Shown: positions 1 through 64,000 of the stretch, in pieces | Position numbering within the stretch: the first letter of the stretch is position 1 | Layout of the letters: each line of letters starts with the position of its first letter | IMG/VR virus record: IMGVR_UViG_2563366911_000001 | Length of the DNA: 64,000 nucleotides | DNA from: a virus | Lineage: Duplodnaviria; Heunggongvirae; Uroviricota; Caudoviricetes | Strand: one strand, 5' to 3' | The notes under the pieces: generated by a model | The model's database searches: none | What the model saw: only the letters and a program-made list of their open reading frames with translations | What the model was told of the DNA's origin: nothing | Translations under genes and position numbers: made by a program

Positions 1-216
1 AATCATCTATGATGTGGCTGTTTCCACGCTTTATAAGAAGTTTCCGGCGTCGTCATTTCAATCCTAAACCTTGGTTTAAGAGAACTCGGTACCAGCGGTG
101 AAAAGATCCCCCTGTTGAGCACGGCTAACACATGGAGTGCGCGCCAGATTTTCAACGGAGGGATCACCGGGGCACTGACAGGGAACGCCGACACCGCGAC
201 GAAATTGAAAACAGCA
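1..216. repeat. Left copy of the inverted repeat flanking the invertible tail-fibre segment; the window begins inside it
   Basis: nt 1-130 are the reverse complement of 4002-4131 with one mismatch (96 vs 4036); similarity decays by about 215/3917. Confidence 0.85.
59..84. other. cix/hix-family crossover site (left)
   Basis: caatcctaaacc-tt-ggtttaagagaa, a 12-2-12 imperfect palindrome resembling Hin/Gin/Cin recombination sites. Confidence 0.6.
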
Positions 217-1398
217 CGCACTATTGGCGGTGTGGCATTTGATGGTACTGCGAATATTAATTTACCTGGTGTTAACGTTGCGGGTAATCAGAATACATCC
301 GGTAACGCGGCTACAGCGACCAAGTTGCAGACAGCATGTACTATCAACGGCGTCTCGTTTGATGGTTCTAAAAATATTGAGCTAACGGCGGAAGATTTAA
401 ATCTACAGGAATTTATTAATAAAGCAAATAATGCCGTTCAGCGTTCAGGCGATATCTTGTCCGGCGGACTTACTTTTGAAAACGACTCAATCCTTGCCTG
501 GATTCGAAATACTGACTGGGCAAAGATTGGATTTAAAAATGATGCCGACAGCGACACAGATTCATACATGTGGTTTGAAACAGGCGACAACGGCAATGAA
601 TATTTCAAATGGAGAAGCAAACAAAGCACCACAACAAAAGACCTGATGAATCTTAAATGGGATGCTTTGTCTGTTCTTGTTAAAGCCCTTTTCAGCAGTG
701 AAGTAAAAATATCGACAGTCAATGCACTGAGGATATTTAATTCATCTTTTGGTGCCATTTTTCGCCGTTCTGAAGAATGCCTGCATATCATCCCTACACG
801 AGAGAATGAGGGGGAAAATGGTGATATAGGGCCACTACGTCCCTTTACGCTTAATCTCAGAACTGGCCGCATAACTATGGGGCATGGTCTGGATGTTACA
901 GGAGATATATTTACAAACCGTTTTTTAATTAACAGCAGTACAGGCATGTGGATTAATATGCGTGACCAGAACGTTATTATGGGACGTAATGCGGTATCCA
1001 CTGATGGTGCTCAGGCCTTGCTCCGTCAGGACCATGCCGACCGCAAATTTATGATTGGTGGTCTGGGGAATAAGCAATTTGGCATCTACATGATTAATAA
1101 TTCAAGGACGGCCAATGGCACCGATGGTCAGGCGTACATGGATAATAACGGTAACTGGCTTTGTGGCTCGCAAGTTATTCCTAGCAACTATGGCAATTTT
1201 GATTCCAGATATGTGAGAGATGTTCGCCTGGGTACGCGAGTTGTTCAATTGATGGCGCGTGGTGGTCGTTATGAAAAAGCCGGACACGCAATTACCGGAT
1301 TAAGAATCATTGGTGAAGTAGATGGCGATGATGAAGCCATCTTCAGGCCAATACAAAAATACATCAATGGCACATGGTATAACGTCGCACAGGTGTAA
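115..1398 (+). CDS. Tail fibre variable C-terminal part (Sv-like), TTG start as drawn
   Basis: Fibre repeat motifs NADTATKL...FDG; shares its first 34 aa with the ORF at 2494-4017. Confidence 0.8.
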   Translation: MSTANTWSARQIFNGGITGALTGNADTATKLKTARTIGGVAFDGTANINLPGVNVAGNQNTSGNAATATKLQTACTINGVSFDGSKNIELTAEDLNLQEFINKANNAVQRSGDILSGGLTFENDSILAWIRNTDWAKIGFKNDADSDTDSYMWFETGDNGNEYFKWRSKQSTTTKDLMNLKWDALSVLVKALFSSEVKISTVNALRIFNSSFGAIFRRSEECLHIIPTRENEGENGDIGPLRPFTLNLRTGRITMGHGLDVTGDIFTNRFLINSSTGMWINMRDQNVIMGRNAVSTDGAQALLRQDHADRKFMIGGLGNKQFGIYMINNSRTANGTDGQAYMDNNGNWLCGSQVIPSNYGNFDSRYVRDVRLGTRVVQLMARGGRYEKAGHAITGLRIIGEVDGDDEAIFRPIQKYINGTWYNVAQV

Positions 1399-1929
1399 AT
1401 GATGCAGCATTTAAAAAATATTAAGTCTGGAAATCCTAAAACGAAAGAACAATATCAGCTAACAAAGAATTTTGATGTTATCTGGTTATGGTCCGAAGAC
1501 GATAAAAACTGGTATGAGGAAGTGAAAAACTTTCAGCCAGACACAATAAAGATTGTTTACGATGCAAATAATATTATTGTCGCCATCACTAAAGATGCCT
1601 CCACGCTTAACCCTGAAGGTTTTAGCGTCGTTGAGGTTCCTGATATTACAGCCAACCGCCGCGCTGATGATTCAGGAAAGTGGATGTTTAAGGATGGAGC
1701 TGTAGTTAAACGGATTTATACGGCAGACGAACAGCAACAACAGGCCGAATCACAAAAGGCCGCATTGCTTTCCGAAGCTGAATCAGTCATCCAGCCGCTG
1801 GAACGCGCTGTCAGGCTGAATATGGCAACAGACGAGGAACGCACACGACTGGAAGCATGGGAACGCTACAGTGTTCTGGTCAGCCGTGTGGATACGGCAA
1901 ATCCTGAATGGCCACAAAAGCCTGAATAA
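1399..1929 (+). CDS. U: Tail fibre assembly chaperone (U/Tfa family)
   Basis: 176 aa, Tfa-like, immediately downstream of the fibre ORF; paralog of 1958-2491. Confidence 0.8.
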
Positions 1930-1934
1930 AAATT

Positions 1935-1954
1935 AAGGCCCGCTATCGGGCCTT
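1935..1954. terminator. Hairpin between the convergent U and U' genes
   Basis: aaggcccg-ctat-cgggcctt; weak T tract. Confidence 0.4.
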
Positions 1955-1957
1955 GTC

Positions 1958-2491
1958 TCATTCAGGTTGTTCGGGAAATGTTACTGGCAGGCTGGAGGTG
2001 TCTGTAGATTCGACTTTCTGCGCATAGAGCATCCACTCAGTTAATTTTTGTTTATTCTCGTCGGAAATGATGCCCAGCCGTAGCTGTGAGTCCCATAGCT
2101 GGGTTTTATCCCTGACAAGTTGCAACAGGCTTTGTTTTTCATTCTCTGCCTGCTGCCTTTGTTCCTCCTCGGTATAAGTTCGCTTTATCACTACGCCATC
2201 TTTGAACATCCATTTACCCGAAATATCAGCCCGGCGATTTGCTGTAATATCAGGAACCTCAACGACGCTTGCGCCTTCTGGATTAATTGCTGAAACATCC
2301 TTTTCAATACAAATAATAACGTCGTTGTGGTCATAGACCATTTTCAACGTATCAGGCTGAAAGTTCTTTTGTTCCTCATACCAGTTTTTCCCATCCTCTG
2401 TATAAAGCCATTTGATGTTAAATTGTTTCGTTAGCTGGTATTGCTCTTTTGTTTTAGGGTTGCCAGCAGTAATGTTTTTTAAGTGCATCAT
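1958..2491 (-). CDS. Tail fibre assembly chaperone (U')
   Basis: 177 aa paralog of U. Confidence 0.8.
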   Translation of the reverse strand: MMHLKNITAGNPKTKEQYQLTKQFNIKWLYTEDGKNWYEEQKNFQPDTLKMVYDHNDVIICIEKDVSAINPEGASVVEVPDITANRRADISGKWMFKDGVVIKRTYTEEEQRQQAENEKQSLLQLVRDKTQLWDSQLRLGIISDENKQKLTEWMLYAQKVESTDTSSLPVTFPEQPE

Positions 2492-2493
2492 CG

Positions 2494-4017
2494 TTAAATA
2501 CTCCCCGCGTTATACCACGTCCCATTAATGCAATACTGAATTGGCCTTGCCTGAGTTGTATCAATTAATTCATCACGGTTTCCGTTAACTGAACCTGTAA
2601 CGACATAACCTGACCTGTCAGACCAGCCGGGACCATTCCATGTCTGAACAGATGACAGACCGCCCAGGCGAATACCTGTAATAAACCTTGAGTTACATTC
2701 TGCCTGCGTATATGCACCAACATCCCCCGCAGAGGGTTTGCGGGTTGTGGTGTAAAACTCTGACCAGTTAGCTTCAAAGCCATAACCATCACGCGCTGAA
2801 CGATAAAAGATACCGCCGTTCTTATAATTCACGCGGAACTGTACAGCAGGGCAACTCCCCGCATTCATATTGAAGTGGAGGATTAATGTCGATGCGCCAC
2901 TGATATCTGCATCATAAACGCCGCTATTCCAGTTCCAGCCAACAGCTTTATCATTTGCAACCCTGCTTCCTGTTTGCCCTAAAGCAAATGCAGGCTGCTG
3001 GTTTTTCGTGTTGTAGTCTCTTCGCCAGCCAGGAGCATAAGCATCACCATGATTAATATAAGTGAATTGAGCGTTAGTAATTCCGCCACCGCTGGACGTG
3101 CTCGGCGTAGTAACGCGTATGGTCATTGCGCCGCGAGTGCCAATAACTTCCACCACAGCACCTGCAAGACAAATATTTCCGCAACCTGTATCTGTAATGA
3201 CCTTATTATTTGCATAAGCCCATGAGCCTTTGCACATCCAGTAAGGATGGTTAAATGCTCCCTGACTCTCCAGCCACGAAATAAATTGCGCGGTTGTCCA
3301 GACCTGACTATCGCCACCAATATTCAGCCATGCGCTATATGCGCGGCAGGCACCAATATTTTTGGTGAAGGTATCTTTTCCCGGAATATCTGCGCCGTTC
3401 TGGTTTTTCTGTAATGCTCCTGCGGCTAATTCTACAGTTTGCTCAAGATTTAAATCTGCCGCCGTTAGCTCAATATTTTTAGAACCGTCAAACGAGACAC
3501 CGTTGATAGTACACGCCGTCTGCAATTTGGTCGCTGTAGCCGCATTACCAGAGGTGTCCTGATTCCCTTTGGTATTAACGCCGGGAACGGAATCTTTTGA
3601 CGTATAGATCTGTGCCCATTCGGACCATGCCGCAGCAGTGCTATCTCTTTTGGATCGAATGAAAGCTGGTGCATGAGCGCCATTTGTGCCACTCCAGCCA
3701 ATGAGCAACTCGCCTTCACCAGTGGATGCAGCTCCCTTCAGGTGAAGTACATTCCCGTAAGTCGTCGGATAACCATTGTTGTATGCCTCATACATCTGCA
3801 ATCCAGTAGCAGCACCTTGCGTTGTACCGGTAAGCGCAGTAACGCGTCCTCTAGACGTAATTGTTGGTATCGAAATGTTCGTAGAACCATCGAATCTGAC
3901 GCCATTAATGTTTATGGCTGTTTTTAATTTCGTCGCGGTGTCGGCGTTCCCTGTCAGCGCCCCGGTGATCCCGCCGTTAAAAGTCTGGCGTGCACTCCAT
4001 GTGTTAGCCGTGCTCAA
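2494..4017 (-). CDS. Alternative tail fibre variable part (Sv'-like), TTG start as drawn
   Basis: 507 aa; same N-terminal 34 aa as Sv, divergent receptor-binding end. Confidence 0.8.
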   Translation of the reverse strand: MSTANTWSARQTFNGGITGALTGNADTATKLKTAININGVRFDGSTNISIPTITSRGRVTALTGTTQGAATGLQMYEAYNNGYPTTYGNVLHLKGAASTGEGELLIGWSGTNGAHAPAFIRSKRDSTAAAWSEWAQIYTSKDSVPGVNTKGNQDTSGNAATATKLQTACTINGVSFDGSKNIELTAADLNLEQTVELAAGALQKNQNGADIPGKDTFTKNIGACRAYSAWLNIGGDSQVWTTAQFISWLESQGAFNHPYWMCKGSWAYANNKVITDTGCGNICLAGAVVEVIGTRGAMTIRVTTPSTSSGGGITNAQFTYINHGDAYAPGWRRDYNTKNQQPAFALGQTGSRVANDKAVGWNWNSGVYDADISGASTLILHFNMNAGSCPAVQFRVNYKNGGIFYRSARDGYGFEANWSEFYTTTRKPSAGDVGAYTQAECNSRFITGIRLGGLSSVQTWNGPGWSDRSGYVVTGSVNGNRDELIDTTQARPIQYCINGTWYNAGSI

Positions 4018-4131
4018 CAGGGGGATCTTTTCACCACTGGTACCGAGTTCTCTTAAACCAAGGTTTAGGATTGAAATGACGACGCCGGAAACTTCTTATA
4101 AAGCGTGGAAACAGCCACATCATAGATGATT
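3916..4131. repeat. Right copy of the inverted repeat (cin 3' end plus first ~34 codons of Sv')
   Basis: Reverse complement of window 1-216. Confidence 0.85.
4048..4073. other. cix/hix-family crossover site (right); contains the cin stop codon
   Basis: Reverse complement of 59-84; cin TAA lies at 4065-4067. Confidence 0.6.
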
Positions 4132-4625
4132 GCAACCTGCTTACGGGGGATGCCATTCTCCAGCAATCGCCGCATTTGCTGCCATGTTTCTTCTTGGTAT
4201 TTAGGCCGACGCCCACCTATACGACCTTCTGCGCGAGCTGCATCAAGTCCAGCGCGTGTACGTTCAACGATAAGCTCACGTTCCATTTCTGCCAGCGCTC
4301 CCATTACGTGAAAGAAAAAGCGCCCCATTGGTGTACTGGTGTCGATAGAGTCAGTGAGACTCCGGAAATTAATTCCTCTGTCACGCAGCTCTTCCACCAG
4401 CACAACCAAGTGACGCATGCTGCGCCCAAGACGATCTAACTTCCATACGACCAGGGTGTCACCTCTGGAAAGCATACGCAAAACCTTTTTTAGCCCAGGG
4501 CGTTCAGTCTGTTTGCCGCTCGCCTTATCCTCAAAAATTAGCTCACATCCTGCGCTTTCAAGGGCATTTCGTTGCAAAGCAGTGTTTTGTTCATTTGTTG
4601 ATACGCGTACATAGCCGATCAGCAT
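4065..4625 (-). CDS. cin: Serine DNA invertase (Cin/Gin/Hin/Pin family)
   Basis: 186 aa; GYVRVST catalytic-serine N-terminus, resolvase fold, C-terminal HTH. Confidence 0.9.
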   Translation of the reverse strand: MLIGYVRVSTNEQNTALQRNALESAGCELIFEDKASGKQTERPGLKKVLRMLSRGDTLVVWKLDRLGRSMRHLVVLVEELRDRGINFRSLTDSIDTSTPMGRFFFHVMGALAEMERELIVERTRAGLDAARAEGRIGGRRPKYQEETWQQMRRLLENGIPRKQVAIIYDVAVSTLYKKFPASSFQS

Positions 4626-4746
4626 GATTTTTACTCTAATGCGTTGTTCTTATGAGTCTGCGAATTTTAAAGAACAAAGCGTTATGCACAGAAATAACAA
4701 TCTGAATAGGTTCCTGCTTGATTTTTGTTAGATCCGGGAGGAGCTT

Positions 4747-5031
4747 ATGCAGATTTTGATTTTTTTAATGTCCATTATTAGTGGAACCTATTTATTTCTT
4801 ACTGGAGTTAGGCGTGGAGCTTATAAGCCATGTTTTTTACATTGGCTTGAAGCATGGCTGCTTGCCATAAAAGGTGGTTTTGTTGGTTTTTGTCTTGCAG
4901 AAGTTCAGTGGGGAAACTCATTTTTGGATGTGGTTGCTTTTTTGATATGTAGTTGGAATAGCCATTTTGTATTAAGAATAACCAAAATATGGGTTTTTCA
5001 CTTGATTTACGAATGTATTGGCAAATTATGA
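4747..5031 (+). CDS. Small hydrophobic membrane protein
   Basis: 94 aa, several TM-like stretches, strong SD gggaggag upstream, AT-rich. Confidence 0.45.
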   Translation: MQILIFLMSIISGTYLFLTGVRRGAYKPCFLHWLEAWLLAIKGGFVGFCLAEVQWGNSFLDVVAFLICSWNSHFVLRITKIWVFHLIYECIGKL

Positions 5032-5091
5032 ACAACCAGATGAGAAGTTACTTTGCATACCATTACCTCCTGACAACGTAGGAGGGAACTT

Positions 5092-5421
5092 GTGCTTGAC
5101 ACACAGGAATTAGCTCCAGTTGCTATTGCGCTCCTGCTTTCAGTAATTGGTGGGATAGGCACGTTCCTGATGGATGTCCGAGACGGTCGCCAGTCTGGCA
5201 ATTTGTTGGGATTGGTTACGGAGATCTTTGTTGCAGTGACAGCTGGCGCGGTGGCGTACCTATTGGGGCAACACGAGGGCTGGGAGTTATCAATTACGTA
5301 CTTAATGGTAACGATAGCCAGCAATAACGGTCATGAGGTGATTTCAGGGATGAAACGAGTGAATATCGATAGCATTCTGAATGTTCTTACAAGTTTGGTG
5401 AAAAAGGGAGGCGGGAAATGA
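5092..5421 (+). CDS. lydA: Holin (LydA-like)
   Basis: 109 aa, TM segments, GTG start with SD ggaggg; position upstream of darA operon. Confidence 0.6.
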   Translation: MLDTQELAPVAIALLLSVIGGIGTFLMDVRDGRQSGNLLGLVTEIFVAVTAGAVAYLLGQHEGWELSITYLMVTIASNNGHEVISGMKRVNIDSILNVLTSLVKKGGGK

Positions 5422-5861
5422 TTGGCTGGGGTGTATGCGTTCTTGCGTTAGCCTTAGCCGATCGCTATTTGCTAAAACGCAAGGACATCACGCATTTAGA
5501 ACTTGGTGATGTGGAAATTAAACCGGGTTTCATCCGGGTGCCGTTCAAATACCGGTCTAAATTCCCGTTTTTGCGCGGCGCAACGGTCAGATATTGGATC
5601 CGCGATGTTCAGAAGCCAACGACAGTGATTGAAGGCGAACAACGTTGTCTGACGTCGGCTGAACAGGGCGAAAACAGTGAATGGTTGTACATACCCACTG
5701 AATATATGGGTAAAGGAGAACGGCTGTGGCATTTCAACGTCATGGTTACGCATGGCGACTCGTTCATTAACCCGTTGTATCGGATTTTCCCTGTTACTCA
5801 GCAAATCCGCAGAAGTTACGTAATAAATCTCGCACAGGATGTGTCAGATGACGAAAAATAA
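5418..5861 (+). CDS. lydB: Antiholin (LydB-like)
   Basis: 147 aa, coupled to lydA by ATGA overlap. Confidence 0.5.
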   Translation: MIGWGVCVLALALADRYLLKRKDITHLELGDVEIKPGFIRVPFKYRSKFPFLRGATVRYWIRDVQKPTTVIEGEQRCLTSAEQGENSEWLYIPTEYMGKGERLWHFNVMVTHGDSFINPLYRIFPVTQQIRRSYVINLAQDVSDDEK

Positions 5862-6450
5862 GTATGCAACGGTCGATTTTGACCAGGTTAATGAAAAGGG
5901 GCTGAAATCCCTTATCGCGGCGATCAATAAAACCGGTGTTACGGTAATTGAGGTTGACTCCAGCAACCGCGCAACAACGAAAGATGGCGTTAAAGTTAAA
6001 ACCGCAAAGCTGGTTCTTAACGACGGACAAATTCTTGCCATACAGGTAAACGATACTGGCGATATATCGTCTGTGAGGCTGAATGGAAAAGCTATTCCTA
6101 ACGCTCAGTCGCCGGATATCAAGACGCTTGGTACCGTCATGGGGCAAGCGGCCCGCAAAAACTCCGCAAAATTCCAGAAATCACTGATCGCCAAAGCGAA
6201 ACGTGTTGCCAATCCGGTAGACAAGAAACCGGCAGTAAAATCCAACTTTCAGCGCCTGCAAGAGGCAAAACAGCGGAATGCTCAGGTGGTTGCCGCTTAT
6301 AAATCAGCGCAGAACTCGGTGTCTTTCAATCAACAGCAGATCACTGATTTGCGGGCGAAGCTGGATAAGGAGACAGGCCGACTCAATAACGAAAAGGCCC
6401 GAAATGGCGAACTCAAACGCCGTCTTAAGCAACTGAAAGCAGGAAATTAA
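5839..6450 (+). CDS. hdf: Hdf (homolog of DarA fragment)
   Basis: Shares the KNSAKFQ motif with DarA; basic coiled-coil C-terminus. Confidence 0.55.
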   Translation: MCQMTKNKYATVDFDQVNEKGLKSLIAAINKTGVTVIEVDSSNRATTKDGVKVKTAKLVLNDGQILAIQVNDTGDISSVRLNGKAIPNAQSPDIKTLGTVMGQAARKNSAKFQKSLIAKAKRVANPVDKKPAVKSNFQRLQEAKQRNAQVVAAYKSAQNSVSFNQQQITDLRAKLDKETGRLNNEKARNGELKRRLKQLKAGN

Positions 6451-6451
6451 C

Positions 6452-8371
6452 ATGGAACAGTTCAATATCAATAAAGGGGTGACGATCAAACCTGGGCTTG
6501 ACGTGCTTCCCCCGCCAGTGACTGATGATGAATATCGCGCATTAATGGCCGGTGAGGACCGCTATCTGATGACGGAATCCAACACCCTGGAGGAAATCGA
6601 GGCTACGTTCTTCTATGACACGCCGATCCACTGGTGTGCTACGGATTTACTGGAGGCGATTAGTTCTACTCGTTTGCAGCTACACCGGACCATGCAGGCA
6701 TTTGTCCGGGCATTGAACCAGAAGCTGAATGGTACCGGAATCTCTGCGGGGAGTGATAAAACGGGGGATGTGGCCCAGAACGGTGCACGCGCGATCGGCG
6801 GGGCTGAAATTGGCCGGGCACGTAACGTTAACGGGCTGCCGGTCCTGCCAGCCATTATTCCGCTCAGTGATGGTCAGACTATCAGCATTCTGTTTCATAG
6901 CCCGACAGCGGAAAACCGGATCACCAATAGCGATACGCTGATTGCTTTCCAGTTCTTACTGAATAAAAAAGACGTTACTCATACCGTTGCTCCGATGAGT
7001 GGACGTGATATGACGCTGGCGCAGGTCACCATGAAACTTGCCAACCTTGCAGAGAAAAACTCGGCAAAATTCCAGCGTGCGCAGAAGAAGAAAAAAGCCC
7101 TGGTTGATGAAATAACCCAACTACAGGCTGACAGTGACCAGAAAGAGGATGCCATGAGCGACCTCGCGGATCAGGTGGCAGCGGTAGAAGGGCAGAAGGT
7201 AGATCTGGAGCAGAAAATTAACGCTGTTGCATCGGAAGCGGATTCTCTTTATGAAGAGAATGAGCGTTTGCAGACGGAGATTGATCAGCTCAATCGAACT
7301 GGTGGGCGCGAAACCATTGCTCCTGCGGGGATGACTGGTGGACACTCTCGCGCGATGACGGATCGCCTTGCAAGTATCAAAAATCGTATGCATATGAACG
7401 GGGAAGTGACGCTCAGTAATGGTGCATCAATGAAGCAATTCATTGAGGACGGTGAAGGGTATATCCAGTTAACCGATTCGGATGGCAGCGTGTACATGAT
7501 CAAGGCTAAATCCATACAGGGTGTGGACATGGCAGATGCGATCGGCAAGCTGTTTAAAGCCTATAAAGCGGGTAATGTATCGGAATACCTGGTCCAACCA
7601 GAAGAACATAAACCGGAAAACGTCGAACCTGAACCAGCGGAGGATACCGGTAGCTCTTCGCCTGAACCAGAAATCTCTGTAGGTGCATATCGATATGCCC
7701 TGCAAATGCGTCCGGCGGCCCCTGGCGCAATACCTGAAGGTAACAAAGCAATTCTGCCGCGCCCTGATGAAGGTGACCCGTATTATGAATATGCACGCTA
7801 CGGCATTGCTACTTACGATACCCCGCTTTCTGATCAGCAAATGAGTGAGTACGACCTGAAGTTATTGCCTCGCGAGGATTCTTTCGACTTCTTGGCGAAG
7901 ACACTTACTAATGGTCCGTTTGGCAAATATGCACAAAAAGCTCTGGAGCTGGCCACCAGCTCACCAGACGAGTTCCGCGTAATGCTGAAAACTCAGTTTC
8001 AAAAAACTTTCCCCAATATTGCGTATCCGGGGGGCGCTGGCACCGAGAAAATGGTGCAGAGCATGATCAATGCATTGCAGGCCGAAGTCGGTGAGATTAC
8101 TCAGCCAGAACCTGCCCCGGCACAGCCTGATGAAACGGTTAGCGAAGCAGATGCAGAGGCTAATAAAGCCATTGAATATCTCAATAACGTGATGGATATG
8201 CAAAGCACTGACATGGCGGAGATCCGTAACGCCCGGGGTAATGTCCGGGAAGCGATTGCAGCCCTTCAGGCTGCCGGGCGTTTTGAGGAAAACGAAGAGC
8301 TGGTTAATGGCGCTGCTCGCCACCTGGCTGATCTGCTGGTAGCAATCCAGAAAGCGGGGGTAGCGGCATGA
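6452..8371 (+). CDS. darA: DarA antirestriction / capsid-associated protein
   Basis: 639 aa; position and size match P1 DarA (from memory). Confidence 0.6.
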   Translation: MEQFNINKGVTIKPGLDVLPPPVTDDEYRALMAGEDRYLMTESNTLEEIEATFFYDTPIHWCATDLLEAISSTRLQLHRTMQAFVRALNQKLNGTGISAGSDKTGDVAQNGARAIGGAEIGRARNVNGLPVLPAIIPLSDGQTISILFHSPTAENRITNSDTLIAFQFLLNKKDVTHTVAPMSGRDMTLAQVTMKLANLAEKNSAKFQRAQKKKKALVDEITQLQADSDQKEDAMSDLADQVAAVEGQKVDLEQKINAVASEADSLYEENERLQTEIDQLNRTGGRETIAPAGMTGGHSRAMTDRLASIKNRMHMNGEVTLSNGASMKQFIEDGEGYIQLTDSDGSVYMIKAKSIQGVDMADAIGKLFKAYKAGNVSEYLVQPEEHKPENVEPEPAEDTGSSSPEPEISVGAYRYALQMRPAAPGAIPEGNKAILPRPDEGDPYYEYARYGIATYDTPLSDQQMSEYDLKLLPREDSFDFLAKTLTNGPFGKYAQKALELATSSPDEFRVMLKTQFQKTFPNIAYPGGAGTEKMVQSMINALQAEVGEITQPEPAPAQPDETVSEADAEANKAIEYLNNVMDMQSTDMAEIRNARGNVREAIAALQAAGRFEENEELVNGAARHLADLLVAIQKAGVAA

Positions 8372-8733
8372 CACTATCAGCTATTGAGTTAATGGATCTC
8401 AGCGATAAGTTGGATGCTCTGATGTCCAAAGCGGCTACCGCGAGTGGCATGGAGTTGCTGGATATCAGCGATGAAATTGACCAGATCATGCAACAGATGG
8501 GGTACGGTGTGTCCGGCGGCAGTAGTGGCGAGGAAAAACAACCTTCGGTACATGATGGTGTGCCAAAACTGGTTGCTGATTTCCTGGCTGATAAATTCGT
8601 CGATCAGAGCACCGATGCATTTATCGGTACCTTGCAGGATTTGAGTCAATATGTTGGCACATACATCGACCTGGACCAGGTTAAACAGCACACGGCGGCA
8701 TGGATAGCCGCCAACATTAAAGAGGCAGCATAA
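8368..8733 (+). CDS. ddrA: DdrA-like small protein
   Basis: 121 aa, overlapping start; positional. Confidence 0.5.
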   Translation: MTLSAIELMDLSDKLDALMSKAATASGMELLDISDEIDQIMQQMGYGVSGGSSGEEKQPSVHDGVPKLVADFLADKFVDQSTDAFIGTLQDLSQYVGTYIDLDQVKQHTAAWIAANIKEAA

Positions 8734-8745
8734 GGCGTAACAGGG

Positions 8746-11733
8746 ATGAGCTTAAGCGATCAGGTGGTAATGGCCACCAGCATAGAAACGCTGATCGAGC
8801 TGCTAAAGAACCTGCCCGATTATGGGCGGGTTTCGTATGTGGTGACAGCGAAGGGAGACGAGGTAAAAACAGCGTTTGATATCGTCGATGCCTCAGCTCT
8901 TTTGGTATCCAATACTCTGGATGGGAAAATTAATCCTGACTATCCCCAGGAACTTCAGCCGCGCGACCGGACCCGCGCATCCAGCCTTCTTCAGGTTAAC
9001 CAGATATCCAAAGATTTGCGGCCTGCTCAGCTTACTGATTCCGGTTTATCCAGCCATGGTGCGCCGATAATTGGTGAGGACAATGCCGTTGAGTCAGGTA
9101 ATGGACGGACCATGGGGATCATCAAAGCCTATCAGGACGGCAATGCGGATCGGTATCGTGAGTACCTGATTGATCATGCGACCGAATTCGGCATACGACC
9201 TGAAAAGGTTGAATCAATGACGGCTCCGGTACTGGTGCGCCGCCGGTTAACCAAGGTTGACCGCGTTCAGTTTGCCAAGGACTCAAATATTTCTGATCTT
9301 CAGGAAATGGCAGCCAGTGAAAAGGCTTTTGTTGATGCCGACAGCATAACACCGGCGATGATGGCGCTTTTTAACCCGTCAGAAAGCGGAGATCTGCTTA
9401 GCCGCAGTAATGACGCGTTTATTCGCGGATTTATGACGCAAGTTGGTGCCACACAGGCGGCTGGCCTTGTAACGGAAGATGGGCGACCAACGCGGCAACT
9501 TGTTGACCGTATACAAAACGCGATCTTTGCCAAGGCATATAAGGATGCGCGCCTGGTAAGGATGGTTGCAGAAGAACCTGATCCGGATATGCGTAATGTT
9601 CTGACGGCGCTTAATGCGGCAGCCAATGATTTTGTCCAGATGCAGGCTTTATCAGGAGAAGCGCACAAGCAGGCTGTGACAACTATTGTTGATGGCATTG
9701 AGACAGCGGATAGCCTCGATAAAAAGGCGCTGGCGGCATTGAAAGATGCGGTAGACCTGGTAAGGCAATCGAAGGAGTCAGGCCAGCATATTACCGATGT
9801 TATTGCTCAGGGGGATATGTTCAGCGAAATGGCCCCGGAAGTGAAAGCACTCGCGTTGTTCATCGTCGCGAATAACCGTAGCGCGAAGCGTATGGCCACC
9901 GCCTTTAAGTTGATGGCTCAACGTATCAATGATGAGTTACAGCACCAGGGCCAGGCGCTGGGGGATATGTTTGGCGGCGGCGATGTGTCGTTACAGGATA
10001 TCCTTCGCCAGGTGTCTCAGGAACTGGAAAACGAAGGCATGCAAGGGATATCCGGCGGTCTTTTCGAGTCCGTTTCCGGCGGTAGTTACAACGGTGTTGC
10101 TCCGTATACCAGTTTGCTATTACATCGGACATCCGGCATCAAAGACATTATTCATCTGATCAGGCTGCTTTCCCGCACAGATCCCCAGGATGAACAGCTT
10201 GTACAAGTGCTTGCGCATTTTGTTCGAATGCCTGTTGCCGACGTGAAAAAATGGTGCCGATTATTCGGTATCAGCAATTCGTTACTTCGCGGCTTGTTAA
10301 ATCACGCATCCTCCCTTGGGCGCGATGGCTTTGACGAGATAGCGCAGGCGATAAAAAACGGAGATATGCCACCAGCTATTGACTGGTTTTCCATTCGCCC
10401 AACCAGGGTGAAAGCATTCCTTAGCGCGGCGCATTCGGCATCACCATTGGCAGAAATGGTTCAGAGGTTGTCGCTCATATTCACAGACCATACCGCGTTG
10501 GGTGATCTGACTCTGGACGAGATGAAAGAAGCCTCCATTCAGTGGGCCGATCAACAAAATGAGGTTAACTCAGACTTCTTGCCAGCATTCAGGAAGGCCG
10601 TTAGTAAAGCGGATGATGCCCGTGGAATTCTGAAGGCATTTAAGGCATTGCAAAGTCGTGTTAATAAACATGTCGGTGATATCGATGGGGTAACGGCGGA
10701 AGGCCGGGATATCCTTAAAGAGCACGGCATAACACCAGAGTTTATTGATGAGATCAGGACGGATATGCAGCGTGAGGTCGTATCGTCCCTGCAAATTGTA
10801 GCCAGAGCGTTGGCGGATGCTAATCCGAAGAGTGCGGCCATTGTTAACCGGGTTATTGGTGATATTGAAGCATCGGAGGGCATGGGGGCGCTGAAACTCT
10901 TCCTTTCGCGAGCGTTTAATCCTAACGGCAATATTCTCCCTGGCATTATTGGTGAGGCTAAAAAGTATGTCAGTGAAGAAGAACTTGAGCAGCTTGACCA
11001 ACTACTTAAGCGATTCTCATATAACCCGCAGACACGCTGGCAAATGAATCAGCGAAGTATGGGTTCGGTCCACGAGAAAGTGTTATCTGCCATGAACAGT
11101 GCGATCGCAAACTCATCCGTATCTGAAGAAAAAGCTCTTGAGTGGGCCGACTCTTTTATCACGGAAGAAGTGGAAGAAGCTCGCGCTGGACAGAATGGTG
11201 GGATAGACCTGCGCAAGGAACTTGCTGATATTTATCGCCTGACCGGCGGGAAAATATCGACCTTATCAAAGGTAGTTCACCACCAGGGAAGGGCATATGC
11301 AAATCTAAATGGTGTTGTTGCTGTCAATTTGAACGATGAAAATGCAAGTGCACTGTGGCACGAGCTGGGTCATCATCTTGAGTACAGTAACCCTGGTTTG
11401 TTAGAGAAAGCCCGATCATTCCTGAAGGCCAATGTTGAAGGGGATAAGCCATCTTTCGTCAATATCGGTGGGCGTGGCAAGCCTGAATGGTGCTTCAGAT
11501 CTCGATTGAGTAATATTTATATGGCGAAGGTATACCCGCCAGCCTCAGTAAGTAACACCGGGAAAATTCGGCAGAAATCACCGACTATTTCCAAAACGTC
11601 AGCAACGGAAGTATTCTCTATGGCTCTTCAGTTGTATCATGACAAAGAGGCCGCTGCCGCATCACTGATGAATGGTGACGGATTGCTGGAACTGTTATTA
11701 GGTGTGGCAAAGGAGCTAAATAATGCAGATTAA
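8746..11733 (+). CDS. ddrB: DdrB-like large virion protein
   Basis: 995 aa; positional. Confidence 0.5.
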   Translation: MSLSDQVVMATSIETLIELLKNLPDYGRVSYVVTAKGDEVKTAFDIVDASALLVSNTLDGKINPDYPQELQPRDRTRASSLLQVNQISKDLRPAQLTDSGLSSHGAPIIGEDNAVESGNGRTMGIIKAYQDGNADRYREYLIDHATEFGIRPEKVESMTAPVLVRRRLTKVDRVQFAKDSNISDLQEMAASEKAFVDADSITPAMMALFNPSESGDLLSRSNDAFIRGFMTQVGATQAAGLVTEDGRPTRQLVDRIQNAIFAKAYKDARLVRMVAEEPDPDMRNVLTALNAAANDFVQMQALSGEAHKQAVTTIVDGIETADSLDKKALAALKDAVDLVRQSKESGQHITDVIAQGDMFSEMAPEVKALALFIVANNRSAKRMATAFKLMAQRINDELQHQGQALGDMFGGGDVSLQDILRQVSQELENEGMQGISGGLFESVSGGSYNGVAPYTSLLLHRTSGIKDIIHLIRLLSRTDPQDEQLVQVLAHFVRMPVADVKKWCRLFGISNSLLRGLLNHASSLGRDGFDEIAQAIKNGDMPPAIDWFSIRPTRVKAFLSAAHSASPLAEMVQRLSLIFTDHTALGDLTLDEMKEASIQWADQQNEVNSDFLPAFRKAVSKADDARGILKAFKALQSRVNKHVGDIDGVTAEGRDILKEHGITPEFIDEIRTDMQREVVSSLQIVARALADANPKSAAIVNRVIGDIEASEGMGALKLFLSRAFNPNGNILPGIIGEAKKYVSEEELEQLDQLLKRFSYNPQTRWQMNQRSMGSVHEKVLSAMNSAIANSSVSEEKALEWADSFITEEVEEARAGQNGGIDLRKELADIYRLTGGKISTLSKVVHHQGRAYANLNGVVAVNLNDENASALWHELGHHLEYSNPGLLEKARSFLKANVEGDKPSFVNIGGRGKPEWCFRSRLSNIYMAKVYPPASVSNTGKIRQKSPTISKTSATEVFSMALQLYHDKEAAAASLMNGDGLLELLLGVAKELNNAD

Positions 11734-12034
11734 AATCGCAGCGCCATTAGGCGGAGATGCCATTATCGAATTTGATGATAATGAAGAAGTTTCCGGGCGT
11801 TTAAGCATTATCTCCGGTGACATTACCGAGGACATGATCGCTGAAGCCATAGCTGGGGCAAATCCCAATAGCTATATGGGATTCGTTAACACCCTTGATG
11901 CTCCCGCAAGTGATGTTCTCCGAACGCTGCATCTTTACGCTGGCTGGTTTGTTGATTGGCCAGCAGTAGATGGTGGCGATGAGGACGACGACGACGATGA
12001 TTTTGGTGATCATGTAGACCAGATCGTATATTGA
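11723..12034 (+). CDS. Small acidic protein, unknown
   Basis: 103 aa with a poly-D/E tail. Confidence 0.4.
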   Translation: MQIKIAAPLGGDAIIEFDDNEEVSGRLSIISGDITEDMIAEAIAGANPNSYMGFVNTLDAPASDVLRTLHLYAGWFVDWPAVDGGDEDDDDDDFGDHVDQIVY

Positions 12035-12037
12035 AGA

Positions 12038-12065
12038 AATCCCGCCAATCGGCGGGATTTTTTTT
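12038..12065. terminator. Bidirectional rho-independent terminator
   Basis: aaatcccgcc-aatc-ggcgggattt followed by a T tract. Confidence 0.7.
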
Positions 12066-12846
12066 AATCGCTTTCCACTTCTTCCGTGGTGTTTTCTTGC
12101 AGTTCTGTTAATGCAGCACGACATAGGTTCCGGGCATTGGCTATAGCCACACTTTTGACTTCATCCGTCATCGTGCAGGTAATGTACTGATCGAGTTCTT
12201 CAGCGCGGATGATGCTTTTGCCAATCAGAAACTGTATTTGCCAGAGCAGATCGGCATCCATAATCAGAATTTCTGCCGGGCCTTCAGGGCCAGCCGGGAA
12301 GGAAACATAAGACTGTTTGCCCAGGCCGACAACTCGACAACTTGCTTCAAGAATTGCGCGCTTGAGGTCTGACTTTATAACGGAAACAGGTTGATTTTCA
12401 CCAGTGATTACGCCGTTGACATGGAAAGGCATGTAGCTTGAAATACGCTCCACTTTCCACACGCCAGCAAGCGATCCTTCATGCAGCACAATGGGGGTAA
12501 CCGCGAGTTTCATCTCACCATATAACTGCTGGCAGATAGCTGGATTGCTGAATACATCCAAAGGTTCACACTCAAACAGCGGCGCAATCTGCATGAGGTC
12601 CATCATGGTCATACCAGGGGTACGAGCAGTAATGAATCTGCGCATGCCAGTATCCATTGTGCGCCAGATAGCTACACCATGCTTTTTGCTCACTTCTTCA
12701 GTAAAGCCAAGGTGGCACATGATGGTTTTTTCGATAGCCAGATCAGAGATCGAAACCTTTTCGCCAGGCACACCATCATTATTGATGGTCACTTCGACAC
12801 TCTGACCATTACGCAGGCGGTATTGAATTGCTTTAGTATTTTCCAC
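12064..12846 (-). CDS. Hypothetical protein, last gene of the ssb operon
   Basis: 260 aa, no recognised motifs. Confidence 0.5.
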   Translation of the reverse strand: MENTKAIQYRLRNGQSVEVTINNDGVPGEKVSISDLAIEKTIMCHLGFTEEVSKKHGVAIWRTMDTGMRRFITARTPGMTMMDLMQIAPLFECEPLDVFSNPAICQQLYGEMKLAVTPIVLHEGSLAGVWKVERISSYMPFHVNGVITGENQPVSVIKSDLKRAILEASCRVVGLGKQSYVSFPAGPEGPAEILIMDADLLWQIQFLIGKSIIRAEELDQYITCTMTDEVKSVAIANARNLCRAALTELQENTTEEVESD

Positions 12847-12852
12847 GTTAAA

Positions 12853-13530
12853 TCACTCCACTACAAACCAGTCACATGCCAGTAAGTCGCCTACAGAAGG
12901 AACCCACGGAACAACTACACCTTGTGCATTTTTTAAGGCGAAATAAGCACCATACGGAACGAGGTCGCCGGGGAAATATCCCTTAATGGCTTCCATTCGT
13001 GCCGGGTACTGTCCTTCAGGAACCAGCCAGCAGAATTGGTTTTCGCCGTTCCACCCGCGTCGAGCAACTTTCTTGCCATCCTTCAGCCACATCAGCGCGT
13101 CAGAAAAGTCGGCTGCTTCAAGGTCGATTTCTTCTTGTAGAGTAGCGATACCGCCAGCAGAAATAGTTACGTCTCTGGCTGTAATGAATGTCACCCCATT
13201 GTGACCTTCAATGCGGAGCGATACCCCATTTTCGAAGAAGTCGTTAGTCCGACTAAAGCCTTCTTCAAATGTTTTTTCTGGTGAATAGGACAGAGATCCG
13301 TCCTCGTAAGCGACCAGATATCCGCCAATTTCTGGTCGGTGTTTTTGCAAAAACATTTTATCAACATGGACTTTTACCCCTTCTGGCTCAACGACTTCGA
13401 TGTTGCAAAGAAGGACCACATCCATTAGGGCGATAATTTCGATATCTTTGATTTTTGAGGCACGAACTGTTTTATGGCTTTTGTATTTTGGAAGTGCCGT
13501 CAAAAGCTCTTTCGTTGTCATGTTATTCAT
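12853..13530 (-). CDS. Protein with C-terminal DUF2829 (Tad2-like) domain
   Basis: C-terminus ...WLKDGKKVARRGWNG...VVPWVPSVGDLLACDWFVVE; start moved to MNNMTT with SD gaggaaag. Confidence 0.5.
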   Translation of the reverse strand: MNNMTTKELLTALPKYKSHKTVRASKIKDIEIIALMDVVLLCNIEVVEPEGVKVHVDKMFLQKHRPEIGGYLVAYEDGSLSYSPEKTFEEGFSRTNDFFENGVSLRIEGHNGVTFITARDVTISAGGIATLQEEIDLEAADFSDALMWLKDGKKVARRGWNGENQFCWLVPEGQYPARMEAIKGYFPGDLVPYGAYFALKNAQGVVVPWVPSVGDLLACDWFVVE

Positions 13531-13727
13531 AGTCTTTCCTCTGCTTAAAACCTGATGTATTGCGCCTTCAGGTGGGTCAAGAATGTTTTCCCACCAGCGA
13601 AAGCAATATCTCGGGGTGTTCTTTTCGTGAAAAGCGCGTGCCATTGCCAACTGTGGCGTTTTTTAGCGAGTTCGTGCTTTTGTTGGCGTCTGGACCACCG
13701 CTTTTCTTTCAATCGTTTTTTACTCAT

Positions 13728-14216
13728 TCAAAACGGAATATCGTCGTCAAAGTCCATTGGAGGTTCGTTATTGGCGTTGCTCTGAGGTTTACCGCCACCA
13801 CTGTATTGCTGGTGGTTTTGAGGTTGGTTTGATTGCCCCCAGCCGTTTGAGGACTGTGAATCGTCACGACGAGTGCCGATCATTTGCATGGTGCCGCCCT
13901 GGCTGACGATAATTTCCGTCGTGTAACGTTCTACACCGGCGTCATCTGTCCACTTACGGGTTTTAAGTTTCCCTTCGATGTAGACCTGAGAACCTTTTCG
14001 TAAATACTCACTCGCAATTTCAGCAAGTTTTCCGAACAAAACGACTTTATGCCATTCTGTTTGCTCTTTCTGTTGGCCCGTTTGCTTGTCGCGCCATGAT
14101 TCATTCGTTGCGATGCTGAGTCTTCCGACCGCGCCGCCATTTGGTATATACCTGATCTCCGGGTCTTGCCCCAGGGTACCAATCAGGATGACTTTGTTTA
14201 CACCGCGTTGTGCCAC
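13728..14216 (-). CDS. ssb: Single-stranded DNA-binding protein
   Basis: [20 protein letters not shown]..., Gly/Gln-rich tail ending DDDIPF. Confidence 0.95.
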
Positions 14217-14235
14217 TTATCTTACCTAATAAAAT

Positions 14236-14252
14236 AAATTAATTAGAGCAAT
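14236..14252. promoter_or_regulatory. C1 operator (1 mismatch) between ssb and lyz
   Basis: aaattaattagagcaat versus reverse consensus aaatttattagagcaat. Confidence 0.7.
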
Positions 14253-14385
14253 AATGTATATCTTTGAAACGTAGCTAACAAGTGATTTGCATTATCCTGT
14301 GTCTTCTAAAGGGATCGAGTCAGTCGGTATTGGCTGTGAATGGGTGTTTGTCCTGGAGCGTAAAAAATTCGCTTATGAGGTCTTT

Positions 14386-14943
14386 ATGAAGGGAAAAACA
14401 GCCGCAGGAGGCGGTGCAATTTGCGCTATCGCGGTGATGATTACCATCGTGATGGGTAATGGCAATGTGCGAACCAACCAGGCGGGGCTTGAGCTTATCG
14501 GAAACGCTGAAGGTTGCCGACGTGATCCATACATGTGCCCGGCGGGTGTATGGACTGACGGGATTGGTAATACACACGGGGTAACGCCTGGCGTGCGAAA
14601 AACCGACCAGCAAATCGCCGCTGATTGGGAAAAGAATATCCTGATCGCTGAACGCTGTATTAACCAGCACTTCCGGGGCAAAGACATGCCCGATAATGCC
14701 TTCAGCGCAATGACAAGCGCGGCATTCAATATGGGATGCAATAGTTTACGGACCTACTACAGCAAAGCGCGAGGCATGCGAGTAGAAACGTCCATCCACA
14801 AGTGGGCGCAGAAAGGGGAATGGGTGAATATGTGTAACCATCTCCCTGATTTCGTGAACAGTAACGGCGTCCCCCTGCCCGGGTTAAAGATTCGCCGTGG
14901 AAAAGAACGCCAGCTTTGCCTGACGGGGCTGGTCAATGAATAA
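14386..14943 (+). CDS. lyz: SAR endolysin (T4-lysozyme family)
   Basis: 185 aa from MKGKTAAGG; N-terminal hydrophobic SAR segment; catalytic E-x8-D/C-x5-T region. Confidence 0.85.
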   Translation: MKGKTAAGGGAICAIAVMITIVMGNGNVRTNQAGLELIGNAEGCRRDPYMCPAGVWTDGIGNTHGVTPGVRKTDQQIAADWEKNILIAERCINQHFRGKDMPDNAFSAMTSAAFNMGCNSLRTYYSKARGMRVETSIHKWAQKGEWVNMCNHLPDFVNSNGVPLPGLKIRRGKERQLCLTGLVNE

Positions 14944-15190
14944 ACTCCGGCAGCTCCGCCGACTTTCGACAATGAAGTTATCGCTGGCGGCGATAGTGTT
15001 CGACTCGATTTTCATGGCGGTATATGTGCTCAATGAGACGTGGCCACTGGAACCGCTATTATATGCCGGGCTTCGGCTGTGCCTGACATTTTTGAGCATG
15101 GCTGCAAGATTGATGCAGCAGAAAGAAACCGCTTCAGATTGTCCACGCCGCGCGGTGCGCAAATATATGGCACGCAGGCGAAAGCGATAA
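14936..15190 (+). CDS. Small membrane protein with basic C-terminus, lysis-associated?
   Basis: 84 aa, overlaps the lyz stop, TM segments. Confidence 0.4.
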   Translation: MNKLRQLRRLSTMKLSLAAIVFDSIFMAVYVLNETWPLEPLLYAGLRLCLTFLSMAARLMQQKETASDCPRRAVRKYMARRRKR

Positions 15191-15203
15191 TAGTTAACGA
15201 GAA

Positions 15204-15229
15204 CCCCGGCAGCCGCCGGGGTTATTTTT
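15204..15229. terminator. Rho-independent terminator
   Basis: ccccggc-agcc-gccgggg followed by ttattttt. Confidence 0.7.
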
Positions 15230-15234
15230 GGTGG

Positions 15235-17965
<2,731 letters not shown>

Positions 17966-18031
17966 TTAATTAGAATAATTCGCATCGTGTTTGAACGGAA
18001 TTTAACACTAGTCACTTGTTAAGGATTACCA

Positions 18032-21000
18032 ATGAACAAGCTATCTATGGGGGTGTTTCGCTGTTCAAGTGTCAGCGAAATATTGAAATACATTAGGGCA
18101 ATAACATCTCACCGAGCGCCGATTAAATACGGCGTGGAAAAGGTGGAAGGCAAAAGCTATGACCGACTGCGCCGTGAGGCGAATCAGAAGGCGATAGATT
18201 TGCTTAATTCGCTGGTGGACGGCGCGACACTGACAGATGAACAGCGCCAGATCCTGGCTGGGTACACCGGTGAAGGCGGCATTGGCGGGTCCGTCTCCGA
18301 ATATTACACACCAAAGCCGATCGCTGAAGGTGTCTGGGAGATCATGAAGCTCTACGGCGCGGACGTAGGTAACACTCTGGAACCATCGGCGGGAACCGGC
18401 GTTTTTAATGAGACAAAACCGGTTGGTACGGTGATGACCGCGACTGAGATCAGCAGTGTTTCCGGTCGTATAAACCAGCTGTTACATCCGGAAGACAGCG
18501 TACAGATTTCCCCGTTCGAACAACTGGCTGTAAGCACGCCTAACGATTCATTCGACCATGTTGTGGGTAACGTTCCGTTCGGTGGTCGTGATAACACACG
18601 CAACATCGATAAGCCTTACGCAGAAGAAACGGACATGGGGTCTTACTTCATGCTCCGCATGTTGGACAAGATAAAGCCTGGCGGATTCATGTGCGTGATT
18701 GTGCCGCCGTCCATTGTTTCAGGTTCAAACATGAAGCGGTTACGCCTGCGCCTATCACGGAAAGCTGAATTTCTTGGTGCTCACCGCTTGCCTACCGGTA
18801 CTTTTGACGCAAACGGGACCAGTACAGTTGTTGATGTGGTGCTGATGCGCAAACATCCGGCAGAGATGGCTGAGAAAATCCCCCTGGTGGATGAAAGCAC
18901 TCTTGAATCGGCAAATGTGCTTTGGCCAACGTTTATTTCTGGCAAGTGGTTTGAAAAGGATGGCCGCCGGTTTGTTCATGGCACCCAGGAAAAGGGCTTC
19001 CAGGGGCGTATTGAGGTTCGTGCCGACGGTCAGATTGATAACCAGGCTCTTAAAGCGAAGCTGATTCATCGTTTCGAAAGCCGTATCGACTGGTCTTTGC
19101 TCGATATGGCTGAACCGTCACCGACCGCAGACGTTGTTGGTGAAGGGGAAATGCGCCTGATTAATGGCGTATGGCAAAAATATGCTGGTGGTCGCTGGAT
19201 TGAATCTGATGCCGGGAAGGAGCTGAAGATTGATGTTGCCAGTTATGGCGCGGACAGCTGGGAGGCTCTTCAGCGTAACCTGACTACAACAGAAGGCCGT
19301 CTCGGTATGACATTTACCCAGATGGCAAATGTCCGCGATAAGTACACCACATCAATCAGCGACGATATGGTGCAGCTGGTGGACTGGATTAACAGCCAGC
19401 CTGAAAAATACCGTGAACGCTTGTATCGCGGGGCGATGATTGGCCGGATGTTAATTGAATATCAGGATATGAAGGCCGCCGGGCATAGTGCTGAACAAAT
19501 CGAACAGCAGCGCCTTTCTCTGGTATCCCGTTTGCAGGCAGAGATTGACCGTTTTGGTAACCCCGGTCGCGGTCTGATAGCGAAATTATCGGGGAGCGGT
19601 GCGCGCGCCTGGTTTGCTTTCCGTGGTGCAATTAAGCTGGATGGCACTATTTCTGACGAGCTGACAGGAAAACTGGTTACGCATGATTCCAGCGCCAGTT
19701 ATGACTCCACCAGCTATCAGGACACCCTGCGTTATCTCTACAGTGATCTCACTCGCGATCCAATCCAGCTCGATGATTTCCGCCTTGCGTTTACCGGCGA
19801 ACTGCCAGCCAGTGATGACGAGTTGCTTAATTTATTGGCCAGCACCCCTGGCATTGCGGTTTCACCGTATGGCGGGATTGTTCCGTTCGCCCGCGCCACC
19901 AGCGGCGACATTAACGAGATAGTGGCTCCAAAACAGGAATTCCTCGCCACGCTCCCCGACGGTCCAGTAAAGAACAACGTCCTTAATCAGCTGGCAGCGA
20001 TCGAAGAGAAGCGCATCAAGACGCCAGCAGAGAATATCCGCTTTAAGCTCAATAGCCGTTGGTTCGACCGTTCCGTCATTCTGGAGTTTTTGCAGGAAAA
20101 CGGCTATCCGGATCTGCGCTATGTGCAGTCAGTGCAGTTGGAAGGCGACGAAATGGTTTCTGACACCTATCACGGTGGTGATGGTCTGTTCGTCGGGCAC
20201 CGATACGGTGTCGTCCAGCGTAAGGATAAAGAAACAGGCGAGATCCGCTACGAGTGGGACCGTAAATCAGGTGAAAACGCGACCGGGTTCCCGGCACAGC
20301 TGGAAAAGTATCTCAATGGTGCGCGTATCGGTGGCAAAGATAGCGCGACGGCGAACGGCTACCGCGAGCAGATGGCACTGCTTGAGGACCAGTTCAATAA
20401 GTGGATCAAGACGCACGATCGCTACGATGAGCTGGTTGCCAAATACAACGATGTGTTCAATAGCAATATCCCGTATGAACACTCTGGCGATCCGCTTGGG
20501 TTGAAGGGATTAAGCGGTAAGCGCCAGCCATTTGATTACCAGAATAGCGAGGTGCGCCGACTGTCCGAAGATGGGCGCGGCATCCTGGGCTTCGGCACCG
20601 GGCTGGGTAAAACCACGACCGCGCTGGCGCTTGAGGCGTTCAACTATGAGAACGGTCGCTCCACCCGTACTGCGTATGTAGTGCCTAAATCAGTGCTGGA
20701 AAACTGGTATTACGAAGCAAAAGAATTCCTGAGTGAAGAGGCATTCAGTAACTATCTGTTCGTCGGTCTTGATGTGCTGATGGATGGCGATCAGATTCGC
20801 CAGGTGCCGGTGCTCGATGAGAACGGTAAACCTGTTCTTGGTACTGATGGCACTCCAGTTATGCGCGATGCCCTAAAACTGGCAGATGAAGCCACTATCA
20901 CGGCGCGTATGAACGCGATCCCGCACTCAAATTACCGTGCAGTCGTGTTTACCAAAGAACAATACGCCCGCATTCCGCTACGTGATGACACCGTAGATGA

Positions 21001-24000
21001 GCATGCACAGGATATGCTTTATGACTTCGTTGCCGCCGGGCGCGTAGCCAGCGCAATGGACTCCGACTCCCACCGCAAAGAGGCCGCGCGTCGCCGGGTA
21101 TTGTCGGAGTATTCAGATACCGGCACCGAAAAAGCAGAGAAGTATCCGTACTTTGAGGATATGGGCTTCGATAGTGTGATCGCCGACGAAGGTCACAACT
21201 ACCGCAATAGCTATAAAAATGGTCGCGAAGCGTCACAACTGGCCTATCTGCCCACCAGCGCGGTGGCGCAATCGGCGCGGGATATGGCAATTAAAAACGC
21301 GTACCTGATGAAAAAGAATGGCGGGCGCGGGCCGGTTCTCCTGACTGCAACGCCAGTCGTTAACACCCCGATCGATGCATACAACATGCTTTCTCATGTT
21401 CTGCCGAAGGAATACTGGCAGAAGATGGGGATCTACGGTCCTGATGACTTCGTTAAATTCTTCGGCAAGACCAGGCTGGAAACGGTACAGAAAATCAGCG
21501 GTGAAGTTGAAGAAAAAATGGCGCTGGTGGGCTTTGAAAACCTTGATGCGCTGCGCGGTATATTCCATCGCTGGGTAACGCTTAAAACGGCGGAAGACGT
21601 TAAGGATACCGTGGAGATCCCGGAGCTGGACGAACACCAGCAGGATGCACCACTTACTGAAGAACAACTGGCGGCGTATGAAGAATTGCGTCAGCAGGCG
21701 GAAGCGGCGGCCAAAGCCAACAATGGCGTAACGACCTCGGTCAATGAAGACGGCGTGATTGAGCACGAGAAAGCCCGTCCGATCTTCTCAATAATCAGGG
21801 ATATGGACCGCGTATGTACTGACATGGACCTGTACTATCGCCGGATCACCTATCGTTTCCTGCCGGAGTACGCCGATGCGGTGCAGCAGCTGGCGGACAG
21901 TTTGCCTAAACAAGCCACCAGCGAAGACGACGACAGTGATGATTCAATCACGCAGCAATCGCAATACTCCCTGATAGATAAGGGCGAGTTTATTCAGTTG
22001 CAGGTTCCGGAAGCGTTCGAGCAGGAAGTGAATAAGCGCCTGGCCAGGTTTGGCATTGACGAACAGACCGTAACTCACCCCGTTACGCCCAAATACGCGA
22101 AGCTGATTGCCACGCTGAAGGAGTTTTCCCCGGAAGGGAAGCAAATCATCTTCACCGATGAAAAAACGCAGCACCAGAAGCTCAAGCGCATTATCTGCAA
22201 TGCTCTTAACCTTGAACCTTCAAAGGTGGGGATCCTGAATGCTCAGACGGTTGCCGAGGCAGGTAAAACCGGTAAGAAACTGAAAGCGGTTAAACCGCCG
22301 AAAGAGTTACCGGATGAACCAACAGATGCACAGATAGCGAAATACAACGAGCAAATGGCTCTGTATGACGCCTATATCGCGCAGCAAAATGAAATGTCGT
22401 TGGGCGGTCTGGAAAAGATTGCAGCCGACTTCCAGGAGGGCCGGACTCCGATCATCATCTGCAACAAAAAGGCAGAGGTGGGTATCAACCTGCATCGAGG
22501 AACGACTGACATCCATCATCTGACGTTGCCATGGACACCAGCCAGTATCGCACAACGTAACGGTCGCGGTGCCCGAGTTGGTTCCAACCGTGCAAGCGTT
22601 CGCGTTCACTACTACTGCGGCAAGGGTTCTTTCGATGAATACCGACTGAAGACGCTGAAGCGTAAAGCAGGCTGGATCTCCGATATCCTCCGTTCAGATA
22701 AGTCAGAAATGGAGAACGCCGACGCCAACGATATGATCGAAATGCAGATGTATACCGCTAAGGATGATGGCGAACGTCTGGCAATGATGCAGGTTCAAAT
22801 GGATAAGGCGAAAGCTGCGCAACGCGCTCGCCAGAAAGAACAGGCTACTATCGACCTTCAGAACTACATCAAGGCGCAGCACGCAGCTGGTGAGGATGTG
22901 GAGGTGCTTACCGCTGAATTAGAGCGAAGCAAAGCGGAACTTGAAAAGACCACCGCCGAGGTAGCTAAATTCAAACAGGCGGCAATGGCCAAGGCAGCGG
23001 ATAACGCAGACTGGAAGGCACGCTGGGGGAGTGTCCATCACACAGACCGTATGTTGTTAGCACAGTATCGCGCGTCGTTGAAAAGCGCCATTCAGCGCAA
23101 GGCTAATATCTCTCAAGCCATCTCCCGCTATGAGAAATTATTGAACCGTACTCAGAAGGCCGCGACGGATATCAAACGCCTGCGCCCGCTGGTGGAGGAT
23201 GCATTAAATAAAGGCATTCTGGATGTTGATCCTGACCTGGTAAACCATGCGAGTGAGTTCCTTGTTATCGGCGATCGCTCATGGCGTGTAGGCCAATACT
23301 ACGATTGTGCCGGTGATATCGTTCGCATTAAGTCGCTGGACTTCGACAGCCAGCGCGCAGACGTGGAGATCATCTTCACCTTCAAAGGCACCAAATCTGG
23401 TAACTGGGATGTGAAGACGCTGGATAAACAGGTTGATGTAACTCCCGATGAAGATGCTGTTATGCAGAAAATCAGTGGTGGCGTCTCCATCGCCGGGATT
23501 AACGACATCGTTTCCTGTGACGATTTCTACCGTTTCCAGCAGCGCGGCATGATCAAAATCACTGACTCATACGGCGTTCAGACTACAGAGTCAGGCTATA
23601 GCATTGATTTTGTTGGTACCTATACGGACCCACTGAAGCATGCGGTTTACCCGGATCGCCGTGACGGCGCGCTGAAGTCGTCAATTGCAAAATGGGTGCT
23701 TGGTATGATGTCGGAAGGGAATAACCGCCAGATCCGTTCGGCAGAAGCATTCCTGGTTGAACTGTTTGGCTCCAATTATGGCGATGTAATCGCGTCATAC
23801 GGAGATACGCTATCCCCTGAAGCAATTCAGGAGAAAATAGCGGATGCGATCGCCAGAATGCCGGAGAAAACAAGCCAGGGGGCTACTCGTAACGGGGATT
23901 CTGAACTTGAAGTCACCAATGCCATTTTCGGTACCAATGAGTTCCGGGCGTCAGATTATGAGATCACCACAGCACAGTTTGGCACCATTGGCATTTACAG

Positions 24001-24799
24001 CAATAAAGACGAGATCAAGCAGGCAATGGACGCAGCAAGCGCGCGCATTGCAGCAGAACGGAAAGTCAATCTGAATCATGCAGTCGCCGCGCTGACTCAA
24101 TCGTGGGTAACAGCAATCAGGGAGGCCGCCACCACAGGAAAAATCACACCGGCAATTGCGGATGTCGTAAACGACGGCTCTAAATTTATGGATGCCTATA
24201 AAATGGATGCGGTGCAGTTGCCATCAGCCTATGGGCAACTCAGCTATCGCATGACCTACAACCTGGTATCAATGTTTACCGACCTTGCCATCCTTGGGCT
24301 GGTGGACCTTAACGAGGTTACGCCGGAATTGCTCAGCATGCGCAAGAATCATGTGGAGATATTGCACAGAATTAACACGGTACTTGCCGGGCGCACCGAT
24401 GAAGAGAAACAGGCAGACGCTGATCGGATAAACCTGGCCCTTGGCAACATCACGGAGGAAGAAATTGCCGCCAGAAACGAGAAACAAGAAGAGTTATCAT
24501 CAATACAGGGTGATGCCACCAGCATAGCTCAGTCTCTTGGTCTGAATTATCGCGTATCCACCGCCGACCTGAAGATGATGTACGCACCAAAATTCGCCGC
24601 TGGCGAGGTATTTGGGCTTCAGGAAGCCTCCGGCATGAAAGGGGTTCTTTTCCGCGCGAAAGACGCAATCAAGGCGAAATTCGGCGCTCGCTGGTTGCCA
24701 GCGAAGGCGAAGAACAGCGACTTCCCAGGTAACTGGTGGATTATCGAGACAAAACACAACGTGGCGGACGTTCTGGCCGTCATCCAACAATACGCATAA
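18032..24799 (+). CDS. darB: DarB antirestriction protein (methyltransferase + helicase)
   Basis: 2255 aa; VGNVPFGG methyltransferase motif; GFGTGLGKTT Walker A and ADEGH helicase motifs. Confidence 0.8.
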   Translation: MNKLSMGVFRCSSVSEILKYIRAITSHRAPIKYGVEKVEGKSYDRLRREANQKAIDLLNSLVDGATLTDEQRQILAGYTGEGGIGGSVSEYYTPKPIAEGVWEIMKLYGADVGNTLEPSAGTGVFNETKPVGTVMTATEISSVSGRINQLLHPEDSVQISPFEQLAVSTPNDSFDHVVGNVPFGGRDNTRNIDKPYAEETDMGSYFMLRMLDKIKPGGFMCVIVPPSIVSGSNMKRLRLRLSRKAEFLGAHRLPTGTFDANGTSTVVDVVLMRKHPAEMAEKIPLVDESTLESANVLWPTFISGKWFEKDGRRFVHGTQEKGFQGRIEVRADGQIDNQALKAKLIHRFESRIDWSLLDMAEPSPTADVVGEGEMRLINGVWQKYAGGRWIESDAGKELKIDVASYGADSWEALQRNLTTTEGRLGMTFTQMANVRDKYTTSISDDMVQLVDWINSQPEKYRERLYRGAMIGRMLIEYQDMKAAGHSAEQIEQQRLSLVSRLQAEIDRFGNPGRGLIAKLSGSGARAWFAFRGAIKLDGTISDELTGKLVTHDSSASYDSTSYQDTLRYLYSDLTRDPIQLDDFRLAFTGELPASDDELLNLLASTPGIAVSPYGGIVPFARATSGDINEIVAPKQEFLATLPDGPVKNNVLNQLAAIEEKRIKTPAENIRFKLNSRWFDRSVILEFLQENGYPDLRYVQSVQLEGDEMVSDTYHGGDGLFVGHRYGVVQRKDKETGEIRYEWDRKSGENATGFPAQLEKYLNGARIGGKDSATANGYREQMALLEDQFNKWIKTHDRYDELVAKYNDVFNSNIPYEHSGDPLGLKGLSGKRQPFDYQNSEVRRLSEDGRGILGFGTGLGKTTTALALEAFNYENGRSTRTAYVVPKSVLENWYYEAKEFLSEEAFSNYLFVGLDVLMDGDQIRQVPVLDENGKPVLGTDGTPVMRDALKLADEATITARMNAIPHSNYRAVVFTKEQYARIPLRDDTVDEHAQDMLYDFVAAGRVASAMDSDSHRKEAARRRVLSEYSDTGTEKAEKYPYFEDMGFDSVIADEGHNYRNSYKNGREASQLAYLPTSAVAQSARDMAIKNAYLMKKNGGRGPVLLTATPVVNTPIDAYNMLSHVLPKEYWQKMGIYGPDDFVKFFGKTRLETVQKISGEVEEKMALVGFENLDALRGIFHRWVTLKTAEDVKDTVEIPELDEHQQDAPLTEEQLAAYEELRQQAEAAAKANNGVTTSVNEDGVIEHEKARPIFSIIRDMDRVCTDMDLYYRRITYRFLPEYADAVQQLADSLPKQATSEDDDSDDSITQQSQYSLIDKGEFIQLQVPEAFEQEVNKRLARFGIDEQTVTHPVTPKYAKLIATLKEFSPEGKQIIFTDEKTQHQKLKRIICNALNLEPSKVGILNAQTVAEAGKTGKKLKAVKPPKELPDEPTDAQIAKYNEQMALYDAYIAQQNEMSLGGLEKIAADFQEGRTPIIICNKKAEVGINLHRGTTDIHHLTLPWTPASIAQRNGRGARVGSNRASVRVHYYCGKGSFDEYRLKTLKRKAGWISDILRSDKSEMENADANDMIEMQMYTAKDDGERLAMMQVQMDKAKAAQRARQKEQATIDLQNYIKAQHAAGEDVEVLTAELERSKAELEKTTAEVAKFKQAAMAKAADNADWKARWGSVHHTDRMLLAQYRASLKSAIQRKANISQAISRYEKLLNRTQKAATDIKRLRPLVEDALNKGILDVDPDLVNHASEFLVIGDRSWRVGQYYDCAGDIVRIKSLDFDSQRADVEIIFTFKGTKSGNWDVKTLDKQVDVTPDEDAVMQKISGGVSIAGINDIVSCDDFYRFQQRGMIKITDSYGVQTTESGYSIDFVGTYTDPLKHAVYPDRRDGALKSSIAKWVLGMMSEGNNRQIRSAEAFLVELFGSNYGDVIASYGDTLSPEAIQEKIADAIARMPEKTSQGATRNGDSELEVTNAIFGTNEFRASDYEITTAQFGTIGIYSNKDEIKQAMDAASARIAAERKVNLNHAVAALTQSWVTAIREAATTGKITPAIADVVNDGSKFMDAYKMDAVQLPSAYGQLSYRMTYNLVSMFTDLAILGLVDLNEVTPELLSMRKNHVEILHRINTVLAGRTDEEKQADADRINLALGNITEEEIAARNEKQEELSSIQGDATSIAQSLGLNYRVSTADLKMMYAPKFAAGEVFGLQEASGMKGVLFRAKDAIKAKFGARWLPAKAKNSDFPGNWWIIETKHNVADVLAVIQQYA

Positions 24800-24832
24800 C
24801 AGGAGCGCCCGGTTCGCCGGGCGTCGCATAAT

Positions 24833-25273
24833 ATGGCCACACTATCTGATACAATAAAACCGAATAAAACATATCTTGAGGCGGTACTCCGTACAGCGTT
24901 GTTAGGAAAGACAGAAGACGAATACGTTGATTTCTTCCTGTCAGGGCTACGCGGGCGATTACTGAAAAATCCCCGCCTGTACCGCAGCTATGGTCCATAC
25001 TGGCCGGAAATTAAAAAATTATTACTGGAGCGCGGTTATGGTAATTTCGGTCGTCTCGTTGACCGTGACGTTCGCAAAATTTACCGTTATGACCGCCCGG
25101 CGCTAACACTCATAGCCGCGACGCTCTACAGCCAGGAGCGTTTTGATAATGGTCAGATATACTCAGCCTGGCATTTACTGCCAGTGCCTGAAGAAGTTGA
25201 CGACCAGGACTATGAGTTTGAGTCTTACGATTTGGAAGTTGAAGCCTTGGCACAGGCTGGAGAGAAAACTTGA
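24833..25273 (+). CDS. ulx: Ulx-like protein
   Basis: 146 aa between darB and lxc. Confidence 0.45.
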   Translation: MATLSDTIKPNKTYLEAVLRTALLGKTEDEYVDFFLSGLRGRLLKNPRLYRSYGPYWPEIKKLLLERGYGNFGRLVDRDVRKIYRYDRPALTLIAATLYSQERFDNGQIYSAWHLLPVPEEVDDQDYEFESYDLEVEALAQAGEKT

Positions 25274-25518
25274 AAAAGCGATACTACACAGTAAAGCATG
25301 GGACGCTACGAGCATTACAAGAGTTTGCTGACAAGCATAACGTTGAGGTGCGCAGGGAAGGGGGAAGTAAAGCTCTGCGCATGTACCGTCCGGACGGGAA
25401 ATGGCGTACAGTCGTCGATTTCAAAACAAACAGTGTTCCCCAGGGCGTCCGCGACCGGGCATTCGAAGAATGGGAGCAGATCATCATAGATAATGCATTG
25501 CTTCTCAATGCTGATTGA
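25270..25518 (+). CDS. lxc: Lxc/Bof-like C1 co-repressor
   Basis: 82 aa; positional, ATGA-coupled to ulx. Confidence 0.5.
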   Translation: MKKRYYTVKHGTLRALQEFADKHNVEVRREGGSKALRMYRPDGKWRTVVDFKTNSVPQGVRDRAFEEWEQIIIDNALLLNAD

Positions 25519-25527
25519 GTTTTGTTG

Positions 25528-25548
25528 GCCCGGTTTGCACCGGGCGTT
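25528..25548. terminator. Weak terminator hairpin after lxc
   Basis: gcccggt-ttgc-accgggc then gtttc. Confidence 0.4.
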
Positions 25549-25600
25549 TCACAAACAATCAACTGGTTTGTAGTTCCTGCGGCGAGATGAATTATTAATA

Positions 25601-26209
25601 TTATCGTGGTGCCGATGATGCGATAGCCTGTATGATGTTATCAATATCGTTATCGTTCAGCATGAATATAGGTACACCATTAGAGTTTGCATTTTTTTCA
25701 GTGCTCATCAAACAAAGCCCCTCATACATGCCGCGAGTTTTTTTGAAATTGGCGACTGATGGAGTGGTGTAATTTCCTTTAAAGTGCATTCCGGCTGATT
25801 CATAAAAAGGAACCAAATCAGACTGGCAAATCAAAGCGACCTCATTTGGAAATGCAAGTATTTCTGCCAGTATATTACTTCCAAGTCCATTACCACGATA
25901 TTGCTCATATACATATATTTTATGACAGTACAACGGAAAATTTCCCGATGGATGTCCGAAGATTAAGGCGTATCCGAACAAGTTTTCTTCATTAGTAAAG
26001 CCCATAATGCGCAAATGACCGGCTCGGTAACACTCTTCAAAAACGTTAATTATGTAGCTTCTCGCTGCTTTCAGCTCCTCTTCTGTCGGGAACATCATCA
26101 ACCCCATAAGCGATGGAGTATAGGCCAGATCCTGAAGAATCCCATTAGCTTCATTTTCGAAAATTAGCGGTAAGTGCGGTACAATTTCATTTGCCGAGGT
26201 ATTAGACAT
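25601..26209 (-). CDS. GNAT-family N-acetyltransferase
   Basis: 202 aa; acetyl-CoA motif YRGNGLGSNIL; AT-rich gene with its own AT-rich promoter region. Confidence 0.7.
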   Translation of the reverse strand: MSNTSANEIVPHLPLIFENEANGILQDLAYTPSLMGLMMFPTEEELKAARSYIINVFEECYRAGHLRIMGFTNEENLFGYALIFGHPSGNFPLYCHKIYVYEQYRGNGLGSNILAEILAFPNEVALICQSDLVPFYESAGMHFKGNYTTPSVANFKKTRGMYEGLCLMSTEKNANSNGVPIFMLNDNDIDNIIQAIASSAPR

Positions 26210-26407
26210 AGTATGGTGAGTCCTTTGTTTTCAAAGGACTCATGTTATCAGTGATAATCGTTTGTTGTAATAGTGTTGATAAAATAATTTTCTATTATGT
26301 AAGCAAGCTCATTTTTATGACGGGTAATGCAAAAAAAATAGAATCAAAAAACTAAAAAATAATAATTCATGGGGTTTTACACCATCAAAAGTCCCCACTA
26401 TAAATTA

Positions 26408-27049
26408 TTAGAAATAATTATGCTTGCCTGTTAATACCCCTTTCGGCACTTTTTTTTGTTCCAGTGTCTGGGTACCCAGAATTATGTTAATAAGTGGACT
26501 TAGTAACGATGGTTCCTGGCGGGCTTCAACTTCTCCAGCCATTGCCCTGATGTAGTCGGCGCTGGCAACGTTGTTGTATTCCGTCGCAAAGCAACATAGT
26601 AACGTCAGAACATGCTCTGTCGTTATTTCGCTCCAGTTGATGTTGAAAAATTCATCGCCTTTTTTATCGTGTTCGGAATCGAAGATGCTTTGGTGGAGGA
26701 TGTATTTGCCGGATTCCTTGCGCGGTAACTTGATCGCTTTCTGGCGTTCCAGCTCCTTGTAAATCTGCATTGCTTCAATCAGTACCGGCCTGCCGTTCAT
26801 GAAGGGATCGCGCAACCTTACACGCTGGCCAACTCGACCAGTAATAAAGCTGTTTTCCTCTTCCACCAGCACGATAAAACCCTTTTCCTCTTTTTCTCGC
26901 AATTCGCGCAGCAGCTGGAGTTCCATGTCGCGGCGGCGTTCAGGGTAGCTGGTCCGCTCAGCCATTATCAGCTCGTTGTTGATCCATGCAGCAGTCATTG
27001 ACGCCGGTTTGCCGACGCTCATCGAAACAACGCATATTTTCTTATCCAT
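26408..27049 (-). CDS. Hypothetical protein (at the mat position of P1?)
   Basis: About 213 aa from MDKKIC; no motifs recognised. Confidence 0.45.
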   Translation of the reverse strand: MDKKICVVSMSVGKPASMTAAWINNELIMAERTSYPERRRDMELQLLRELREKEEKGFIVLVEEENSFITGRVGQRVRLRDPFMNGRPVLIEAMQIYKELERQKAIKLPRKESGKYILHQSIFDSEHDKKGDEFFNINWSEITTEHVLTLLCCFATEYNNVASADYIRAMAGEVEARQEPSLLSPLINIILGTQTLEQKKVPKGVLTGKHNYF

Positions 27050-27237
27050 AGCGCCCCTACAAAAAAGAAAAGCCACCAGCGGCGGCTTAGCAATACAACT
27101 GAAGGTAGCGCCCGGTACTCAGACTGTGCCGTCCATGGAATATTTGAAAAGGGATCCATCCGTACCGGGCGTGTGATGATTCTGACTCAAGTCACTTGTC
27201 AGTTGTCAATCATTTAAGATTAAAAATAATATATTTA

Positions 27238-27798
27238 TTAGTGCATGATGTTTGCCATTTCATAGGCGTCAGCCAGCAACTCCATCTCTGACTTGTTCAA
27301 CAAGGTGAATTCTTTCTTGCCTCCTACCACGCCATCGGCATGAACAGGGACCAGCCAGGGGTATTTTTCTCTTACTTCAGCCGGTGCTGCATGCTGGTGG
27401 TGCCATCTACAAAGTGGCAATTGCTTTTTATGACAACCCGGCGCGGTACGACCGGCGATATGGTGCAGAGACACCTCATTAGATATTACTCCATGCATAT
27501 AGCAGGCAATGCAGGGGAGAGTGCCAAGAGCATTGGCGATGCGCCGTTCCTCCGCCGTTGGTGTTCTCCCCTTCAAGCCACGAGATTTTATTTTTACCGC
27601 GCTTTTCCGCGTTTTGCTGGCTGGTGGGCGCTCTTTCTGTTTAGCGATACGGCGGTCGATAGTATCCCGCATTTTCTGATATTGAGATTCTCGCCAGACC
27701 GGATCAGCCAACTTCTCCCGTTGCCGAGCGATCGCTCGTTCTCTGGCTGCCTTCTGCCACTTGCGGCACTGTTCAATTTTTTGTTCGATTGTTTTCAT
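27238..27798 (-). CDS. ref: Ref recombination-enhancement HNH endonuclease
   Basis: 186 aa; basic N-terminus, Cys/His HNH-like core (CIACYMHG...HHIAG...CRWHHQH). Confidence 0.7.
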   Translation of the reverse strand: MKTIEQKIEQCRKWQKAARERAIARQREKLADPVWRESQYQKMRDTIDRRIAKQKERPPASKTRKSAVKIKSRGLKGRTPTAEERRIANALGTLPCIACYMHGVISNEVSLHHIAGRTAPGCHKKQLPLCRWHHQHAAPAEVREKYPWLVPVHADGVVGGKKEFTLLNKSEMELLADAYEMANIMH

Positions 27799-27804
27799 AT
27801 GGTC

Positions 27805-27831
27805 AAAAAAAAGGCGGCCTAATGGCCGCCT
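27805..27831 (-). terminator. Strong hairpin plus T8 immediately upstream of the ref start codon
   Basis: Minus strand ggcggcc-atta-ggccgcc then tttttttt, 6 nt before the ATG. Confidence 0.6.
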
Positions 27832-27890
27832 ATGATGTCAAGGAGTGAAGTAATGGCAACGTCTTCGTAGTTGACAAAAACTGCGGCTCA

Positions 27891-27914
27891 ATTATAGCAA
27901 TCAATTAGAGCAAT
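27891..27914. promoter_or_regulatory. C1 operator-like site(s) upstream of ref
   Basis: attatagcaat and caattagagcaat, overlapping half-sites. Confidence 0.55.
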
Positions 27915-28045
27915 GGTAGATATTTTGTTTCTCGCGAATCACATTTTTTCACTTCAGTACCTGTGTGCTATACTCCTTCTTGATTGATTGGATGCGGAAT
28001 ACAAACCCGCTCTTTTGTGCAGCCTGGCTCCTTGCCAGGCTTTTT

Positions 28046-28357
28046 TTATTTCATCATGGAAGCTGTTAACGCTTTGGACCTTGCTGAACTGATTGAGAGG
28101 GCTTTGTCAACGTGCCCCAAAAATTCGCCAAACTCAGACATCACTTTAGCAAAACCGCGCCGTGCTTCTTCCTCGGTGGCATTCATCACGAAATGTTCAG
28201 CACCACGCATACTTTTGACAGGGAACGCAACGGATATTGAATCAATATCAGGCATTCTATCGCTCAGCTTTACAGTGACAATGACGGCTGGCGACTGAAT
28301 ATTAGTGCTTACAGACAGCACTACATATTTTCCGTCGATGTTGAAATCCTTTCTCAT
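28046..28357 (-). CDS. Hypothetical protein between cre and ref
   Basis: 103 aa. Confidence 0.45.
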   Translation of the reverse strand: MRKDFNIDGKYVVLSVSTNIQSPAVIVTVKLSDRMPDIDSISVAFPVKSMRGAEHFVMNATEEEARRGFAKVMSEFGEFLGHVDKALSISSARSKALTASMMK

Positions 28358-28373
28358 ATGTCACCATAAATAT

Positions 28374-28390
28374 CAAAGAATTAGAGCAAT
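28374..28390. promoter_or_regulatory. C1 operator-like site (core attagagcaat)
   Basis: caaagaattagagcaat, 4 mismatches. Confidence 0.4.
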
Positions 28391-28407
28391 CATTTACGCG
28401 TTAATGG

Positions 28408-29439
28408 CTAATCGCCATCTTCCAGCAGGCGCACCATTGCCCCTGTTTCACTATCCAGGTTACGGATATAGTTCATGACAATATTTACGTTGGTCCAGCC
28501 ACCAGCTTGCATGATCTCCGGTATTGAAACTCCGGCGCGGGCCATATCTCGCGCGGCTCCGACACGGGCACTGTGTCCAGACCAGGCCAGGTATCTCTGC
28601 CCAGAGTCATCCTTAGCGCCGTAAATCAATCGATGAGTTGCTTCAAAAATCCCTTCCAGAGCGCGAGTTGATAGCTGGCTGGTGGCAGATGGCGCGGCAA
28701 CACCATTTTTTCTGACACGGCAAAACAGGTAGTTATTCGGATCATCAGCCACACCAGAGACAGAAATCCATCGCTCGACCAGTTTAGTTACCCCCAGGCT
28801 AAGTGCCTTCTCTACACCTGCGGTGCTAACCAGCGTTTTCGTTCTGCCAATATGGATTAACATTCTCCCACCGTCAGTACGTGAGATATCTTTAACCCTG
28901 ATCCTGGCAATTTCGGCTATACGTAACAGGGTGTTATAAGCAATCCCCAGAAATGCCAGATTCCGTATATCCTGGCAGCGATCGCTATTTTCCATGAGTG
29001 AACGAACCTGGTCGAAATCAGTGCGTTCGAACGCCAATGCCTGTTTTGCACGTTCACCGGCATCAACGTTTTCTTTTCGAATCCGCCGCATAACCAGTGA
29101 AACAGCATTGCTGTCACTTGGTCGTGGCAGCCCGGACCGACGATGAAGCATGTTTAGCTGGCCCAAATGTTGCTGGATAGTTTTTACTGCCAGACCGCGC
29201 GCCTGAAGATATAGAAGATAATCGCGAACATCTTCAGGTTCTGCGGGAAACCATTTCCGGTTATTCAACTTGCACCATGCCGCCCACGACCGGCAAACGG
29301 ACAGAAGCATTTTCCAGGTATGCTCAGAAAACGCCTGGCGATCCCTGAACATGTCCATCAGGTTCTTGCGAACCTCATCACTCGTTGCATCGACCGGTAA
29401 TGCAGGCAAATTTTGGTGTACGGTCAGTAAATTGGACAT
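28408..29439 (-). CDS. cre: Cre tyrosine recombinase
   Basis: 343 aa beginning MSNLLTVHQNLPALPVDATSDEVRKNLMDMFRDRQAFSEHTWKMLLSVCRSWAAWCKLNNRKWFPAEPEDVRDYLLYLQARGLAVKTIQQHLGQLNMLHRRSG, recognised as Cre from memory; loxP lies 412 bp upstream. Confidence 0.97.
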   Translation of the reverse strand: MSNLLTVHQNLPALPVDATSDEVRKNLMDMFRDRQAFSEHTWKMLLSVCRSWAAWCKLNNRKWFPAEPEDVRDYLLYLQARGLAVKTIQQHLGQLNMLHRRSGLPRPSDSNAVSLVMRRIRKENVDAGERAKQALAFERTDFDQVRSLMENSDRCQDIRNLAFLGIAYNTLLRIAEIARIRVKDISRTDGGRMLIHIGRTKTLVSTAGVEKALSLGVTKLVERWISVSGVADDPNNYLFCRVRKNGVAAPSATSQLSTRALEGIFEATHRLIYGAKDDSGQRYLAWSGHSARVGAARDMARAGVSIPEIMQAGGWTNVNIVMNYIRNLDSETGAMVRLLEDGD

Positions 29440-29446
29440 TTAACAC

Positions 29447-29668
29447 TCAGATAATGGTTTTAAGTAAAGTGTACAGGATCGGCTCTGCCTTTACCTGTTT
29501 ATGGTTCTCGTCATAGAAACGCCAGCGACCGCGCGTGCGTTCTATTTTCTCTTCACCGCGCGATAATGACAGTTGACAACTATCACGATCAAACCCTTTT
29601 GCCCGCCAGTAACCACGGTTTTTCTCAAGCTCAAGATGAGTGGACACTTTAGCAGCTGAATATCCCAT
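29447..29668 (-). CDS. Small ORF between loxP and cre
   Basis: 73 aa with SD gaggtga 5 nt upstream; lies in the expected cre promoter region. Confidence 0.35.
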   Translation of the reverse strand: MGYSAAKVSTHLELEKNRGYWRAKGFDRDSCQLSLSRGEEKIERTRGRWRFYDENHKQVKAEPILYTLLKTII

Positions 29669-29850
29669 TTTTCACCTCTGATTGATTGGTGGTGCTAAGT
29701 GCGCTACGCGAAATCTGGAGCACTAACACTGCCAACATTTCGCAGATTTTACGTAGCGCAACCTTGATCAAATGATCAAGTGATCACTATTTGACCTGAT
29801 AAGGTATTGAACTGTATGGATTTACAGGTAAATTGATCATGTTCAATAAC

Positions 29851-29884
29851 CCTTAAGATAACTTCGTATAATGTATGCTATACG
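29851..29884. other. loxP site
   Basis: Exact ATAACTTCGTATA-ATGTATGC-TATACGAAGTTAT. Confidence 0.98.
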
Positions 29885-29927
29885 AAGTTATTAGGTCCGA
29901 AGAGGAGTTTACGTCCAGCTGCGCATA

Positions 29928-29944
29928 AAAATCAAGAATTATTA
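29928..29944. promoter_or_regulatory. C1 operator (immC region)
   Basis: agaattattagagcaat, 2 mismatches. Confidence 0.7.
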
Positions 29945-30010
29945 GAGCAATAAATTTTGAGAGAAAAATCCCACTCCACCAGCCAAAAACTGGATTGTTT
30001 TTCATAGTTG

Positions 30011-30027
30011 TTTGACAATTGCTCTAA
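30011..30027. promoter_or_regulatory. C1 operator (immC region)
   Basis: attgctctaataaatta, 1 mismatch. Confidence 0.8.
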
Positions 30028-30272
30028 TAAATTATAGTTTTGCCGCCGTTTCGTAATACGACTTTGGATTCACTATTTAATGTGTCTTCAGCGTTGTAGA
30101 GCGGCTCAGAAGGAAATGAGCAAACAGGGAAACCTTATACAACGGCATTACAGCTATGCATTGCTCATCTTACACACAGCGCAATGTTGTTAGATTACCC
30201 CAGCATGGATCATGGGTGAAACAGTAGGTCAGAGCTTCAGGCTCTGTGTTGTCAATACAGTGAGGCATAATT

Positions 30273-30482
30273 ATGGCTTTCATTCCACCAACCATCGACG
30301 ACGTTAGACATTGCTCTAACGCTTTATCTGTAGACCCCGCCGAAACCGACGCTGCCCGCGCCATTGCTGAACACTACTCAAAGATATCCAATCAGGAGTA
30401 CCGCATCACCCAAGACGACCTGGATGATCTCACTGACACAATCGAATATCTCATGGCCACTAACCAGCCAGACTCACAATAA
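30273..30482 (+). CDS. coi: Coi-like C1 inactivator
   Basis: 69 aa directly upstream of c1, downstream of operators. Confidence 0.5.
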   Translation: MAFIPPTIDDVRHCSNALSVDPAETDAARAIAEHYSKISNQEYRITQDDLDDLTDTIEYLMATNQPDSQ

Positions 30483-30592
30483 ATGCACTAATAAATCTAT
30501 TATTTTCGTTGGATCCTTCTATAATGGTGGCCAACAACTCCCAGTGTAATCCGCTGTGAGTTGTTGGCCATGTCAATTCTGGAGGAGGATCA

Positions 30593-31444
30593 ATGATAAA
30601 TTATGTCTACGGCGAACAACTGTACCAGGAGTTCGTCAGCTTCAGGGATCTCTTTCTAAAAAAAGCTGTTGCACGCGCCCAACACGTTGATGCCGCCAGC
30701 GACGGTCGTCCTGTACGCCCGGTTGTCGTTCTACCGTTCAAAGAAACAGACAGCATTCAGGCTGAAATTGATAAATGGACTTTAATGGCGCGGGAACTGG
30801 AACAGTACCCAGACCTCAATATCCCAAAGACTATTTTATATCCTGTGCCTAACATCCTTCGCGGTGTGCGTAAGGTTACGACTTATCAGACAGAAGCTGT
30901 GAACAGCGTCAACATGACCGCTGGCCGCATTATTCATCTGATTGATAAGGACATTCGCATCCAAAAAAGCGCAGGGATCAATGAGCACAGTGCGAAATAC
31001 ATAGAGAACCTGGAAGCAACAAAAGAGCTAATGAAGCAGTACCCGGAGGATGAAAAATTCCGTATGCGCGTACACGGCTTTAGCGAAACAATGCTGCGCG
31101 TCCATTACATTTCTAGTAGCCCTAACTACAATGATGGTAAATCAGTTAGTTACCATGTGCCGCTATGTGGTGTGTTTATCTGCGATGAAACTCTCCGTGA
31201 TGGAATTATCATCAACGGTGAATTCGAGAAAGCAAAATTTAGCCTTTATGACTCTATAGAACCGATCATCTGCGACCGCTGGCCGCAGGCAAAAATATAT
31301 CGCCTGGCAGATATTGAAAATGTAAAAAAACAAATTGCCATCACTCGCGAAGAGAAAAAGGTCAAATCAGCCGCATCAGTTACGCGCAGCCGTAAAACTA
31401 AGAAAGGGCAGCCAGTAAACGACAACCCCGAAAGCGCGCAATAG
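30593..31444 (+). CDS. c1: C1 primary immunity repressor
   Basis: 283 aa between loxP and pacB; the window carries 11 matches to its operator consensus. Confidence 0.7.
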   Translation: MINYVYGEQLYQEFVSFRDLFLKKAVARAQHVDAASDGRPVRPVVVLPFKETDSIQAEIDKWTLMARELEQYPDLNIPKTILYPVPNILRGVRKVTTYQTEAVNSVNMTAGRIIHLIDKDIRIQKSAGINEHSAKYIENLEATKELMKQYPEDEKFRMRVHGFSETMLRVHYISSSPNYNDGKSVSYHVPLCGVFICDETLRDGIIINGEFEKAKFSLYDSIEPIICDRWPQAKIYRLADIENVKKQIAITREEKKVKSAASVTRSRKTKKGQPVNDNPESAQ

Positions 31445-31468
31445 TTTCCATCCGGCATGGTCAATGAG

Positions 31469-32953
31469 TTATTCATTAAGCCATGCCAGAGCTTCATCAA
31501 CCTGCGCTTCGTCTTCGACGCTAAGCACTTCATCCTGGGGAACATAATCCGCCAGCATAGCGAAACAATATGTATCCCAATGGTCTGGTGAGTGCAGGTT
31601 GAGTTTTTTCTTCATATCCTCCTTACTCATCACCTTCCATTGACCTGCGGAGTTAATCCCTACAGGGATTTTCGACGCTTCCTCAATAGTTTCATTACCC
31701 TTATCCAGTCTCATACGACCAGATTTTACGGCCTCTGCGGCTTGAACGTTGGCATAAGCACGTTTATCAAAGTACAGGCTCTTATCTTCACGGCTATGCA
31801 TCTTTTTACCCCAGCGTATACGCTGTACGGTAATACCATAATACTCGTACATCAGATCCGCCGTTGCTTTACCCAGCCCATCGCCGTCTATCGCTATGGT
31901 GATATTTGGGAATCGCTCAGGATTACATTCTGCGAAAATTTTGGCGGCAAGCTGCGTTTCTGTAACGTCTGTGTATTCCAGCATTCGATAGTTGATTACA
32001 CGGCGTTTATTTCTCTGGCCGGACACCATCATGATATTGATAACGGACTTATCCCGTCCCGTACCACCAGCAACGTCCACACATGCAAGCCAGCCCCATC
32101 CTTTGGCAATCTTGACTTTCCGCCGCGTCGCACGTTCAACCTCATCACGTCCAAGAAGGAAGCCATCCTGTGATTTAGGGAATAGTCCGCGTACCTTAAT
32201 CATGTACATAGGGTTATCACGCCCGCCGTACTCCGCCAGCTTCATTTTGATAAATGCTGGCGTTACCAGCGGTGATTCCTCACTGTTAAGCGTGATCGCC
32301 GTATAAACGCCATCAGGGTTACCAGGACGCTTGGCCAGTTTATGGTGAGTATCGTAGAAATAGCCGCTTGGGCGTGTAGGCTGTGACAGTAATAAGATGC
32401 GGTTATCCTGTCCGGTAAGAGCACCGGTGATGATACCGAAAGCTCTATCACTGACACCGGAGGCTTCATCGATAATATACAGAAGATGATCTGCGTGTTC
32501 ACCGGCGAGAGCTTCTTCACTTCCCAGACGAAAGCCCTTCGGTACTACAGTCCATACACCTTTACCAGTAACCTCATAGAAAGCGGTTTCTGTCAGAACA
32601 AAATAATCAGCAAGCCATGGAAAACGGCTGGTGGCAGTAGCCCAGTTTATCTTGATGTACTTGAATATACCGGTCATTACCTGCTGAATTTTGTTCGCAA
32701 CGATAATGGCGCGGGCACCGGGATACATGATTATGAACAACATGATCATGATAGAAGTCATGTCTGATTTCCCGGTACCGTGACCAGACGAAACAGATGT
32801 CTTGCTACCCTGTTCCTGCACAGACTCAATAATCAGATCCTGCTGCCAGGTAGGTGTTTTGCCGAACAAAACATCAGCGGCAGCAATCCAGTCATAACGA
32901 TATAGCGCCACCAGCTCGCGCCAACGTGGATCCGTTACGCAACTTCTGGCCAT
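31469..32953 (-). CDS. pacB: Terminase large subunit (PacB-like)
   Basis: 494 aa directly downstream of the pac-containing gene. Confidence 0.7.
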
Positions 32954-34146
32954 TAATCATCATCCCCGTATAGCTTGCGGGTAACTTCTTCGTCTTCCTC
33001 CTCGTCTTCGTCCAGGTCTTGTTCCAGCCATGGGTCGTTTGATACACCTTCAGTATCAACATCTCCATAACCGCCTGTATCAACGATATCGGCGATTTCT
33101 TCCCTACGCTGCTCAATCCACAATGCGGCATCGGCGCGGCGGTTGGCGGCCCGTTCTCGCGCAACTTTGTCCAGATCTTCAAGAGAAGGGCCACCGACGG
33201 CTGTTTGCCTTTCCTCATCATCGGTATTGGTCTTAGGAGCACGCAGATCGGCTTTGATTTGCTCCAGCATCAGGGGCGGCACTTTTCCGCCATGCGCCTC
33301 GATGAATTCAGCTGCTTCCAGCACTGACCAGTTATTTTCACGCTTTCGTTCGTATGCCAGCTTAACAATGCCAGCTTGCCCCATAGATAAAGCGTGCTTT
33401 TCCGCCTCCCGGCTTTCTTTTCGATAGTTATTCCGGATGCTGTAAATGGTGTTGATCAGGCTGCTTATCTGCGCGGAACAGCTGTTTAGCATGCTCGCGA
33501 TACGATATTCAGGCGGAGTCCCTTCATCATCGTCTTTTTGCTGATCGCGCATTTCCTGCACCAGACGAATACACGTATCCCTGGCGTTCTCCAGCATAAG
33601 GAGATGAGAAAGAGACTTTTCCAGAAGAGTGGTTTCCAGAACATCGGCCCCGGACCGACGCAACATAGCGCGCGCGGCCTTCCGCGCTTCAACGTTATCT
33701 ATCAGGTAATCGCCAGCTTCGAATTCAAAGCGTTCACCATCATCATCCAGGGTGTCGCGTTCCAGGCGATCACGTAAGGTCCGGTGGGCGCGGGTGATCA
33801 CGTCATGATCATCAGAACGATCATTTATGCGCTTATTTTGGCGCTTCGCATTCTCGACTGCGGCACTGACAACGGCATTAACCCTTTGTTTTTCCGCTAT
33901 TTCAGCCGCAATGTGATCACCTGCATGTTGATCATTAGAGTGATCAATGATCATGCTTTTTAGTGGCTTCCTGACTGGCTTATTTGGCTTGCGGCTGTCC
34001 GCTGTCCTGGTGTCTTCTTTGAAGGCACGGAGATAACGACGTGCAGTATTAGGGTTAAGATTAAACTCGGCGGCATACTGTGCGATGGTGTAACCACCAT
34101 CTCGCGCCAGGCGAGCAAAATTCTTCTTGTGATCGTCCCAGGTCAC
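32953..34146 (-). CDS. pacA: Terminase small / pac-recognition subunit (PacA-like)
   Basis: 397 aa; contains the pac hexamer clusters; acidic C-terminus. Confidence 0.75.
33795..33953. other. pac packaging site (7 TGATCA-type hexamers in two clusters)
   Basis: TGATCA at 33795 and 33806, CGATCA at 33818; TGATCA at 33914, 33929, 33941 and 33948. Confidence 0.8.
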
Positions 34147-34231
34147 TTATGCTTCCTTTCGTAAAAACTCTTTTTGACGCGAGGGTAACGAAAGTCACAT
34201 GTCAAAAGGCCCGGAACGGGCAAGCAATCAA

Positions 34232-34684
34232 TCAGATACGTGCGGATGTGGCATTACCGTAATGACGGTGCTGACGGGCCACCTTATTGAAAAGTTGACG
34301 CGCCATTACCCAAGGCTGGTGCTCCCGGCGTTCCTTTTCGTCCTGCGTCATATAGAGTTCGTTCTGGAGTTTTTCATCAAACCGGCGCGGAGCGCGGCTA
34401 CGGCGAAAGAATTCAGGATTCAGAGAGTGGATCTGAAATCTACGTGGGCGTGTACTGTCATCAATCAAAACAGACGAATACTTAGACACAGCGATAGCCT
34501 TTAAGCGCAGATAAACATCGCGCTTATCGACATCCAGATGCGGGTATTCCTTTTCAAGAATTGCTGCGAGTTCTTTCGCTGATAGAAGAGATTTAGTGCG
34601 GATCATGTAATCCGCAATCTCGTACGATGTTATTCGTGAGTGATTTATTTCCATGAAGTGGCGTCCCTGCCAGTTAAGTAACAT
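34232..34684 (-). CDS. lpa: Late promoter activator (Lpa-like)
   Basis: 150 aa upstream of pacA with a C1 operator about 70 nt upstream. Confidence 0.55.
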   Translation of the reverse strand: MLLNWQGRHFMEINHSRITSYEIADYMIRTKSLLSAKELAAILEKEYPHLDVDKRDVYLRLKAIAVSKYSSVLIDDSTRPRRFQIHSLNPEFFRRSRAPRRFDEKLQNELYMTQDEKERREHQPWVMARQLFNKVARQHRHYGNATSARI

Positions 34685-34754
34685 CCTGTCACCTACTGAT
34701 TAGCCCATGTCAACTAATCAACGTGGAATATAATACCCTCGATTAAAGAAATAG

Positions 34755-34771
34755 CAATACATTAGAGCAAT
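34755..34771. promoter_or_regulatory. C1 operator upstream of lpa
   Basis: caatacattagagcaat, 3 mismatches. Confidence 0.55.
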
Positions 34772-34772
34772 T

Positions 34773-35816
34773 TTATCTAACGCTCGACGAGTGACTTGTG
34801 ATAGCGCCGACTCCAAGCGCGTAATCAAAGAACAATCGTTGATGCATCGCCAGCCTACCGTGCGTCTTCTCCCAATTATCGCGGTCACGCTCAATATCAC
34901 GCTGGCATGACTGGCACAGAGGAATTGCGTAAATGTCATGCGCGCATAATCGACTATGACGAACGATATAAGGCGTAATGTGAGCGCCAGCTCCCGCCGC
35001 TCCACACCCACAGCATGGACGGGAAGCAACAAAGTCCATGTACTCAGGTAATTTTAGCGATTGCAGTTTTGGTATTTTGAAATGCGCCATGCCAGGGTCG
35101 GAGTCAACATCCACAGGGCATACTTTTTCACGCATCGGCGCGGCGCGTTCTTCCATCATCTGAACATATGCTGTAGCGCGATCGTCATACGGGCGAATAT
35201 CCGCCTCTTTCAGAGGTCCGCTATCCTGCGTTGCGGCTTTCATCTTATTTATTGATATACGGCAAACTTCTTCCGGCATCAGGTGCATCATGTTGCGCAT
35301 GAAAGCCCACCAGCACAGTTCCTGAATACTTAAATCATGGCCATCTGAAAGCCCCATTTCCTGACGGGCGACATCCAGTATCCAGTTAACGCGATTATTA
35401 TGCAGCGTTTCTTTCAGCTCATTAAAACCACGCATCCGGTAATGGTTATCGTGATGCCAGCACAACAACACCGCGCTATTGTCTCGTTCTGCGTGGACAA
35501 TATGGTTGTCACACCAGCTACGATCTGCGGCCTGGCATTGCCCCTCTTTCCTGCGCAACCACGCCACCAGCGCGTCAATTCCACCAATACGGCGAAACAG
35601 TTCATCGCTGTTAAAAAACGGCTGCAACGCCTCATTTGTTGCCATAGTTTGCTCGGAAACAACGAGGCCGTCGTCCATGTGCTCGATTAACTCACGCGGC
35701 ACCGGCTCCATAATAAATTTACGGCCAGCCTCCACCAGCTTTCTGACTTCCTGATCCACTTTGAATGTGGCGACGCCAAGCTCTTTTTGTACAAAGGGAG
35801 TAATTACGGCTTTCAC
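34773..35816 (-). CDS. Hypothetical Cys-rich protein downstream of doc
   Basis: 347 aa; C-terminal CCGCG...H...CQSC cluster. Confidence 0.5.
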
Positions 35817-35843
35817 ATCACACCTTTCATCACTGATTGGGCT

Positions 35844-36044
35844 TTATCTGCTGCCCGGCATTCTCTGTTTAAGCACAACCATTTCCTGACGGCATAACAC
35901 AGCAATAGCAGTCCTGGCTCCAATTTGCTTACCAACCAGGTATTGCTTTACCTCGCGGCGACTCACGCCATCAAGAAGCATCTTTAACGCTTCACGGGAC
36001 AATTTGTTGTATTTGCGTGCCATTAATCTACTCCGCAGAACCAT
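35844..36044 (-). CDS. Small basic protein
   Basis: 66 aa. Confidence 0.35.
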
Positions 36045-36408
36045 ACAATCTACGCAACGTGTCGGCGACAGAAGATACAGATATCTCGCCAGTCGCAGCG
36101 CCTACAGTAAGGTCTGCCAGTTCAGGTGAATCAAATACCTGCACCCCGTTACGGCGTAGAAATAGCAGCGCGCTGTTTAGCGCGGTACGCTTATTGGCAT
36201 CATTGAATATATGCCCTCTCGCTGTAGCCACCAGGTAGGTGGCGGAGACTTCGAAAAGGTCGGTGATCTCTTCGTAGGCAACTCTGGCCTGAACTCTCCC
36301 GATAATGGCCTCTGCCCTGCCCGGATCTGACATGCCAGGCAGGCCGCCGTAGCGGCTTATATTCGCATCATGAAGCGCAATAAGTTCTTCCGGTGATATA
36401 TGCCTCAT
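36028..36408 (-). CDS. doc: Doc toxin (Fic-fold EF-Tu kinase)
   Basis: 126 aa with Fic motif HIFNDANKR. Confidence 0.9.
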
Positions 36409-36629
36409 TATCGGTTAACCAGTTCCTTGTTGGTGGAGTCCAGGGTGTCAAACAGGGATGCAAATTCAGCATCCAGCGCCGCTTTTTTGTAGGCTTCGAA
36501 AGTAGCCTTGCTGACAATTACTGCTGGCTCACGGCCTCTGCGGGTGATTTCAACCTCTTCCCCGGCTTCAACATTGTTGAGCACTTCAGAAAGGTTGCCG
36601 CGCGCGGTACGGAAGTTAATGGATTGCAT
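36408..36629 (-). CDS. phd: Phd antitoxin
   Basis: 73 aa from [16 protein letters not shown], coupled to doc. Confidence 0.9.
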
Positions 36630-36701
36630 AAACACCTCGTGTACTCGTTATGTGTACACAATTATAAACCTCACAGGCATAAAGCACCAGCCCTTTGCAG
36701 C

Positions 36702-37091
36702 TTAAATAACCGGACAATCATCAAACTCCCCACTTCGGGCATCATTGATGACATGAGTGATCACACCAAAAACAGCATTACTGCCCGTGCATCCATCGTC
36801 ATCTACTGGTAACGCCTCTTTCTTCCCGGTGCTTAAATCCTCCAGGTGCTGGCGCGGATACTTCCTGTATCTCTTTATGCGATATTCACCCTCCATAGCG
36901 CACACAAGCAGCGAACCATCAACTGGAGTAAGCGAAGAATCAACCACCAGCAAAGCACCCTGCAATATTCCCTCACGGTGATGGCTATCAGCTGCCCGCA
37001 TGAAGTAGGTTGCTGATGGATGTCTAATTATCTGCTGATCAAGAGAAATTCGGCTTTCAACATAATCCGCCGCAGGAGAAGGGAAACCCAT
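36702..37091 (-). CDS. humD: UmuD-like S24 peptidase (HumD)
   Basis: 129 aa, LexA/UmuD C-terminal fold; LexA box upstream. Confidence 0.8.
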   Translation of the reverse strand: MGFPSPAADYVESRISLDQQIIRHPSATYFMRAADSHHREGILQGALLVVDSSLTPVDGSLLVCAMEGEYRIKRYRKYPRQHLEDLSTGKKEALPVDDDGCTGSNAVFGVITHVINDARSGEFDDCPVI

Positions 37092-37109
37092 AGCGTTTTA
37101 CCTCAAAAA

Positions 37110-37129
37110 TACTGTTTATCTGTACAGTA
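37110..37129. promoter_or_regulatory. LexA (SOS) box upstream of humD
   Basis: tACTGTttatctgtACAGta, CTGT-N8-ACAG. Confidence 0.75.
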
Positions 37130-37265
37130 TACATTAAAGAAGCACCTTTGGTGCAAACGCGTTATGTACATCAACCACCGCTGATGATTTTTGTGCGCTT
37201 TGCTACTATTCATCACCGCGGGATCAGCGTAACCTCGTTGCCAATCAGTTAATAAGGAATTAGCT

Positions 37266-37850
37266 ATGCCTAATCGCATTCCTCTCGATCCTGTATTGCC
37301 CAAAAATTTTGACTGCACTCCTAACGAGAAACGCTCTAAAGCTCAGCTGGACGCCTGGTGGGACCATCCATATGGGGTTACACAACCTGACGGGAAAATT
37401 GTAGTTTATTGTCTGAATGGTGGGGCGTGGGACCGTCCATCCGTGCTTTGTTTGGCAGATAACTATGATGAAGCCTGTGAACTTGCCGAAAGACAGCAGG
37501 CAAGCTGGGTAAAAACACGGTCTGAACCGACATTCATGTTTTCAAAAGAACCGCCATTTATACTGGCGAGGATGCCGCAGCGACCGGATCATCAACAAGA
37601 AATTGTTGCTGAATTTTCCTCAAGGGATGAGATGAATCTCTTCTCATTAAAGCAGGAAGAAAGGGATCGCGTCGAAGTGTCTCCAACTCTCGACCACAAC
37701 CGGATGAACCTGGCCCAGCTCGCCTGGTACAGCAAAGAATTAGAGATGTCTATTTCCCGGCTTGAAAACGAAAAAGCCGCTATCCAAGTCCAGCACGAAG
37801 TAGTTCTGAACCGGATTAGAGAAATGCAAAACGATAACAGGGGATTTTGA
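37266..37850 (+). CDS. Hypothetical protein
   Basis: 194 aa, divergent from humD. Confidence 0.5.
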   Translation: MPNRIPLDPVLPKNFDCTPNEKRSKAQLDAWWDHPYGVTQPDGKIVVYCLNGGAWDRPSVLCLADNYDEACELAERQQASWVKTRSEPTFMFSKEPPFILARMPQRPDHQQEIVAEFSSRDEMNLFSLKQEERDRVEVSPTLDHNRMNLAQLAWYSKELEMSISRLENEKAAIQVQHEVVLNRIREMQNDNRGF

Positions 37851-38207
37851 ATGGCTAAAATCGAGTACCATCGCGATCGCGGTAATTACCTGGAAATATA
37901 CGATCATGAATCTCTTAACGATATCAACGATGCGTTATATGAATACTGTGAAAAAACGAGCATCACAGATGCACCTGATGCATTTGTCGAGCTGCCGGTA
38001 TATCTCCGCGACATCTATGCAATACGAACACCGCCCGTATCGGTGATTCACATTGGCTATGTCCGCCTGTCCATCAAAGAAGATGAAGATCGTTATATCG
38101 TGCGCCACTATACATTGGACAGAAAAGAACTTCCTAATGAATGGAACATGAGTAATTTCTACAACGGTGAATATGGCTTAAAATCCGCTAATAATTTACG
38201 GTCATAA
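37851..38207 (+). CDS. Hypothetical protein
   Basis: 118 aa, start abuts the upstream stop. Confidence 0.5.
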   Translation: MAKIEYHRDRGNYLEIYDHESLNDINDALYEYCEKTSITDAPDAFVELPVYLRDIYAIRTPPVSVIHIGYVRLSIKEDEDRYIVRHYTLDRKELPNEWNMSNFYNGEYGLKSANNLRS

Positions 38208-39069
38208 TCTATACAGGCATGTATAACAACAATGAGCCTATTAGCTGTCAACAACGTTATTTTCTCAAATAAGAAAAAGCAGAAAACAAATTGTTTAAGG
38301 TCACAAATTGTGGCCTTGATGGAGGAGGGAGGCTTATTGGCTATGGCTAAAAATCAAATTAGACACTTCATGTTGCTGTAGCTCATCAAGATCCGAGGCC
38401 ACAAAACCTTTTCCGAAAAACTTCACAAGTAACTCACTAGCCGCATCATTGTCACCTATTACACGAAAGTCATACGGCAACGTCGCAAGCTGACGATGTA
38501 ATCCTGCTGAGAAAGTCGAATCTAACAGCGCCCAGAATTCCCACCGCAGGATAATACTCGCCTCTTAATACTGTATATATGTTGTTACGATATGTTTTTC
38601 TGTCTCTAAAAAAAGATGTTAATAGAATGCTAACCATTGAAGGGGATAAAAATATACAATTCCAACAAACGTTATTTTTAACAATTTTTTTCTTTGCGTT
38701 GACTTTCCCGGACACCTTGTCTGACCGAAGGTGCGCGAAAGCCACTTTTTCCTTCCTGAGTTATCCACAAAGTTATGCACTTGCAAGAGGGCCATTTTCT
38801 ACATATTGTGGTGGCTAACAGATGAAATGAATGTAGATTAATTGAAGATAAGGAGAAAATTTGAGATGCAATCATGACGTTAATAGATAGGGTCTGCATT
38901 ACAGACCCCACCCGCATCAAGGAATTAGCCGTTCCCTGATGTTTTTCCGAAAACATGTGCCGTAAGCTCACGTTAACGACTTTCATTCACCGAATCCAAC
39001 TATATAGGGGTTGGGTTTCTACGTCAACGTGAGCAAGTGCACCTTTACATTTGACAAGGAACCACCTGA

Positions 39070-39207
39070 ATGAACGCTTTTTTTCAGTTCCTGAGTGCAT
39101 TTTTAGATGCGCCTATTATTAGCCAGATTCTGGCTATTATCCTCATCATCGTTTTGATTTTGCTTTTAAGGTCAGTAAAAGATGGAATTATGCACTGGCT
39201 TACTTAA
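39070..39207 (+). CDS. 45-aa hydrophobic peptide (type I toxin-like)
   Basis: MNAFFQFLSAFLDAPIISQILAIILIIVLILLLRSVKDGIMHWLT, below the ORF-track cutoff. Confidence 0.4.
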   Translation: MNAFFQFLSAFLDAPIISQILAIILIIVLILLLRSVKDGIMHWLT

Positions 39208-39282
39208 TGTTTCAGTGAAACATTAAAATCTCCTTGATGTGGAAACAATCATTTTCTGTATGTGCTGGTGGGCACCTGTAGT

Positions 39283-39645
39283 TCAGCTTTCGTTGACATT
39301 TAACTTCGTCTTTGCTTTCTCCACCAGCAACTTCCAGATGCCTATTTCATTAGCAGCCGCCTTGATGGCGGCATAAAAAGCATCTTGCTGATCGTAACGC
39401 TGGATCTGTTTTTTCAGTTTTGCCTCCACCAATTTAATTTCATTACGTGCTTTCTGAAGCCGCATCACCGCCCGGTTACGTCTGTTCTTGTATAGCGTGT
39501 TAATCTCTGACAATTGTTTTAATTTGCCAGCCTGACTGCGGATTATCGCCTCCCTGGCTTCTGCCGTGCGTCTCATCTGATCTCTTAAGAGTTCACCGTT
39601 TTCGATAATTCTTTCAAGGTGTTTGATGTGATCTGCAACTCTCAT
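39283..39645 (-). CDS. Coiled-coil protein
   Basis: 120 aa. Confidence 0.45.
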   Translation of the reverse strand: MRVADHIKHLERIIENGELLRDQMRRTAEAREAIIRSQAGKLKQLSEINTLYKNRRNRAVMRLQKARNEIKLVEAKLKKQIQRYDQQDAFYAAIKAAANEIGIWKLLVEKAKTKLNVNES

Positions 39646-40316
39646 ACTTCACCCTCGCTTGTATCACCAGCGTCCACCAACGACAATAAAGCCCTGGCCA
39701 TCTTATGAACCAACAGTGCATCAATAATGCCAAGCGTATGCCCCGGCTTAATGTTTAATGCCGCCTCAAGGTGACACCTTTCCAGGTCACTTTTCTCGGC
39801 TTGTTTATGATGATCTGGCGTAATAACGTCGCCCAAAACACGGCTAATTCTTTCTCGTAATTGCTGGGTGCCAGCACACTTGATCGCTGTATCGTGGAGA
39901 CGGTTAACCAGTTCGCGATAAACATGCGGCTTAATGCGGATACGTTCACCGGTGACGCCCTTTCCTGGCGCTGGCACCGAACTATCCGGAATATCCGGAT
40001 AGTTGCCAGCCTCGTAAGCTACCCGCAGCCAGTGCATGAATGTTTCAGTGGACACACAACCACAGTCCACATCGATTTTTCCGCGTTGCTGTTCCAGCCA
40101 CTGCTCAAAATTCAATCTACACGTATTACTTTCATGTTGCTCTTTTTGTCTCAAGGCCAGCACCTGTTGGGCCAGTTCCAGAACGATACCGGGTGACGCT
40201 AACCTCTCAAATTCCAATAAATAGTTTGCGTCAGGATGACAAGTAGCCTCGCCTGCAAAAAATACCAATTGCTGTAAGTATGCTGTCGTTAGAGTAGTCA
40301 TTTCTTTTTGCGCCAT
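39642..40316 (-). CDS. Hypothetical protein
   Basis: 224 aa, ATGA-coupled. Confidence 0.5.
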   Translation of the reverse strand: MAQKEMTTLTTAYLQQLVFFAGEATCHPDANYLLEFERLASPGIVLELAQQVLALRQKEQHESNTCRLNFEQWLEQQRGKIDVDCGCVSTETFMHWLRVAYEAGNYPDIPDSSVPAPGKGVTGERIRIKPHVYRELVNRLHDTAIKCAGTQQLRERISRVLGDVITPDHHKQAEKSDLERCHLEAALNIKPGHTLGIIDALLVHKMARALLSLVDAGDTSEGEV

Positions 40317-40672
40317 TTCTTTTCACATTCCTTAGTCCATTTTTCAATGTTCATTTTGGCAATATCGGTCATTCCATCACCTAAGAAATACTTTCTCCGG
40401 TATGTCTTGCACTTAAACCACACTACAACAGCCACCAGCCAGAAAATAAAAGGCCATACAGCAATACCAACGACAGCCGCGATAAAGCCCAATATCCATA
40501 AATGAAGCTCTCCAACTTCTGTTTCCGGCAATATTCTTAAAGAATTAAACAGCAGGCTGAACGAATGGTCGTATGCATTGGCAGTATAAGACATGCAATC
40601 CATATAATTAAAGTCATAGCCTGCGGCTGCCGCCCATAATGGGCGGTCAAGAAAATGTTTTAGTGTCATCAT
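40298..40672 (-). CDS. Membrane protein with basic tail
   Basis: 124 aa, two TM segments. Confidence 0.5.
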   Translation of the reverse strand: MMTLKHFLDRPLWAAAAGYDFNYMDCMSYTANAYDHSFSLLFNSLRILPETEVGELHLWILGFIAAVVGIAVWPFIFWLVAVVVWFKCKTYRRKYFLGDGMTDIAKMNIEKWTKECEKKWRKKK

Positions 40673-40678
40673 ATAAAT

Positions 40679-40972
40679 TTAAGGTTCAGACCAGTTATCT
40701 TCAATAGCAATGCTTAATCTTTGTAGCCATTCTGCTAATTTCAGCATTGCTTCTCTTTCGCTTAAACCACGAGGAAAATCATCAAGCGAAATTGTTGGCT
40801 TGAATCCACCGTAATTATCCATTTCAACTGTCAGATTTTGTTCCAGCACGGTATTTCTTACGCGGCTATTGTGCCGGAGCAAATATACTGAGCGTGATTT
40901 ATTGGTTTTGTGGTCTAGCTTATATTCGGTAAGTATCATCTGGCTTTTGCCATGACTATTACCTCTCCACAT
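40679..40972 (-). CDS. Hypothetical protein
   Basis: 97 aa from MWRGNSHG with SD gagg. Confidence 0.45.
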   Translation of the reverse strand: MWRGNSHGKSQMILTEYKLDHKTNKSRSVYLLRHNSRVRNTVLEQNLTVEMDNYGGFKPTISLDDFPRGLSEREAMLKLAEWLQRLSIAIEDNWSEP

Positions 40973-40979
40973 ACTTACC

Positions 40980-41102
40980 TCACTTAATAAAACAACTCCA
41001 TGCGTAGTTGATGATTTTTTCCCACGCAATATAAATCTGCACTCCGGCAGTAAAACCAAAGCCAACAATTGCTGAAAAAATCAAAACATTTACTTTTGAC
41101 AT
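40980..41102 (-). CDS. 40-aa membrane microprotein
   Basis: MSKVNVLIFSAIVGFGFTAGVQIYIAWEKIINYAWSCFIK; stop 7 nt before the next start. Confidence 0.35.
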   Translation of the reverse strand: MSKVNVLIFSAIVGFGFTAGVQIYIAWEKIINYAWSCFIK

Positions 41103-41150
41103 TATAAATTTTCTCTCGGTGTCGTAGGTGATAGCACCATAATTGATAAT

Positions 41151-41384
41151 TTAGTGAGTTAGCAGTTCCATTTTTTTGATGATTTCCGCATGAGCATCAT
41201 CGTTATCAACACTTAGCTCGTTTAATGCTTCTCGCACTACATCAACTTCTTCAGGCTGAAAGAAGTCGTCGCGGTAATCACCAAATAGAACCGAAACCAG
41301 CCTGCCACCAGCAACATCAAGATTGGCGCTAACAGGTGGCTCTTTGCCATCCTCAAATTCGACTACAAAAGTTATTTTTCCCAT
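41151..41384 (-). CDS. Small acidic protein
   Basis: 77 aa from MGKITFVV. Confidence 0.45.
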   Translation of the reverse strand: MGKITFVVEFEDGKEPPVSANLDVAGGRLVSVLFGDYRDDFFQPEEVDVVREALNELSVDNDDAHAEIIKKMELLTH

Positions 41385-41386
41385 CG

Positions 41387-41470
41387 TTACCACCAGCGAC
41401 AAATTGAATACAAACCCAGTGCTGCCGCCATCACAATTCCTACCGTGGTGAATGCTTCAGGCCAGCTCAT
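41387..41470 (-). CDS. 27-aa membrane microprotein
   Basis: MSWPEAFTTVGIVMAAALGLYSICRWW; ATGA overlap with the upstream stop. Confidence 0.35.
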   Translation of the reverse strand: MSWPEAFTTVGIVMAAALGLYSICRWW

Positions 41471-42183
41471 TGATTCACCTCCTGCGGCGGTTCTGGTAGC
41501 GGCATCCAGTGTGACGGTTTCCACGACGCACCAGGAATTATCCACCCATCATTAGCGTCAGGATGCCCGGGGATGTAAGTAGCCCATTTCATTCGCCAGT
41601 CACCTTTCCTGTCAAACTCCACGGCAACAAGAACGGCTGTTTTGGTATTCGGCATTCGCTCACTACAGCTTATCCAACCATCCGGAGTTGCCGGAGAGTT
41701 GCCCGATAGCTGGTTCAACTTGTAAGTTTGGCTTACAGGTTCGGCACCATGAAGCATGGCGTCGCTCCGCTCTATGCCATCCAGCGCGATTCGCAGTGCC
41801 TGAATTGTGGTAGAGCTATCGTTTGGGGCTATTCCATATCGCTCGAATACAGCTAAATGGTTGCGCATAATCTCAGGCGTAAGCTCTTTGTAAGCATAAG
41901 CAAGAGGCTCTGATGCATTATCCGGCACAACCGACGCAGGCGCGGCAGCATAAACAGGAATAACGTCCGCTTGCTCTTTATTGCTTTCATCCGTTAAAGA
42001 CCAGAATAATTTCCCGGCCGGATGTTTGAAAATATAAGCAACTGGATCTGCTTCCAGCGATGCCAGCGCAATTCGTGCCAGTTCTTCCGCTTCTTCTGCT
42101 GGCAGTACAACGTTGCTACCAGGTCCGTATGTTTCGCGCCACTGCTTGATTGTCAGTAGTCGCTCTTTGGTAATAGTGATCAT
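41467..42183 (-). CDS. DUF551-type prophage protein
   Basis: C-terminal ...SHWMPLPEPP; N-terminus paralogous to 43058-43420. Confidence 0.55.
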   Translation of the reverse strand: MITITKERLLTIKQWRETYGPGSNVVLPAEEAEELARIALASLEADPVAYIFKHPAGKLFWSLTDESNKEQADVIPVYAAAPASVVPDNASEPLAYAYKELTPEIMRNHLAVFERYGIAPNDSSTTIQALRIALDGIERSDAMLHGAEPVSQTYKLNQLSGNSPATPDGWISCSERMPNTKTAVLVAVEFDRKGDWRMKWATYIPGHPDANDGWIIPGASWKPSHWMPLPEPPQEVNQ

Positions 42184-42698
42184 GCCGCGTTTCCTTCTTT
42201 CTTATTAACAATTACACCGTCATATATTTCATTAAGGTGCCCTCTCAACTCCATGCGCCTTAATGCAGATAACATGTAATCGCATTCAACCTGCTTATTC
42301 CCAATAAAAGGTTTATCTTCAGGGTTACCCCAACAGCAATTCCCCTTGGGCCATCCATGTACTTTCCGTACTCTTCCGTTAACAACGTGAAGTAATCCCC
42401 AGCCGGGAGGTAAATCCTCAACTGAAATAATTCCCGGCTCACTAATAAAGAATCGCCAGTCGCCCATTCCAAGAGACGGATTTTTACGAAAACGCTTTTT
42501 TCTATCTGCCAACAAGTCAGCACGAGAACACTTCGCCTCTATCAGGCATGATGCTGAATTTCTGAATCCCATAGCATCTGGCTGTTCTCCGGTACTGGTT
42601 ACAGCTATAAAGCGGTCATGAAAACAAACCTTGAACCCGTTGCGCTTAAGGAACTTATACGCAATCTGACAGAGTTCGCGGTGTGTTAACGCCATATC
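42180..42698 (-). CDS. PD-(D/E)xK / VRR-NUC-like nuclease
   Basis: QPDAMGF...LIEAKCSRAD; start at MALTH with SD aaggag. Confidence 0.5.
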   Translation of the reverse strand, partial: DMALTHRELCQIAYKFLKRNGFKVCFHDRFIAVTSTGEQPDAMGFRNSASCLIEAKCSRADLLADRKKRFRKNPSLGMGDWRFFISEPGIISVEDLPPGWGLLHVVNGRVRKVHGWPKGNCCWGNPEDKPFIGNKQVECDYMLSALRRMELRGHLNEIYDGVIVNKKEGNAA

Positions 42699-42881
42699 AC
42701 TCTCCTTTAGTGCGCAAGTGGTTTTTCCAGCGGTTTTGCGCCGCACTGGGCTTTTTGCAACAACTGTGACCCATCACCCCGCAACACCCCGCCAACCTCA
42801 CTCGTCTGTTACTAATCCTCAACCAGCGCCAGATCCCAACACCGTTTCTGCGAGCTAACAGAATCTTTGCCTTACGGTTTT

Positions 42882-43058
42882 TCATCGCTTTGCTCTCCTG
42901 CGTCTCTTTGCTGCTCGTCGTGCCGCTGCAATACCGGTATGGCGGCGCTTTGGTGCCGGGATGATGTTGTCAGCCATCAGGACATGTGGCTTTGCAATTA
43001 GCGCAGAAGCCCAAAAACGAGTCGGGTACGGTAACAAGCCGAAAAATGCCACACGCAT
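42882..43058 (-). CDS. 58-aa hydrophobic-N, Arg-rich-C microprotein
   Basis: SD ggaggtgag; TAATG overlap with the upstream stop; not in the ORF track. Confidence 0.4.
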   Translation of the reverse strand: MRVAFFGLLPYPTRFWASALIAKPHVLMADNIIPAPKRRHTGIAAARRAAKRRRRAKR

Positions 43059-43420
43059 TACTCACCTCCCTTACCCTGAAGCATGGCAGCGCGGCAGGCG
43101 TTCCAGCCATCAACATAATCAAACGTATTGCTATCGTCTGGCTCGATTTCATCCGGCACTACCGGCTCTGGTTGGATAGTGACGTTGGCAAAGGCAGCAC
43201 GCAAACCGGCCTTAATTTCCTCTACTTCATCAGCGCCTAGCGATGAATCTGACAATGCGTGATGGAATGCGTAAGCCATGTCGTCGTTTACTGCAACCGG
43301 TTCGGCTTCCAGTGATGCCAGCGCAATTCGTGCCAGTTCCATTTGTTCGCCACGGGTAAGCCCGTTATCAAGCGGATTTTTAATGAATAATTCGATACGT
43401 TCTTTGGTAATAGTGGTCAT
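43058..43420 (-). CDS. Small acidic prophage protein
   Basis: 120 aa, paralog of the N-terminus of 41467-42183. Confidence 0.5.
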   Translation of the reverse strand: MTTITKERIELFIKNPLDNGLTRGEQMELARIALASLEAEPVAVNDDMAYAFHHALSDSSLGADEVEEIKAGLRAAFANVTIQPEPVVPDEIEPDDSNTFDYVDGWNACRAAMLQGKGGE

Positions 43421-43626
43421 TTGTTAATCCTCAAAACTTTATGCCCGGGCGCAAAAGCACGTGTTTTGTCTTTACTTATTCGCCACCCGTCTTTACGGGC
43501 CTCTTTTGCACAACCAGACCATGACGTACCGATATACTCACCGAAGTCTGGCACTGGATATACACCTTCCGTACACTGGCGGCAGTCACAATAGAGATGC
43601 ATGGTGTAACTTGCAGCGATAGCCAT
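43417..43626 (-). CDS. Small Cys-rich protein
   Basis: 69 aa from MAIAASY; C..C..C. Confidence 0.45.
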   Translation of the reverse strand: MAIAASYTMHLYCDCRQCTEGVYPVPDFGEYIGTSWSGCAKEARKDGWRISKDKTRAFAPGHKVLRINK

Positions 43627-43627
43627 A

Positions 43628-44260
43628 TCACTCTCCTTTGATGCGAATGCCAGGGGCGCGTGGCACATTAACTTCCACGATGCGCACAGTTGGTTTGTAC
43701 ATCTCAATCGCAGTCAGCCAGTCAGCGCCAGTCATGCGCTTTTCTGCATCGCCATTAGTCCACTTAACCGGTACACCAATAGCCTTCATCGCGATTTCTA
43801 TTTCCCCGGCAATGGCGCTTTTTCCGCAACCAGTAAAACCAGATACAACGACCAGAACTTCACCTTTGGCTGGTTTTATTTCCCGCTCCTCCAGTTCAGC
43901 AATGCGCTTACTCCCATCCGAGATAACACCTTCGTAATACTCACGCTGCTCGTTGAGTTTTGATTTTGTCTCCTCAAGCTCAACTCTCAGCTTCCCAACC
44001 GTAAGCGCAATATCCTCGTTCTCCTGGTCGCGGGATTTGATGTATTGCTGGTTCCTTTCCCGTTCATCCAGTAGTGCCAGCACGGTTTCTGGTCCGGCCA
44101 GAAATTTGAAGGCGTTGAGCGCATCAATATCCACACCGTAATCTTTAAGTTCCTGTTCACTTAACAAATCATCATCAGCTGGCAACATTAACAGGCGTTC
44201 CATTGCTGGAATTGCACGTTCCGCCACCTCACGCAGTGCCTGGTAATTAATTTCGCTCAC
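43628..44260 (-). CDS. Ead/Ea22-like protein (copy 1)
   Basis: MSEINYQALREVAERA...; coiled-coil middle. Confidence 0.55.
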   Translation of the reverse strand: MSEINYQALREVAERAIPAMERLLMLPADDDLLSEQELKDYGVDIDALNAFKFLAGPETVLALLDERERNQQYIKSRDQENEDIALTVGKLRVELEETKSKLNEQREYYEGVISDGSKRIAELEEREIKPAKGEVLVVVSGFTGCGKSAIAGEIEIAMKAIGVPVKWTNGDAEKRMTGADWLTAIEMYKPTVRIVEVNVPRAPGIRIKGE

Positions 44261-44970
44261 TGGTTGCCTCCTTTGCGAAGCTGGGCAGCAAAGTCAACTA
44301 ACCACTCAGTCATTTCAACCTTCCCTACCAGGTCTGAACCAGGGTGCATACAGCAATCACTCTGCGCCGCTTTGAAATCCTTACACTCATATTCTTGGGC
44401 CACCAGATTTTTTGCAGCTTCTATAGCAGCATCCACCCCCTGCGCCCGCACTTCAGACAGGAAAGCATCGGTGGCTGGAATTTGCGGCATCCCTCCGTCT
44501 GTTGCGCAGATATACGCATCAGATATTTCATCCTGCCGGCCATCAAACACGTAGCAACAGCCCCTGATAAACAGCTTCATGGAGGCATTCTCCACTGCCA
44601 GCGCCGTGCGATTACCCTCCAGCTCTGCAATGCGCTGTTTTGCGGCATCCAGTTCAATCGACAATTTTTCCAACTGCTCTTGATGCTTCTTGTATTCCTG
44701 ATATGCGTGCCAAGACTGACCTTTGCGCACACTATTAGTGATATCAGTAATCTGTTCTGGTGTTAGCGTGGTCAGTGGCTGTGATGGGAAAATAAGCACT
44801 TTCCCGGAATCCCAATCAAAACCAGCGTGAATTGACTGAACCTCAACTGAAGGTGTTGAACCAATGCTGCCAGGCGAATGAACAACGATTGTTACATCCA
44901 TATCGCGACGATGGCTGTGGTTGTTGGACAAAATACGATTCACCAACTCAGAAAATTTGGAAAATTTCAT
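44257..44970 (-). CDS. Ead/Ea22-like protein (copy 2)
   Basis: Shares ...IPATDAFL(S/A)E(V/I)RA... with copy 3. Confidence 0.55.
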   Translation of the reverse strand: MKFSKFSELVNRILSNNHSHRRDMDVTIVVHSPGSIGSTPSVEVQSIHAGFDWDSGKVLIFPSQPLTTLTPEQITDITNSVRKGQSWHAYQEYKKHQEQLEKLSIELDAAKQRIAELEGNRTALAVENASMKLFIRGCCYVFDGRQDEISDAYICATDGGMPQIPATDAFLSEVRAQGVDAAIEAAKNLVAQEYECKDFKAAQSDCCMHPGSDLVGKVEMTEWLVDFAAQLRKGGNQ

Positions 44971-45290
44971 GCTGATTCCCCTTTCTCTGCTCTCTCCTGT
45001 CGGAACATCACTATCATCAGGTCGCCTTTTGTCGCTATCCTGGCTGTTGTACCTGGTTCAATGCGGCTAAGCTCAAATGCGTCATAGAACGCTTCTAATG
45101 CCTTCTGGCGTAGTTCCTGTTTGCGCCGTTTTTTCCACTGTTTTAGGAAAATGGAACCCAGCCATCGCCATGTGCGGGACATGATGTAAAGCCAACCGAG
45201 AAGTGCCAGACCGGTATTTAGGAGCGTATCGATCGTTATTGTCGTGTCGATATTCACTGGCTGCTTCCTTTGCGAATCTGTTCCGCCCAT
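44967..45290 (-). CDS. Small membrane/basic protein
   Basis: 107 aa as drawn; true start may be MSRTWRW. Confidence 0.4.
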   Translation of the reverse strand: MGGTDSQRKQPVNIDTTITIDTLLNTGLALLGWLYIMSRTWRWLGSIFLKQWKKRRKQELRQKALEAFYDAFELSRIEPGTTARIATKGDLMIVMFRQERAEKGESA

Positions 45291-45961
45291 TCTTCAAGGG
45301 ATTTCTCCGCATATTCACCAGACAGGCCATCAATCGGATGCGCTTCATTAGCCAACTCTTCTTTCGCTGACAAAATCATGCGTGTAACGTCGAAAACTTC
45401 ACGCAAAGACTTATTGATAAATCCGTGATTGAACGCAGCAGCAAGACGGCTGGCGGTATAGTTAATCCCCTCGTTGCGTGCTTCCGCACGAATTTCAGCC
45501 AGAAAAGCATCGGTAGCTGGAGTTTCGCTGTGGTGTAGGGCATCGTTGATAATCATTGCAGCAACACCAGCCTGCCCTGCATCCGTGACCGACACATGCT
45601 CAAGAGTTACGGCCATTGCGTGTTTCAGCCCGGCGTTCTCTGCCACCAGCGCAGCGAGATTAGTCTCAAGCTCTGAAATTCGGCACGTGGCATCAATATT
45701 TGTGTCCTCCAAGCACTTAATTTCACCAAGCAGCTCCAGTGCAACCTTTGGGTTGAACGCGGCAACATGACGAGCGTTGTTCTCTGCATTTTTCTGTCCA
45801 TCAAAGCCGGTCCATTTGATAACGTCTTCACATCGTTCATCACCGGGCGTGTGCACCGCATAAGTACCAGTATCCGTCGAAATAAATGCGACCCATTCGT
45901 CTGGTGTTGCCTTTTCTGCCGCCTCACGCAGTACCTGATAGTCAATTGTCATTCTCGCCAT
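45254..45961 (-). CDS. Ead/Ea22-like protein (copy 3)
   Basis: MARMTIDYQVLREAAEKATP... Confidence 0.55.
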   Translation of the reverse strand: MARMTIDYQVLREAAEKATPDEWVAFISTDTGTYAVHTPGDERCEDVIKWTGFDGQKNAENNARHVAAFNPKVALELLGEIKCLEDTNIDATCRISELETNLAALVAENAGLKHAMAVTLEHVSVTDAGQAGVAAMIINDALHHSETPATDAFLAEIRAEARNEGINYTASRLAAAFNHGFINKSLREVFDVTRMILSAKEELANEAHPIDGLSGEYAEKSLEEWAEQIRKGSSQ

Positions 45962-46593
45962 CCTTCACAGTTGTAATCACTACAGCCTTCAAAATCATAT
46001 GGGCTGTACTGCCAGGTTATTTTTCCGCAATGCGGACAATTCCAACGCACCTTCCCGCTTCGCGACTTCTTTCTTCTGTTCTGCTCTTTCAACCAGTCAG
46101 GCATGACCAAACCTGCGCCCTGAACCATTGTTCTGCGGTTAAAGTTATTGATATTGAACGTCCGGCGCTTTGCTGCATCAGCAATGGAAAATGGCAACCA
46201 AACTATTCCTGGTTCGTTTTTGTTGGCGACGCTAAAGATGGTCGCTTTACTGAAGTCATCTGTTGGCAATCCACCGTGTTGAAGCCAGTAAACATCGTTG
46301 CCGTTCCAGCTACCTTTTTTGTAGGCCACATACGCAGTGCAATCTGACTCAATCAGGCTTTCTGTAGGGATGTACTGGCAATCAACGTGCCACACAGCCA
46401 TTGCATCCACACTATCGGCACAAACAGGCTGATCGATATCTCGCCCACAATTCCAGGCTTTTTGGGCTTCTTCCAGCGTGTAAACATGAGCGCGATCGAT
46501 ATCAGAACTGTAACCATTGCCGTTATGGCAATGGAATGAGGCGTTATTACCCACAGTTTCACGCAAGCACATCATGTAAAAACGGTTACTCAC
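45949..46593 (-). CDS. Hypothetical protein with C-terminal zinc ribbon
   Basis: 214 aa, CPHCG...C..C. Confidence 0.5.
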   Translation of the reverse strand: MSNRFYMMCLRETVGNNASFHCHNGNGYSSDIDRAHVYTLEEAQKAWNCGRDIDQPVCADSVDAMAVWHVDCQYIPTESLIESDCTAYVAYKKGSWNGNDVYWLQHGGLPTDDFSKATIFSVANKNEPGIVWLPFSIADAAKRRTFNINNFNRRTMVQGAGLVMPDWLKEQNRRKKSRSGKVRWNCPHCGKITWQYSPYDFEGCSDYNCEGWRE

Positions 46594-46870
46594 TGGTTGC
46601 CTCCGCTTCCCACGTTTTCAGACTTTCACCACAGAACGGGCAAAATGAAACTCGAATAGGCGATTTAGAAAATTCACCAGACCGCAGCATGATCAGGTCT
46701 CGTGAATGAATTAATTCATGGTTATAGATTTTGTATTTCAGCAGACCTTTTCGCGTCGTGTATTCAGCGTCATGCTCCAGGGATTGTGCCAACGCCGCGC
46801 ACGGTTCTATCTTGTTGCCATTAATTTGGCATTTTGACTCACTCACTGGTTGCCCCCTGAATACGCTCAA
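46586..46870 (-). CDS. Small zinc-finger protein
   Basis: 94 aa, C..C / CPFCG. Confidence 0.45.
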   Translation of the reverse strand: MSVFRGQPVSESKCQINGNKIEPCAALAQSLEHDAEYTTRKGLLKYKIYNHELIHSRDLIMLRSGEFSKSPIRVSFCPFCGESLKTWEAEATSE

Positions 46871-47420
46871 ACTCGATTACCCACACCCAGGGATTAGCGT
46901 TCCAACTATCTTCGCCATAAATTGATTTCCATAGGCTACGGAAACCTGGGTAATGCTTATCGCCAATGAGGGTCGATTCTGTTGGTGCGCCCTCAGTCCT
47001 TGCATCGCATTCGCTGATATCGTTCAACCGCTCAACGCGCACGTTGGTAATTTCCAGAAGAATGCGCGATGCCCAGCGCGGCATGTGAATTGATGGCGTC
47101 CACTTTTCTGATACTGGTTTATTACAAACCTCGACCGGAACCCGGTGCGTTTGTTCTGTCCAGGAGTTACGCACACTTGCGCGATAAACCAGCGTTGCGA
47201 CGTCCGTCGCTTTGCCATGTACCCGGTAGGTTTCGCGAACCCAAATACGATCGCCCGGTTGACCATATGGACAATGCTTGGCAAGCAACTCTGCGGCCAC
47301 TGCCCGTCCATAGAATTTTTCTTCAACAATCCTGCGAGTCTGTGTTTTATTCCCGCCAAGAATTGCCCGGACCATCTCATCGTTAAAAATCATGCCGCGC
47401 TCTTTCACTTCGCCTTTCAT
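46839..47420 (-). CDS. ASCH/PUA-like domain protein
   Basis: N-terminus MIFNDEMVRAILGGNKTQTRR. Confidence 0.45.
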   Translation of the reverse strand: MKGEVKERGMIFNDEMVRAILGGNKTQTRRIVEEKFYGRAVAAELLAKHCPYGQPGDRIWVRETYRVHGKATDVATLVYRASVRNSWTEQTHRVPVEVCNKPVSEKWTPSIHMPRWASRILLEITNVRVERLNDISECDARTEGAPTESTLIGDKHYPGFRSLWKSIYGEDSWNANPWVWVIEFERIQGATSE

Positions 47421-47429
47421 GCATCCCCC

Positions 47430-47516
47430 TTACCCATGTGCGACGATGCCGCCAAAAGTGATAGAGAACAGCCAGAAATAGATCGCGGCCATAATGATTT
47501 TGAATGCCGTGTTCAT
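47430..47516 (-). CDS. 28-aa membrane microprotein
   Basis: MNTAFKIIMAAIYFWLFSITFGGIVAHG; SD aggag; stop 9 nt before the next start. Confidence 0.35.
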   Translation of the reverse strand: MNTAFKIIMAAIYFWLFSITFGGIVAHG

Positions 47517-47598
47517 ATTTTCAGCTCCTGTGATTGATTGGATACATGCCGCGCCTTGCGGCATGTTTTTATTTTCACTTTCTCTGTTTTAAAAATCA

Positions 47599-47615
47599 AG
47601 ATTTATTAGAGCAAT
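47599..47615. promoter_or_regulatory. C1 operator (1 mismatch)
   Basis: agatttattagagcaat. Confidence 0.8.
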
Positions 47616-48121
47616 TATTGTTGATGAAGAAGCGCGTTTTCATACTCCCTGACCATTAACGTAAGTACGCCGTGACTCCTGAAAATACGCGCCACTTCAA
47701 TCTTATCTTCCAGCGCGAACGCGATTTTACTTAGACCAATTTTCTTAAGGAGATCAATCTTTGCTGGGCCGTCATTTCTGTCATCGGTGGCAGGACGCAT
47801 AGATAGCAAAGGCTCAGCCCCGTTTGTTACGTACTTCCGCAGCCAGGCTCGTGTTTTATCCCTTGCGATCTCACAGCGCCCAGTTACAAACCAGACCGTG
47901 TAAACGTTAAATAACTGGCGCACCATATCAATAACTGGAGTGATGGGTGTATCGGTGTCACAGGCGAGATTAAACTCGTTCCAGTCCTTTGTTAATGCAC
48001 CTTTACCTGGTGGCGGAAGCAAATGCAGTCTGTCTTCAGTTGCCTCTGATATTGTTCCATCAATATCGACTATGACGATATACGGACGTTCCTGGCGTGC
48101 GTGTTTATTGAAAATACTCAA
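47615..48121 (-). CDS. HAD-superfamily phosphatase (Pnk 3'-phosphatase-like)
   Basis: Motif I VDIDGT near the N-terminus; 168 aa. Confidence 0.6.
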   Translation of the reverse strand: MSIFNKHARQERPYIVIVDIDGTISEATEDRLHLLPPPGKGALTKDWNEFNLACDTDTPITPVIDMVRQLFNVYTVWFVTGRCEIARDKTRAWLRKYVTNGAEPLLSMRPATDDRNDGPAKIDLLKKIGLSKIAFALEDKIEVARIFRSHGVLTLMVREYENALLHQQ

Positions 48122-48193
48122 ATGCCCTCCTCATTGGACGAAAAAAATGCTGGTGGGCGCACTCCACCAGCATTAAAAGTGACACTGTAACTA

Positions 48194-49456
48194 TCAGCGG
48201 ACGTAAATAGTGCCGCCGTTCTCTTTTTCCCATGCATCGCTACGTGCATAGCAAACATCGAGAAGTCTTCTTGCCGCTGTTTCCTCTAAACCCAATTCGA
48301 CAACCAACTGCTCATGACGGCGGGTAACCACATCAAACAGGGTATGCAGCCCTTTAGCTGCCAGATCATCAATAAATTCCGGTTCGAACGGCAGCTCTGC
48401 CTCTGCCAACATAACCTCTTGCGCCCACTCAACTCGACGGACTAGTTCCGGGCGGCGGCTTTCCATCTCTTTACAGATCAATTCATGGAAGAACTCTACC
48501 CAACCTTCCGGCTGGAACTCGCGGAAAATGGCCAACGGCTGGAAGTTTGGCATCAACCATTCGTTGATCCGGATATCAATGGCATAGCCCATGTCGCAGC
48601 AGAACTGATAAGCAAAGTCCAGCTTAGAAACGATATAAGGACGCTCGTTATTGAACTCTTTAGGCGATGAGATCCCATAAGCCAGGAGGCGCGGGAAGAA
48701 GGAGATTTGCCCTAACGTCGGATGAAGTTTGCTTGCAGGGAAACGGCGCTCAGTAATGCCATACATTTCCTTCTTGAGCGTCGCAAATTTGGCATTCTCA
48801 TTAACCAGCGCGGTAACCTCTGCTTTTTTATTAGCAAATGCCACGCGCGCTTCGCTTGCATCTTTAATAGTTTTTTTGAGCTGTTGGTTAAGGTCGGCGA
48901 CCTGCTTACGCAGTTCCTGTCGCTCGCTTTTAGCTTTGTTATAGCGTTTCTCAAGGTTAAAAGGATCAAGTTTCATGATCTCTTTATATTGAGATTTTAG
49001 CGTTGAAATCTGTGAGTTCCGCAGTTCAACCATCGCGGTCATTTCATTGAGTTTTGTTTCCAGCTCAATGCTTATACGTTCGGCATTATCAGCACGCTGG
49101 TTGGCGTCATGTGTCGCATCGTCGATCGCGTCCTGTTGCTGGCGTTTCAAATGTTCAATTTGCAGCTGAAGCTCTTCAATTTCTTTACCCTTCAGACCGA
49201 GATCCAACTGCATATTTTCAGCTGCATCTACCAGGGAGTTATGGCTATCAGCTTCTGCGTTATAAACATCAATAAGCTGTGCGTGAAGCATCTCCGCTGA
49301 CTGAACCGCATTATCAAAAAAACGTGCTGTGAGGTCATCACAACTAACGCGGCGTTGCGCGGCCCGGATGTTCTGGATAATGGCCGGGATACCGGCATTC
49401 AGGACGTCAGGGATAGATACATTTTCGATTGATTGGTTTTGTGCTGAAGTGCTCAT
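48194..49456 (-). CDS. Coiled-coil protein with a C-terminal globular domain
   Basis: 420 aa, long heptad-rich middle. Confidence 0.5.
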   Translation of the reverse strand: MSTSAQNQSIENVSIPDVLNAGIPAIIQNIRAAQRRVSCDDLTARFFDNAVQSAEMLHAQLIDVYNAEADSHNSLVDAAENMQLDLGLKGKEIEELQLQIEHLKRQQQDAIDDATHDANQRADNAERISIELETKLNEMTAMVELRNSQISTLKSQYKEIMKLDPFNLEKRYNKAKSERQELRKQVADLNQQLKKTIKDASEARVAFANKKAEVTALVNENAKFATLKKEMYGITERRFPASKLHPTLGQISFFPRLLAYGISSPKEFNNERPYIVSKLDFAYQFCCDMGYAIDIRINEWLMPNFQPLAIFREFQPEGWVEFFHELICKEMESRRPELVRRVEWAQEVMLAEAELPFEPEFIDDLAAKGLHTLFDVVTRRHEQLVVELGLEETAARRLLDVCYARSDAWEKENGGTIYVR

Positions 49457-49457
49457 T

Positions 49458-49676
49458 TCAAAGTTCCGTATTAGCTTGTGCTTCGGTCATTTTTCCTAAG
49501 TATGAAGGTGGAAGGACTACGCAATTTGTATCCAGCCCCTCACCCAGGGCAGCCTGTAAAATTCTGGCTAAGGAGAGTCTCTTGTTGCGATACCGGGTGA
49601 TGACATGCCTGATATCGCCGGACGGCGTAACAAAGGCGATCAGCCAGTAGTGATATTTCCGTCGGAATGGCCACAT
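49458..49676 (-). CDS. Small protein, first gene after the C1 operators
   Basis: 72 aa. Confidence 0.4.
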   Translation of the reverse strand: MWPFRRKYHYWLIAFVTPSGDIRHVITRYRNKRLSLARILQAALGEGLDTNCVVLPPSYLGKMTEAQANTEL

Positions 49677-49690
49677 AGTGCACCTTATGG

Positions 49691-49707
49691 ATTGCTCTAA
49701 TAAAAAA
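49691..49707. promoter_or_regulatory. C1 operator
   Basis: attgctctaataaaaaa, core exact. Confidence 0.7.
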
Positions 49708-49735
49708 CGTGATGAGTGTACATCACGTTTTAAAA
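49706..49735. terminator. Bidirectional hairpin between the two operators
   Basis: aacgtgatg-agtgta-catcacgtt with flanking A and T tracts. Confidence 0.55.
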
Positions 49736-49739
49736 ATAT

Positions 49740-49756
49740 GGAATTATTAGAGCAAT
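49740..49756. promoter_or_regulatory. C1 operator (inverted partner)
   Basis: ggaattattagagcaat. Confidence 0.65.
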
Positions 49757-49757
49757 A

Positions 49758-50459
49758 TTATTCTGATTCTTGCTCAAAAAACGCGCTAATGAGAGGAAGC
49801 CAATCCTCTGACACTTCACGCGGTCGCGGTTTGCCATGGAAGAAGATTATTCGGCAGTCTTTTGGTAATGCCCCATTCCCCCTGGAGTAGCGCGCACTTG
49901 CATATTTCGAACCAGGTTCCACAACATCGGCCTTGTAACTTACAAACCATCCCGGATACAGATCCTGAAATGCTGGTGTATCATCGCCCATAACCTTCCG
50001 TAAGAACCCCTGATCACCCCAGCATTCAGTAGTAACACAACGAGCAATCCAACCTTCCGGATCTTGCCAGAATGCACTCCAGATATGCGCTTTTACACTA
50101 TTTGGTATCCACAGGGCACCGCTGCCACGATATTGTGGATGGTAAAAATCCCTAAGCATGGTGAAGCTGGTTGGTGGATGCTCTAGGATTGGGCGTATAT
50201 CACCGGCAATAACCGTGTCCAAATCCAGATAGAACAGATCATCGGTTATATCCGGTCGGAACAACTCTATTTTCGCCCACCAGCCACGGCACTTTTGCCA
50301 CTGGTTGATCAATGGGACAACTTTGACGCCAGGTACATGTAAACGCTTCAGGTCTGTCAGGCAAATAATTTCATAGCCTTTTGGCAGTTGATTAACCAGC
50401 CACTGCACATCGGAAGCGTTATAGTCACCACCAGAGCGAAAAACTAAAGCAATCTTCAT
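49758..50459 (-). CDS. DxD-motif protein, possibly a GT-A-like glycosyltransferase
   Basis: 233 aa with LDLDTV. Confidence 0.35.
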
Positions 50460-51148
50460 GCTGCACCATCACCTTTCACTTTCATCAATGTCAGGTTTCC
50501 GCAAAATACGGCACCAGTGTCGATATACTGCTGATTCCAGAATGTCTTCGGGCTTTTCACCGGAGTGTGACCAAAGATAAAACGATCTGCGCCCGAAATT
50601 TCGCCACCAATATCATCCATCGAATCACTGATACGCTCGCGCGCCCAGACAACGTTGAAAAGCGGCACCTCCTTACCGAATTGGTATTCATTATCCGGAT
50701 AGTCGGCATGGGCTATAACGATAGTTTCTTGCCCGGTGTTCAACTCAATGATATAGGGCAGACGCTTTACCAGCTCCACCAGCGCCCAGGCTAATATTTC
50801 CTGATCAGTGTCCAGCATGAAGAACCATTGTCCGCCATTCATTAGCCAGTTATTCACGTTGCCATCTGGACTTAACGCATCAATCATCAGCCGCTCATGG
50901 TTCCCCATCACTGCCCTGAACCAGGGCATCTGCAATAGTTCCAGACATTCGACATTTTCAGTACCGCGATCGATAAGGTCGCCGACCGATATCAGTAAAT
51001 CCTGCGCCGGGTCAAAATCCACACGATGGAGTTCGGACATCAGTCTGGTGTAGCAACCATGCAGATCACCAACAACCCAGACATTCCTGTATTTGGTACC
51101 GTCGATACGGTGATAAATTGTGGGTGCCATCATGTATTCTTCAGCCAT
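50456..51148 (-). CDS. Calcineurin-like metallophosphatase (Ser/Thr phosphatase or ApaH type)
   Basis: GDLHG, GDLIDRG and GNHE motifs. Confidence 0.85.
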
Positions 51149-63810: not shown

Positions 63811-64000
63811 ATACCCAAAACGTCATGAGCTACACCTCGAGTGTCCCCCTTACAAGACACAGAACGTCTGGCAAAAAGAGGTTCCACTCTGAAGCCACTG
63901 TCATGATAAAGCTCTCTGATGTTTGGCGCGCCACTGTTAGTAATGAGAACCTTTGCACCTCGACGATGAGCATCCGTCAACAGAGACACCAGGCGTTTTT

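Follow-up and report, generated by a model that had tools for sequence, protein, structure and literature searches.

A P7-type Cin/C-segment tail-fibre switch in an Escherichia coli draft scaffold, with a very probable assembly overhang at its left edge

Why should an invertible tail-fibre segment be flanked, on the side from which a constant fibre part would be read across the crossover site, by a copy of the end of its own invertase gene? The locus lies at the left end of the window, by which we mean the whole stretch of 64,000 nt analysed here, and the window consists of the bases from 1 onward of the E. coli draft scaffold KE136968.1 (95,678 nt), that is, 64 of its 95.7 kb. The match to positions 1-11398 of this record is at 100 % identity, with a gene at 115-1398 in both, and the source record holds no further bases to the left, the window edge being its first base. 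We consider, with a probability of roughly 0.93, that the region is the Cin/C-segment fibre switch of a P7-type (P1-like) E. coli phage-plasmid and that the left copy is an assembly overhang at the scaffold edge. The features concerned are the following.

1-95, plus strand: exact inverted copy of 4037-4131 (from its exact length, the mismatch at 96 and its position at the scaffold start), made up of the cin 3' end (flank-specific bases 1-60, 65 and 67), the cix site and 14 more bases
62-81, plus strand: left cix site (20/20 to P7 cixL; central dinucleotide 71-72)
72-1398, plus strand: Sv', variable C-terminal fibre part (Pfam Gp34_trimer, P7 annotation; 427 aa from TTG 115)
1399-1929, plus strand: U', tail-fibre assembly chaperone paired with Sv' (Pfam Caudo_TAP, E = 8e-38; P7 annotation)
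1935-1954, no strand assigned: G+C-rich terminator-like hairpin between the convergent U' and U (8-pair stem, 6 G-C)
1958-2491, minus strand: U, tail-fibre assembly chaperone paired with Sv (Pfam Caudo_TAP, E = 2e-36; P7 annotation)
2494-4060, minus strand: Sv, variable C-terminal fibre part (weak gp37_C match; 507 aa from TTG 4017)
3874-4131, minus strand: right arm of a long inverted repeat, partner of 1-258 (repeat comparison)
4051-4070, minus strand: cixL (20/20 to P7 cixL; central dinucleotide 4060-4061)
4065-4625, minus strand: cin, serine DNA invertase of 186 aa (Pfam Resolvase and HTH_7)
4540-4607, minus strand: putative recombinational enhancer inside the cin 5' part (68/68 to the 'putative' enhancer of P7)
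4630-4646, minus strand: C1 repressor operator Op(lydC), between cin and lydC (17/17 to the P7 feature)

Cin matches the Pfam families Resolvase (PF00239, E = 1.5e-50) and HTH_7 (PF02796, E = 2.5e-18), and is identical to P7 Cin at 560 of 561 nt and at 186/186 aa. Within the 64 kb there are exactly two copies of the 20-bp cixL annotated in P7, one at 62-81 (+) and one at 4051-4070 (-), where 0 would be expected by chance; the two sites are inverted relative to each other, bound the segment, and each form an imperfect dyad around the central dinucleotide. The segment holds two alternative sets of fibre end and chaperone in opposite orientation, Sv'-U' reading along the plus strand and U-Sv along the minus strand, U being intact here (177 aa); behind the hairpin at 1935-1954, the minus strand continues with a run of T. 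The inverted-repeat arms 1-258 and 3874-4131 are 91 % complementary, the within-segment part of the right arm being the N-terminal stretch shared by Sv and Sv', and a second block common to the two lies at 283-411 and 3439-3567 (88 %). The Cin/cix invertible fibre segment proposed in an earlier note on this DNA is borne out, the Cin protein, cixL and the enhancer being identical to the P7 annotation. The overlap of cix with the cin stop to which that note drew attention is likewise genuine, the TAA lying inside the right site at 4065-4067 and its copy inside the left one at 65-67, but it is no oddity, since the P7 record annotates the same overlap of cixL with the last 6 nt of cin. A multiple-inversion system such as Min of p15B or the shufflons was rejected because only two sites within 3 mismatches were found in the 64 kb; a partial core match at 2682-2695 reaches only 12/14.

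The steps of a Cin switch follow what is established for P1/P7 and for the Hin, Gin and Cin invertases. Going by sequence identity, Cin would bind the inverted cix sites at 62-81 and 4051-4070 and, with the putative enhancer at 4540-4607 inside cin, which is of a type that depends on Fis, would cut at the central dinucleotides 71-72 and 4060-4061, upon which the 3,989-bp segment would flip so as to place either Sv'-U' or Sv-U downstream of the constant part Sc. The set placed downstream of Sc would be expressed from the late promoter upstream of R, and Sv' is predicted to be read as a continuation of Sc in the orientation that joins the two.

No Sc, R or gene 16 was found anywhere in the 64-kb window. 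Nucleotides 1-95 are the exact reverse complement of 4037-4131; the first mismatch opposes nt 96 (C) to nt 4036 (T on the minus strand), and nt 96, where the copy stops, is the first base that differs between Sv and Sv'. Translation of nt 2-67 gives IIYDVAVSTLYKKFPASSFQS followed by a stop, the last 21 codons and stop of cin, and the fibre frame translated from nt 1 reads NHL-stop-CGCFHAL-stop-EVSGVVISILNLGLRELGTSGEKIPLL..., closed by the TGA at 10-12 and the TAA at 34-36. The first start-like codons of both variable fibre ORFs are TTG, at 115 and 4017, and that at 115 is no genuine start but the codon of this kind that happens to come first once the frame reopens behind the spurious flank's stop. 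The earlier note had described this edge accurately: its 19 copied cin codons (nt 1-58) are the portion outside the 26-bp site, its TTG starts and the TAA-closed frame upstream hold (the TGA closes it too), and the lack of a visible in-frame constant fibre part extends to the whole window. It was also right that the repeat reaches beyond the edge of the window, but there is no hidden further extent, the edge being the first base of the source record. In KE136968.1, the left cix site has an outer half of the cixL type that belongs to the cin flank, TCCTAAACC; with Sc adjoining, as in the real molecule, the site at 62-81 would read TCCAATACC, as taken from CP057623.1, CAXKSD010000012.1 and P7. 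The flank-specific positions 1-60, 65 and 67 were taken from comparison with Sc-flanked contig ends. Hiestand-Nauer and Iida are reported to have placed the end of cin at cixL in 1983 and to have noted two base differences between cixL and cixR, both within the TAA; the cin-side TAA and Sc-side AAT here show the same two differences as those reported for P1 cixL and cixR.

The constant part is present in related plasmids. CAXKSD010000012.1, which is 99.93-99.95 % identical to the window without gaps over 14 kb, has a single cin in the order cin-cix-Sv'-U'-U-Sv-cix-Sc and reads a 975-aa S (Sc + Sv) in frame through the site, Sv being likewise fused to Sc in P7, and Sc-cix-Sv' is in frame in CP057623.1 (99.0 % identical), giving a 901-aa S. 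In these nearest complete or near-identical plasmids, the Sc fusion is in frame from nt 61 onward; the two closest relatives share an identical nucleotide sequence over the first 1,385 nt of Sc, and in all relatives sit-pmgA-bplA-16-R-Sc directly adjoins beyond the left site. Both segment orientations are deposited among near-identical plasmids (CP057623.1 versus CAXKSD010000012.1 and P7). A left extension past nt 61 in the same orientation was found in none of the best-ranked matches listed out of 678 records of plasmids, 2,189 of E. coli and 96 of phages. The expectation of a constant part reading across the site, as in Mu/P1-type switches, is borne out in these plasmids by the in-frame S proteins of 901 and 975 aa, and neither a second invertase nor a genuine absence of Sc, both of which the earlier note had left room for, is supported.

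The length of the copy points to how the flank arose. ALLPATHS-LG unipaths are built with K = 96 (PMC3483556). The 95 nt of the copy equal K-1 for this assembler, and its end coincides with the branch base. From the accessions and the K-1 match, we infer that GCA_000408225.1 was assembled with ALLPATHS-LG; its KE/EOV accessions, which we take to be Broad-style, and the KTE strain names of sister assemblies suggest as much. KE136968.1 also exceeds the near-identical single-cin contig CAXKSD010000012.1 by K-1, the latter being exactly 95 nt shorter (95,583 vs 95,678 nt), a difference that presumes no compensating indels in the remaining 31.7 kb of the scaffold. A prediction set beforehand was that the scaffold would end at the Sc-flanked equivalent of nt 95, leaving a 461-aa partial S; exactly this protein exists as EOV42240.1, in the same accession series as EOV42130.1, the window's first gene, and the span of 111 proteins between these accessions is fitting for a 95.7-kb P1-like scaffold. 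We infer that EOV42240.1 lies at the end of KE136968.1, and accession series and length arithmetic place Sc very probably at its other end, Sc being missing from the window because the record was linearised at the cix site. The contigs listed with a 461-aa partial S all end at ...GGTACCAG, equivalent to nt 94-95 (10/10), and the fragment has index entries in 415 blocks of the assembly collection. In E. coli KTE163, the same segment forms an orphan contig, ANYJ01000097.1, which equals window 68-4035 at 100 % and starts directly after the last flank-specific base. The right end of this contig lies at nt 4035, not 4064, which a simple unipath model explains incompletely.

The real molecule would accordingly be circular, about 95.6 kb in size, and carry cin and Sc once each. 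Because the sequenced culture would have held both inversion isomers, its reads would have carried all four junctions, cin as well as Sc being joined both to Sv' and to Sv. With K = 96, the paths of a de Bruijn/unipath graph would branch at nt 96, the first Sv/Sv' difference, and the circle would have been written as a line that opens with the cin-flanked branch's 95-mer vertex (window 1-95), passes through the segment, the real cin and the rest of the plasmid, and closes with the corresponding vertex on the Sc-flanked branch, the predicted last 95 nt of KE136968.1 being CAGACTGACTTAACGTCAGTCGGTCGCGATATTCTGGCCAAAACAAGCGTTCTTGCTGTTATCCAATACCTTGGTTTAAGAGAACTCGGTACCAG. The first 60 bases would then come genuinely from the other isomer but sit at the wrong end, and the TTG 'starts' would result from the closed reading frame that this misplaced flank brings with it. 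Within KE136968.1 itself, cin is joined to both segment ends, and the chimeric scaffold ends imply, indirectly, that both isomers were present in the culture. The assembly break point that the earlier note suspected is found in the K-1 overhang at the start of KE136968.1, and the flank is in effect the assembly artefact that it had envisaged.

The deposited sequence does have cin 3' sequence on both sides, and the flank could be taken as real, with a second partial or complete inverted cin beyond the segment, which would be bracketed by cin and cut off from Sc. Cin inversion between the sites of two copies in a plasmid dimer would provide a route, as a dimer could in principle invert between the cixL of one copy and the cixR of the other. 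That the left copy comprises merely 95 nt at the very start of the record, equals K-1 in length and ends at the graph branch base makes this very unlikely, as do the monomer size of the scaffold (95 nt over the near-identical single-cin circle), the existence in the same accession series of an Sc fragment stopping at the same branch base, and the absence of the arrangement among the listed matches of complete plasmid, E. coli and phage records. We see just as little chance that the deposited arrangement represents a real minority molecule, an inverted dimer or rearranged copy produced by Cin between two plasmid copies, in which one C segment would have cin on both sides and another Sc on both; if true, the invertase would be able to recombine, in vivo, sites that lie some 90 kb apart or belong to different copies.

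A true loss or displacement of Sc would leave the fibre operon defective and neither variable part expressible. It would fit the lack of Sc, R and gene 16 in the 64-kb window and the closed frame upstream of both variable parts, and has a precedent in the degenerate cin/C-segment loci described in some P1-like plasmids (PMC6906374). It is nonetheless exceedingly improbable, given that the window spans only 64 of 95.7 kb, that the exact 461-aa Sc fragment is recorded as EOV42240.1, and that sit-pmgA-bplA-16-R-Sc lies directly past the left site in all relatives, the first 1,385 nt of Sc being nucleotide-identical in the two closest. Library chimeras can give rise to inverted duplications at contig ends, which would speak for a generic end artefact (for example a chimeric read or a hairpin library artefact) unrelated to inversion, with only one orientation in the culture. 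The junction, however, falls exactly on the cix site, and the path 1-162 joins cin-specific bases (1-60, 65, 67) to Sv'-specific ones (96, 141, 149, 153, 159), a cin-Sv' combination that is the natural other-isomer junction, as in P7 and CAXKSD010000012.1. Sc-side contigs of many assemblies moreover stop one base before 96, which requires a real C/T branch in the reads, and we regard such an unrelated artefact as extremely unlikely.

The switch is known biology, essentially that of P7, plus an assembly artefact; Cin/C-segment switching has been known since the early 1980s, and the biological weight of the locus is small. Neither the two 'fibre' ORFs that begin at TTG nor the lack of Sc in KE136968.1 should be annotated as a defective or unusual fibre operon, and the record should be circularised by dropping the first 60 bases and the 35-base overlap. 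Overhangs or contig ends that fall exactly at the first Sv/Sv' difference are a cheap, read-free sign in drafts that the segment flips in culture, the 461-aa S fragment being the mark of a break at this base.

Among known systems, P7 (AF503408.1, NC_050152.1) shares Cin (186/186 aa), cixL (20/20), the enhancer (68/68), Op(lydC) (17/17), the gene set Sv', U', U and Sv, and a cin stop inside cixL, and its segment is 98.0 % identical over window 1-4071. P7 differs in having an extra 18 nt in the segment and a U divided into Ua/Ub, whereas U is intact here, and the 427-aa Sv' described here has a diverged patch relative to the common 433-aa allele. The P7 record is the C(+) isomer, whereas the main path of KE136968.1 is the opposite isomer with a 95-nt C(+)-junction overhang. 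P1 (NC_005856.1) has the same architecture and mechanism, its Sc crossing cixR into Sv and its cin ending in cixL, but only about 90 % nucleotide identity across the region. The Mu G segment with Gin, D108 and SfMu likewise combine a constant Sc with an invertible Sv-U / Sv'-U', and their variable parts and U/U' are 91-93 % identical over window 448-3417; their invertase is Gin, however, their sites are gix, their phage backbone is another, and the 91-93 % level of identity does not extend to the outer 450 nt of either arm. Finally, the left edge resembles the K-1 end overhangs seen at invertible segments in drafts in its position at a record end, its K-1 length, its branch base and a partner contig ending at the same base, but differs in that the overhang carries the flank of the other isomer, which is why the end of the invertase gene seems to lie on both sides of the segment.

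By its sequence, the locus at the start of the window is the C-segment (cin) switch of a P1-like phage-plasmid of the P7 type, and it is complete: a serine invertase (cin), its two crossover sites (cix), a putative enhancer and two cassettes, each pairing a variable fibre end (Sv or Sv') with a chaperone (U or U').

Features of the switch and tRNA genes of the window
62-81, plus strand: 20-bp cix sequence
115-1398 as listed ORF, plus strand: Sv', 427-aa fibre end (Gp34_trimer)
Paired with Sv', plus strand: U', 176-aa chaperone (Caudo_TAP)
1935-1954: G+C-rich hairpin between the two convergent gene pairs
1958-2491, minus strand: U, 177-aa chaperone (Caudo_TAP)
Partner of U, minus strand: Sv, 507-aa fibre end
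4051-4070, minus strand: 20-bp cix sequence
4065-4625, minus strand: cin, 186-aa serine recombinase
4540-4607, within cin: putative enhancer (P7 annotation; 68/68 versus P7)
4630-4646: C1 operator Op(lydC) (17/17 versus P7)
60899-60974, minus strand: tRNA Met (anticodon CAT)
62974-63049, minus strand: tRNA Thr (TGT)
63052-63127, minus strand: tRNA Asn (GTT)

The remaining window is P1/P7 backbone (lydC/A/B, darA, ddrB, darB, cre, c1 and the tRNAs Thr, Asn and Met(CAT)). There are exactly two copies of the 20-bp cix sequence in the 64 kb, where chance would give none; with only two sites, a Min-like multi-site shufflon was ruled out.

At the start of the window lies an inverted repeat (arms 1-258 and 3874-4131, complementarity 91 %) in which nt 1-95 are the exact reverse complement of 4037-4131. 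The first mismatch, nt 96 (C versus T), is also the first base to distinguish Sv' from Sv, and the exact copy ends there. As the earlier note had proposed, the flank copies the 3' end of cin: nt 2-67 encode IIYDVAVSTLYKKFPASSFQS and the stop, the C-terminal residues of the serine recombinase (186 aa; gene 4065-4625, minus strand). Its further observations, that both variable ORFs begin at TTG (115 and 4017), that the upstream frame is shut by TAA at 34-36 and that no in-frame constant fibre part (Sc) is visible, held in the ORF listing and translation. Besides this TAA, a TGA at 10-12 shuts the frame that leads to the left fibre ORF, and the right arm is likewise closed, which is why the ORF listing gives TTG starts; Sc, R and gene 16 were not found within the 64-kb window. 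The TTG codons were ruled out as genuine starts of the variable parts, since in relatives these parts continue Sc, and P7 annotates them as portions of the fibre protein S and not as genes of their own.

As an exact protein, the 427-aa ORF was called on two contigs only, among them KE136968.1, an E. coli draft scaffold (GCA_000408225.1) of 95,678 nt carrying the gene at 115-1398. Over its bases 1-11398 that record and the window are 100 % identical, so the window's first base is base 1 of a draft scaffold; the repeat does run off the window edge, and this edge is the end of the source record. The ALLPATHS-LG unipath graph uses K = 96 (Ribeiro et al. 2012, PMC3483556), so that its vertices are 95-mers. 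With both isomers in the reads, the path from cin would fork at nt 96, the Sv'-bound edge would open with the 95-mer 1-95, the scaffold's own start, and the scaffold would be the circle unrolled between the cin-flanked and Sc-flanked 95-mers. Judged by its sequence, then, the left flank can be identified as a K-1 overhang at the scaffold start, the presumed assembler being ALLPATHS, in line with the earlier suspicion of an assembly break point at the repeat. Our literature searches found nothing naming GCA_000408225 or KE136968, and no paper linking the KTE genomes to ALLPATHS.

Sc itself is found in near relatives. In CP057623.1, the closest complete plasmid (identity 99.0 %), the 901-aa S protein runs from Sc (...AVIQY), through LGLRELGTSGEKIPLL, into Sv' (STANTW...), uninterrupted over the left site. 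Contig CAXKSD010000012.1 (identity 99.93-99.95 %, gap-free over 14 kb) carries the segment reversed, in the order cin-cix-Sv'-U'-U-Sv-cix-Sc, with an S protein of 975 aa. The top-ranking matches were listed from 678 plasmid, 2,189 E. coli and 96 phage records; among these, every alignment in window orientation begins at nt 61 or 68, and none of the records listed has cin on both sides of the segment. Scans with exact 120-mers recovered four natural cin-cix-segment loci in IMG/VR and no match in GTDB representative genomes.

An unrolled circle makes a prediction for the far scaffold end, which would stop at the Sc-side counterpart of nt 95. KE136968.1 95,584-95,678 would read CAGACTGACTTAACGTCAGTCGGTCGCGATATTCTGGCCAAAACAAGCGTTCTTGCTGTTATCCAATACCTTGGTTTAAGAGAACTCGGTACCAG, preceded by R and Sc (EOV42240.1), the cut S gene would yield a 461-aa product ending in ...AVIQYLGLRELGT, and the scaffold size would equal the circle plus 95. 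The first 1,385 nt of Sc are nucleotide-identical in the two closest relatives, so that the 461-aa sequence could be written in advance. It is present in the protein collection (P0151), with accessions including EOV42240.1 and ELJ15360.1, the latter within the ELJ series of KTE163 proteins; versions of 462, 470, 471 and 481 aa are absent from the same collection. The window's first gene is EOV42130.1, which with EOV42240.1 gives a span of 111 proteins, the right one for a 95.7-kb P1-like scaffold; for nine other window proteins, no EOV accessions are among the matches listed (four per protein). The contigs listed for the 461-aa fragment all end in ...GGTACCAG, the equivalent of nt 94-95; KE136968.1 is not itself among those listed (3-kb and 10-kb flanks), similar places being grouped. 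Nor is it among the matches listed for the window's Band_7 protein and Cre, which are indexed in >12,000 blocks. CAXKSD010000012.1 measures 95,583 nt, exactly 95 below KE136968.1. We infer with high confidence that Sc lies at the far end of KE136968.1 itself, joining in frame upon circularisation to give the 901-aa Sc-Sv' product in the main orientation, and that the first 60 bases derive from the alternative isomer, C(+). Both isomers were therefore very probably present in the culture, and Cin would thus have been active.

If a second remnant of cin were genuine, or if an inverted dimer existed, a single molecule would have to carry one segment with cin on either side. We regard this as very improbable, given that the copy is K-1 long and sits at record base 1, that the scaffold is monomer-sized with an Sc fragment on the record, and that no complete record among the matches listed has that arrangement. 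A true loss of Sc, contradicted by EOV42240.1 and by synteny, is more improbable still, and just as little credence attaches to a random chimeric end: the junction occurs naturally in the other isomer, and the Sc-side contigs of many assemblies halt at the same branch base.

The break at the switch is systematic across assemblers. In the assembly collection, 415 blocks index the 461-aa fragment, which ends one base ahead of the point where Sv and Sv' first differ, and most of the 120 best Sc homologues in a large protein database are labelled 'partial'. E. coli KTE163, a second isolate of the same collection with an identical segment, is a second Broad-style assembly that fits the forked-path model. 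Its orphan contig ANYJ01000097.1 (1-3968) equals window 68-4035 at 100 %; the left end falls directly after nt 67, the last flank-specific base, whereas the right end, at 4035, is one base short of the Sv-specific base and not at 4064, the symmetric position, which the model explains incompletely. IMGVR_UViG_2690316068_000001 (locus 8706-8899), one of the four loci recovered from IMG/VR, is a contig of 95,207 nt from a phage-plasmid with 99.3 % identity; it ends 194 nt into the cin-cix-Sv' junction and is a further assembly broken at the switch. The switch had been described before, and what looked anomalous is an artefact of assembly. Contig ends exactly at the first Sv/Sv' difference are a marker of active inversion in draft assemblies, and the annotation of KE136968.1 calls for caution.

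Other features of the window deserve mention. The Sv' allele (427 aa) differs from the common 433-aa allele (P0137, 204 contigs) in a clustered patch (window 900-1140; 6-aa length change), reading DIFTNRFLINSSTGMWINMRDQNVIMGRNAVSTDG... here versus DITTNAWVYANRFAINSGSTSWIDMRNQNVIFGRNAVSTSS... there, a pattern that resembles mosaic exchange within the receptor-binding part; only KE136968.1, CAXKSD010000012.1 and the KTE163 contig were seen to carry exactly this allele. A 202-aa GNAT-type acetyltransferase (25601-26209, minus strand) occupies a variable slot by darB that in relatives holds SIR2, RelA/SpoT, a type III restriction-modification pair or DUF2971, and in P1 res/mod; the slot is therefore a hot spot for defence and cargo genes. 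Positions 42038-42084 and 43293-43339 (spacing 1.25 kb) form a direct repeat of 47 nt with 91 % identity. We take the Met, Thr and Asn tRNAs to be P1's three tRNA genes, the CAT one presumably being that regarded as an Ile tRNA in P1.

In the Hin/Gin/Cin family and in P1/P7, synapsis is Fis/enhancer-dependent and is followed by cleavage at the central dinucleotides and 180-degree strand rotation; here these dinucleotides, presumably the cleavage positions, are predicted at 71-72 and 4060-4061. The outer half of cix reads CCTAAACC on the cin side versus CCAATACC on the Sc side, with two differences, both within TAA; Hiestand-Nauer and Iida are said to have reported the same two for P1 in 1983. 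Phage P7 matches window 1-4071 at 98.0 %, its cin is the same at 560/561 nt and 186/186 aa, and its annotated cixL is identical to the window cix at 20/20 positions. The overlap of cix with the cin stop, remarked on in the earlier note, is real and a known property, because cixL likewise covers the final six bases of cin in the P7 record. Named as in P7, the 427-aa fibre end is Sv' and goes with U', and the 507-aa one is Sv and goes with U; the P7 reference record splits U into Ua and Ub, whereas U of the window (1958-2491, minus strand) is an unbroken 177-aa ORF. Phage P1 matches at ~90 %, and the Mu G segment matches the inner part of the locus at 91-93 %.

Follow-up and report, generated by a model that had tools for sequence, protein, structure and literature searches.

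The ssb operon in the window (the whole stretch of 64,000 nucleotides analyzed here) contains a real and intact gene for a Tad2-like protein, which, judging from its sequence, is most likely an early-expressed sponge for ADPR-type signals of TIR/Thoeris immunity; we infer both this function and the ligand. The operon and its surroundings comprise the following features, given in order of transcription.

14236..14252, minus strand: C1 repressor operator upstream of ssb, equivalent of P1 Op21/Ossb (16/17 consensus)
13728..14216, minus strand: ssb (162 aa), with which the operon begins (Pfam SSB, E = 6.8e-40)
13531..13727, minus strand: 197-nt leader between ssb and the Tad2-like gene, common to P1 and missing in P7
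12853..13530, minus strand: gene for the two-domain Tad2-like protein (225 aa plus stop), with a linker between the domains
13237..13494, minus strand: N-terminal beta-barrel (aa 13-98) with a Dec-like OB fold and a phrog_11049 core (AF2, Foldseek, phrog)
13126..13236, minus strand: variable linker (aa 99-135), predicted to be disordered or of low confidence (pLDDT below 50)
12856..13125, minus strand: C-terminal Tad2 domain (aa 136-225), predicted signal-binding sponge module (PF11195, ModTad2, Foldseek)
12806..13171, no strand: recombination patch with near-identity to D6-type phage-plasmids (97.5% nucleotide identity to phage D6)
12064..12846, minus strand: isaA orthologue with a GTG start, encoding 260 aa of orphan fold
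12040..12062, no strand: bidirectional intrinsic terminator hairpin where isaA and hxr converge (stem-loop with T/A runs)

The first-pass annotation had assigned the C-terminus of the 12853-13530 product to DUF2829, the Tad2 family, and this assignment is upheld by the profile, by sequence comparison with solved structures and by the predicted fold. The Pfam model PF11195 ("Tad2-like") matched residues 141-224 over profile positions 2-73 of 73 with an E-value of 1.6e-22, far above chance, and a score of 80.3 bits (Pfam gathering cut-off, 25); the DUF2829 motif quoted in that annotation is present as LKDGKKVARRGWNGEN...VPWVPSVGDLLACDWFVVE. Sequence matches to solved sponges were obtained for ModTad2 (9EIB/8V3E, E = 6e-20 to 8e-21), HgmTad2/AcrIIA7 (E = 4e-10) and SPO1 Tad2 (E = 7e-9), ModTad2 being the closest by ten orders of magnitude in E-value and sharing 45.5% identity, as against 41% and 38.5% for the others. 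In the AF2 model, the Tad2 domain (pLDDT 90-95) has an N-terminal helix, an antiparallel sheet and the alpha2/alpha3 loops, and can be superimposed on solved Tad2 structures. Its top Foldseek match is 9EIB, ModTad2 with His-ADPR (E = 2.9e-9, 46% identity, TMt 0.78-0.89), and 9EIB, 8V3E, 8KBJ, 8WJE and 8SMF were together recovered at E = 3e-9 to 9e-6 with TMt of 0.62-0.89. At 225 aa, the protein is longer than the single domain of ~90-100 aa that is typical of Tad2 but does not define it. An N-terminal extension is also present in a solved AcrIIA7 chain, 9KZR (158 aa). A Pfam search of the window protein found neither a Sequestin PF21825 domain nor an Acb4 domain, and a profile scan of genome contigs with the Tad2-domain alignment, made for the tested Tatumella homologue, yielded one irrelevant locus.

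All ORFs that had been claimed within 12064-13650 are present as described. The ATG of the Tad2-like gene at 13530 is preceded by GAGGAAAGACT, and this start with its RBS is preferred over a TTG start; the 265-aa ORF that reaches 13650 from that TTG is very unlikely to be a real gene because the database clusters of the Tad2-like protein consist of 225-aa proteins. The 281-aa annotation in SJ46 was rejected on the same two grounds. The ORF is intact and widespread, being found in 229 PLSDB plasmids and in protein clusters with 453 and 140 members. RefSeq already labels the gene DUF2829, and a DefenseFinder survey of 2025 called Tad2 in 56% of P1-type and 93% of D6-type phage-plasmids, the label given to such P1/D6 genes being "Tad2 AcrIIA7". 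The occurrence of Tad2 in P1-like elements is therefore not new, and since the family has already been annotated and reported there, the present find is solid rather than novel.

The placement of the gene downstream of ssb and behind a C1 operator, also put forward in the first-pass annotation, was borne out: the Tad2-like gene lies between ssb and isaA, and the operator ATTGCTCTAATTAATTT matches the C1 consensus at 16 of 17 positions, a level reached 13 times in the window against an expectation of 0.39. An operator at the same relative position is annotated in P1 and P7, and ssb itself shares 96-98% nucleotide identity with the ssb genes of these two phages. The leader ends in a shared RBS, TAAGCAGAGGAAAGACT, and is 98% identical to that of P1 up to the ATG. 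At least 80% of an ssb-plus-leader query was covered in about 328 of 500 PLSDB records with a P1-type ssb. The leader was also considered as an attenuator or a structured RNA, and this was rejected because its fold is not significant (z = -1.3; range of folding z-scores, -1.2 to -1.9) and the Rfam matches all lie below the gathering score. A 60-aa basic ORF in the leader (13545-13727), without a family match, is probably not coding; it is intact in P1 and SJ46 and differs at 4-5 residues despite ~98% nucleotide identity. Leader folding and a promoter/terminator scan revealed no convincing terminator between ssb and the Tad2-like gene. Little weight is given to the scanner's negative result, because it failed to list the obvious hairpin at 12040-12062, whose folding energies are -17.1 kcal/mol on the minus strand and -21 kcal/mol on the plus strand (z = -4.0 and -4.9). 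The Tad2-like gene is presumably co-transcribed with ssb.

Besides the Tad2 domain, which had been recognized correctly, the protein contains an N-terminal Dec-like beta-barrel, and this two-domain make-up had been missed. The barrel is modeled by AF2 with pLDDT of about 88-94 and matches phrog_11049 at E = 6e-26. Foldseek aligned it to Dec of phage L (6E3C) over 84 columns (E = 1.8e-3, 27% identity), and phmmer gave a weak match (E = 0.38); word-indexed protein searching with the isolated N-domain as query yielded close fragments only. Stand-alone phrog_11049-type proteins of 91-95 aa occur in other phages, and fusions of the same barrel with Tad2 (phrog_872), with Sequestin (phrog_32732) and with MazG-like pyrophosphatases also exist. 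Among relatives, the linker comes in two allelic types. The pairwise dN/dS of the N-domain, about 0.45, lends no support to positive selection. Sequestin was discovered by a "guilt by fusion to Tad2" logic; by the same logic, the fusion to Tad2 suggests the barrel as a further anti-defense module, either a sponge or an adaptor, and the orphan fold, purifying selection and recurrent placement of IsaA next to Tad2 likewise suggest IsaA as a new anti-defense protein, a pair of proposals that we regard as tentative and rather unlikely. Hadary et al. flagged 6E3C-like domains on Tad2 proteins and explicitly left such proteins, and those with PF21825, out of their tests.

Relative to D6-like plasmids, dS is 0.000 in the C-domain, 0.55-0.59 in the N-domain and above 2 in IsaA, and the Tad2-coding segment is being actively exchanged between P1-like and D6-like lineages. 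The protein of reference D6 has lost the N-domain and kept the Tad2 domain. Three relatives (P0061, P0073 and P0105) carry Sequestin (PF21825) at the C-terminus. Among P1/D6 elements, three C-domain alleles were observed (the type in the window, an E. albertii type with +8 aa and a short "REWKGEK" type); what distinguishes them is precisely the beta2-beta3 insertion, of which the second pocket is built.

The 260-aa product downstream had been described as an unknown; it is instead the orthologue of P1 IsaA (P1_gp017), at the same position, with 95.4% amino acid identity over 260 residues and a phrog_2326 match at E = 1.4e-149. The gene begins 6 nt past the Tad2-like gene, with a GGAG RBS inside the end of the latter. 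The statement that P1 carries IS1-associated genes at this position was right in so far as its gene order is ssb-isaA-IS1-isaB-hxr, and incomplete in that isaA, one of these genes, is present here as well, the 260-aa neighbor being its orthologue. Compared with P1, the window has an extra 684-bp Tad2-like gene body and is missing IS1 and isaB.

The ADPR-pocket core of known sponges is retained. In SPO1 Tad2, gcADPR is contacted by W25, N26, W73 and D79, and in HgmTad2 by W21, N22, G23, W87, S90 and D93; in an alignment with both, the corresponding W160, N161, G162, W209, S212 and D215 are kept, and W160, W209 and D215 are invariant among 70 homologues. The adenine-contact residue T78/T92 (T78 in SPO1 Tad2) aligns to G214. 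Mutagenesis has shown that R31, S47, F70 and N85 of HgmTad2 are needed for cGG/3'3'-cGAMP binding; these residues align to V170, A181, Y193 and P208, and the cyclic-dinucleotide pocket is thus not kept. Because the dinucleotide residues of HgmTad2 are not conserved, an ADPR-type TIR signal would be more likely as the ligand than a CBASS dinucleotide. Specificity cannot be read from homology, given 45.5% identity to the nearest characterized sponge and the variety of ligands bound by Tad2 homologues (3'cADPR, His-ADPR, N7-cADPR, cyclic dinucleotides and cUMP). About a quarter of the sponge homologues tested in the literature inhibited none of seven systems.

On the evidence above, we consider it probable that the gene following ssb in its C1-repressed operon encodes a Tad2-family sponge directed against ADPR-derived signals of TIR/Thoeris systems. 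Once C1 repression is lifted, by infection or induction, the ssb operon would be transcribed early, and the C-terminal domain would assemble into a homotetramer like the solved Tad2 proteins. The tetramer would then sequester a host TIR (Thoeris-type) messenger derived from ADP-ribose, i.e., 3'cADPR or His-ADPR or both, so that the effector would never be activated and infection or lysogenization could proceed. A second, ModTad2-like site may accommodate cyclic pyrimidine mononucleotides (Pycsar signals). The Dec-like barrel would be an accessory module dispensable for the sponge core, and IsaA a separate accessory gene that is frequently co-located. Tetramerization, ligand binding and anti-defense activity are in this sense predicted properties of the protein. 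Counting against the sponge model are the 135-aa N-terminal extension, which may affect tetramer assembly through helix alpha1, the replacement of the adenine contact by G214, the modest identity to characterized sponges and the proportion of tested homologues that inhibited no system.

A sponge for another signal, such as a cyclic di- or trinucleotide of CBASS, the N7-cADPR of type IV Thoeris, a Pycsar cNMP or an unknown messenger, would agree with the very different ligands of Tad2 homologues, with the confinement of the allelic differences to the second-pocket insertion, and with the presence of CBASS and Pycsar in E. coli and its relatives. However, the replacement of the HgmTad2 cGG/cGAMP residues and the full conservation of the ADPR-pocket core both speak against it, and we give it a minor share of the probability. 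We consider it improbable, to a greater degree, that the Tad2-like protein and IsaA form one two-component anti-defense module in which IsaA is needed for, or extends, sponge activity. In favor of such a module, the genes adjoin each other here with apparent translational coupling, and purifying selection acts on IsaA (omega of 0.09-0.23). The pair also recurs at another genomic position in D6-type elements (IsaA 48% identical), and in an Enterobacter element its two members are separated by a single gene (IsaA 37% identical). Nevertheless, IsaA often, but not always, adjoins Tad2: IsaA occurs without Tad2 in P1 and L007/L008, and the Tad2-like protein without IsaA in Klebsiella phage SopranoGao and L011; moreover, the characterized Tad2 sponges all act as single proteins.

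Two remaining explanations fare worse. A virion- or capsid-associated protein with its Dec-like OB domain on the head is suggested by the resemblance of the N-domain to the OB domain with which Dec of phage L binds the capsid, by the stand-alone homologue of Ralstonia phage GP4, which lies between the portal and major head genes, and by the homologue of phage Dolphis, which is annotated as a decoration protein. P1 also packages anti-restriction Dar proteins into its particles. On the other hand, the gene belongs to an early C1-controlled operon and not to a late one, the Dec similarity is weak in both searches given above, reference D6 dispenses with the N-domain while keeping the Tad2 domain, and other stand-alone N-domain genes are located in accessory regions. 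An AcrIIA7-type anti-CRISPR role, which we weighed together with the virion role, would fit the fact that AcrIIA7 is a DUF2829 protein; however, the hosts are not known to have type II CRISPR. In addition, the anti-Cas9 activity of AcrIIA7 has not been reproducible in the literature, and we rate the virion and anti-CRISPR roles as very unlikely. Least probable, to a nearly negligible degree, is a passenger gene that sits in a variable region and is decaying or has no function. Reference P1 lacks the gene, P7 lacks the whole module, and isaA and ssb are non-essential in P1, all of which would be compatible with such a passenger. By contrast, hundreds of plasmids carry the ORF in intact form, no part of the gene reaches a dN/dS of 1, the pocket residues W160, W209 and D215 are invariant, and the Tad2-coding segment is actively swapped between lineages.

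P1-like phage-plasmids, which spread resistance genes, are frequently met in clinical E. coli, Shigella and Salmonella. If the protein is an early-expressed signal sponge, it would help to explain how these elements become established in hosts with TIR/Thoeris-type immunity. Because the laboratory reference P1 is without the Tad2-like gene, it offers a natural isogenic background for studying it. The two-domain architecture, deliberately excluded from published sponge screens, lends itself to direct tests of its range of ligands and of what the extra domain does.

With respect to known systems, the P1 isaA-IS1-isaB region (RD-2) shares with the window an isaA that follows ssb and the same leader; in P1, isaA comes straight after the shared RBS/ATG, with IS1 and isaB beyond, whereas here the Tad2-like gene is interposed, and neither IS1 nor isaB is present. 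Among characterized sponges, ModTad2 from a Myroides odoratus prophage (8V3E apo, 9EIB with His-ADPR), which captures His-ADPR as well as cUMP/cCMP and inhibits both type II Thoeris and Pycsar, is the best match to the C-domain in both sequence and fold. It shares the WNG...W.PS..D pocket core and a beta2-beta3 insertion whose length differs by one residue, but it is an 88-aa single domain, as opposed to 225 aa with an added barrel and linker, and more than half of the residues differ. SPO1 Tad2 (Gp34.65; 8SME/8SMF/8SMG), the founding anti-Thoeris sponge, agrees in Pfam family and fold, its W25, N26, W73 and D79 being equivalent to W160, N161, W209 and D215. It is less similar (38.5% identity), comes from a lytic Bacillus phage, has T78 at the position of G214, and has a shorter insertion, in which F44 (M179 here) occludes the second pocket. 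HgmTad2/AcrIIA7 (8KBI-8KBM, 8WJC) has the same domain and gcADPR-pocket core; unlike the protein described here, it carries the dinucleotide-pocket residues and an insertion ~16 residues longer. Finally, the fused multi-sponges (Acb4-Tad2 of phage Pm86; Tad2-Sequestin/PF21825) likewise combine Tad2 with small modules in one polypeptide, but instead of Sequestin or Acb4 the partner here is a phrog_11049 Dec-like beta-barrel.

The window element is a P1-like (Punavirus) phage-plasmid: Salmonella phage SJ46 is 98.6% identical to it across window 11700-14300, and a 95-kb Salmonella Pomona plasmid shows 100% identity in the three sub-regions searched. The features of the locus are listed here in the order of the minus strand.

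14236-14252, minus strand: C1 operator, matching 16 of 17 consensus positions
13728-14216, minus strand: ssb (Pfam SSB, E 6.8e-40)
Between ssb and the Tad2-like ORF, minus strand: leader of 197 nt
12853-13530, minus strand: Tad2-like ORF of 225 aa, ATG start preceded by GAGGAAAGACT
12064-12846, minus strand: 260-aa ORF (isaA orthologue), GTG start, GGAG within the end of the upstream gene
12040-12062: strong bidirectional terminator hairpin, facing the convergent hxr gene

As stated in the first-pass annotation, the Tad2-like gene lies downstream of ssb and behind a C1 operator. Operator matches of such quality occur 13 times in the window against 0.39 expected, and P1 and P7 have an annotated C1 operator at the same relative position. 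The spacing between the Tad2-like ORF and the 260-aa ORF is 6 nt. No convincing terminator was found in the leader between ssb and the Tad2-like gene, which, together with the operator, suggests from the sequence that this gene is expressed early. The hairpin and T-run at 12040-12062 are clear on folding (z -4 to -4.9); the promoter/terminator scan of window 11900-14350 omitted them, and its negatives need caution.

The leader is filled by a 60-aa ORF (13545-13727, minus strand) that starts at the ssb stop codon (TGAATG) and has a very basic predicted product (pI 11.8). P1 and SJ46 also have this ORF intact, with 4-5 residue differences from the window version; a search for a family match found none, and the ORF is probably non-coding. 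Beyond the hairpin, the plus-strand gene at 11723-12034 encodes an extremely acidic product (pI 4.05) that ends in a poly-Asp tail, and the start of this gene overlaps the end of a 995-aa ddrB-like gene. Its repressor annotation looks doubtful, and it may be a member of the Dar/Ddr anti-restriction group.

The DUF2829 (Tad2-like) domain previously noticed in the 12853-13530 product was confirmed by Pfam profile search, in which aa 141-224 matched the full PF11195 'Tad2-like' profile (formerly DUF2829) with E 1.6e-22 and 80 bits (cut-off 25). The same segment matches the sequences of the solved sponges ModTad2 (8V3E, 9EIB; E 6e-20), HgmTad2/AcrIIA7 (E 4e-10) and SPO1 Tad2 (E 7e-9). Structure prediction, which had been proposed as a check, agrees: an AlphaFold2 model built from 70 homologues is confident for two domains, one of aa 13-98 and one of aa 140-225, and has low confidence in the linker between them. 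A Foldseek search with the C-terminal domain placed ModTad2 with bound His-ADPR first (TMt 0.78, E 2.9e-9, 46% identity), ahead of HgmTad2 and SPO1 Tad2. The gene was found in 229 PLSDB plasmids. It is named 'DUF2829 domain-containing protein' in RefSeq and 'Thoeris anti-defense Tad2 family protein' in UniRef, and a 2025 DefenseFinder survey reported Tad2 in 56% of P1-type and 93% of D6-type phage-plasmids (bioRxiv 10.1101/2025.09.12.675607). Thus, the Tad2-like call is correct and the gene is not new, its presence in P1/D6 phage-plasmids being already known.

The 260-aa product, initially described as an unknown, proved on sequence comparison to be the orthologue of a named, uncharacterised P1 protein, IsaA (95% amino acid identity). 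In P1-like elements isaA is the immediate neighbour of the Tad2-like gene, and the two also lie side by side in D6-like elements, whose IsaA is 48% identical; an Enterobacter element encodes an IsaA with 37% identity and has one further gene between them. Because either gene can also be found alone, we take isaA to be an accessory gene in its own right, possibly one for anti-defence, with low confidence.

The reference P1 order is ssb, a leader as in the window, isaA, IS1, isaB and hxr. The first-pass statement that P1 carries IS1-associated genes here was therefore right as to isaA, IS1 and isaB, but isaA has its orthologue in the window too. By BLAST, the Tad2-like gene body (684 bp, window 12843-13526) has a counterpart of only 6 bp in P1, and P1 has 1.7 kb (isaB and IS1) where the window has the terminator only. 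The window, P1 and D6 have an RBS-ATG block in common, TAAGCAGAG(G/A)AAAGACT-ATG, which in D6 stands upstream of the Tad2-like gene in another neighbourhood, after a dUTPase gene. Given this common block, the best reading of the P1 arrangement is that the Tad2-like gene was lost, a direction that we infer. In P7 (L003 3652-4767), an nmpC porin gene lies between ssb and the hxr equivalent and replaces the whole leader-isaA module; hence, the ssb-hxr interval is a hot spot for cargo, its contents being of at least three kinds (P1, P7 and SJ46 types). Under the name RD-2, it is already known to vary among P1-like plasmids (PMC6906374).

Between the window and D6-type plasmids, the Tad2 domain shows 100% protein identity and a dS of 0.000, amid an N-domain with dS 0.55-0.59 and an IsaA with dS >2. 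This pattern indicates recent recombination of the Tad2-domain segment, not selection alone. Phage D6 is 97.5% identical in nucleotides to window 12806-13171, and this segment, compared across loci L004 (phage D6), L005 and L016, has the appearance of a recombination patch that is recent and the size of one domain. At least three C-domain alleles, differing in the beta2-beta3 insertion, occur in P1/D6 elements (compared in L018 1510-2211 of an E. albertii plasmid, L019 1361-2011 of an E. coli plasmid and window 12856-13125); one is 8 aa longer, and one is shorter, with REWKGEK replacing RGWNGEN. Since HgmTad2 and ModTad2 form their second ligand pocket from this insertion, ligand range may vary among the alleles.

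The predicted N-terminal beta-barrel (aa 13-98) is similar to the OB domain of Dec, a decoration protein of phage L (6E3C), with a Foldseek E of 1.8e-3 at 27% identity over 84 columns and a phmmer E of 0.38. This barrel is the core of phrog_11049, which has a function-less PHROG annotation. It stands alone in Ralstonia phage GP4, between portal and major head genes, and in an accessory region of E. coli phage Bas106, and occupies the N-terminal half of a protein of 164 aa in Pseudomonas phage Dolphis. It is also fused to Tad2 (phrog_872) and to Sequestin (PF21825), the phrog_32732 profile having the N-domain up to position ~92 and Sequestin at 90-159; a MazG-like family matches it weakly. Relatives of the window protein, among them P0056 (241 aa), P0023 (306 aa) and P0105 (386 aa), include a dUTPase-Tad2 fusion, a tail-fibre repeat with Tad2, and four-module chains, as in P0105, of the Dec-like barrel, a second unknown barrel (motif GDWII..GE.YPCKPDIF), Tad2 and Sequestin. 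The second barrel has a further match, to the N-terminal part of a PHROG whose annotation is nucleotide pyrophosphohydrolase. Sequestin was found as a 3'cADPR sponge through its fusion to Tad2 (bioRxiv 10.1101/2025.07.12.664507). A later Tad2 screen left out, ahead of its assays, any protein with a PF21825 or 6E3C-like domain (bioRxiv 10.1101/2025.08.24.671296), so the two-domain architecture had been noticed earlier. Several observations count against an essential role of the N-domain: its conserved residues are mostly hydrophobic or glycine, its dN/dS is ~0.45, and the D6 reference protein (orf114, L004 4048-4488; 146 aa) has an internal deletion of aa 21 to ~100, so that residues 1-20 and the Tad2 domain remain. 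Other D6-type plasmids encode barrel-retaining forms of 216-225 aa.

The Tad2 proteins characterised so far form homotetramers, which sequester TIR-made signals. SPO1 Tad2 binds 1''-3' gcADPR via W25, N26, W73 and D79 (bioRxiv 10.1101/2023.05.01.538930), and HgmTad2 uses W21, N22, G23, W87, S90 and D93 (bioRxiv 10.1101/2023.11.15.567273). The ADPR-pocket core is intact in the window protein (W160, N161, G162, W209, S212, D215), with W160, W209 and D215 invariant among the 70 homologues. With the closest characterised protein sharing 45.5% identity, no ligand can be assigned. We infer ligand binding, tetramerisation, co-transcription and anti-defence activity; the protein would most likely be expressed early and act as a sponge for a TIR signal of the ADPR type, 3'cADPR, His-ADPR or both. 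HgmTad2 has a separate cyclic-dinucleotide pocket requiring R31, S47, F70 and N85 (bioRxiv 10.1101/2023.11.15.567273), whereas the window protein has V170, A181, Y193 and P208 in their place. ModTad2 binds His-ADPR, and cUMP/cCMP at a second interface, thereby blocking type II Thoeris and Pycsar; its beta2-beta3 insertion differs from that of the window protein by one residue in length, and a ModTad2-like second site may be present in the latter.

Follow-up and report, generated by a model that had tools for sequence, protein, structure and literature searches.

The locus described here raises the question of whether a gap in a P1-like phage-plasmid encodes a membrane toxin controlled by an antisense RNA. 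Few phages have been studied as thoroughly as P1, which also serves as a standard genetic tool, and resistance genes are spread in E. coli and Salmonella by P1-like phage-plasmids. The window, by which we mean the whole 64-kb stretch of DNA that was analyzed, is a phage-plasmid of the P1/P7 type. The gap of ~1.1 kb extends from the stop of a 118-aa gene at 38207 to the stop of pmgV at 39283, and thus sits between upf93.6 and pmgV, ~2.4 kb from phd. In the P1 reference (NC_005856), three small minus-strand ORFs, upfM, upfN, and upfO, are placed in this gap together with predicted promoters, and P7 (NC_050152) lists upf91.3-91.7 in it. A 45-aa ORF on the plus strand is annotated in neither reference. 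An initial annotation, made from the DNA sequence, had read this ORF and its leader as a type-I-like toxin module in a gap lacking convincing long ORFs, and the latter description was borne out by the window, where only short ORFs of at most 102 aa occur in the gap.

Type I toxins have been characterized as peptides of ≤70 aa with a transmembrane (TM) segment and with charged or bulky residues among the last 10 aa, encoded with >400 nt of intergenic sequence upstream and >250 nt downstream (Fozo et al., 2010, PMC2887945). The literature that we searched on the P1 transcriptome, small RNAs, or a type I system contained nothing relevant to the locus.

Results

Distribution of the locus

The gap sequence was matched by 329 plasmid records from Escherichia, Salmonella, and Shigella, which are mostly non-mobilizable and, among the matches listed, typically 90-100 kb in size. 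P1-like plasmids of O26 and O111 STEC strains are among the matches. The phages P1, P7, and SJ46 match as well. Of 5426 complete E. coli genomes, 216 carry the module, nearly always on a plasmid and exclusively in P1-like elements. The relatives form three clades with ~99%, ~95-97% (P1 included), and ~77% identity over 38700-39300; the last is referred to as the divergent clade in the following. No further relatives were found when 185,579 species-representative genomes were searched with peptide patterns and a leader 23-mer, and tblastn searches of viral contigs, metagenome contigs, and plasmids returned the same three clades and none beyond.

The surrounding genes (Table 1) were uninformative in Pfam and PADLOC analyses. 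P7 carries an IS903 insertion close to position 38462 of the window. The lineage of the window lacks hot, a minus-strand gene located downstream, and has the module intact. Therefore, the module does not exist to serve hot.

Table 1. Coordinates of the features in and around the gap, numbered along the window.
Feature	Position	Strand	Basis or details
phd	36408-36635	-	window
humD	36702-37091	-	window
Two genes equal to P7 upf94.2 and upf93.6	ending at 38207	+	window
Homologue of the chromosomal nrdA promoter region of E. coli (ypaB/nrdA upstream)	38700-38805	+	alignment
DnaA box 1, TTATCCACA	38761-38769	+	sequence; invariant in three clades
DnaA box 2, TTATGCACT	38773-38781	+	sequence; invariant in three clades
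Predicted σ70 promoter of the peptide mRNA	38783-38811	+	-35 TTGCAA (38783-38788), 17-nt spacer, -10 TATTGT (38806-38811)
Predicted 5' leader of the peptide mRNA, ~250 nt	38818-39069	+	inferred from promoter and ORF start
Shine-Dalgarno-like AAGGAG	38851-38856	+	strong; precedes tiny ORF; conserved in all clades
Mini-ORF	TTG 38861 to TAG 38890	+	9 codons; alternatively ATG 38866 with 1-3 codons
Predicted antisense RNA, ~110 nt	38882-38992	-	three stem-loops: 38979-38947, 38941-38915, 38913-38885
Most conserved block of the locus	38948-39033		3 differences in 86 nt versus the 77% clade
13-nt inverted repeat	38966-38978 / 39022-39034		92% complementary, 43 nt between arms
Predicted σ70 antisense promoter	38999-39027	-	-35 TTGACG (39027-39022), 17 nt, -10 TATAGT (39004-38999)
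Shine-Dalgarno AAGGA	39058-39062	+	7 nt before ATG; replaced by GAGGA in the divergent clade
45-aa ORF	39070-39207	+	open; amphipathic N-terminus, one TM helix (~16-33), basic/bulky C-terminal tail
pmgV	39283-39645	-	window

The 45-aa ORF and its predicted peptide

The 45-aa ORF encodes MNAFFQFLSAFLDAPIISQILAIILIIVLILLLRSVKDGIMHWLT. The single TM helix ascribed to this product agreed with its sequence and hydropathy, since residues 16-33 have a mean Kyte-Doolittle hydropathy of 3.36. In the divergent clade the value is 2.83, indicating that the hydrophobicity of the TM segment is retained. The last ten residues, VKDGIMHWLT, include K, D, H, and W, and the C-terminus in the divergent clade is INRGVRWLI. 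With 45 aa, a TM segment, and a charged and bulky C-terminus, the peptide thus has the generic traits of type I toxins. The upstream flank of the ORF, 862 nt (38208-39069), exceeds the 400 nt given for type I loci, and the downstream flank up to the stop of pmgV, ~75 nt (39208-39282), falls short of the 250 nt.

The clade alignments revealed a conserved ORF of a coding type. The divergent clade has the same start and stop, with MIVFFQFLSAFLNAPVLSQVLAIVFIVVLIWFFKSVINRGVRWLI as the product, and differs from the window at 34 nucleotides of the ORF (24%), distributed as 13/8/13 over codon positions 1/2/3; 20 of the 27 differing codons are non-synonymous. Within the hydrophobic core (codons 4-33), the distribution is 9/1/8. 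When the same substitutions were placed at random, so few second-position changes arose in 0.23% of the trials (permutation P = 0.0023). The chance of the ORF remaining open without selection is P = 0.28, by which openness itself counts as weak evidence; no other reading frame was retained across the clades. Of the 80 related loci, at least 74 encode a 45-aa product with the same termini, and a few have C-terminal frameshifts or IS1 in the last codons; truncated variants exist as well.

PGAP (NCBI) annotates the peptide in some plasmids as WP_000123562.1, with a 49-aa variant as WP_162883679.1. Pfam, NCBIfam, PHROGs, and PADLOC assigned the peptide to no family, and the sole hmmscan match in Pfam at E ≤10 was an irrelevant viral TM protein. 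A word search of 5.8 billion proteins and a HMMER search of 1.84 billion representatives recovered only P1-like copies and frameshifted or truncated variants. In our view, the 45-aa ORF is probably a genuine gene that encodes a single-pass membrane peptide.

An nrdA-like promoter and the predicted leader

The region upstream of the ORF is homologous to the E. coli nrdA promoter. In many E. coli chromosomes, the sequence immediately upstream of nrdA is 100% identical to positions 38735-38799, and a match is present in all 5426 E. coli genomes. The record M95666 (Lehnherr, 1993) in GenBank carries the labels "nrdA-like promoter" and dnaA box on the plus strand of the window, and the dnaA box is annotated both there and in the P1 reference. 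In the alignment with the K-12-type chromosome L062, the aligned part runs from 38700 and the similarity ends at the -10. Both hexamers and the 17-nt spacer of the predicted promoter are in register with those assigned to the E. coli nrdA promoter, the -10 being TATTGT in the window, TATCTT in E. coli nrdA as assigned here, and TACTGT in the divergent clade. A start put 7 nt past the nrdA -10 in L062 falls ~107 nt before the nrdA ATG, which we take to be the published, mapped nrdA transcription start. By the same placement, the peptide mRNA would start near 38818. The 45-aa ORF is the sole conserved ORF that this predicted promoter could serve.

The leader of this mRNA would begin with a variable spacer, longer by a 19-nt insertion in the divergent clade, and continue with a conserved block (38848-39034). 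The clade alignments show stronger conservation in the leader than in the ORF: versus the divergent clade, ~13% of the positions differ in 38848-38947 and 3 of 86 in 38948-39033, compared with 24% in the ORF. The nearly invariant part, 38948-39033, spans the predicted antisense promoter together with the initial ~45 nt of the predicted antisense RNA described below. The high conservation of the leader could partly come from a recombination patch in mosaic phage genomes instead of selection.

The peptide encoded by the mini-ORF behind AAGGAG appears as MRCNHDVNR, MRCNHDINR, and MRCIYEVNR across the clades, without constraint. We infer that AAGGAG and the mini-ORF might act as a leader ORF or as a ribosome loading site. 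A 21-aa plus-strand ORF at 38875-38940 was rejected as coding, as the alignment has 1 synonymous versus 6 amino-acid changes in it, and a 25-aa plus-strand ORF at 38955-39032 lies in the nearly invariant block and was uninformative.

A candidate antisense RNA within the leader

The predicted minus-strand promoter inside the leader matches the σ70 consensus at 10 of 12 positions, and no σ70-like site in 38200-39400 is better. The P1 reference predicts a promoter, "PupfN", at this very site. Its -35 and -10 hexamers are invariant, being identical in 80 of the 80 related loci. The RNA made from it would start at ~38992, and its third stem-loop resembles a terminator hairpin followed by UAUCUAUU, where its other end is predicted. 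This U-tract is poor, and a terminator scan made no call there. The predicted RNA is fully complementary to the leader between ~+65 and +175 of the mRNA, i.e., upstream of the ribosome site of the peptide and just downstream of AAGGAG and the mini-ORF.

The initial annotation had suggested checking the leader by RNA folding and covariation analysis. Folding was better than that of shuffled sequences on both strands and more so on the minus strand, with z = -2.9 (plus) and -4.6 (minus) for ~38850-39250. Over 38878-38994, the predicted antisense RNA reached an MFE of -43.5 kcal/mol (z = -5.15), with 0 of 200 shuffles as good, versus -29.1 (z = -2.97) for the sense strand over the same interval. 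The fold is thus strand-specific, and the asymmetry arises because G·U pairs in three helices of the minus-strand RNA correspond to A·C mismatches on the plus strand. The same three-stem-loop fold was obtained for P1 and for the divergent clade, in which the differences fall into the loop of stem-loop 2 (CGGCUAA to CUGUGAA, with the stem kept) and into the linkers. Covariation analysis yielded one compensatory change, from U-A to C-G, in the terminator stem of the divergent clade, and 98% of the cells pair; it was non-significant, as 94 of 500 shuffles did equally well, because only six distinct sequences in three clades were available. Rfam scans of 36000-42000 (E ≤ 1) and 38700-39300 (E ≤ 10) gave no meaningful match.

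Control of the peptide had earlier been ascribed to inverted repeats in the leader. The predicted antisense RNA would cover the leader, and the better-supported RNA is the one on the opposite strand. The 13-nt inverted repeat GCTCACGTTAACG/CGTCAACGTGAGC is real, with its left arm at 38966-38978 rather than at 38962, and a repeat this good occurred in 5 of 300 dinucleotide shuffles of 38700-39300, i.e., it is rarer than expected by chance. Its right arm holds the antisense -35 and its left arm lies within the predicted antisense RNA; the arms mismatch at one position, A·C on the plus strand and G·U on the minus strand. The second reported hairpin, gatgttttt/aaaacatg, is present at 38939-38958, upstream of the first repeat rather than within it, and relatives do not retain it, which leaves one of the two hairpins quoted earlier without conservation. 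What is truly nested within the 13-nt repeat is AATCCAAC/GTTGGGTT at 38993-39017.

Two other ways of controlling translation by structure were considered and rejected. Sequestration of the Shine-Dalgarno sequence (AGGAAC/GUUCCU) occurs in the fold of the window and is absent from P1 and the divergent clade. Pairing of 8 nt (38982-38989) with the start-codon region is lost in P1.

Discussion

Our preferred reading, which we put forward tentatively as the best explanation, is that the locus is an antisense-controlled membrane-toxin peptide module specific to the P1 family. The type-I-like reading of the initial annotation is partly supported by these data: the layout, the ORF, and the promoters agree with it, and models of Hok, Ldr, and TisB did not match. 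We propose type-I-like control because the layout is the same as that of ldrD/rdlD. The scheme for the two transcripts, their ends, their regulation, and the toxicity of the peptide is predicted from the sequence. On the plus strand, transcription from the nrdA-derived σ70 promoter, which has two DnaA boxes, would begin near 38818 and yield an mRNA with a ~250-nt leader followed by the coding sequence of the 45-aa single-pass membrane peptide. From within this leader, the minus-strand promoter, 40-70 nt upstream of the peptide start codon and pointing away from it, would yield a ~110-nt RNA of three hairpins with perfect complementarity to the middle of the leader. By analogy to ldrD/rdlD, hok/sok, and tisB/istR-1, this RNA would pair with the leader and block synthesis of the peptide. 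Two routes can be envisaged: RNase III might cleave the long duplex, or the duplex might block ribosome loading at the upstream Shine-Dalgarno sequence with its mini-ORF or at a standby region. Interference between the convergent promoters could add an extra layer. The peptide, once made, would insert into the inner membrane and harm the cell.

Plasmid addiction of P1 was reportedly attributed to phd-doc by Lehnherr and colleagues in 1993. The fragment in M95666, as matched to the window, covers the 45-aa ORF and its leader. Since addiction is credited to phd-doc and this fragment spans the module, strong post-segregational killing by the module is unlikely. Any killing effect of the module would probably be mild or conditional.

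Alternatively, the peptide and the RNA might both be real without forming a toxin-antitoxin pair, which we regard as somewhat unlikely. The peptide would then be a harmless prophage membrane protein, one that might modulate a host membrane protein or act in exclusion, for example, and the RNA would have a separate job, either as a trans-acting sRNA or in damping the captured nrdA promoter by convergent transcription. That the ORF and the RNA are supported independently of each other fits this alternative, as do the lack of a toxin family match for the peptide and the reported crediting of P1 addiction to phd-doc alone on a fragment that covers the locus. Yet perfect complementarity between the RNA and the leader of the sole conserved plus-strand ORF makes some effect in cis hard to avoid, and complements of leader 12-mers elsewhere in the 64-kb window amount to one match at the level of chance. 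The region is dispensable for lytic growth, a deletion of upfM-upfO being tolerated (PMC10695390), which favors this alternative over the preferred reading; in its size, hydrophobicity, and tail, the peptide is nevertheless typical of type I toxins (PMC2887945).

It is clearly unlikely, in our view, that the 45-aa ORF is not expressed at all. The conserved block would then represent regulatory or otherwise cis-acting DNA, for instance, a cluster of promoters and operators around the captured host promoter, or else a patch of recent recombination, and the hydrophobic ORF would be a by-product of T-rich sequence. P1-like genomes are indeed mosaic here, the region being known as "variable region 8" (PMC9603915), but the divergence within the presumed patch is not zero and ranges in a graded manner from 3.5% to 13%. 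Likewise, the ORF could be open by chance, protein databases hold almost no calls of the peptide, and variants with a C-terminal frameshift, IS1, or a truncation exist; against this, second codon positions in the TM core are depleted of changes, and the Shine-Dalgarno sequence, start, and stop are conserved at 24% divergence. The homologue of a bona fide promoter also faces the ORF.

The minus-strand ORFs of the reference genomes did not behave like genes. The length of the upfN equivalent varies by lineage (102, 65, and 42 aa), and its start shifts too. In the divergent clade upfM is broken and the -10 of P1upfM is lost. Over 38848-38910, all four nucleotide differences alter the amino acid in the upfN frame, as read from the translations against the alignment. 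UpfM matches phrog_31823, a family that may consist of P1-like copies only. As neither the small plus-strand nor the small minus-strand ORFs within the conserved block show coding behavior, the block is taken as non-coding, and upfM, upfN, and upf91.x in P1 and P7, which are not conserved, are probably spurious. That the reference annotation is right, with UpfM, UpfN, and UpfO in P1 and Upf91.3-91.7 in P7 made from PupfN and PupfM, is thus very improbable, even though these ORFs are annotated in both NC_005856 and NC_050152 and UpfM has its PHROG match.

Under the preferred reading, the locus looks like an unrecognized toxin-antitoxin pair, and it would add a new family to a known kind of system. 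If the module works as proposed there, P1 would carry a second, RNA-controlled toxin system beside phd-doc, part of the P1 reference annotation would need correcting, and a mobile element would be re-using a host cell-cycle promoter (nrdA/DnaA) to time the expression of a membrane peptide. The predicted antisense partner, its promoter, and the promoter of the peptide can now be named to the base. A more far-reaching version, which is quite improbable, holds that the captured nrdA promoter with its DnaA boxes drives a new membrane-toxin family under a cis-antisense RNA, that production is tied to DnaA and replication status instead of LexA and the SOS response, and that upfM, upfN, and upfO are on the wrong strand. 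If true, it would describe a replication-sensing type I module in a prophage with a DnaA-dependent plasmid origin.

Comparison with known systems

The promoter of E. coli nrdAB is the closest known counterpart of the upstream region, with ~100 nt at 98-100% identity; both DnaA boxes and the -35 are shared, and the -10 lies at the same place after a spacer of equal length. Past the -10, by contrast, phage sequence replaces the E. coli sequence. The NrdR boxes and the nrdA leader presumably lie downstream of the nrdA -10, in the part that is replaced here.

The hok/sok system of R1 is similar in that a low-copy plasmid-like replicon carries a membrane peptide of ~50 aa, with an antisense RNA from within the leader, as predicted here, and an upstream translation signal in the leader. 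The Hok/Gef domain (PF01848) was not found in the peptide, nor was Sok RNA (Rfam) found at the locus. No mok-type frame overlapping the start of 39070-39207 is conserved in the other plus-strand frames, and there is only the 9-codon mini-ORF ~180 nt upstream of the 45-aa ORF. A candidate 5'-3' pairing was seen in the window and, as read from the sequences, is lost in the divergent clade.

With ldrD/rdlD, the locus shares a single-helix peptide with W and basic residues near its C-terminus, and an antisense gene, predicted in the present case, that lies inside the 5' leader of the toxin a short distance from the start codon and is directed away from it. The 5' end of rdlD is 49 nt from the ATG of ldrD in the K-12 record, compared with 78 nt between the predicted RNA and ATG 39070. 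There is also a short resemblance between the peptides, L(D/A)APVI(S/A)(Q/G)ILA and (H/N)WL. Pairwise BLASTP against Ldr gave 8/15 identities with E = 0.001, a value for a single comparison, and hhalign gave a probability of 8.5%. Before correction for several families, the shuffle P versus LdrD was 0.004-0.007 for the window and P1 peptides and 0.03 for the divergent clade, and versus LdrA and LdrB it was 0.04-0.14. The Ldr domain (PF13940) had no hmmscan match at E ≤10, blastn-short against the ldrA and ldrD loci gave chance matches only, and Rdl of Rfam did not match. The systems further differ in peptide length (45 aa here versus 35), in the length of the RNA (~110 nt as predicted here versus ~65), and in that ldr/rdl are chromosomal long direct repeats, in contrast to the phage-plasmid here. 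The resemblance to Ldr is thus weak and non-significant, suggesting a lead and not membership.

In tisB/istR-1 and dinQ/agrB, as in our preferred reading, the toxin promoter carries sites for a global regulator of DNA metabolism, and the antisense RNA pairs far upstream of the ribosome-binding site in a long leader. TisB and DinQ peptides (Pfam) and IstR RNA (Rfam) did not match at the locus. Their antisense RNAs are divergent and only partially complementary, unlike the predicted RNA here, which is fully cis-antisense, and the sites in their promoters are LexA boxes, whereas those in the copy of the nrdA promoter are DnaA boxes.

Natural variation in the peptide ORF

In several natural variants, represented by two related loci (L084 and L004) and proteins P0001-P0004, only the C-terminal tail of the 45-aa membrane peptide was changed. 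The antisense promoter predicted within the leader of the peptide mRNA was intact in every one of these variants. They included an IS1 insertion past approximately codon 40 and a +1 frameshift extending the peptide to 49 aa, as well as further frameshifted or truncated forms. Codons 9-15 of the peptide ORF contain a hairpin, GTGCATTTTTAGATGCGC, that was kept in all clades, the sole change among them being located in the loop. This hairpin was marked as terminator-like in the terminator scan.

Coordinates of features in and around the gap between upf93.6 and pmgV
Feature	Window	Strand	Related loci or remarks
Hairpin GTGCATTTTTAGATGCGC	39095-39112	+	
C-terminal variants of the peptide			L084 2721-3549 (NZ_CP145648.1); L004 1721-1870; proteins P0001-P0004
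upfM, upfN, upfO (P1) / upf91.3-91.7 (P7)	38678-39100	-	L001 2425-2869; reference annotation
Second 45-aa hydrophobic ORF, GTG start	39239-39376	+	antisense to pmgV 3' end
48-aa ORF	38334-38480	-	left part of gap
Left part of gap	38253-38546		
TACTGTATATATGTTGTTAC	38569-38588		
nrdA-like segment	38700-38805		
hot-region comparison	37266-38207		L001 2138-2401; L003 1013-1252

Other reading frames in the gap

The minus-strand reference genes upfM, upfN and upfO of P1 and upf91.3-91.7 of P7 are probably annotation artefacts. No coding-type substitution pattern was found in them, and in the divergent clade, about 77% identical over 38700-39300, they had an altered length and start or were broken. 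P1 also has the second hydrophobic ORF, opposite pmgV, but the divergent clade does not keep it, and this ORF is therefore unlikely to be a gene either.

The left part of the gap shared 87-90% identity with only some other P1-like phages, namely CMS-2020a, PhiR41_1 and Cyrano, and its 48-aa ORF looks like a gene fragment. P7 itself carries an IS903 insertion near window position 38462.

Neighbouring genes and promoter-like segments

In P1 and the 77% clade, the module adjoins hot, a homologue of DNA polymerase III theta, whereas the P7-like lineage of the window lacks hot and carries upf94.2 and upf93.6 on the plus strand instead. The gap portion not common to P1 contains TACTGTATATATGTTGTTAC, which matches a LexA box perfectly in its left half (TACTGTATAT) but lacks the ACAG of the right half; this site may represent an SOS box that has decayed. 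Approximately 100 nt of the gap were 98-100% identical to the nrdA promoter/ypaB region of the E. coli chromosome, whereas the copies in P1 and the 77% clade were shorter or more diverged. These observations suggest either that a host promoter was captured and then diverged or that gene conversion with the host chromosome occurred repeatedly in the lineage of the window.

Follow-up and report, generated by a model that had tools for sequence, protein, structure and literature searches.

Lambdoid early-region genes form a mosaic cargo array in the pmgT-operon slot of a P1-type phage-plasmid

What is the long run of small genes that lies within the P1-type DNA of IMG/VR record IMGVR_UViG_2563366911_000001 (Caudoviricetes), and how is it controlled and diversified? 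In the window, which denotes the whole 64,000-nucleotide stretch that was analysed, positions 39283-47564 of the minus strand hold ∼20 tightly packed, co-directional genes, confirming as real the accessory array that had been described earlier from the sequence without database searches (the original prediction). Adjacent genes mostly overlap by 1-19 nt or are spaced by 1-9 nt, the largest gap being 48 nt. PHROG family matches were obtained for 18 ORFs of the array, with E values of 1e-32 to 1e-122; besides these, there are three small hydrophobic peptides, two of which have strong Shine-Dalgarno sites.

The P1-type nature of the surrounding backbone was borne out by blastn comparison with P1, which revealed collinear flanks of 98.5% identity at 47329-59908 and 94.6% identity at 38662-40017. 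The backbone also contains 13 matches to the C1 operator (0.39 expected), and the surrounding genes include pap, pmgS, phd-doc, humD and lpa; downstream, the hot gene is missing. Where P1 has 0.6 kb of pmgT, 7.3 kb (40017-47329) are present here. The array begins directly downstream of a conserved operator and pmgT promoter and ends with pmgV as its last gene.

47599..47615, minus strand: C1 repressor operator Op88/OpmgT, ATTGCTCTAATAAATCT, with one mismatch to the consensus; it is the array's control point and overlaps the pmgT promoters

Op88, the promoter and the leader are almost the same as the annotated P1 region OpmgT/P1pmgT/P2pmgT, and no strong intrinsic terminator was found on the minus strand inside the array. 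The array occupies the variable slot of the P1-family pmgT operon, with pap and Op88 upstream, pmgV/upfM-O downstream and collinearity with P1 on both sides.

The promoter-proximal genes, together with a further Cys-rich gene, are as follows.

47430..47516, minus strand: g20s, 28-aa hydrophobic peptide, first ORF of the operon, with an AGGAG Shine-Dalgarno site; a longer 44-aa reading extends to 47564
46839..47420, minus strand: g19, 193 aa, equivalent of P7 Upf86.8 (phrog_874 at 2.7e-86)
46586..46870, minus strand: g18, 86-94 aa, equivalent of P7 Upf87.4 (phrog_4030 at 1.4e-43), with C-x9-C ... CPFC motifs
45949..46593, minus strand: g17, 214 aa, equivalent of P7 Upf87.6 (phrog_2457 at 1.6e-119)
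43417..43626, minus strand: g12, 69 aa, Cys-rich (CxCxxC...C; phrog_926 at 2.1e-36)

The leading peptide g20s is 100% conserved in P1, P7, RCS47 and CP099272, and is annotated as a CDS in none of the four. The first ∼30 codons of g19 are common to P1 pmgT, and the junction with P1 homology falls within this gene at 47329. An ASCH-like protein was part of the original prediction; g19 is possibly ASCH/PUA-like, the evidence being weak. Several zinc-ribbon proteins had also been proposed, and here g17 stood up to examination: its C terminus carries a basic stretch followed by a zinc-ribbon-like CxxC...Cx4C knuckle. Across 22 homologues, C186, C189 and C204 of this knuckle never vary, and C209 is conserved in at least 90%. 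For g12 and g18, the proposal rests on Cys motifs, which are kept among the close relatives compared (RCS47 and D6 for g12; P7 and D6 for g18). Pfam and NCBIfam matches were sub-threshold for both proteins, and g18 matched no zinc-finger family.

The central part of the array contains the Ead/Ea22-like genes.

45254..45961, minus strand: g16, Ead/Ea22-family protein, 235 aa (Pfam PF13935 at 4e-24, 86 bits versus a cutoff of 27)
44967..45257, minus strand: g15, small DUF4752 protein (Pfam PF15944 at 2.4e-42)
44257..44970, minus strand: g14, 237 aa (phrog_368 at 1.7e-74), with a novel N terminus; its C-terminal half is paralogous to g16
43628..44260, minus strand: g13, Ead/Ea22-family protein, 210 aa (Pfam PF13935 at 4.7e-38, residues 2-124, 131 bits versus a cutoff of 27)

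Three Ead/Ea22-like paralogs had been anticipated between 43628 and 45961. Two of them, g13 and g16, are Pfam members of the family, but g14, which is separated from g16 by g15, had no Pfam match and hence falls outside Ead_Ea22. Its resemblance is confined to the C-terminal 125-140 aa, which are 28% identical to g16 by BLASTP (E 3e-7), with phrog_368 common to both. The C-terminal domain of g13 differs from that of g16 and carries a Walker-A-like GFTGCGKS motif, with a weak match to the SRP54 P-loop (E 0.017). Ea22 is a prolysogenic, three-domain tetramer, and exo-xis genes change lysogenisation and induction (PMC7093339, PMC10834534, PMC3824215). No sequence match was found between the C-terminal domains of the Ead/Ea22 proteins in the array and the solved C-terminal domain of lambda Ea22, so that the prolysogenic role is not simply transferable.

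The remaining genes, extending to the distal end of the slot, are listed below.

43058..43420, minus strand: g11, 120 aa, with an N-terminal module in common with g07 and lacking a DUF551 domain
42882..43058, minus strand: g10, 58-aa basic ORF of doubtful coding status (phrog_13831 at 2.7e-39, but pN/pS ∼1)
42697..42885, minus strand: g09, 62-aa basic protein (phrog_1380 at 7.7e-32), which some phages have as a fusion with the g08 family
42180..42695, minus strand: g08, predicted PD-(D/E)xK-fold nuclease, 171 aa, read from M18 of a 188-aa ORF beginning at 42746
41467..42183, minus strand: g07, DUF551 protein, 238 aa (Pfam PF04448 at 2.2e-21, residues 169-234, 76.9 bits versus a cutoff of 22)
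41387..41470, minus strand: g6s, 27-aa hydrophobic peptide with an AGGAGG Shine-Dalgarno site and a TM-like segment; its start overlaps the g07 stop (ATGA)
41151..41384, minus strand: g05, 77-aa acidic protein (phrog_3876 at 7.2e-53)
40980..41102, minus strand: g4b, tentative 40-aa hydrophobic ORF with a TM-like segment and a weak ribosome-binding site
40679..40972, minus strand: g04, 97 aa (phrog_1258 at 4.8e-49)
40298..40672, minus strand: g03, 124-aa membrane protein (phrog_2638 at 5e-63; TM segment 2.6, Kyte-Doolittle)
39642..40316, minus strand: g02, 224 aa (phrog_21459 at 3.6e-80, residues 102-223), containing the P1 homology junction at 40017
39283..39645, minus strand: g01, PmgV homologue, the conserved distal end of the slot (phrog_4403 at 1.3e-77)

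The product of g08 is confidently predicted to be a PD-(D/E)xK nuclease, as had been proposed, since it combines the alpha-beta-beta-beta-alpha-beta core of the superfamily with the conserved D ... (D/E)xK residues, although no Pfam or NCBIfam model recognised it. The family is one of phages and prophages and is largely confined to Enterobacterales. Among the closest known systems is SPO1766 (PDB 3dnx), which has a PD-(D/E)xK restriction-endonuclease-like fold; we take this structure to represent the MmcB/DUF1052 family. The neighbouring g09 matches positions 1-61 of the 230-aa phrog_9263, and the rest of phrog_9263 matches g08. Of the two DUF551-type paralogs expected, g07 qualifies, with a “TITKERL” module at its N terminus and DUF551 at its C terminus, but g11 shares only the N-terminal module (residues 1-88, 41% identity, E 6e-8 by BLASTP) and had no Pfam match. 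No PHROG match was found for g6s. At the distal end, g02 corresponds to P1 PmgU over its C-terminal ∼110 aa and is variable in its N-terminal half, by blastn to P1; g01 is 97.5% identical to P1 pmgV at the nucleotide level.

The lambdoid character of the cargo was evident from its blocks, which match an Stx2c prophage at 96-99.6% identity. In that prophage, their counterparts belong to the early-left region and are situated in the leftward operon, on the strand of cI, between int and abc2. In Stx2c phage L005, int is at 5109-6284, the common blocks are at 7501-12625, abc2 is at 13548-13838, a cI-like gene is at 16502-17215 and O begins at 18086. Within these blocks, g17 is 98.8% identical to its counterpart, and g07 is 99.6-99.8% identical to a copy that, in the Stx2c phage, is split by an IS. 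Shuffling of domains, as well as of whole genes, is indicated by mosaic junctions inside g02, g13, g14, g16 and g19 and by natural fusions, both of an Ead N terminus with the g08 nuclease and of g08 with DUF551.

Slot content differs in each of P1, P7, RCS47, D6 and CP099272, contrary to any gene-for-gene conservation among P1 relatives. The array as a whole is hypervariable, as predicted: coverage of at least 80% was reached in 2 of 1343 matching plasmids, and, of 5426 complete E. coli genomes, 3713 contained pieces of the array (8080 chromosomal places in total), with at least 80% of it in a single one of those 3713. Among the plasmid matches listed, the span between the same flanks extends from ∼1.5 kb (P1) to ∼9.3 kb. 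Eight regions of P1-like phage-plasmids are published as highly variable, among them the pmgT-humD interval, “region 8”, in which pmgT is replaced by gene clusters including an Ea22-like gene (PMC9603915), and P1 pmgT, pmgU, pmgV and pap were scored as non-essential by CRISPRi (PMC10695390). PMC9603915 and the GenBank notes to P7 and D6 already document this slot, together with its variability and lambdoid affinities.

We consider it probable (∼0.72) that the array, filling the pmgT-operon slot of a P1-family phage-plasmid, is an early, C1-repressed and dispensable cargo operon. The conserved pmgT promoters overlapping Op88 would serve as the start of transcription, such that C1 would silence the array in the plasmid-prophage state and infection or induction would switch it on. 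Read-through would extend over ∼20 genes, probably translationally coupled, as far as pmgV; against this, internal promoters or Rho-dependent termination may be at work. The cargo itself is a mosaic of lambdoid early-left accessory modules of the lambda exo-xis or P22 ea type and is not P1-specific. These modules were swapped recently with resident chromosomal prophages, through recombination within gene ends and within N- or C-terminal domain segments that are common to both. The predicted products comprise Ead/Ea22 scaffolds whose C-terminal domains are interchangeable, a PD-(D/E)xK nuclease, a DUF551 protein, small membrane peptides and Cys-rich proteins. By analogy with the exo-xis genes of lambda and Stx phages, they would most likely act early, modulating both the physiology of the host and the balance between lysis and lysogeny, and some may counter host defences. 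A more tentative extension, which we regard as rather unlikely, is that the Ead/Ea22 N-terminal plus coiled-coil module, and likewise the analogous “TITKERL” module of DUF551-type proteins, is a general scaffold for oligomerisation or targeting, onto which temperate enterobacterial phages swap effector domains, such as an MmcB-like PD-(D/E)xK nuclease (free-standing here, fused to Ead elsewhere) or a small P-loop-like domain. The pmgT slot would then be a C1-controlled cassette-exchange site that samples the lambdoid counter-defence and host-takeover repertoire.

The extreme turnover of the array could alternatively reflect an arms race, in which a dedicated anti-defence island of early genes inhibits or evades restriction, abortive-infection or nuclease systems. 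Expression from an early C1-controlled promoter, as proposed above, would suit such a role, as would the many small uncharacterised proteins, the predicted nuclease and the N-terminal scaffolds with swapped effector domains; in the Stx phage, moreover, the same block lies ∼0.9 kb from the anti-RecBCD gene abc2. No characterised anti-defence family was matched in Pfam, NCBIfam or PDB, which are general libraries, however, and the published exo-xis and Ea22 phenotypes concern lysogeny, induction and host survival rather than defence evasion, making a dedicated island unlikely. That the genes instead shield the host as lysogenic-conversion or defence cargo expressed from the plasmid prophage, through superinfection exclusion or an abortive-infection nuclease, is very unlikely. 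Variable regions of P1-like elements do carry defence and resistance cargo (PMC10879196), and membrane peptides and a predicted PD-(D/E)xK nuclease are present here, but the sole recognisable promoter is overlapped by the C1 operator, implying repression in lysogeny. Furthermore, PADLOC matched none of the ten largest array proteins (E up to 0.01), and the lambdoid homologues are placed in an early lytic pL-type operon. The enrichment for anti-defence and host-takeover functions that the original prediction ascribed to arrays of this kind gained no support from these searches.

Selection bears on whether the array consists mostly of hitch-hiking DNA devoid of function, made up of selfish or decaying prophage fragments gathering in a permissive slot. 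The pooled pN/pS of the array versus its relatives was 0.23 and that of g08 was 0.06, values that are rough because the comparisons re-use related sequences, and the pooled value indicates real coding genes under purifying selection. All the major ORFs are intact and tightly packed, and their families are widespread across Enterobacterales with catalytic or Cys residues conserved. This general reading is consequently highly improbable, despite the single fused protein that phrog_9263 makes of g08 and g09, and despite the emptiness of 42183-43417 in the gene table of a near-identical plasmid, possibly through pseudogene calls. Part of the array may nevertheless be decaying, given the pN/pS of g10 and the resemblance of g11 to a truncated paralog. 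The historical names pmgT, pmgU and pmgV, annotated in P1 as “putative morphogenetic function”, and the adjoining pmgR/pmgS would suggest that the array genes assist P1 virion assembly. This idea is largely refuted: the CRISPRi knock-down of the three genes left P1 unimpaired, content is replaced wholesale among otherwise near-identical phages, and siphoviral and podoviral phages of the lambdoid and phiV10-like types, whose virions are unrelated, carry these genes as well.

The array is a real but ordinary case of phage mosaicism and carries little weight as a discovery. It does provide a clean, well-delimited example of a phage-plasmid cargo operon, probably under one repressor-controlled promoter, rebuilt from chromosomal prophage parts by domain-level recombination. 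Its ∼20 uncharacterised early genes, including a predicted nuclease and modular Ead/Ea22 proteins, constitute a compact set of candidates for counter-defence or lysis-lysogeny screens. Which slots accept foreign DNA is of some applied interest, too, given that resistance genes are also spread by P1-like elements.

Compared with known systems, the array resembles the pmgT slot of other P1-family elements in its flanks, strand and operator. Its g17-g19 are P7 upf87.6, upf87.4 and upf86.8 at 98-99% identity, and g02-g04 and g19 are genes of RCS47, but the array is longer, at 8.1 kb, than the versions of P1 (1.4 kb) and P7 (4.3 kb), and its combination of modules is almost unique. The lambdoid exo-xis region and its P22 “ea” equivalent (ea22, ea8.5, orf61, orf63, orf60a; Ead, Eaa) share with it the Ead/Ea22, DUF551 and DUF4752 families, represented here by PF13935 (twice), PF04448 and PF15944, each exceeding its gathering score, and DUF1382/orf63 is present in the sister plasmid of the array. 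Further likenesses are DNA near-identical to that of Stx prophages, small, overlapping, co-directional genes, and the setting of a non-essential, immediate-early, repressor-controlled operon (PMC7093339, PMC10834534). The array differs in residing in a P1 myovirus-plasmid, in C1 rather than CI/N control, in having no exo or xis flanks, and in Ead/Ea22 C-terminal domains distinct from that solved for lambda Ea22. Placement as a positional exo-xis region is ruled out by the P1 backbone and C1 operator; the array nonetheless has genes in common with such a region and would work like one.

Comparison with P1, together with a search for C1 operators, identified the window as a P1-family phage-plasmid, in keeping with the P1-type backbone of the original prediction. 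Nucleotides 47329-59908 run from gene 26 to pap and into the start of pmgT, with 98.5% identity to P1; 38662-40017, covering the 3' part of pmgU, pmgV and upfM/N/O, are 94.6% identical; and 29875-37833 align with P1 lxr through lox. The window contains 13 matches to the C1-operator consensus, where 0.39 would be expected. The closest record was the IncY Escherichia coli plasmid CP099272.1, which is 99.8% identical over 33284-46604.

The array of small genes starts immediately downstream of the operator Op88/OpmgT, and its promoter, leader hairpin and 28-residue leader peptide are common to P1 nearly base for base. The control elements and small hydrophobic reading frames of the slot are as follows.

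47599-47615, operator Op88/OpmgT
47544-47566, GC-rich leader hairpin of 10 bp, just upstream of g20s
47430-47516, minus strand, g20s, a hydrophobic peptide of 28 residues (MNTAFKIIMAAIYFWLFSITFGGIVAHG) with an AGGAG ribosome-binding site
41387-41470, minus strand, g6s, a hydrophobic open reading frame of 27 residues with an AGGAGG site, its start overlapping the stop codon of g07 as ATGA
40980-41102, minus strand, g4b, a hydrophobic open reading frame of 40 residues

Only the first ∼30 codons of g19, the first large gene of the array, are common to P1 pmgT. At the other end, the array closes with g01, which is pmgV, preceded by g02, whose C-terminal half is P1 PmgU. Because the shared ends are the start of g19 and g02/g01, the array places 7.3 kb (40017-47329) where P1 has 0.6 kb of pmgT. 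The P1 hot gene, a homologue of Pol III theta, is absent from 37833-38662, between upfM-O-like sequence and lxr; this interval contains a P7-type gene (37851-38207, equivalent to upf93.6) and otherwise AT-rich DNA (GC 0.40) with no convincing open reading frames.

All credible open reading frames between 39283 and 47564 lie on the minus strand, as anticipated for a co-directional array of about 20 genes. They comprise 19 protein-sized genes (g01-g19, a doubtful 52-residue g06 frame being left out) and three small hydrophobic peptides, two of which have strong Shine-Dalgarno sites. PHROG families were matched by 18 array reading frames, with E values of 1e-32 to 1e-122. Adjacent genes mostly overlap by 1-19 nt or are separated by 1-9 nt, the maximum gap being 48 nt, and no strong intrinsic terminator was found on the minus strand within the array. 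Codon-level comparison with relatives yielded a pooled pN/pS of 0.23, a rough value given that the underlying comparisons are non-independent, against 0.10-0.21 for the flanking backbone gene pap. The array reading frames are genuine genes under purifying selection, with the exception of the 58-residue g10, for which pN/pS is ∼1.

The leader peptide g20s, the first open reading frame past the Op88 promoter, shows 100% conservation across P1, P7, RCS47 and CP099272, none of which (0/4) carries a CDS annotation at this position. g6s and g4b occupy gaps in the array that are otherwise non-coding. On the basis of hydrophobic segments, the slot is predicted to encode at least four small membrane proteins (g6s, g4b, g03 and g20s), and the DUF4752 protein g15, judged by eye, may be a fifth.

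Inside the array, scans with Pfam, NCBIfam and PADLOC (the last taking in the 10 largest array proteins) returned only Ead_Ea22, DUF551 and DUF4752, with HAD_PNKP in the flanking pap. PHROGs covered the array proteins almost completely, each matched family being labelled “unknown function.” Three Ead/Ea22 paralogs had been proposed; Pfam Ead_Ea22 was found in g13 and g16, but g14 was not recognized. g14 resembles g16 over the C-terminal ∼130 residues only (28% identity, E 3e-7), the two having phrog_368 in common, and the DUF4752 gene sits between them. Similarly, of two proposed DUF551 paralogs, g07 contains the domain, whereas g11 lacks it and has only its N-terminal 88 residues in common with g07. 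The assignment of g08 as a PD-(D/E)xK nuclease stands. PDB sequence searches with g08, g19, g13, g14, g16 and the g19 family profile gave nothing meaningful, and the C-terminal domain of lambda Ea22 was not matched in sequence by array proteins in these searches.

Within g13 (43628-44260, minus strand), the C-terminal domain (residues ∼136-210) contains a Walker-A-like motif, GFTGCGKS, and weakly matches the P-loop region of the SRP54 GTPase (E 0.017); a full NTPase would need more than the ∼75 residues of this domain. g09 (62 residues) and g08 (171 residues) jointly match a single 230-residue family, phrog_9263 (42180-42885, minus strand), and each also belongs to a family of its own, phrog_1380 and phrog_631, so that the pair circulates both split and fused. 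For 42183-43417, no genes appear in the gene table of the 99.8%-identical plasmid, perhaps because pseudogenes were called there.

Several zinc ribbons had also been expected. g17 has a conserved CxxC...Cx4C knuckle, in which three cysteines are invariant and the fourth is at least 90% conserved, but g12 and g18 have cysteine motifs only. An old P7 note describes g17 as a “putative tyrosine phosphatase”; its motif lacks the CX5R arginine and no phosphatase family was matched, and the name was rejected. The ASCH-like assignment is weak. The AF2 model of g19 was of low confidence (pLDDT 51, shallow alignment), and a fold search with it was only suggestive; aligning the g19 family by hhalign with the RCS47 protein labelled ASCH by PGAP gave no significant result. 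The RCS47 ASCH gene differs from g19 and was not found among the window's open reading frames; where PGAP writes “ASCH” in related plasmids, it therefore means a gene other than g19. In a library of 1.84 billion proteins, the g19/PmgT-N family numbers 44,109 cluster representatives at E ≤0.001, a very large family with invariant residues that include F12, K25, T28, R29, R30, G56, W164 and W180 and with no relative detectable by sequence in Pfam, NCBIfam or PDB. In the P7 RefSeq entry (NC_050152.1), the product names given to upf86.8, the equivalent of g19 (“DNA primase”), and to upf89.0 (“minor tail protein”) are unsupported, no family evidence having been found for the upf86.8 product name; “Holliday junction resolvase” and “alpha-2,3-sialyltransferase” on neighbouring genes appear to be unsupported automated transfers.

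The slot is hypervariable, as proposed: among matches to the array, coverage of at least 80% was reached by only 2 plasmid records out of 1343 and by 1 genome out of 3713, and the span between the same two flanks is ∼1.5 kb in P1, 4.4 kb in P7 and up to ∼9.3 kb. Homology junctions fall at gene boundaries (e.g. 46604 and 42886) and also inside genes, at 40017 (g02), 47329 (g19), 43971 (g13), 44483 (g14) and 45485 (g16). A single 220-residue gene of the Stx2c phage Stx2_EH1904 consists of the g16 N terminus and the g14 C terminus, which would be the expected product of recombination in the C-terminal segment common to g14 and g16. In database homologues P0087, P0100 and P0009, an Ead/Ea22 N terminus is fused in frame to the g08 nuclease domain, and in P0020, g08 is fused to a DUF551 C terminus. 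Given the junctions inside genes and these natural fusions, the inference of domain shuffling is well supported.

The content of the array is of lambdoid type. Megablast placed parts of it in 556 phage records, mostly Stx-converting and other lambdoid phages; of 5426 complete E. coli genomes, 3713 contained parts of it, at 8080 chromosomal sites in all. The Stx2c phage Stx2_EH1904 matches 41474-42886, 42866-43072, 43971-44483 and 45485-46604 at 96-99.6% identity, its blocks lying in the prophage accessory region between the integrase gene and abc2 (anti-RecBCD), where they share their strand with a cI-like repressor gene and lie upstream of the replication gene O. The slot of the sister plasmid even includes a gene of DUF1382 (the lambda orf63 family). 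Stx2_EH1904 also contains two copies (7781-8994 and 13963-15176) of a unit of two open reading frames (108 and 296 residues), IS-like by this pattern alone; one copy interrupts the DUF551 gene, whose counterpart in the window, g07, is intact.

Much of this was on record. The region pmgT-pmgU-pmgV-upfMNO-hot-lxr-humD counts among the eight of P1-like phage-plasmids listed as highly variable, and JL22 has a cluster with an Ea22-like gene in place of pmgT (PMC9603915). P7 GenBank notes already cite likeness to P22 Ead and CP-933U genes, and D6 notes cite genes of phiV10, ES18, 933W and mEp phages. The locus is therefore an unusually long case of a documented slot type with known lambdoid affinities, and its novelty is low. 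Recently recombining genes make up ∼30% of the genes of P1-like elements, according to Pfeifer and Rocha (PMC10879196).

What the sequence comparisons show is a conserved arrangement of operator and promoter with a mosaic cargo. In the plasmid-prophage state, C1 would repress the array operon, which would be transcribed early, upon infection or induction, and its products may act on the host. P1 pmgT, pmgU and pmgV were dispensable by CRISPRi (PMC10695390), which is evidence against the historical “morphogenetic” label. For some array genes an anti-defence role is plausible, but it drew no support from the searches made: PADLOC returned no defence-system match for the 10 largest array proteins, and a literature search on DUF551, DUF4752 and anti-defence retrieved nothing relevant.

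The original observation was borne out in part, its paralog counts having been too high, and with respect to architecture and evolution, the interpretation of the locus as a lambdoid array in a P1 element is supported. The Stx2_EH1904 location is the classical early-left accessory region (lambda exo-xis, P22 ea); in phiV10/TL-2011b-type phages, by contrast, the array modules are placed after the replication genes. The exo-xis genes of lambda and Stx phages modulate lysogenization, induction and host survival, and Ea22 is a prolysogenic tetramer with N-terminal, coiled-coil and C-terminal domains (PMC3824215, PMC7093339, PMC10834534). The Ead/Ea22 proteins of the array differ from lambda Ea22 in their C-terminal domains, which by sequence do not match the solved lambda one.

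Follow-up and report, generated by a model that had tools for sequence, protein, structure and literature searches.

The question raised by this locus is whether four very short open reading frames (ORFs), of 40, 27, 58 and 28 aa, packed tightly between longer genes, are genuine genes. A sequence-only reading of the window (the whole 64 000-nucleotide stretch analysed here) had proposed that they are, on the grounds of their close coupling to neighbouring genes. All four (ORF1–ORF4; Table 1) are present as proposed, on the minus strand, within a compact accessory operon downstream of pmgS-pap, and the start or the stop of each lies no more than 10 nt from an adjacent gene. They had also been described as missed, which is true only under that reader's own length cutoff; all four are already predicted as hypothetical proteins in some public records.

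Locus and operon organization

The window is a P1/P7-like phage-plasmid. Its pmgS-pap-Op88 region is 97–99% identical to P1 and P7, and about 7.3 kb of lambdoid-type accessory genes is inserted ahead of the pmgU/pmgV homologues. The operon neighbours of the small ORFs are pap, a pmgT-like gene, DUF551 and Ea22-like genes and genes of unknown function, and all other junctions between 39283 and 47420 are overlaps or gaps of a few bases. In P1, the reference phage and a standard genetic tool, the genes that flank ORF4 (pap and pmgT–V) are dispensable for lytic growth. An identification as a holin or lysis-cassette membrane protein was rejected, as these neighbours do not include an endolysin. No PADLOC model of anti-phage defence matched any of five small ORFs and five neighbours at E ≤ 0.01.

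In our view, the small ORFs are probably short cistrons of one C1-repressed minus-strand operon of a P1-like phage-plasmid, with ORF2, ORF3 and ORF4 coding and ORF1 possibly so. By homology with P1, this operon would be transcribed from C1-repressed promoters by Op88, just downstream of pap. As its first cistron, behind a 5' stem-loop and a ribosome-binding site left unpaired, ORF4 would encode a single-pass membrane peptide conserved among P1-like phages. The small ORFs may be translated by coupling. The start codon of ORF2 nearly always overlaps the stop of whichever gene precedes it, and stop and start codons that overlap chain ORF3 to ORF62, a fifth small ORF, and then to the next gene. 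We expect that ORF2, ORF4 and possibly ORF1 insert into the inner membrane and that the ORF3 tail binds nucleic acid or anionic lipid, the peptides perhaps serving as dispensable accessory factors that act on the host once the repressor is lifted.

Table 1 Small ORFs and control elements of the minus-strand operon
Feature	Position	Strand	Match or evidence
ORF1, 40-aa hydrophobic ORF	40980..41102	-	phrog_5525 match
ORF2, 27-aa peptide, MSWPEAF plus predicted transmembrane helix	41387..41470	-	motif family, pN/pS
ORF62, fifth coupled small ORF, 62 aa, very basic, Cys-rich	42697..42885	-	phrog_1380
ORF3, 58 aa, variable N-terminal half plus conserved arginine-rich C-terminal helix (TGIAAARRAAKRRRRAKR)	42882..43058	-	phrog_13831
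ORF4, 28-aa single-pass hydrophobic peptide (MNTAFKIIMAAIYFWLFSITFGGIVAHG), first cistron of Op88-controlled transcript	47430..47516	-	conserved in P1, P7, JK004, Salmonella plasmids
Shine–Dalgarno (AGGAG) of ORF4, in conserved box CAATCAATCAC-GGAGC	47524..47528	-	duplex energy -6.6 kcal/mol
Stem-loop at predicted 5' end of Op88 transcript	47544..47566	-	scan 10 pairs, RNA fold 9 pairs
Predicted promoters P2pmgT (47614-47586) and P1pmgT (47599-47571)	47571..47614	-	exact match to P1 annotation
C1 repressor operator Op88 (ATTGCTCTAATAAATCT), abuts pap stop codon	47599..47615	-	identical to P1 operator annotation, NC_005856 84293-84309

Ribosome-binding sites, coupling and hydrophobicity

Shine–Dalgarno (SD) strength was taken as the duplex energy with the anti-SD, for which the background median is -2.8 kcal/mol. 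The SD that had been claimed for every ORF is found for ORF3 (-12.6 kcal/mol), ORF2 (-11.6 kcal/mol) and ORF4 (-6.6 kcal/mol) but not for ORF1, whose -3.0 kcal/mol is at background level; ORF62 has -7.4 kcal/mol. The reported ATGA and TAATG overlaps are there. ORF2 starts in an ATGA shared with the DUF551 gene's stop codon and stops 2 nt ahead of the ATG at 41384, while ORF3 has a TAATG overlap with a 120-aa gene and an ATGA overlap with ORF62, which stops 1 nt ahead of the ATG at 42695 and links ORF3 to an XF1762-family gene. ORF4 stops 9 nt ahead of the ATG at 47420, and ORF1, which starts 48 nt past the preceding stop, ends at 40980, 7 nt ahead of the ATG at 40972 of a 97-aa gene. The sequence prerequisites of coupling, overlapping or adjacent stop and start codons, are present at these ORFs.

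How often such arrangements arise by chance was estimated from dinucleotide shuffles of each gap. For the ORF2 gap, whose ATG and SD belong to the fixed flank, 17% of shuffles contained an SD-preceded ORF of the observed size whose end lay no more than 10 nt from the next start; for ORF4 the figure was 2.3%. Two coupled SD-ORFs tiled the gap, as ORF3 and ORF62 do, in 0.3%, and 1.5% of shuffles of the ORF1 gap gave an ORF of 40 aa or more that stopped close to the next start, with no SD required. An ORF plus coupling alone is weak evidence (shuffle p = 0.003 to 0.17). The proposal that tight coupling argues for real genes reaches the right conclusion for ORF2, ORF3 and ORF4, which we hold to be real conserved phage genes because they are conserved in relatives, not because they are tightly coupled; it does not carry ORF1. 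Conservation in relatives was the check that the sequence-only reading itself had suggested.

Hydrophobicity was measured as the best 19-residue Kyte–Doolittle mean. ORF1, ORF2 and ORF4 are hydrophobic, as had been described, with values of 1.83, 1.85 and 2.10, respectively; only 11% of the small ORFs in the window reach 1.6. The account given of ORF3, a hydrophobic N-terminus followed by an Arg-rich tail, is correct for the tail, which is very basic (15 K+R), but the N-terminus (1.16, containing prolines and an arginine) is not a clear membrane helix.

ORF4 and the Op88 leader

The ORF4 protein is identical in P1 and P7, in the same arrangement and with one synonymous nucleotide change in P1, and is annotated in neither; the ORF is intact in 67 of 67 loci. 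Divergent homologues occupy the same position in Cronobacter phage JK004 (53 aa) and two Salmonella plasmids (46 aa), with an ungapped BLOSUM62 score of 41 (shuffle p = 1e-4). Identity at the three codon positions is 0.64/0.80/0.40 (pS 0.84, pN 0.26, pN/pS about 0.3), and across lineages conservation is lowest at third positions (0.40) and highest at second positions (0.80–0.88). The case for ORF4 rests on three divergent lineages; its statistics among close alleles are within noise, the untranslated leader giving 0.26 in an arbitrary frame.

JK004 and the Salmonella plasmids conserve the SD box together with its distance from the ATG, and the box is predicted to be single-stranded in all leaders. 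Stems of different sequence stand at the same place (GGCCGC/GCGGCC in JK004, AGGCCAC/GTGGCCT in the Salmonella plasmids). Operator, hairpin, SD box, start codon and hydrophobic helix are all retained in these relatives, whereas the downstream gene differs. ORF4 itself has the C1 operator, promoter, hairpin and CAATCAATCA-GGAGC in this order, together with an N-terminal M-x-x-x-F-K-[IL]-x-x-x-A-x-Y-x-W helix. An annotated 44-aa form of ORF4 starts at 47564, inside the stem, and a 4-nt deletion disrupts this form only. Judged by these comparisons, ORF4 is a real conserved gene directly behind the mapped C1 operator Op88, and the curated annotation of P1 lacks it.

It is conceivable, but in our view doubtful, that operator, promoter, 5' hairpin and membrane peptide form an autonomous repressor-silenced mini-gene that acts on the host membrane after C1 is lifted. 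Such autonomy would account for a unit that stays whole where the gene that follows it is exchanged or absent. Exclusion, lysis timing or a growth-arresting peptide are examples of roles that such a mini-gene might have.

ORF2 and the M[S/T]WPEAF peptides

ORF2 (MSWPEAFTTVGIVMAAALGLYSICRWW) belongs to a family that we define by an N-terminal M-[ST]-W-P-E-A-F followed by approximately 14–20 hydrophobic residues, with a total length of 22–34 aa; ORF2 has the motif, the hydrophobic stretch and the length. A motif scan of viral contigs yielded 53 distinct peptides, 37 of them of 27 aa. Past the motif, 42 of the 50 peptides of 20–45 aa are hydrophobic (Kyte–Doolittle mean > 1.5 over residues 8–21), compared with only four of 120 motif matches in a genome-wide control. 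The matches lie in 54 distinct flanks, and divergent members come from contigs of 56–66% G+C and from Achromobacter. An ATGA overlap with the upstream ORF is found in 74 of 87 contexts and an SD-like site in 95 of 99, and 60 of the 87 contexts have no gene directly after the peptide. In its own frame ORF2 has a pN/pS of 0.29, against 1.2 or more in the non-mirror frames; these and the other pairwise sums are built on non-independent, recombining alleles. In nine loci with a shorter allele ATA replaces ATG, so the peptide can be lost.

These comparisons mark ORF2 as a real gene of an unnamed, widespread phage peptide family found in many contexts. Its members are common in lambdoid prophages, those encoding Shiga toxin included, and Pfam, NCBIfam and PHROGs do not contain the family; neither ORF2 nor ORF4 matched a model of these three collections at a meaningful score. 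Our understanding of phage operons is unchanged by these small genes. To the growing catalogue of small phage proteins, ORF4 and the ORF2 family add concrete entries that can easily be tested.

ORF3 and ORF62

ORF3 matches phrog_13831 (E = 2.7e-39) and phrog_8108 (E = 9.1e-6), the latter also being matched by a divergent relative. It carries a conserved C-terminal tail, [HR]-T-G-[IV]-A-A-A-R-R-A-A-K-K-R-R-R, which holds 13 of the 14 invariant columns of the alignment, and an AlphaFold model places a helix at residues 40–57 (pLDDT about 85). A divergent homologue retains the tail motif despite synonymous and K/R codon changes. A profile search returned 17 representative clusters; of the 12 new ones, which were read, ten are proteins of 40–61 aa that end in the tail. 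ORF3 is intact in 115 of 116 loci, fetched by motif alone, and some database variants are frameshifted in the tail. Close alleles give a pN/pS of 0.61 that is not frame-specific. Conservation of the tail nevertheless indicates that ORF3 is a real gene.

ORF62 matches phrog_1380 (E = 7.7e-32), is intact in 96 of 96 loci and has a pN/pS of 0.40, the lowest among the six frames. The PHROG families matched by ORF1, ORF3 and ORF62 are matched over their full length and are all labelled 'unknown function'.

ORF1

The match of ORF1 to phrog_5525 (E = 1.1e-24) aligns residues 1–40 with profile positions 1–40, and the record of phage SJ46 annotates the ORF. It is intact in 85 of 90 viral loci and full length in 225 of 226 plasmid matches; among 67 loci, one has a frameshift, one has lost the start and two have lost the stop. 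Segregating sites are spread evenly over the codon positions (8/7/9), the pN/pS of 0.59 gives no sign of frame-specific constraint or selection, and no homologue below about 77% identity was found. ORF1 is possibly a membrane peptide restricted to one lineage, or else a frame that is open by chance in a 178-nt spacer.

Alternative explanations

Chance frames in the spacers and leaders of a compact operon, where T-rich spacers read as hydrophobic peptides, would account for the ease with which the shuffles of the ORF2 and ORF4 gaps yield such ORFs, for the share of small ORFs in the window that are equally hydrophobic and for ORF1, which has neither an SD nor codon-position bias. An 84-nt piece of ORF4 without a start also persists in about 280 other plasmids. 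We consider this explanation quite improbable given the frame-specific constraint on ORF2 and a motif-plus-helix family that recurs over unrelated flanks but not in the genome-wide control, the ORF3 tail kept through codon changes, and the coding-type substitution pattern of ORF4 over three lineages. It is also rather unlikely that the ORFs are translated solely to pass ribosomes onward or to open the next ribosome-binding site, with the peptide sequence irrelevant. Stop/start overlaps do occur throughout, the ORF1 stop sits inside the SD of the next gene, and a predicted fold pairs the SD of the gene after ORF4 with UUCUCU within ORF4 (47463–47468), so that translating ORF4 would free this SD. 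However, the advantage of that leader fold over shuffles is weak (z = -1.64), most ORF2-family contexts have no gene directly following that could be served, and ORF4 with its operator and promoter is kept where the next gene is replaced, or where that gene is absent and a convergent hsdR takes its side. ORF2, ORF3 and ORF4 are, moreover, conserved at the amino-acid level.

A type I toxin–antitoxin system, with ORF4 as the toxin and an antisense RNA ending at the plus-strand hairpin and T-run (47544–47576), appears highly improbable. ORF4 does have the size and hydrophobicity of a small hydrophobic toxin, on the opposite strand the stem-loop scans as a strong terminator 28 nt past the start of ORF4, and there is a weak plus-strand Rfam match (GcvB, E = 0.43). 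A terminator-like site is nevertheless all that there is of an antisense RNA: no antitoxin RNA family matched in Rfam, and no sigma-70-like plus-strand promoter was found within or behind ORF4 by scanning or by reading the sequence. The T-run complements the A-rich -10/start region of P1pmgT, JK004 retains the hairpin but has no T-run after it on the opposite strand, and in lysogens C1 already keeps the gene silent.

Comparison with known small proteins

The peptides can be compared with several known groups. The small 'Upf' ORFs annotated in P1 and P7 (for example, UpfM, 37 aa, and Upf91.3) are likewise short, sequence-only calls from the same late part of the P1 map, but have no sequence similarity to any of ORF1–ORF4. 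Bacterial single-pass small membrane proteins such as KdpF, AcrZ, MgtS and YohP have 20–50 residues and one hydrophobic helix, are often missed by annotation and are defined by their partner proteins. ORF1, ORF2 and ORF4 share this shape, but the best matches to the KdpF, PetL and CydH models are far below threshold and indicate no homology. Lambda N, P22 N and HIV Rev/Tat are arginine-rich motif peptides, and ORF3 likewise has a predicted arginine-rich α-helix of about 18 residues, here C-terminal; it has no sequence relationship to them, and its relatives have a hydrophobic or signal-like N-terminus that those peptides lack. The hok/mok/sok system and hokW/sokW of phage 933W also combine a small hydrophobic peptide with reliance on an overlapping upstream reading frame, but the present locus has no antisense RNA gene or Rfam match, and neither ORF2 nor ORF4 has any sequence relationship to Hok. 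We note that 933W itself carries an unannotated ORF2 homologue approximately 160 nt upstream of its hokW/sokW module.

Organization of the locus

The window belongs to a phage-plasmid of the P1/P7 type. Every gene between 39283 and 49456 lies on the minus strand, with junctions that are overlaps or gaps of a few bases. Region 40500–48200 is 95–99% identical to Salmonella phage SJ46, P1, P7 and hundreds of E. coli plasmids of ~95 kb. Homology to P1 runs from pmgS through pap to 47329, breaks for ~7.3 kb and resumes with the pmgU/pmgV homologues at 40017; parts of the inserted block are shared with lambdoid and Shiga-toxin phages. The locus is a repressor-controlled promoter region inherited from P1 together with a run of overlapping cistrons.

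Four small ORFs (ORF1–ORF4) had been picked out from the sequence alone. Their coordinates are correct, as is the description of their junctions, and all four are on the minus strand, each ORF starting or stopping within 10 nt of a neighbour. A fifth, ORF62, was not listed because its length exceeds 60 aa. The XF1762-family label of the gene that follows ORF62 was taken from the annotation of a related plasmid.

Small ORFs, their junctions and other features of the window and of phage 933W
Feature	Position	Strand	Remarks
ORF1 (40 aa)	40980–41102	−	Start 48 nt past previous stop; stop 7 nt before next ATG
ORF2 (27 aa)	41387–41470	−	ATGA overlap with stop of DUF551 gene; stop 2 nt before next ATG
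ORF62 (62 aa)	42697–42885	−	17 K+R, CC..CC motif, phrog_1380; between ORF3 and XF1762-family gene; stop 1 nt before ATG of the latter
ORF3 (58 aa)	42882–43058	−	TAATG overlap with preceding stop; own stop overlaps ORF62 start (ATGA)
ORF4 (28 aa)	47430–47516	−	Stop 9 nt before next ATG
tRNA genes: Met-type (CAT anticodon), Thr, Asn	60899–60974, 62974–63049, 63052–63127	−	As expected for P1-type genome
ORF3 homologue, phage 933W	901–1056 of one compared stretch		After L0069; unannotated in 933W reference record
ORF2 homologue, phage 933W	1501–1578 of another compared stretch		Just upstream of hokW/sokW; unannotated in 933W reference record

The sequence-only reading took the tight coupling as an argument that the ORFs are real. 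By itself this argument is weak, because gap-filling ORFs are not rare when each gap is subjected to dinucleotide shuffling: they arise by chance at 17% in the ORF2 gap (with the ORF2 ATG and Shine–Dalgarno site in the fixed flank), 2.3% in the ORF4 gap and 1.5% in the ORF1 gap (any ORF ≥40 aa with its end close to the next start, no Shine–Dalgarno site required), and a two-ORF tiling of the 362-nt gap, as by ORF3 and ORF62, at 0.3%. Protein-level conservation holds for ORF2, ORF3, ORF62 and ORF4, and sequence comparison indicates that these are genuine small genes. The claim of reality thereby stands for three of the original four; ORF1, which has neither a Shine–Dalgarno sequence nor codon-position bias, is a candidate gene only. 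A Shine–Dalgarno sequence, reported for all four, is present at ORF3, ORF2 and ORF4 (anti-SD pairing energies of −12.6, −11.6 and −6.6 kcal/mol) but not at ORF1, since its −3.0 kcal/mol is close to the background median of −2.8. ORF1, ORF2 and ORF4 each have, as described, a single hydrophobic stretch long enough for a helix; ORF3, credited with a hydrophobic N-terminus, lacks such a stretch but is indeed very basic. Nor had the four been missed entirely: all are already predicted hypothetical proteins in public collections. ORF4 is annotated in neither P1 nor P7, and ORF2 is unannotated in 933W. ORF4 is an annotation gap in a model phage, and ORF2 defines a common but unnamed peptide family. 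ORF1, ORF3 and ORF62 match PHROG families without assigned function; Pfam, NCBIfam, PADLOC and PDB sequence searches gave no match above threshold, and nothing was found in the literature on the peptide sequences. The organization of these ORFs is not unusual among phage accessory operons.

We note that breakpoints of mosaic homology, with Shiga-toxin phages and other P1-like phages as partners, lie at 41474 and 40978, only a few bases from the ORF2 start and the ORF1 stop. Recombination joints are thus found at the edges of these small ORFs. For the minus-strand gene at 43417–43707, the mechanical ORF list gives a TTG start (96 aa); an alternative ATG at 43626, with an AAGGAG site and 1 nt past the upstream stop, gives 69 aa and suits the coupled layout better.

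ORF4 and its leader

In the P1 reference record pap is directly followed by the C1 repressor operator Op88 and two predicted promoters, P2pmgT and P1pmgT; all three are unchanged in the window (47615–47571). P1 and P7 both encode exactly this ORF4 protein, P1 with a single synonymous difference at the nucleotide level. With the P1pmgT −10 element ending at 47571, the transcript should begin at about a 9-bp stem-loop (47566–47544), which in RNA folding is followed by unpaired CAAUCAAUCACAGGAGC and the AUG. Leaders were folded one by one, as a MAFFT alignment left three hairpins out of register. A 44-aa form of ORF4, annotated in SJ46 as `membrane protein', was rejected: it has no Shine–Dalgarno site (−2.9 kcal/mol), it would start within the hairpin stem, where the transcript is predicted to begin, and two loci carry a 4-nt deletion that disrupts it while sparing the 28-aa frame.

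A protein search with the P1 form returned no homologue below 93% identity, and the close relatives are too similar for a selection test (11 segregating sites, values within noise). On sequence grounds, the decisive evidence that ORF4 is coding comes from diverged P1-like elements. In Cronobacter phage JK004, whose Pap is 72.5% identical, the operator is followed by a hairpin that differs in sequence, by the same CAATCAATCAC-GGAGC box and, at equal distance, by MHLIFKLAITAFYAWMLTVVITSFKPDANMKASRYLGNLSASYDCDQQGDDSL. The operator and the CAATCAATCAC-GGAGC box recur in two Salmonella plasmids, together with a hairpin of yet another sequence and with MHTVFKLAMAAFYIWIFTIVFTGIAKATPVNASEVGVRTIYCDLGE. 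Over the first 25 codons, the three codon positions have identities of 0.64/0.80/0.40 for the window against Salmonella and 0.56/0.88/0.40 for Salmonella against JK004; across the diverged elements pS is ~0.8 and pN ~0.27. The ungapped BLOSUM62 score of ORF4 against JK004 is 41, attained by 1 in 10,000 shuffles. In the same phage, the annotation of JK004_94 (2087–2248 of the compared stretch) uses an internal ATG (38 aa); from the start shared with P1 the protein has 53 aa.

The gene after ORF4 is pmgT in P1, a upf86.8 homologue in P7 and the window, and an HTH-like gene in JK004 and Salmonella, while in several plasmids only a convergent hsdR follows; what is conserved as a unit is therefore the operator, promoter, hairpin and peptide. 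In the plasmids with this type I restriction gene converging on ORF4 (NZ_AP025548, NZ_AP027761, NZ_CP063477 and NZ_AP028823), pap-Op88-ORF4 terminates the rightward unit. An 84-nt piece (47426–47509, minus strand), comprising ORF4 codons 3–28 without the start, occurs alone in ~280 other plasmids at ~99% identity, and according to the P1 record it is also present in plasmid R124/3, downstream of hsdR, and beside the EcoDXXI hsd locus. The piece has the appearance of a recombination scar. In a CRISPRi screen of P1, pap, pmgT, pmgU and pmgV were non-essential for lytic growth; ORF4 was not among the targets (PMC10695390).

The ORF2 peptide family

Related loci carry two ORF2 alleles, which differ by 28% and several indels; both are open, keep MSWPEAF, are hydrophobic and stop just 5′ of the next gene. 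In nine loci with the shorter allele ATA replaces ATG, and the peptide can therefore be lost. A scan of viral contigs with M-[ST]-W-P-E-A-F in back-translated form returned 120 stretches, from which 53 distinct peptides were obtained. A length of exactly 27 aa is shared by 37, and of the peptides sized 20–45 aa, 42/50 are strongly hydrophobic after the motif. The matches span 54 different upstream and 54 different downstream contexts, with a Shine–Dalgarno-like site at 95/99. As a negative control, the pattern was run over one genome per bacterial species; a hydrophobic stretch followed in only 4/120 matches, two of which are the ORF2 family itself, the bacterial matches being mostly chance. 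Diverged members such as MTWPEAFLGAFIVVAAVLFFGFVTDAIKINIGGR and MSWPEAFFGAVFIICVAWVYVTAIKDKDD, from contigs of 56–66% G+C and from Achromobacter, again show the ATGA overlap with the upstream gene.

The pN/pS in the ORF2 frame is 0.29–0.40, compared with 0.97–1.56 in other frames (55–56 distinct 27-aa alleles), except, as expected, in the antisense mirror frame; the neighbouring 77-aa gene gives 0.07. The peptide is absent upstream of distant homologues of that gene; ORF2 is not tied to it. Besides 933W, ORF2 is unannotated in ArgO145, and no Pfam, NCBIfam or PHROG model covers the peptide. An apparent fusion to DUF551 proteins in a mixed cluster was a clustering artefact; those proteins end before the peptide.

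ORF3 and ORF62

Loci for ORF3 were fetched by the DNA of its C-terminal motif only, so that integrity elsewhere played no part in the choice; 115/116 have an intact ORF of 51–60 aa with a strong Shine–Dalgarno site. The start alternates between TAATG and TAGTG, a single change under which the upstream stop and the start both stay functional. The N-terminal half varies, and one allele has 65% DNA identity over 105 nt, in frame, with a pN/pS of 0.54. In a homologue whose N-terminus is unrelated, T-G-I-A-A-A-R-R-A-A-K-K-R-R-R is retained across four synonymous changes and four exchanges of the K/R or A/S type, among them AAG to CGC, which takes three base changes. A profile search of 1.8 billion representative proteins gave 17 clusters. 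Of the twelve new ones, which were read, ten are proteins of 40–61 aa that end in the ORF3 tail and often have a signal-like or hydrophobic N-terminus; in one the tail is missing, and another has the motif inside an 89-aa protein. AlphaFold predicts the tail as a helix (residues 40–57, pLDDT ~85) and the rest with low certainty. Comparison of close alleles gives a pN/pS of only 0.61, and the tail is frameshifted in a few variants in the databases. ORF62 has a pN/pS of 0.40 and is intact in 96/96 loci.

ORF1

The SJ46 record annotates ORF1, which is intact in 85/90 viral loci and full-length in 225/226 plasmid matches, none of which carries an annotation at that position. The case for coding ends at annotation and intactness. 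Segregating sites by codon position number 8/7/9, pN/pS is 0.59 and similar in other frames, and in 67 loci the frame is shifted once, the start lost once and the stop lost twice. The protein search gave no homologue below 85% identity, and no relative below ~77% was found. In some P1-like phages homology to the next gene begins at 40978, just past the ORF1 stop; this gene therefore does not need ORF1.

Possible roles

The small cistrons would be translated by coupling and may serve dispensable accessory roles after derepression. ORF2 and ORF4 probably insert in the membrane, and the ORF3 helix may bind nucleic acid or anionic lipid. A view of the ORFs as a pure `bridge' between neighbours does not fit ORF2 or ORF4. 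The ORF2-family start overlaps an upstream ORF by ATGA in 74/87 contexts, but a gene directly follows in only 27/87, the peptide usually being last in its operon, and ORF4 persists without a downstream gene. UUCUCU inside ORF4 is predicted to pair with the Shine–Dalgarno site of the next gene, in a fold marginally better than shuffles, which suggests that ORF4 could also aid translation of that gene.

We also considered ORF4 as the toxin of a type I toxin–antitoxin pair with an antisense RNA. The leader hairpin does read as a plus-strand terminator in a scan, but the T-run is the complement of the A-rich −10 region of the promoter, and in JK004 the hairpin is kept and the adjacent T-run is absent. 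Since, in addition, searches found neither a plus-strand promoter nor a match to an antitoxin RNA family, we consider such a pair unlikely.

The core of the C1 operator, ATTGCTCTAAT[AG]AAT, is matched a second time at ~63794–63810 on the minus strand, near the tRNA genes.
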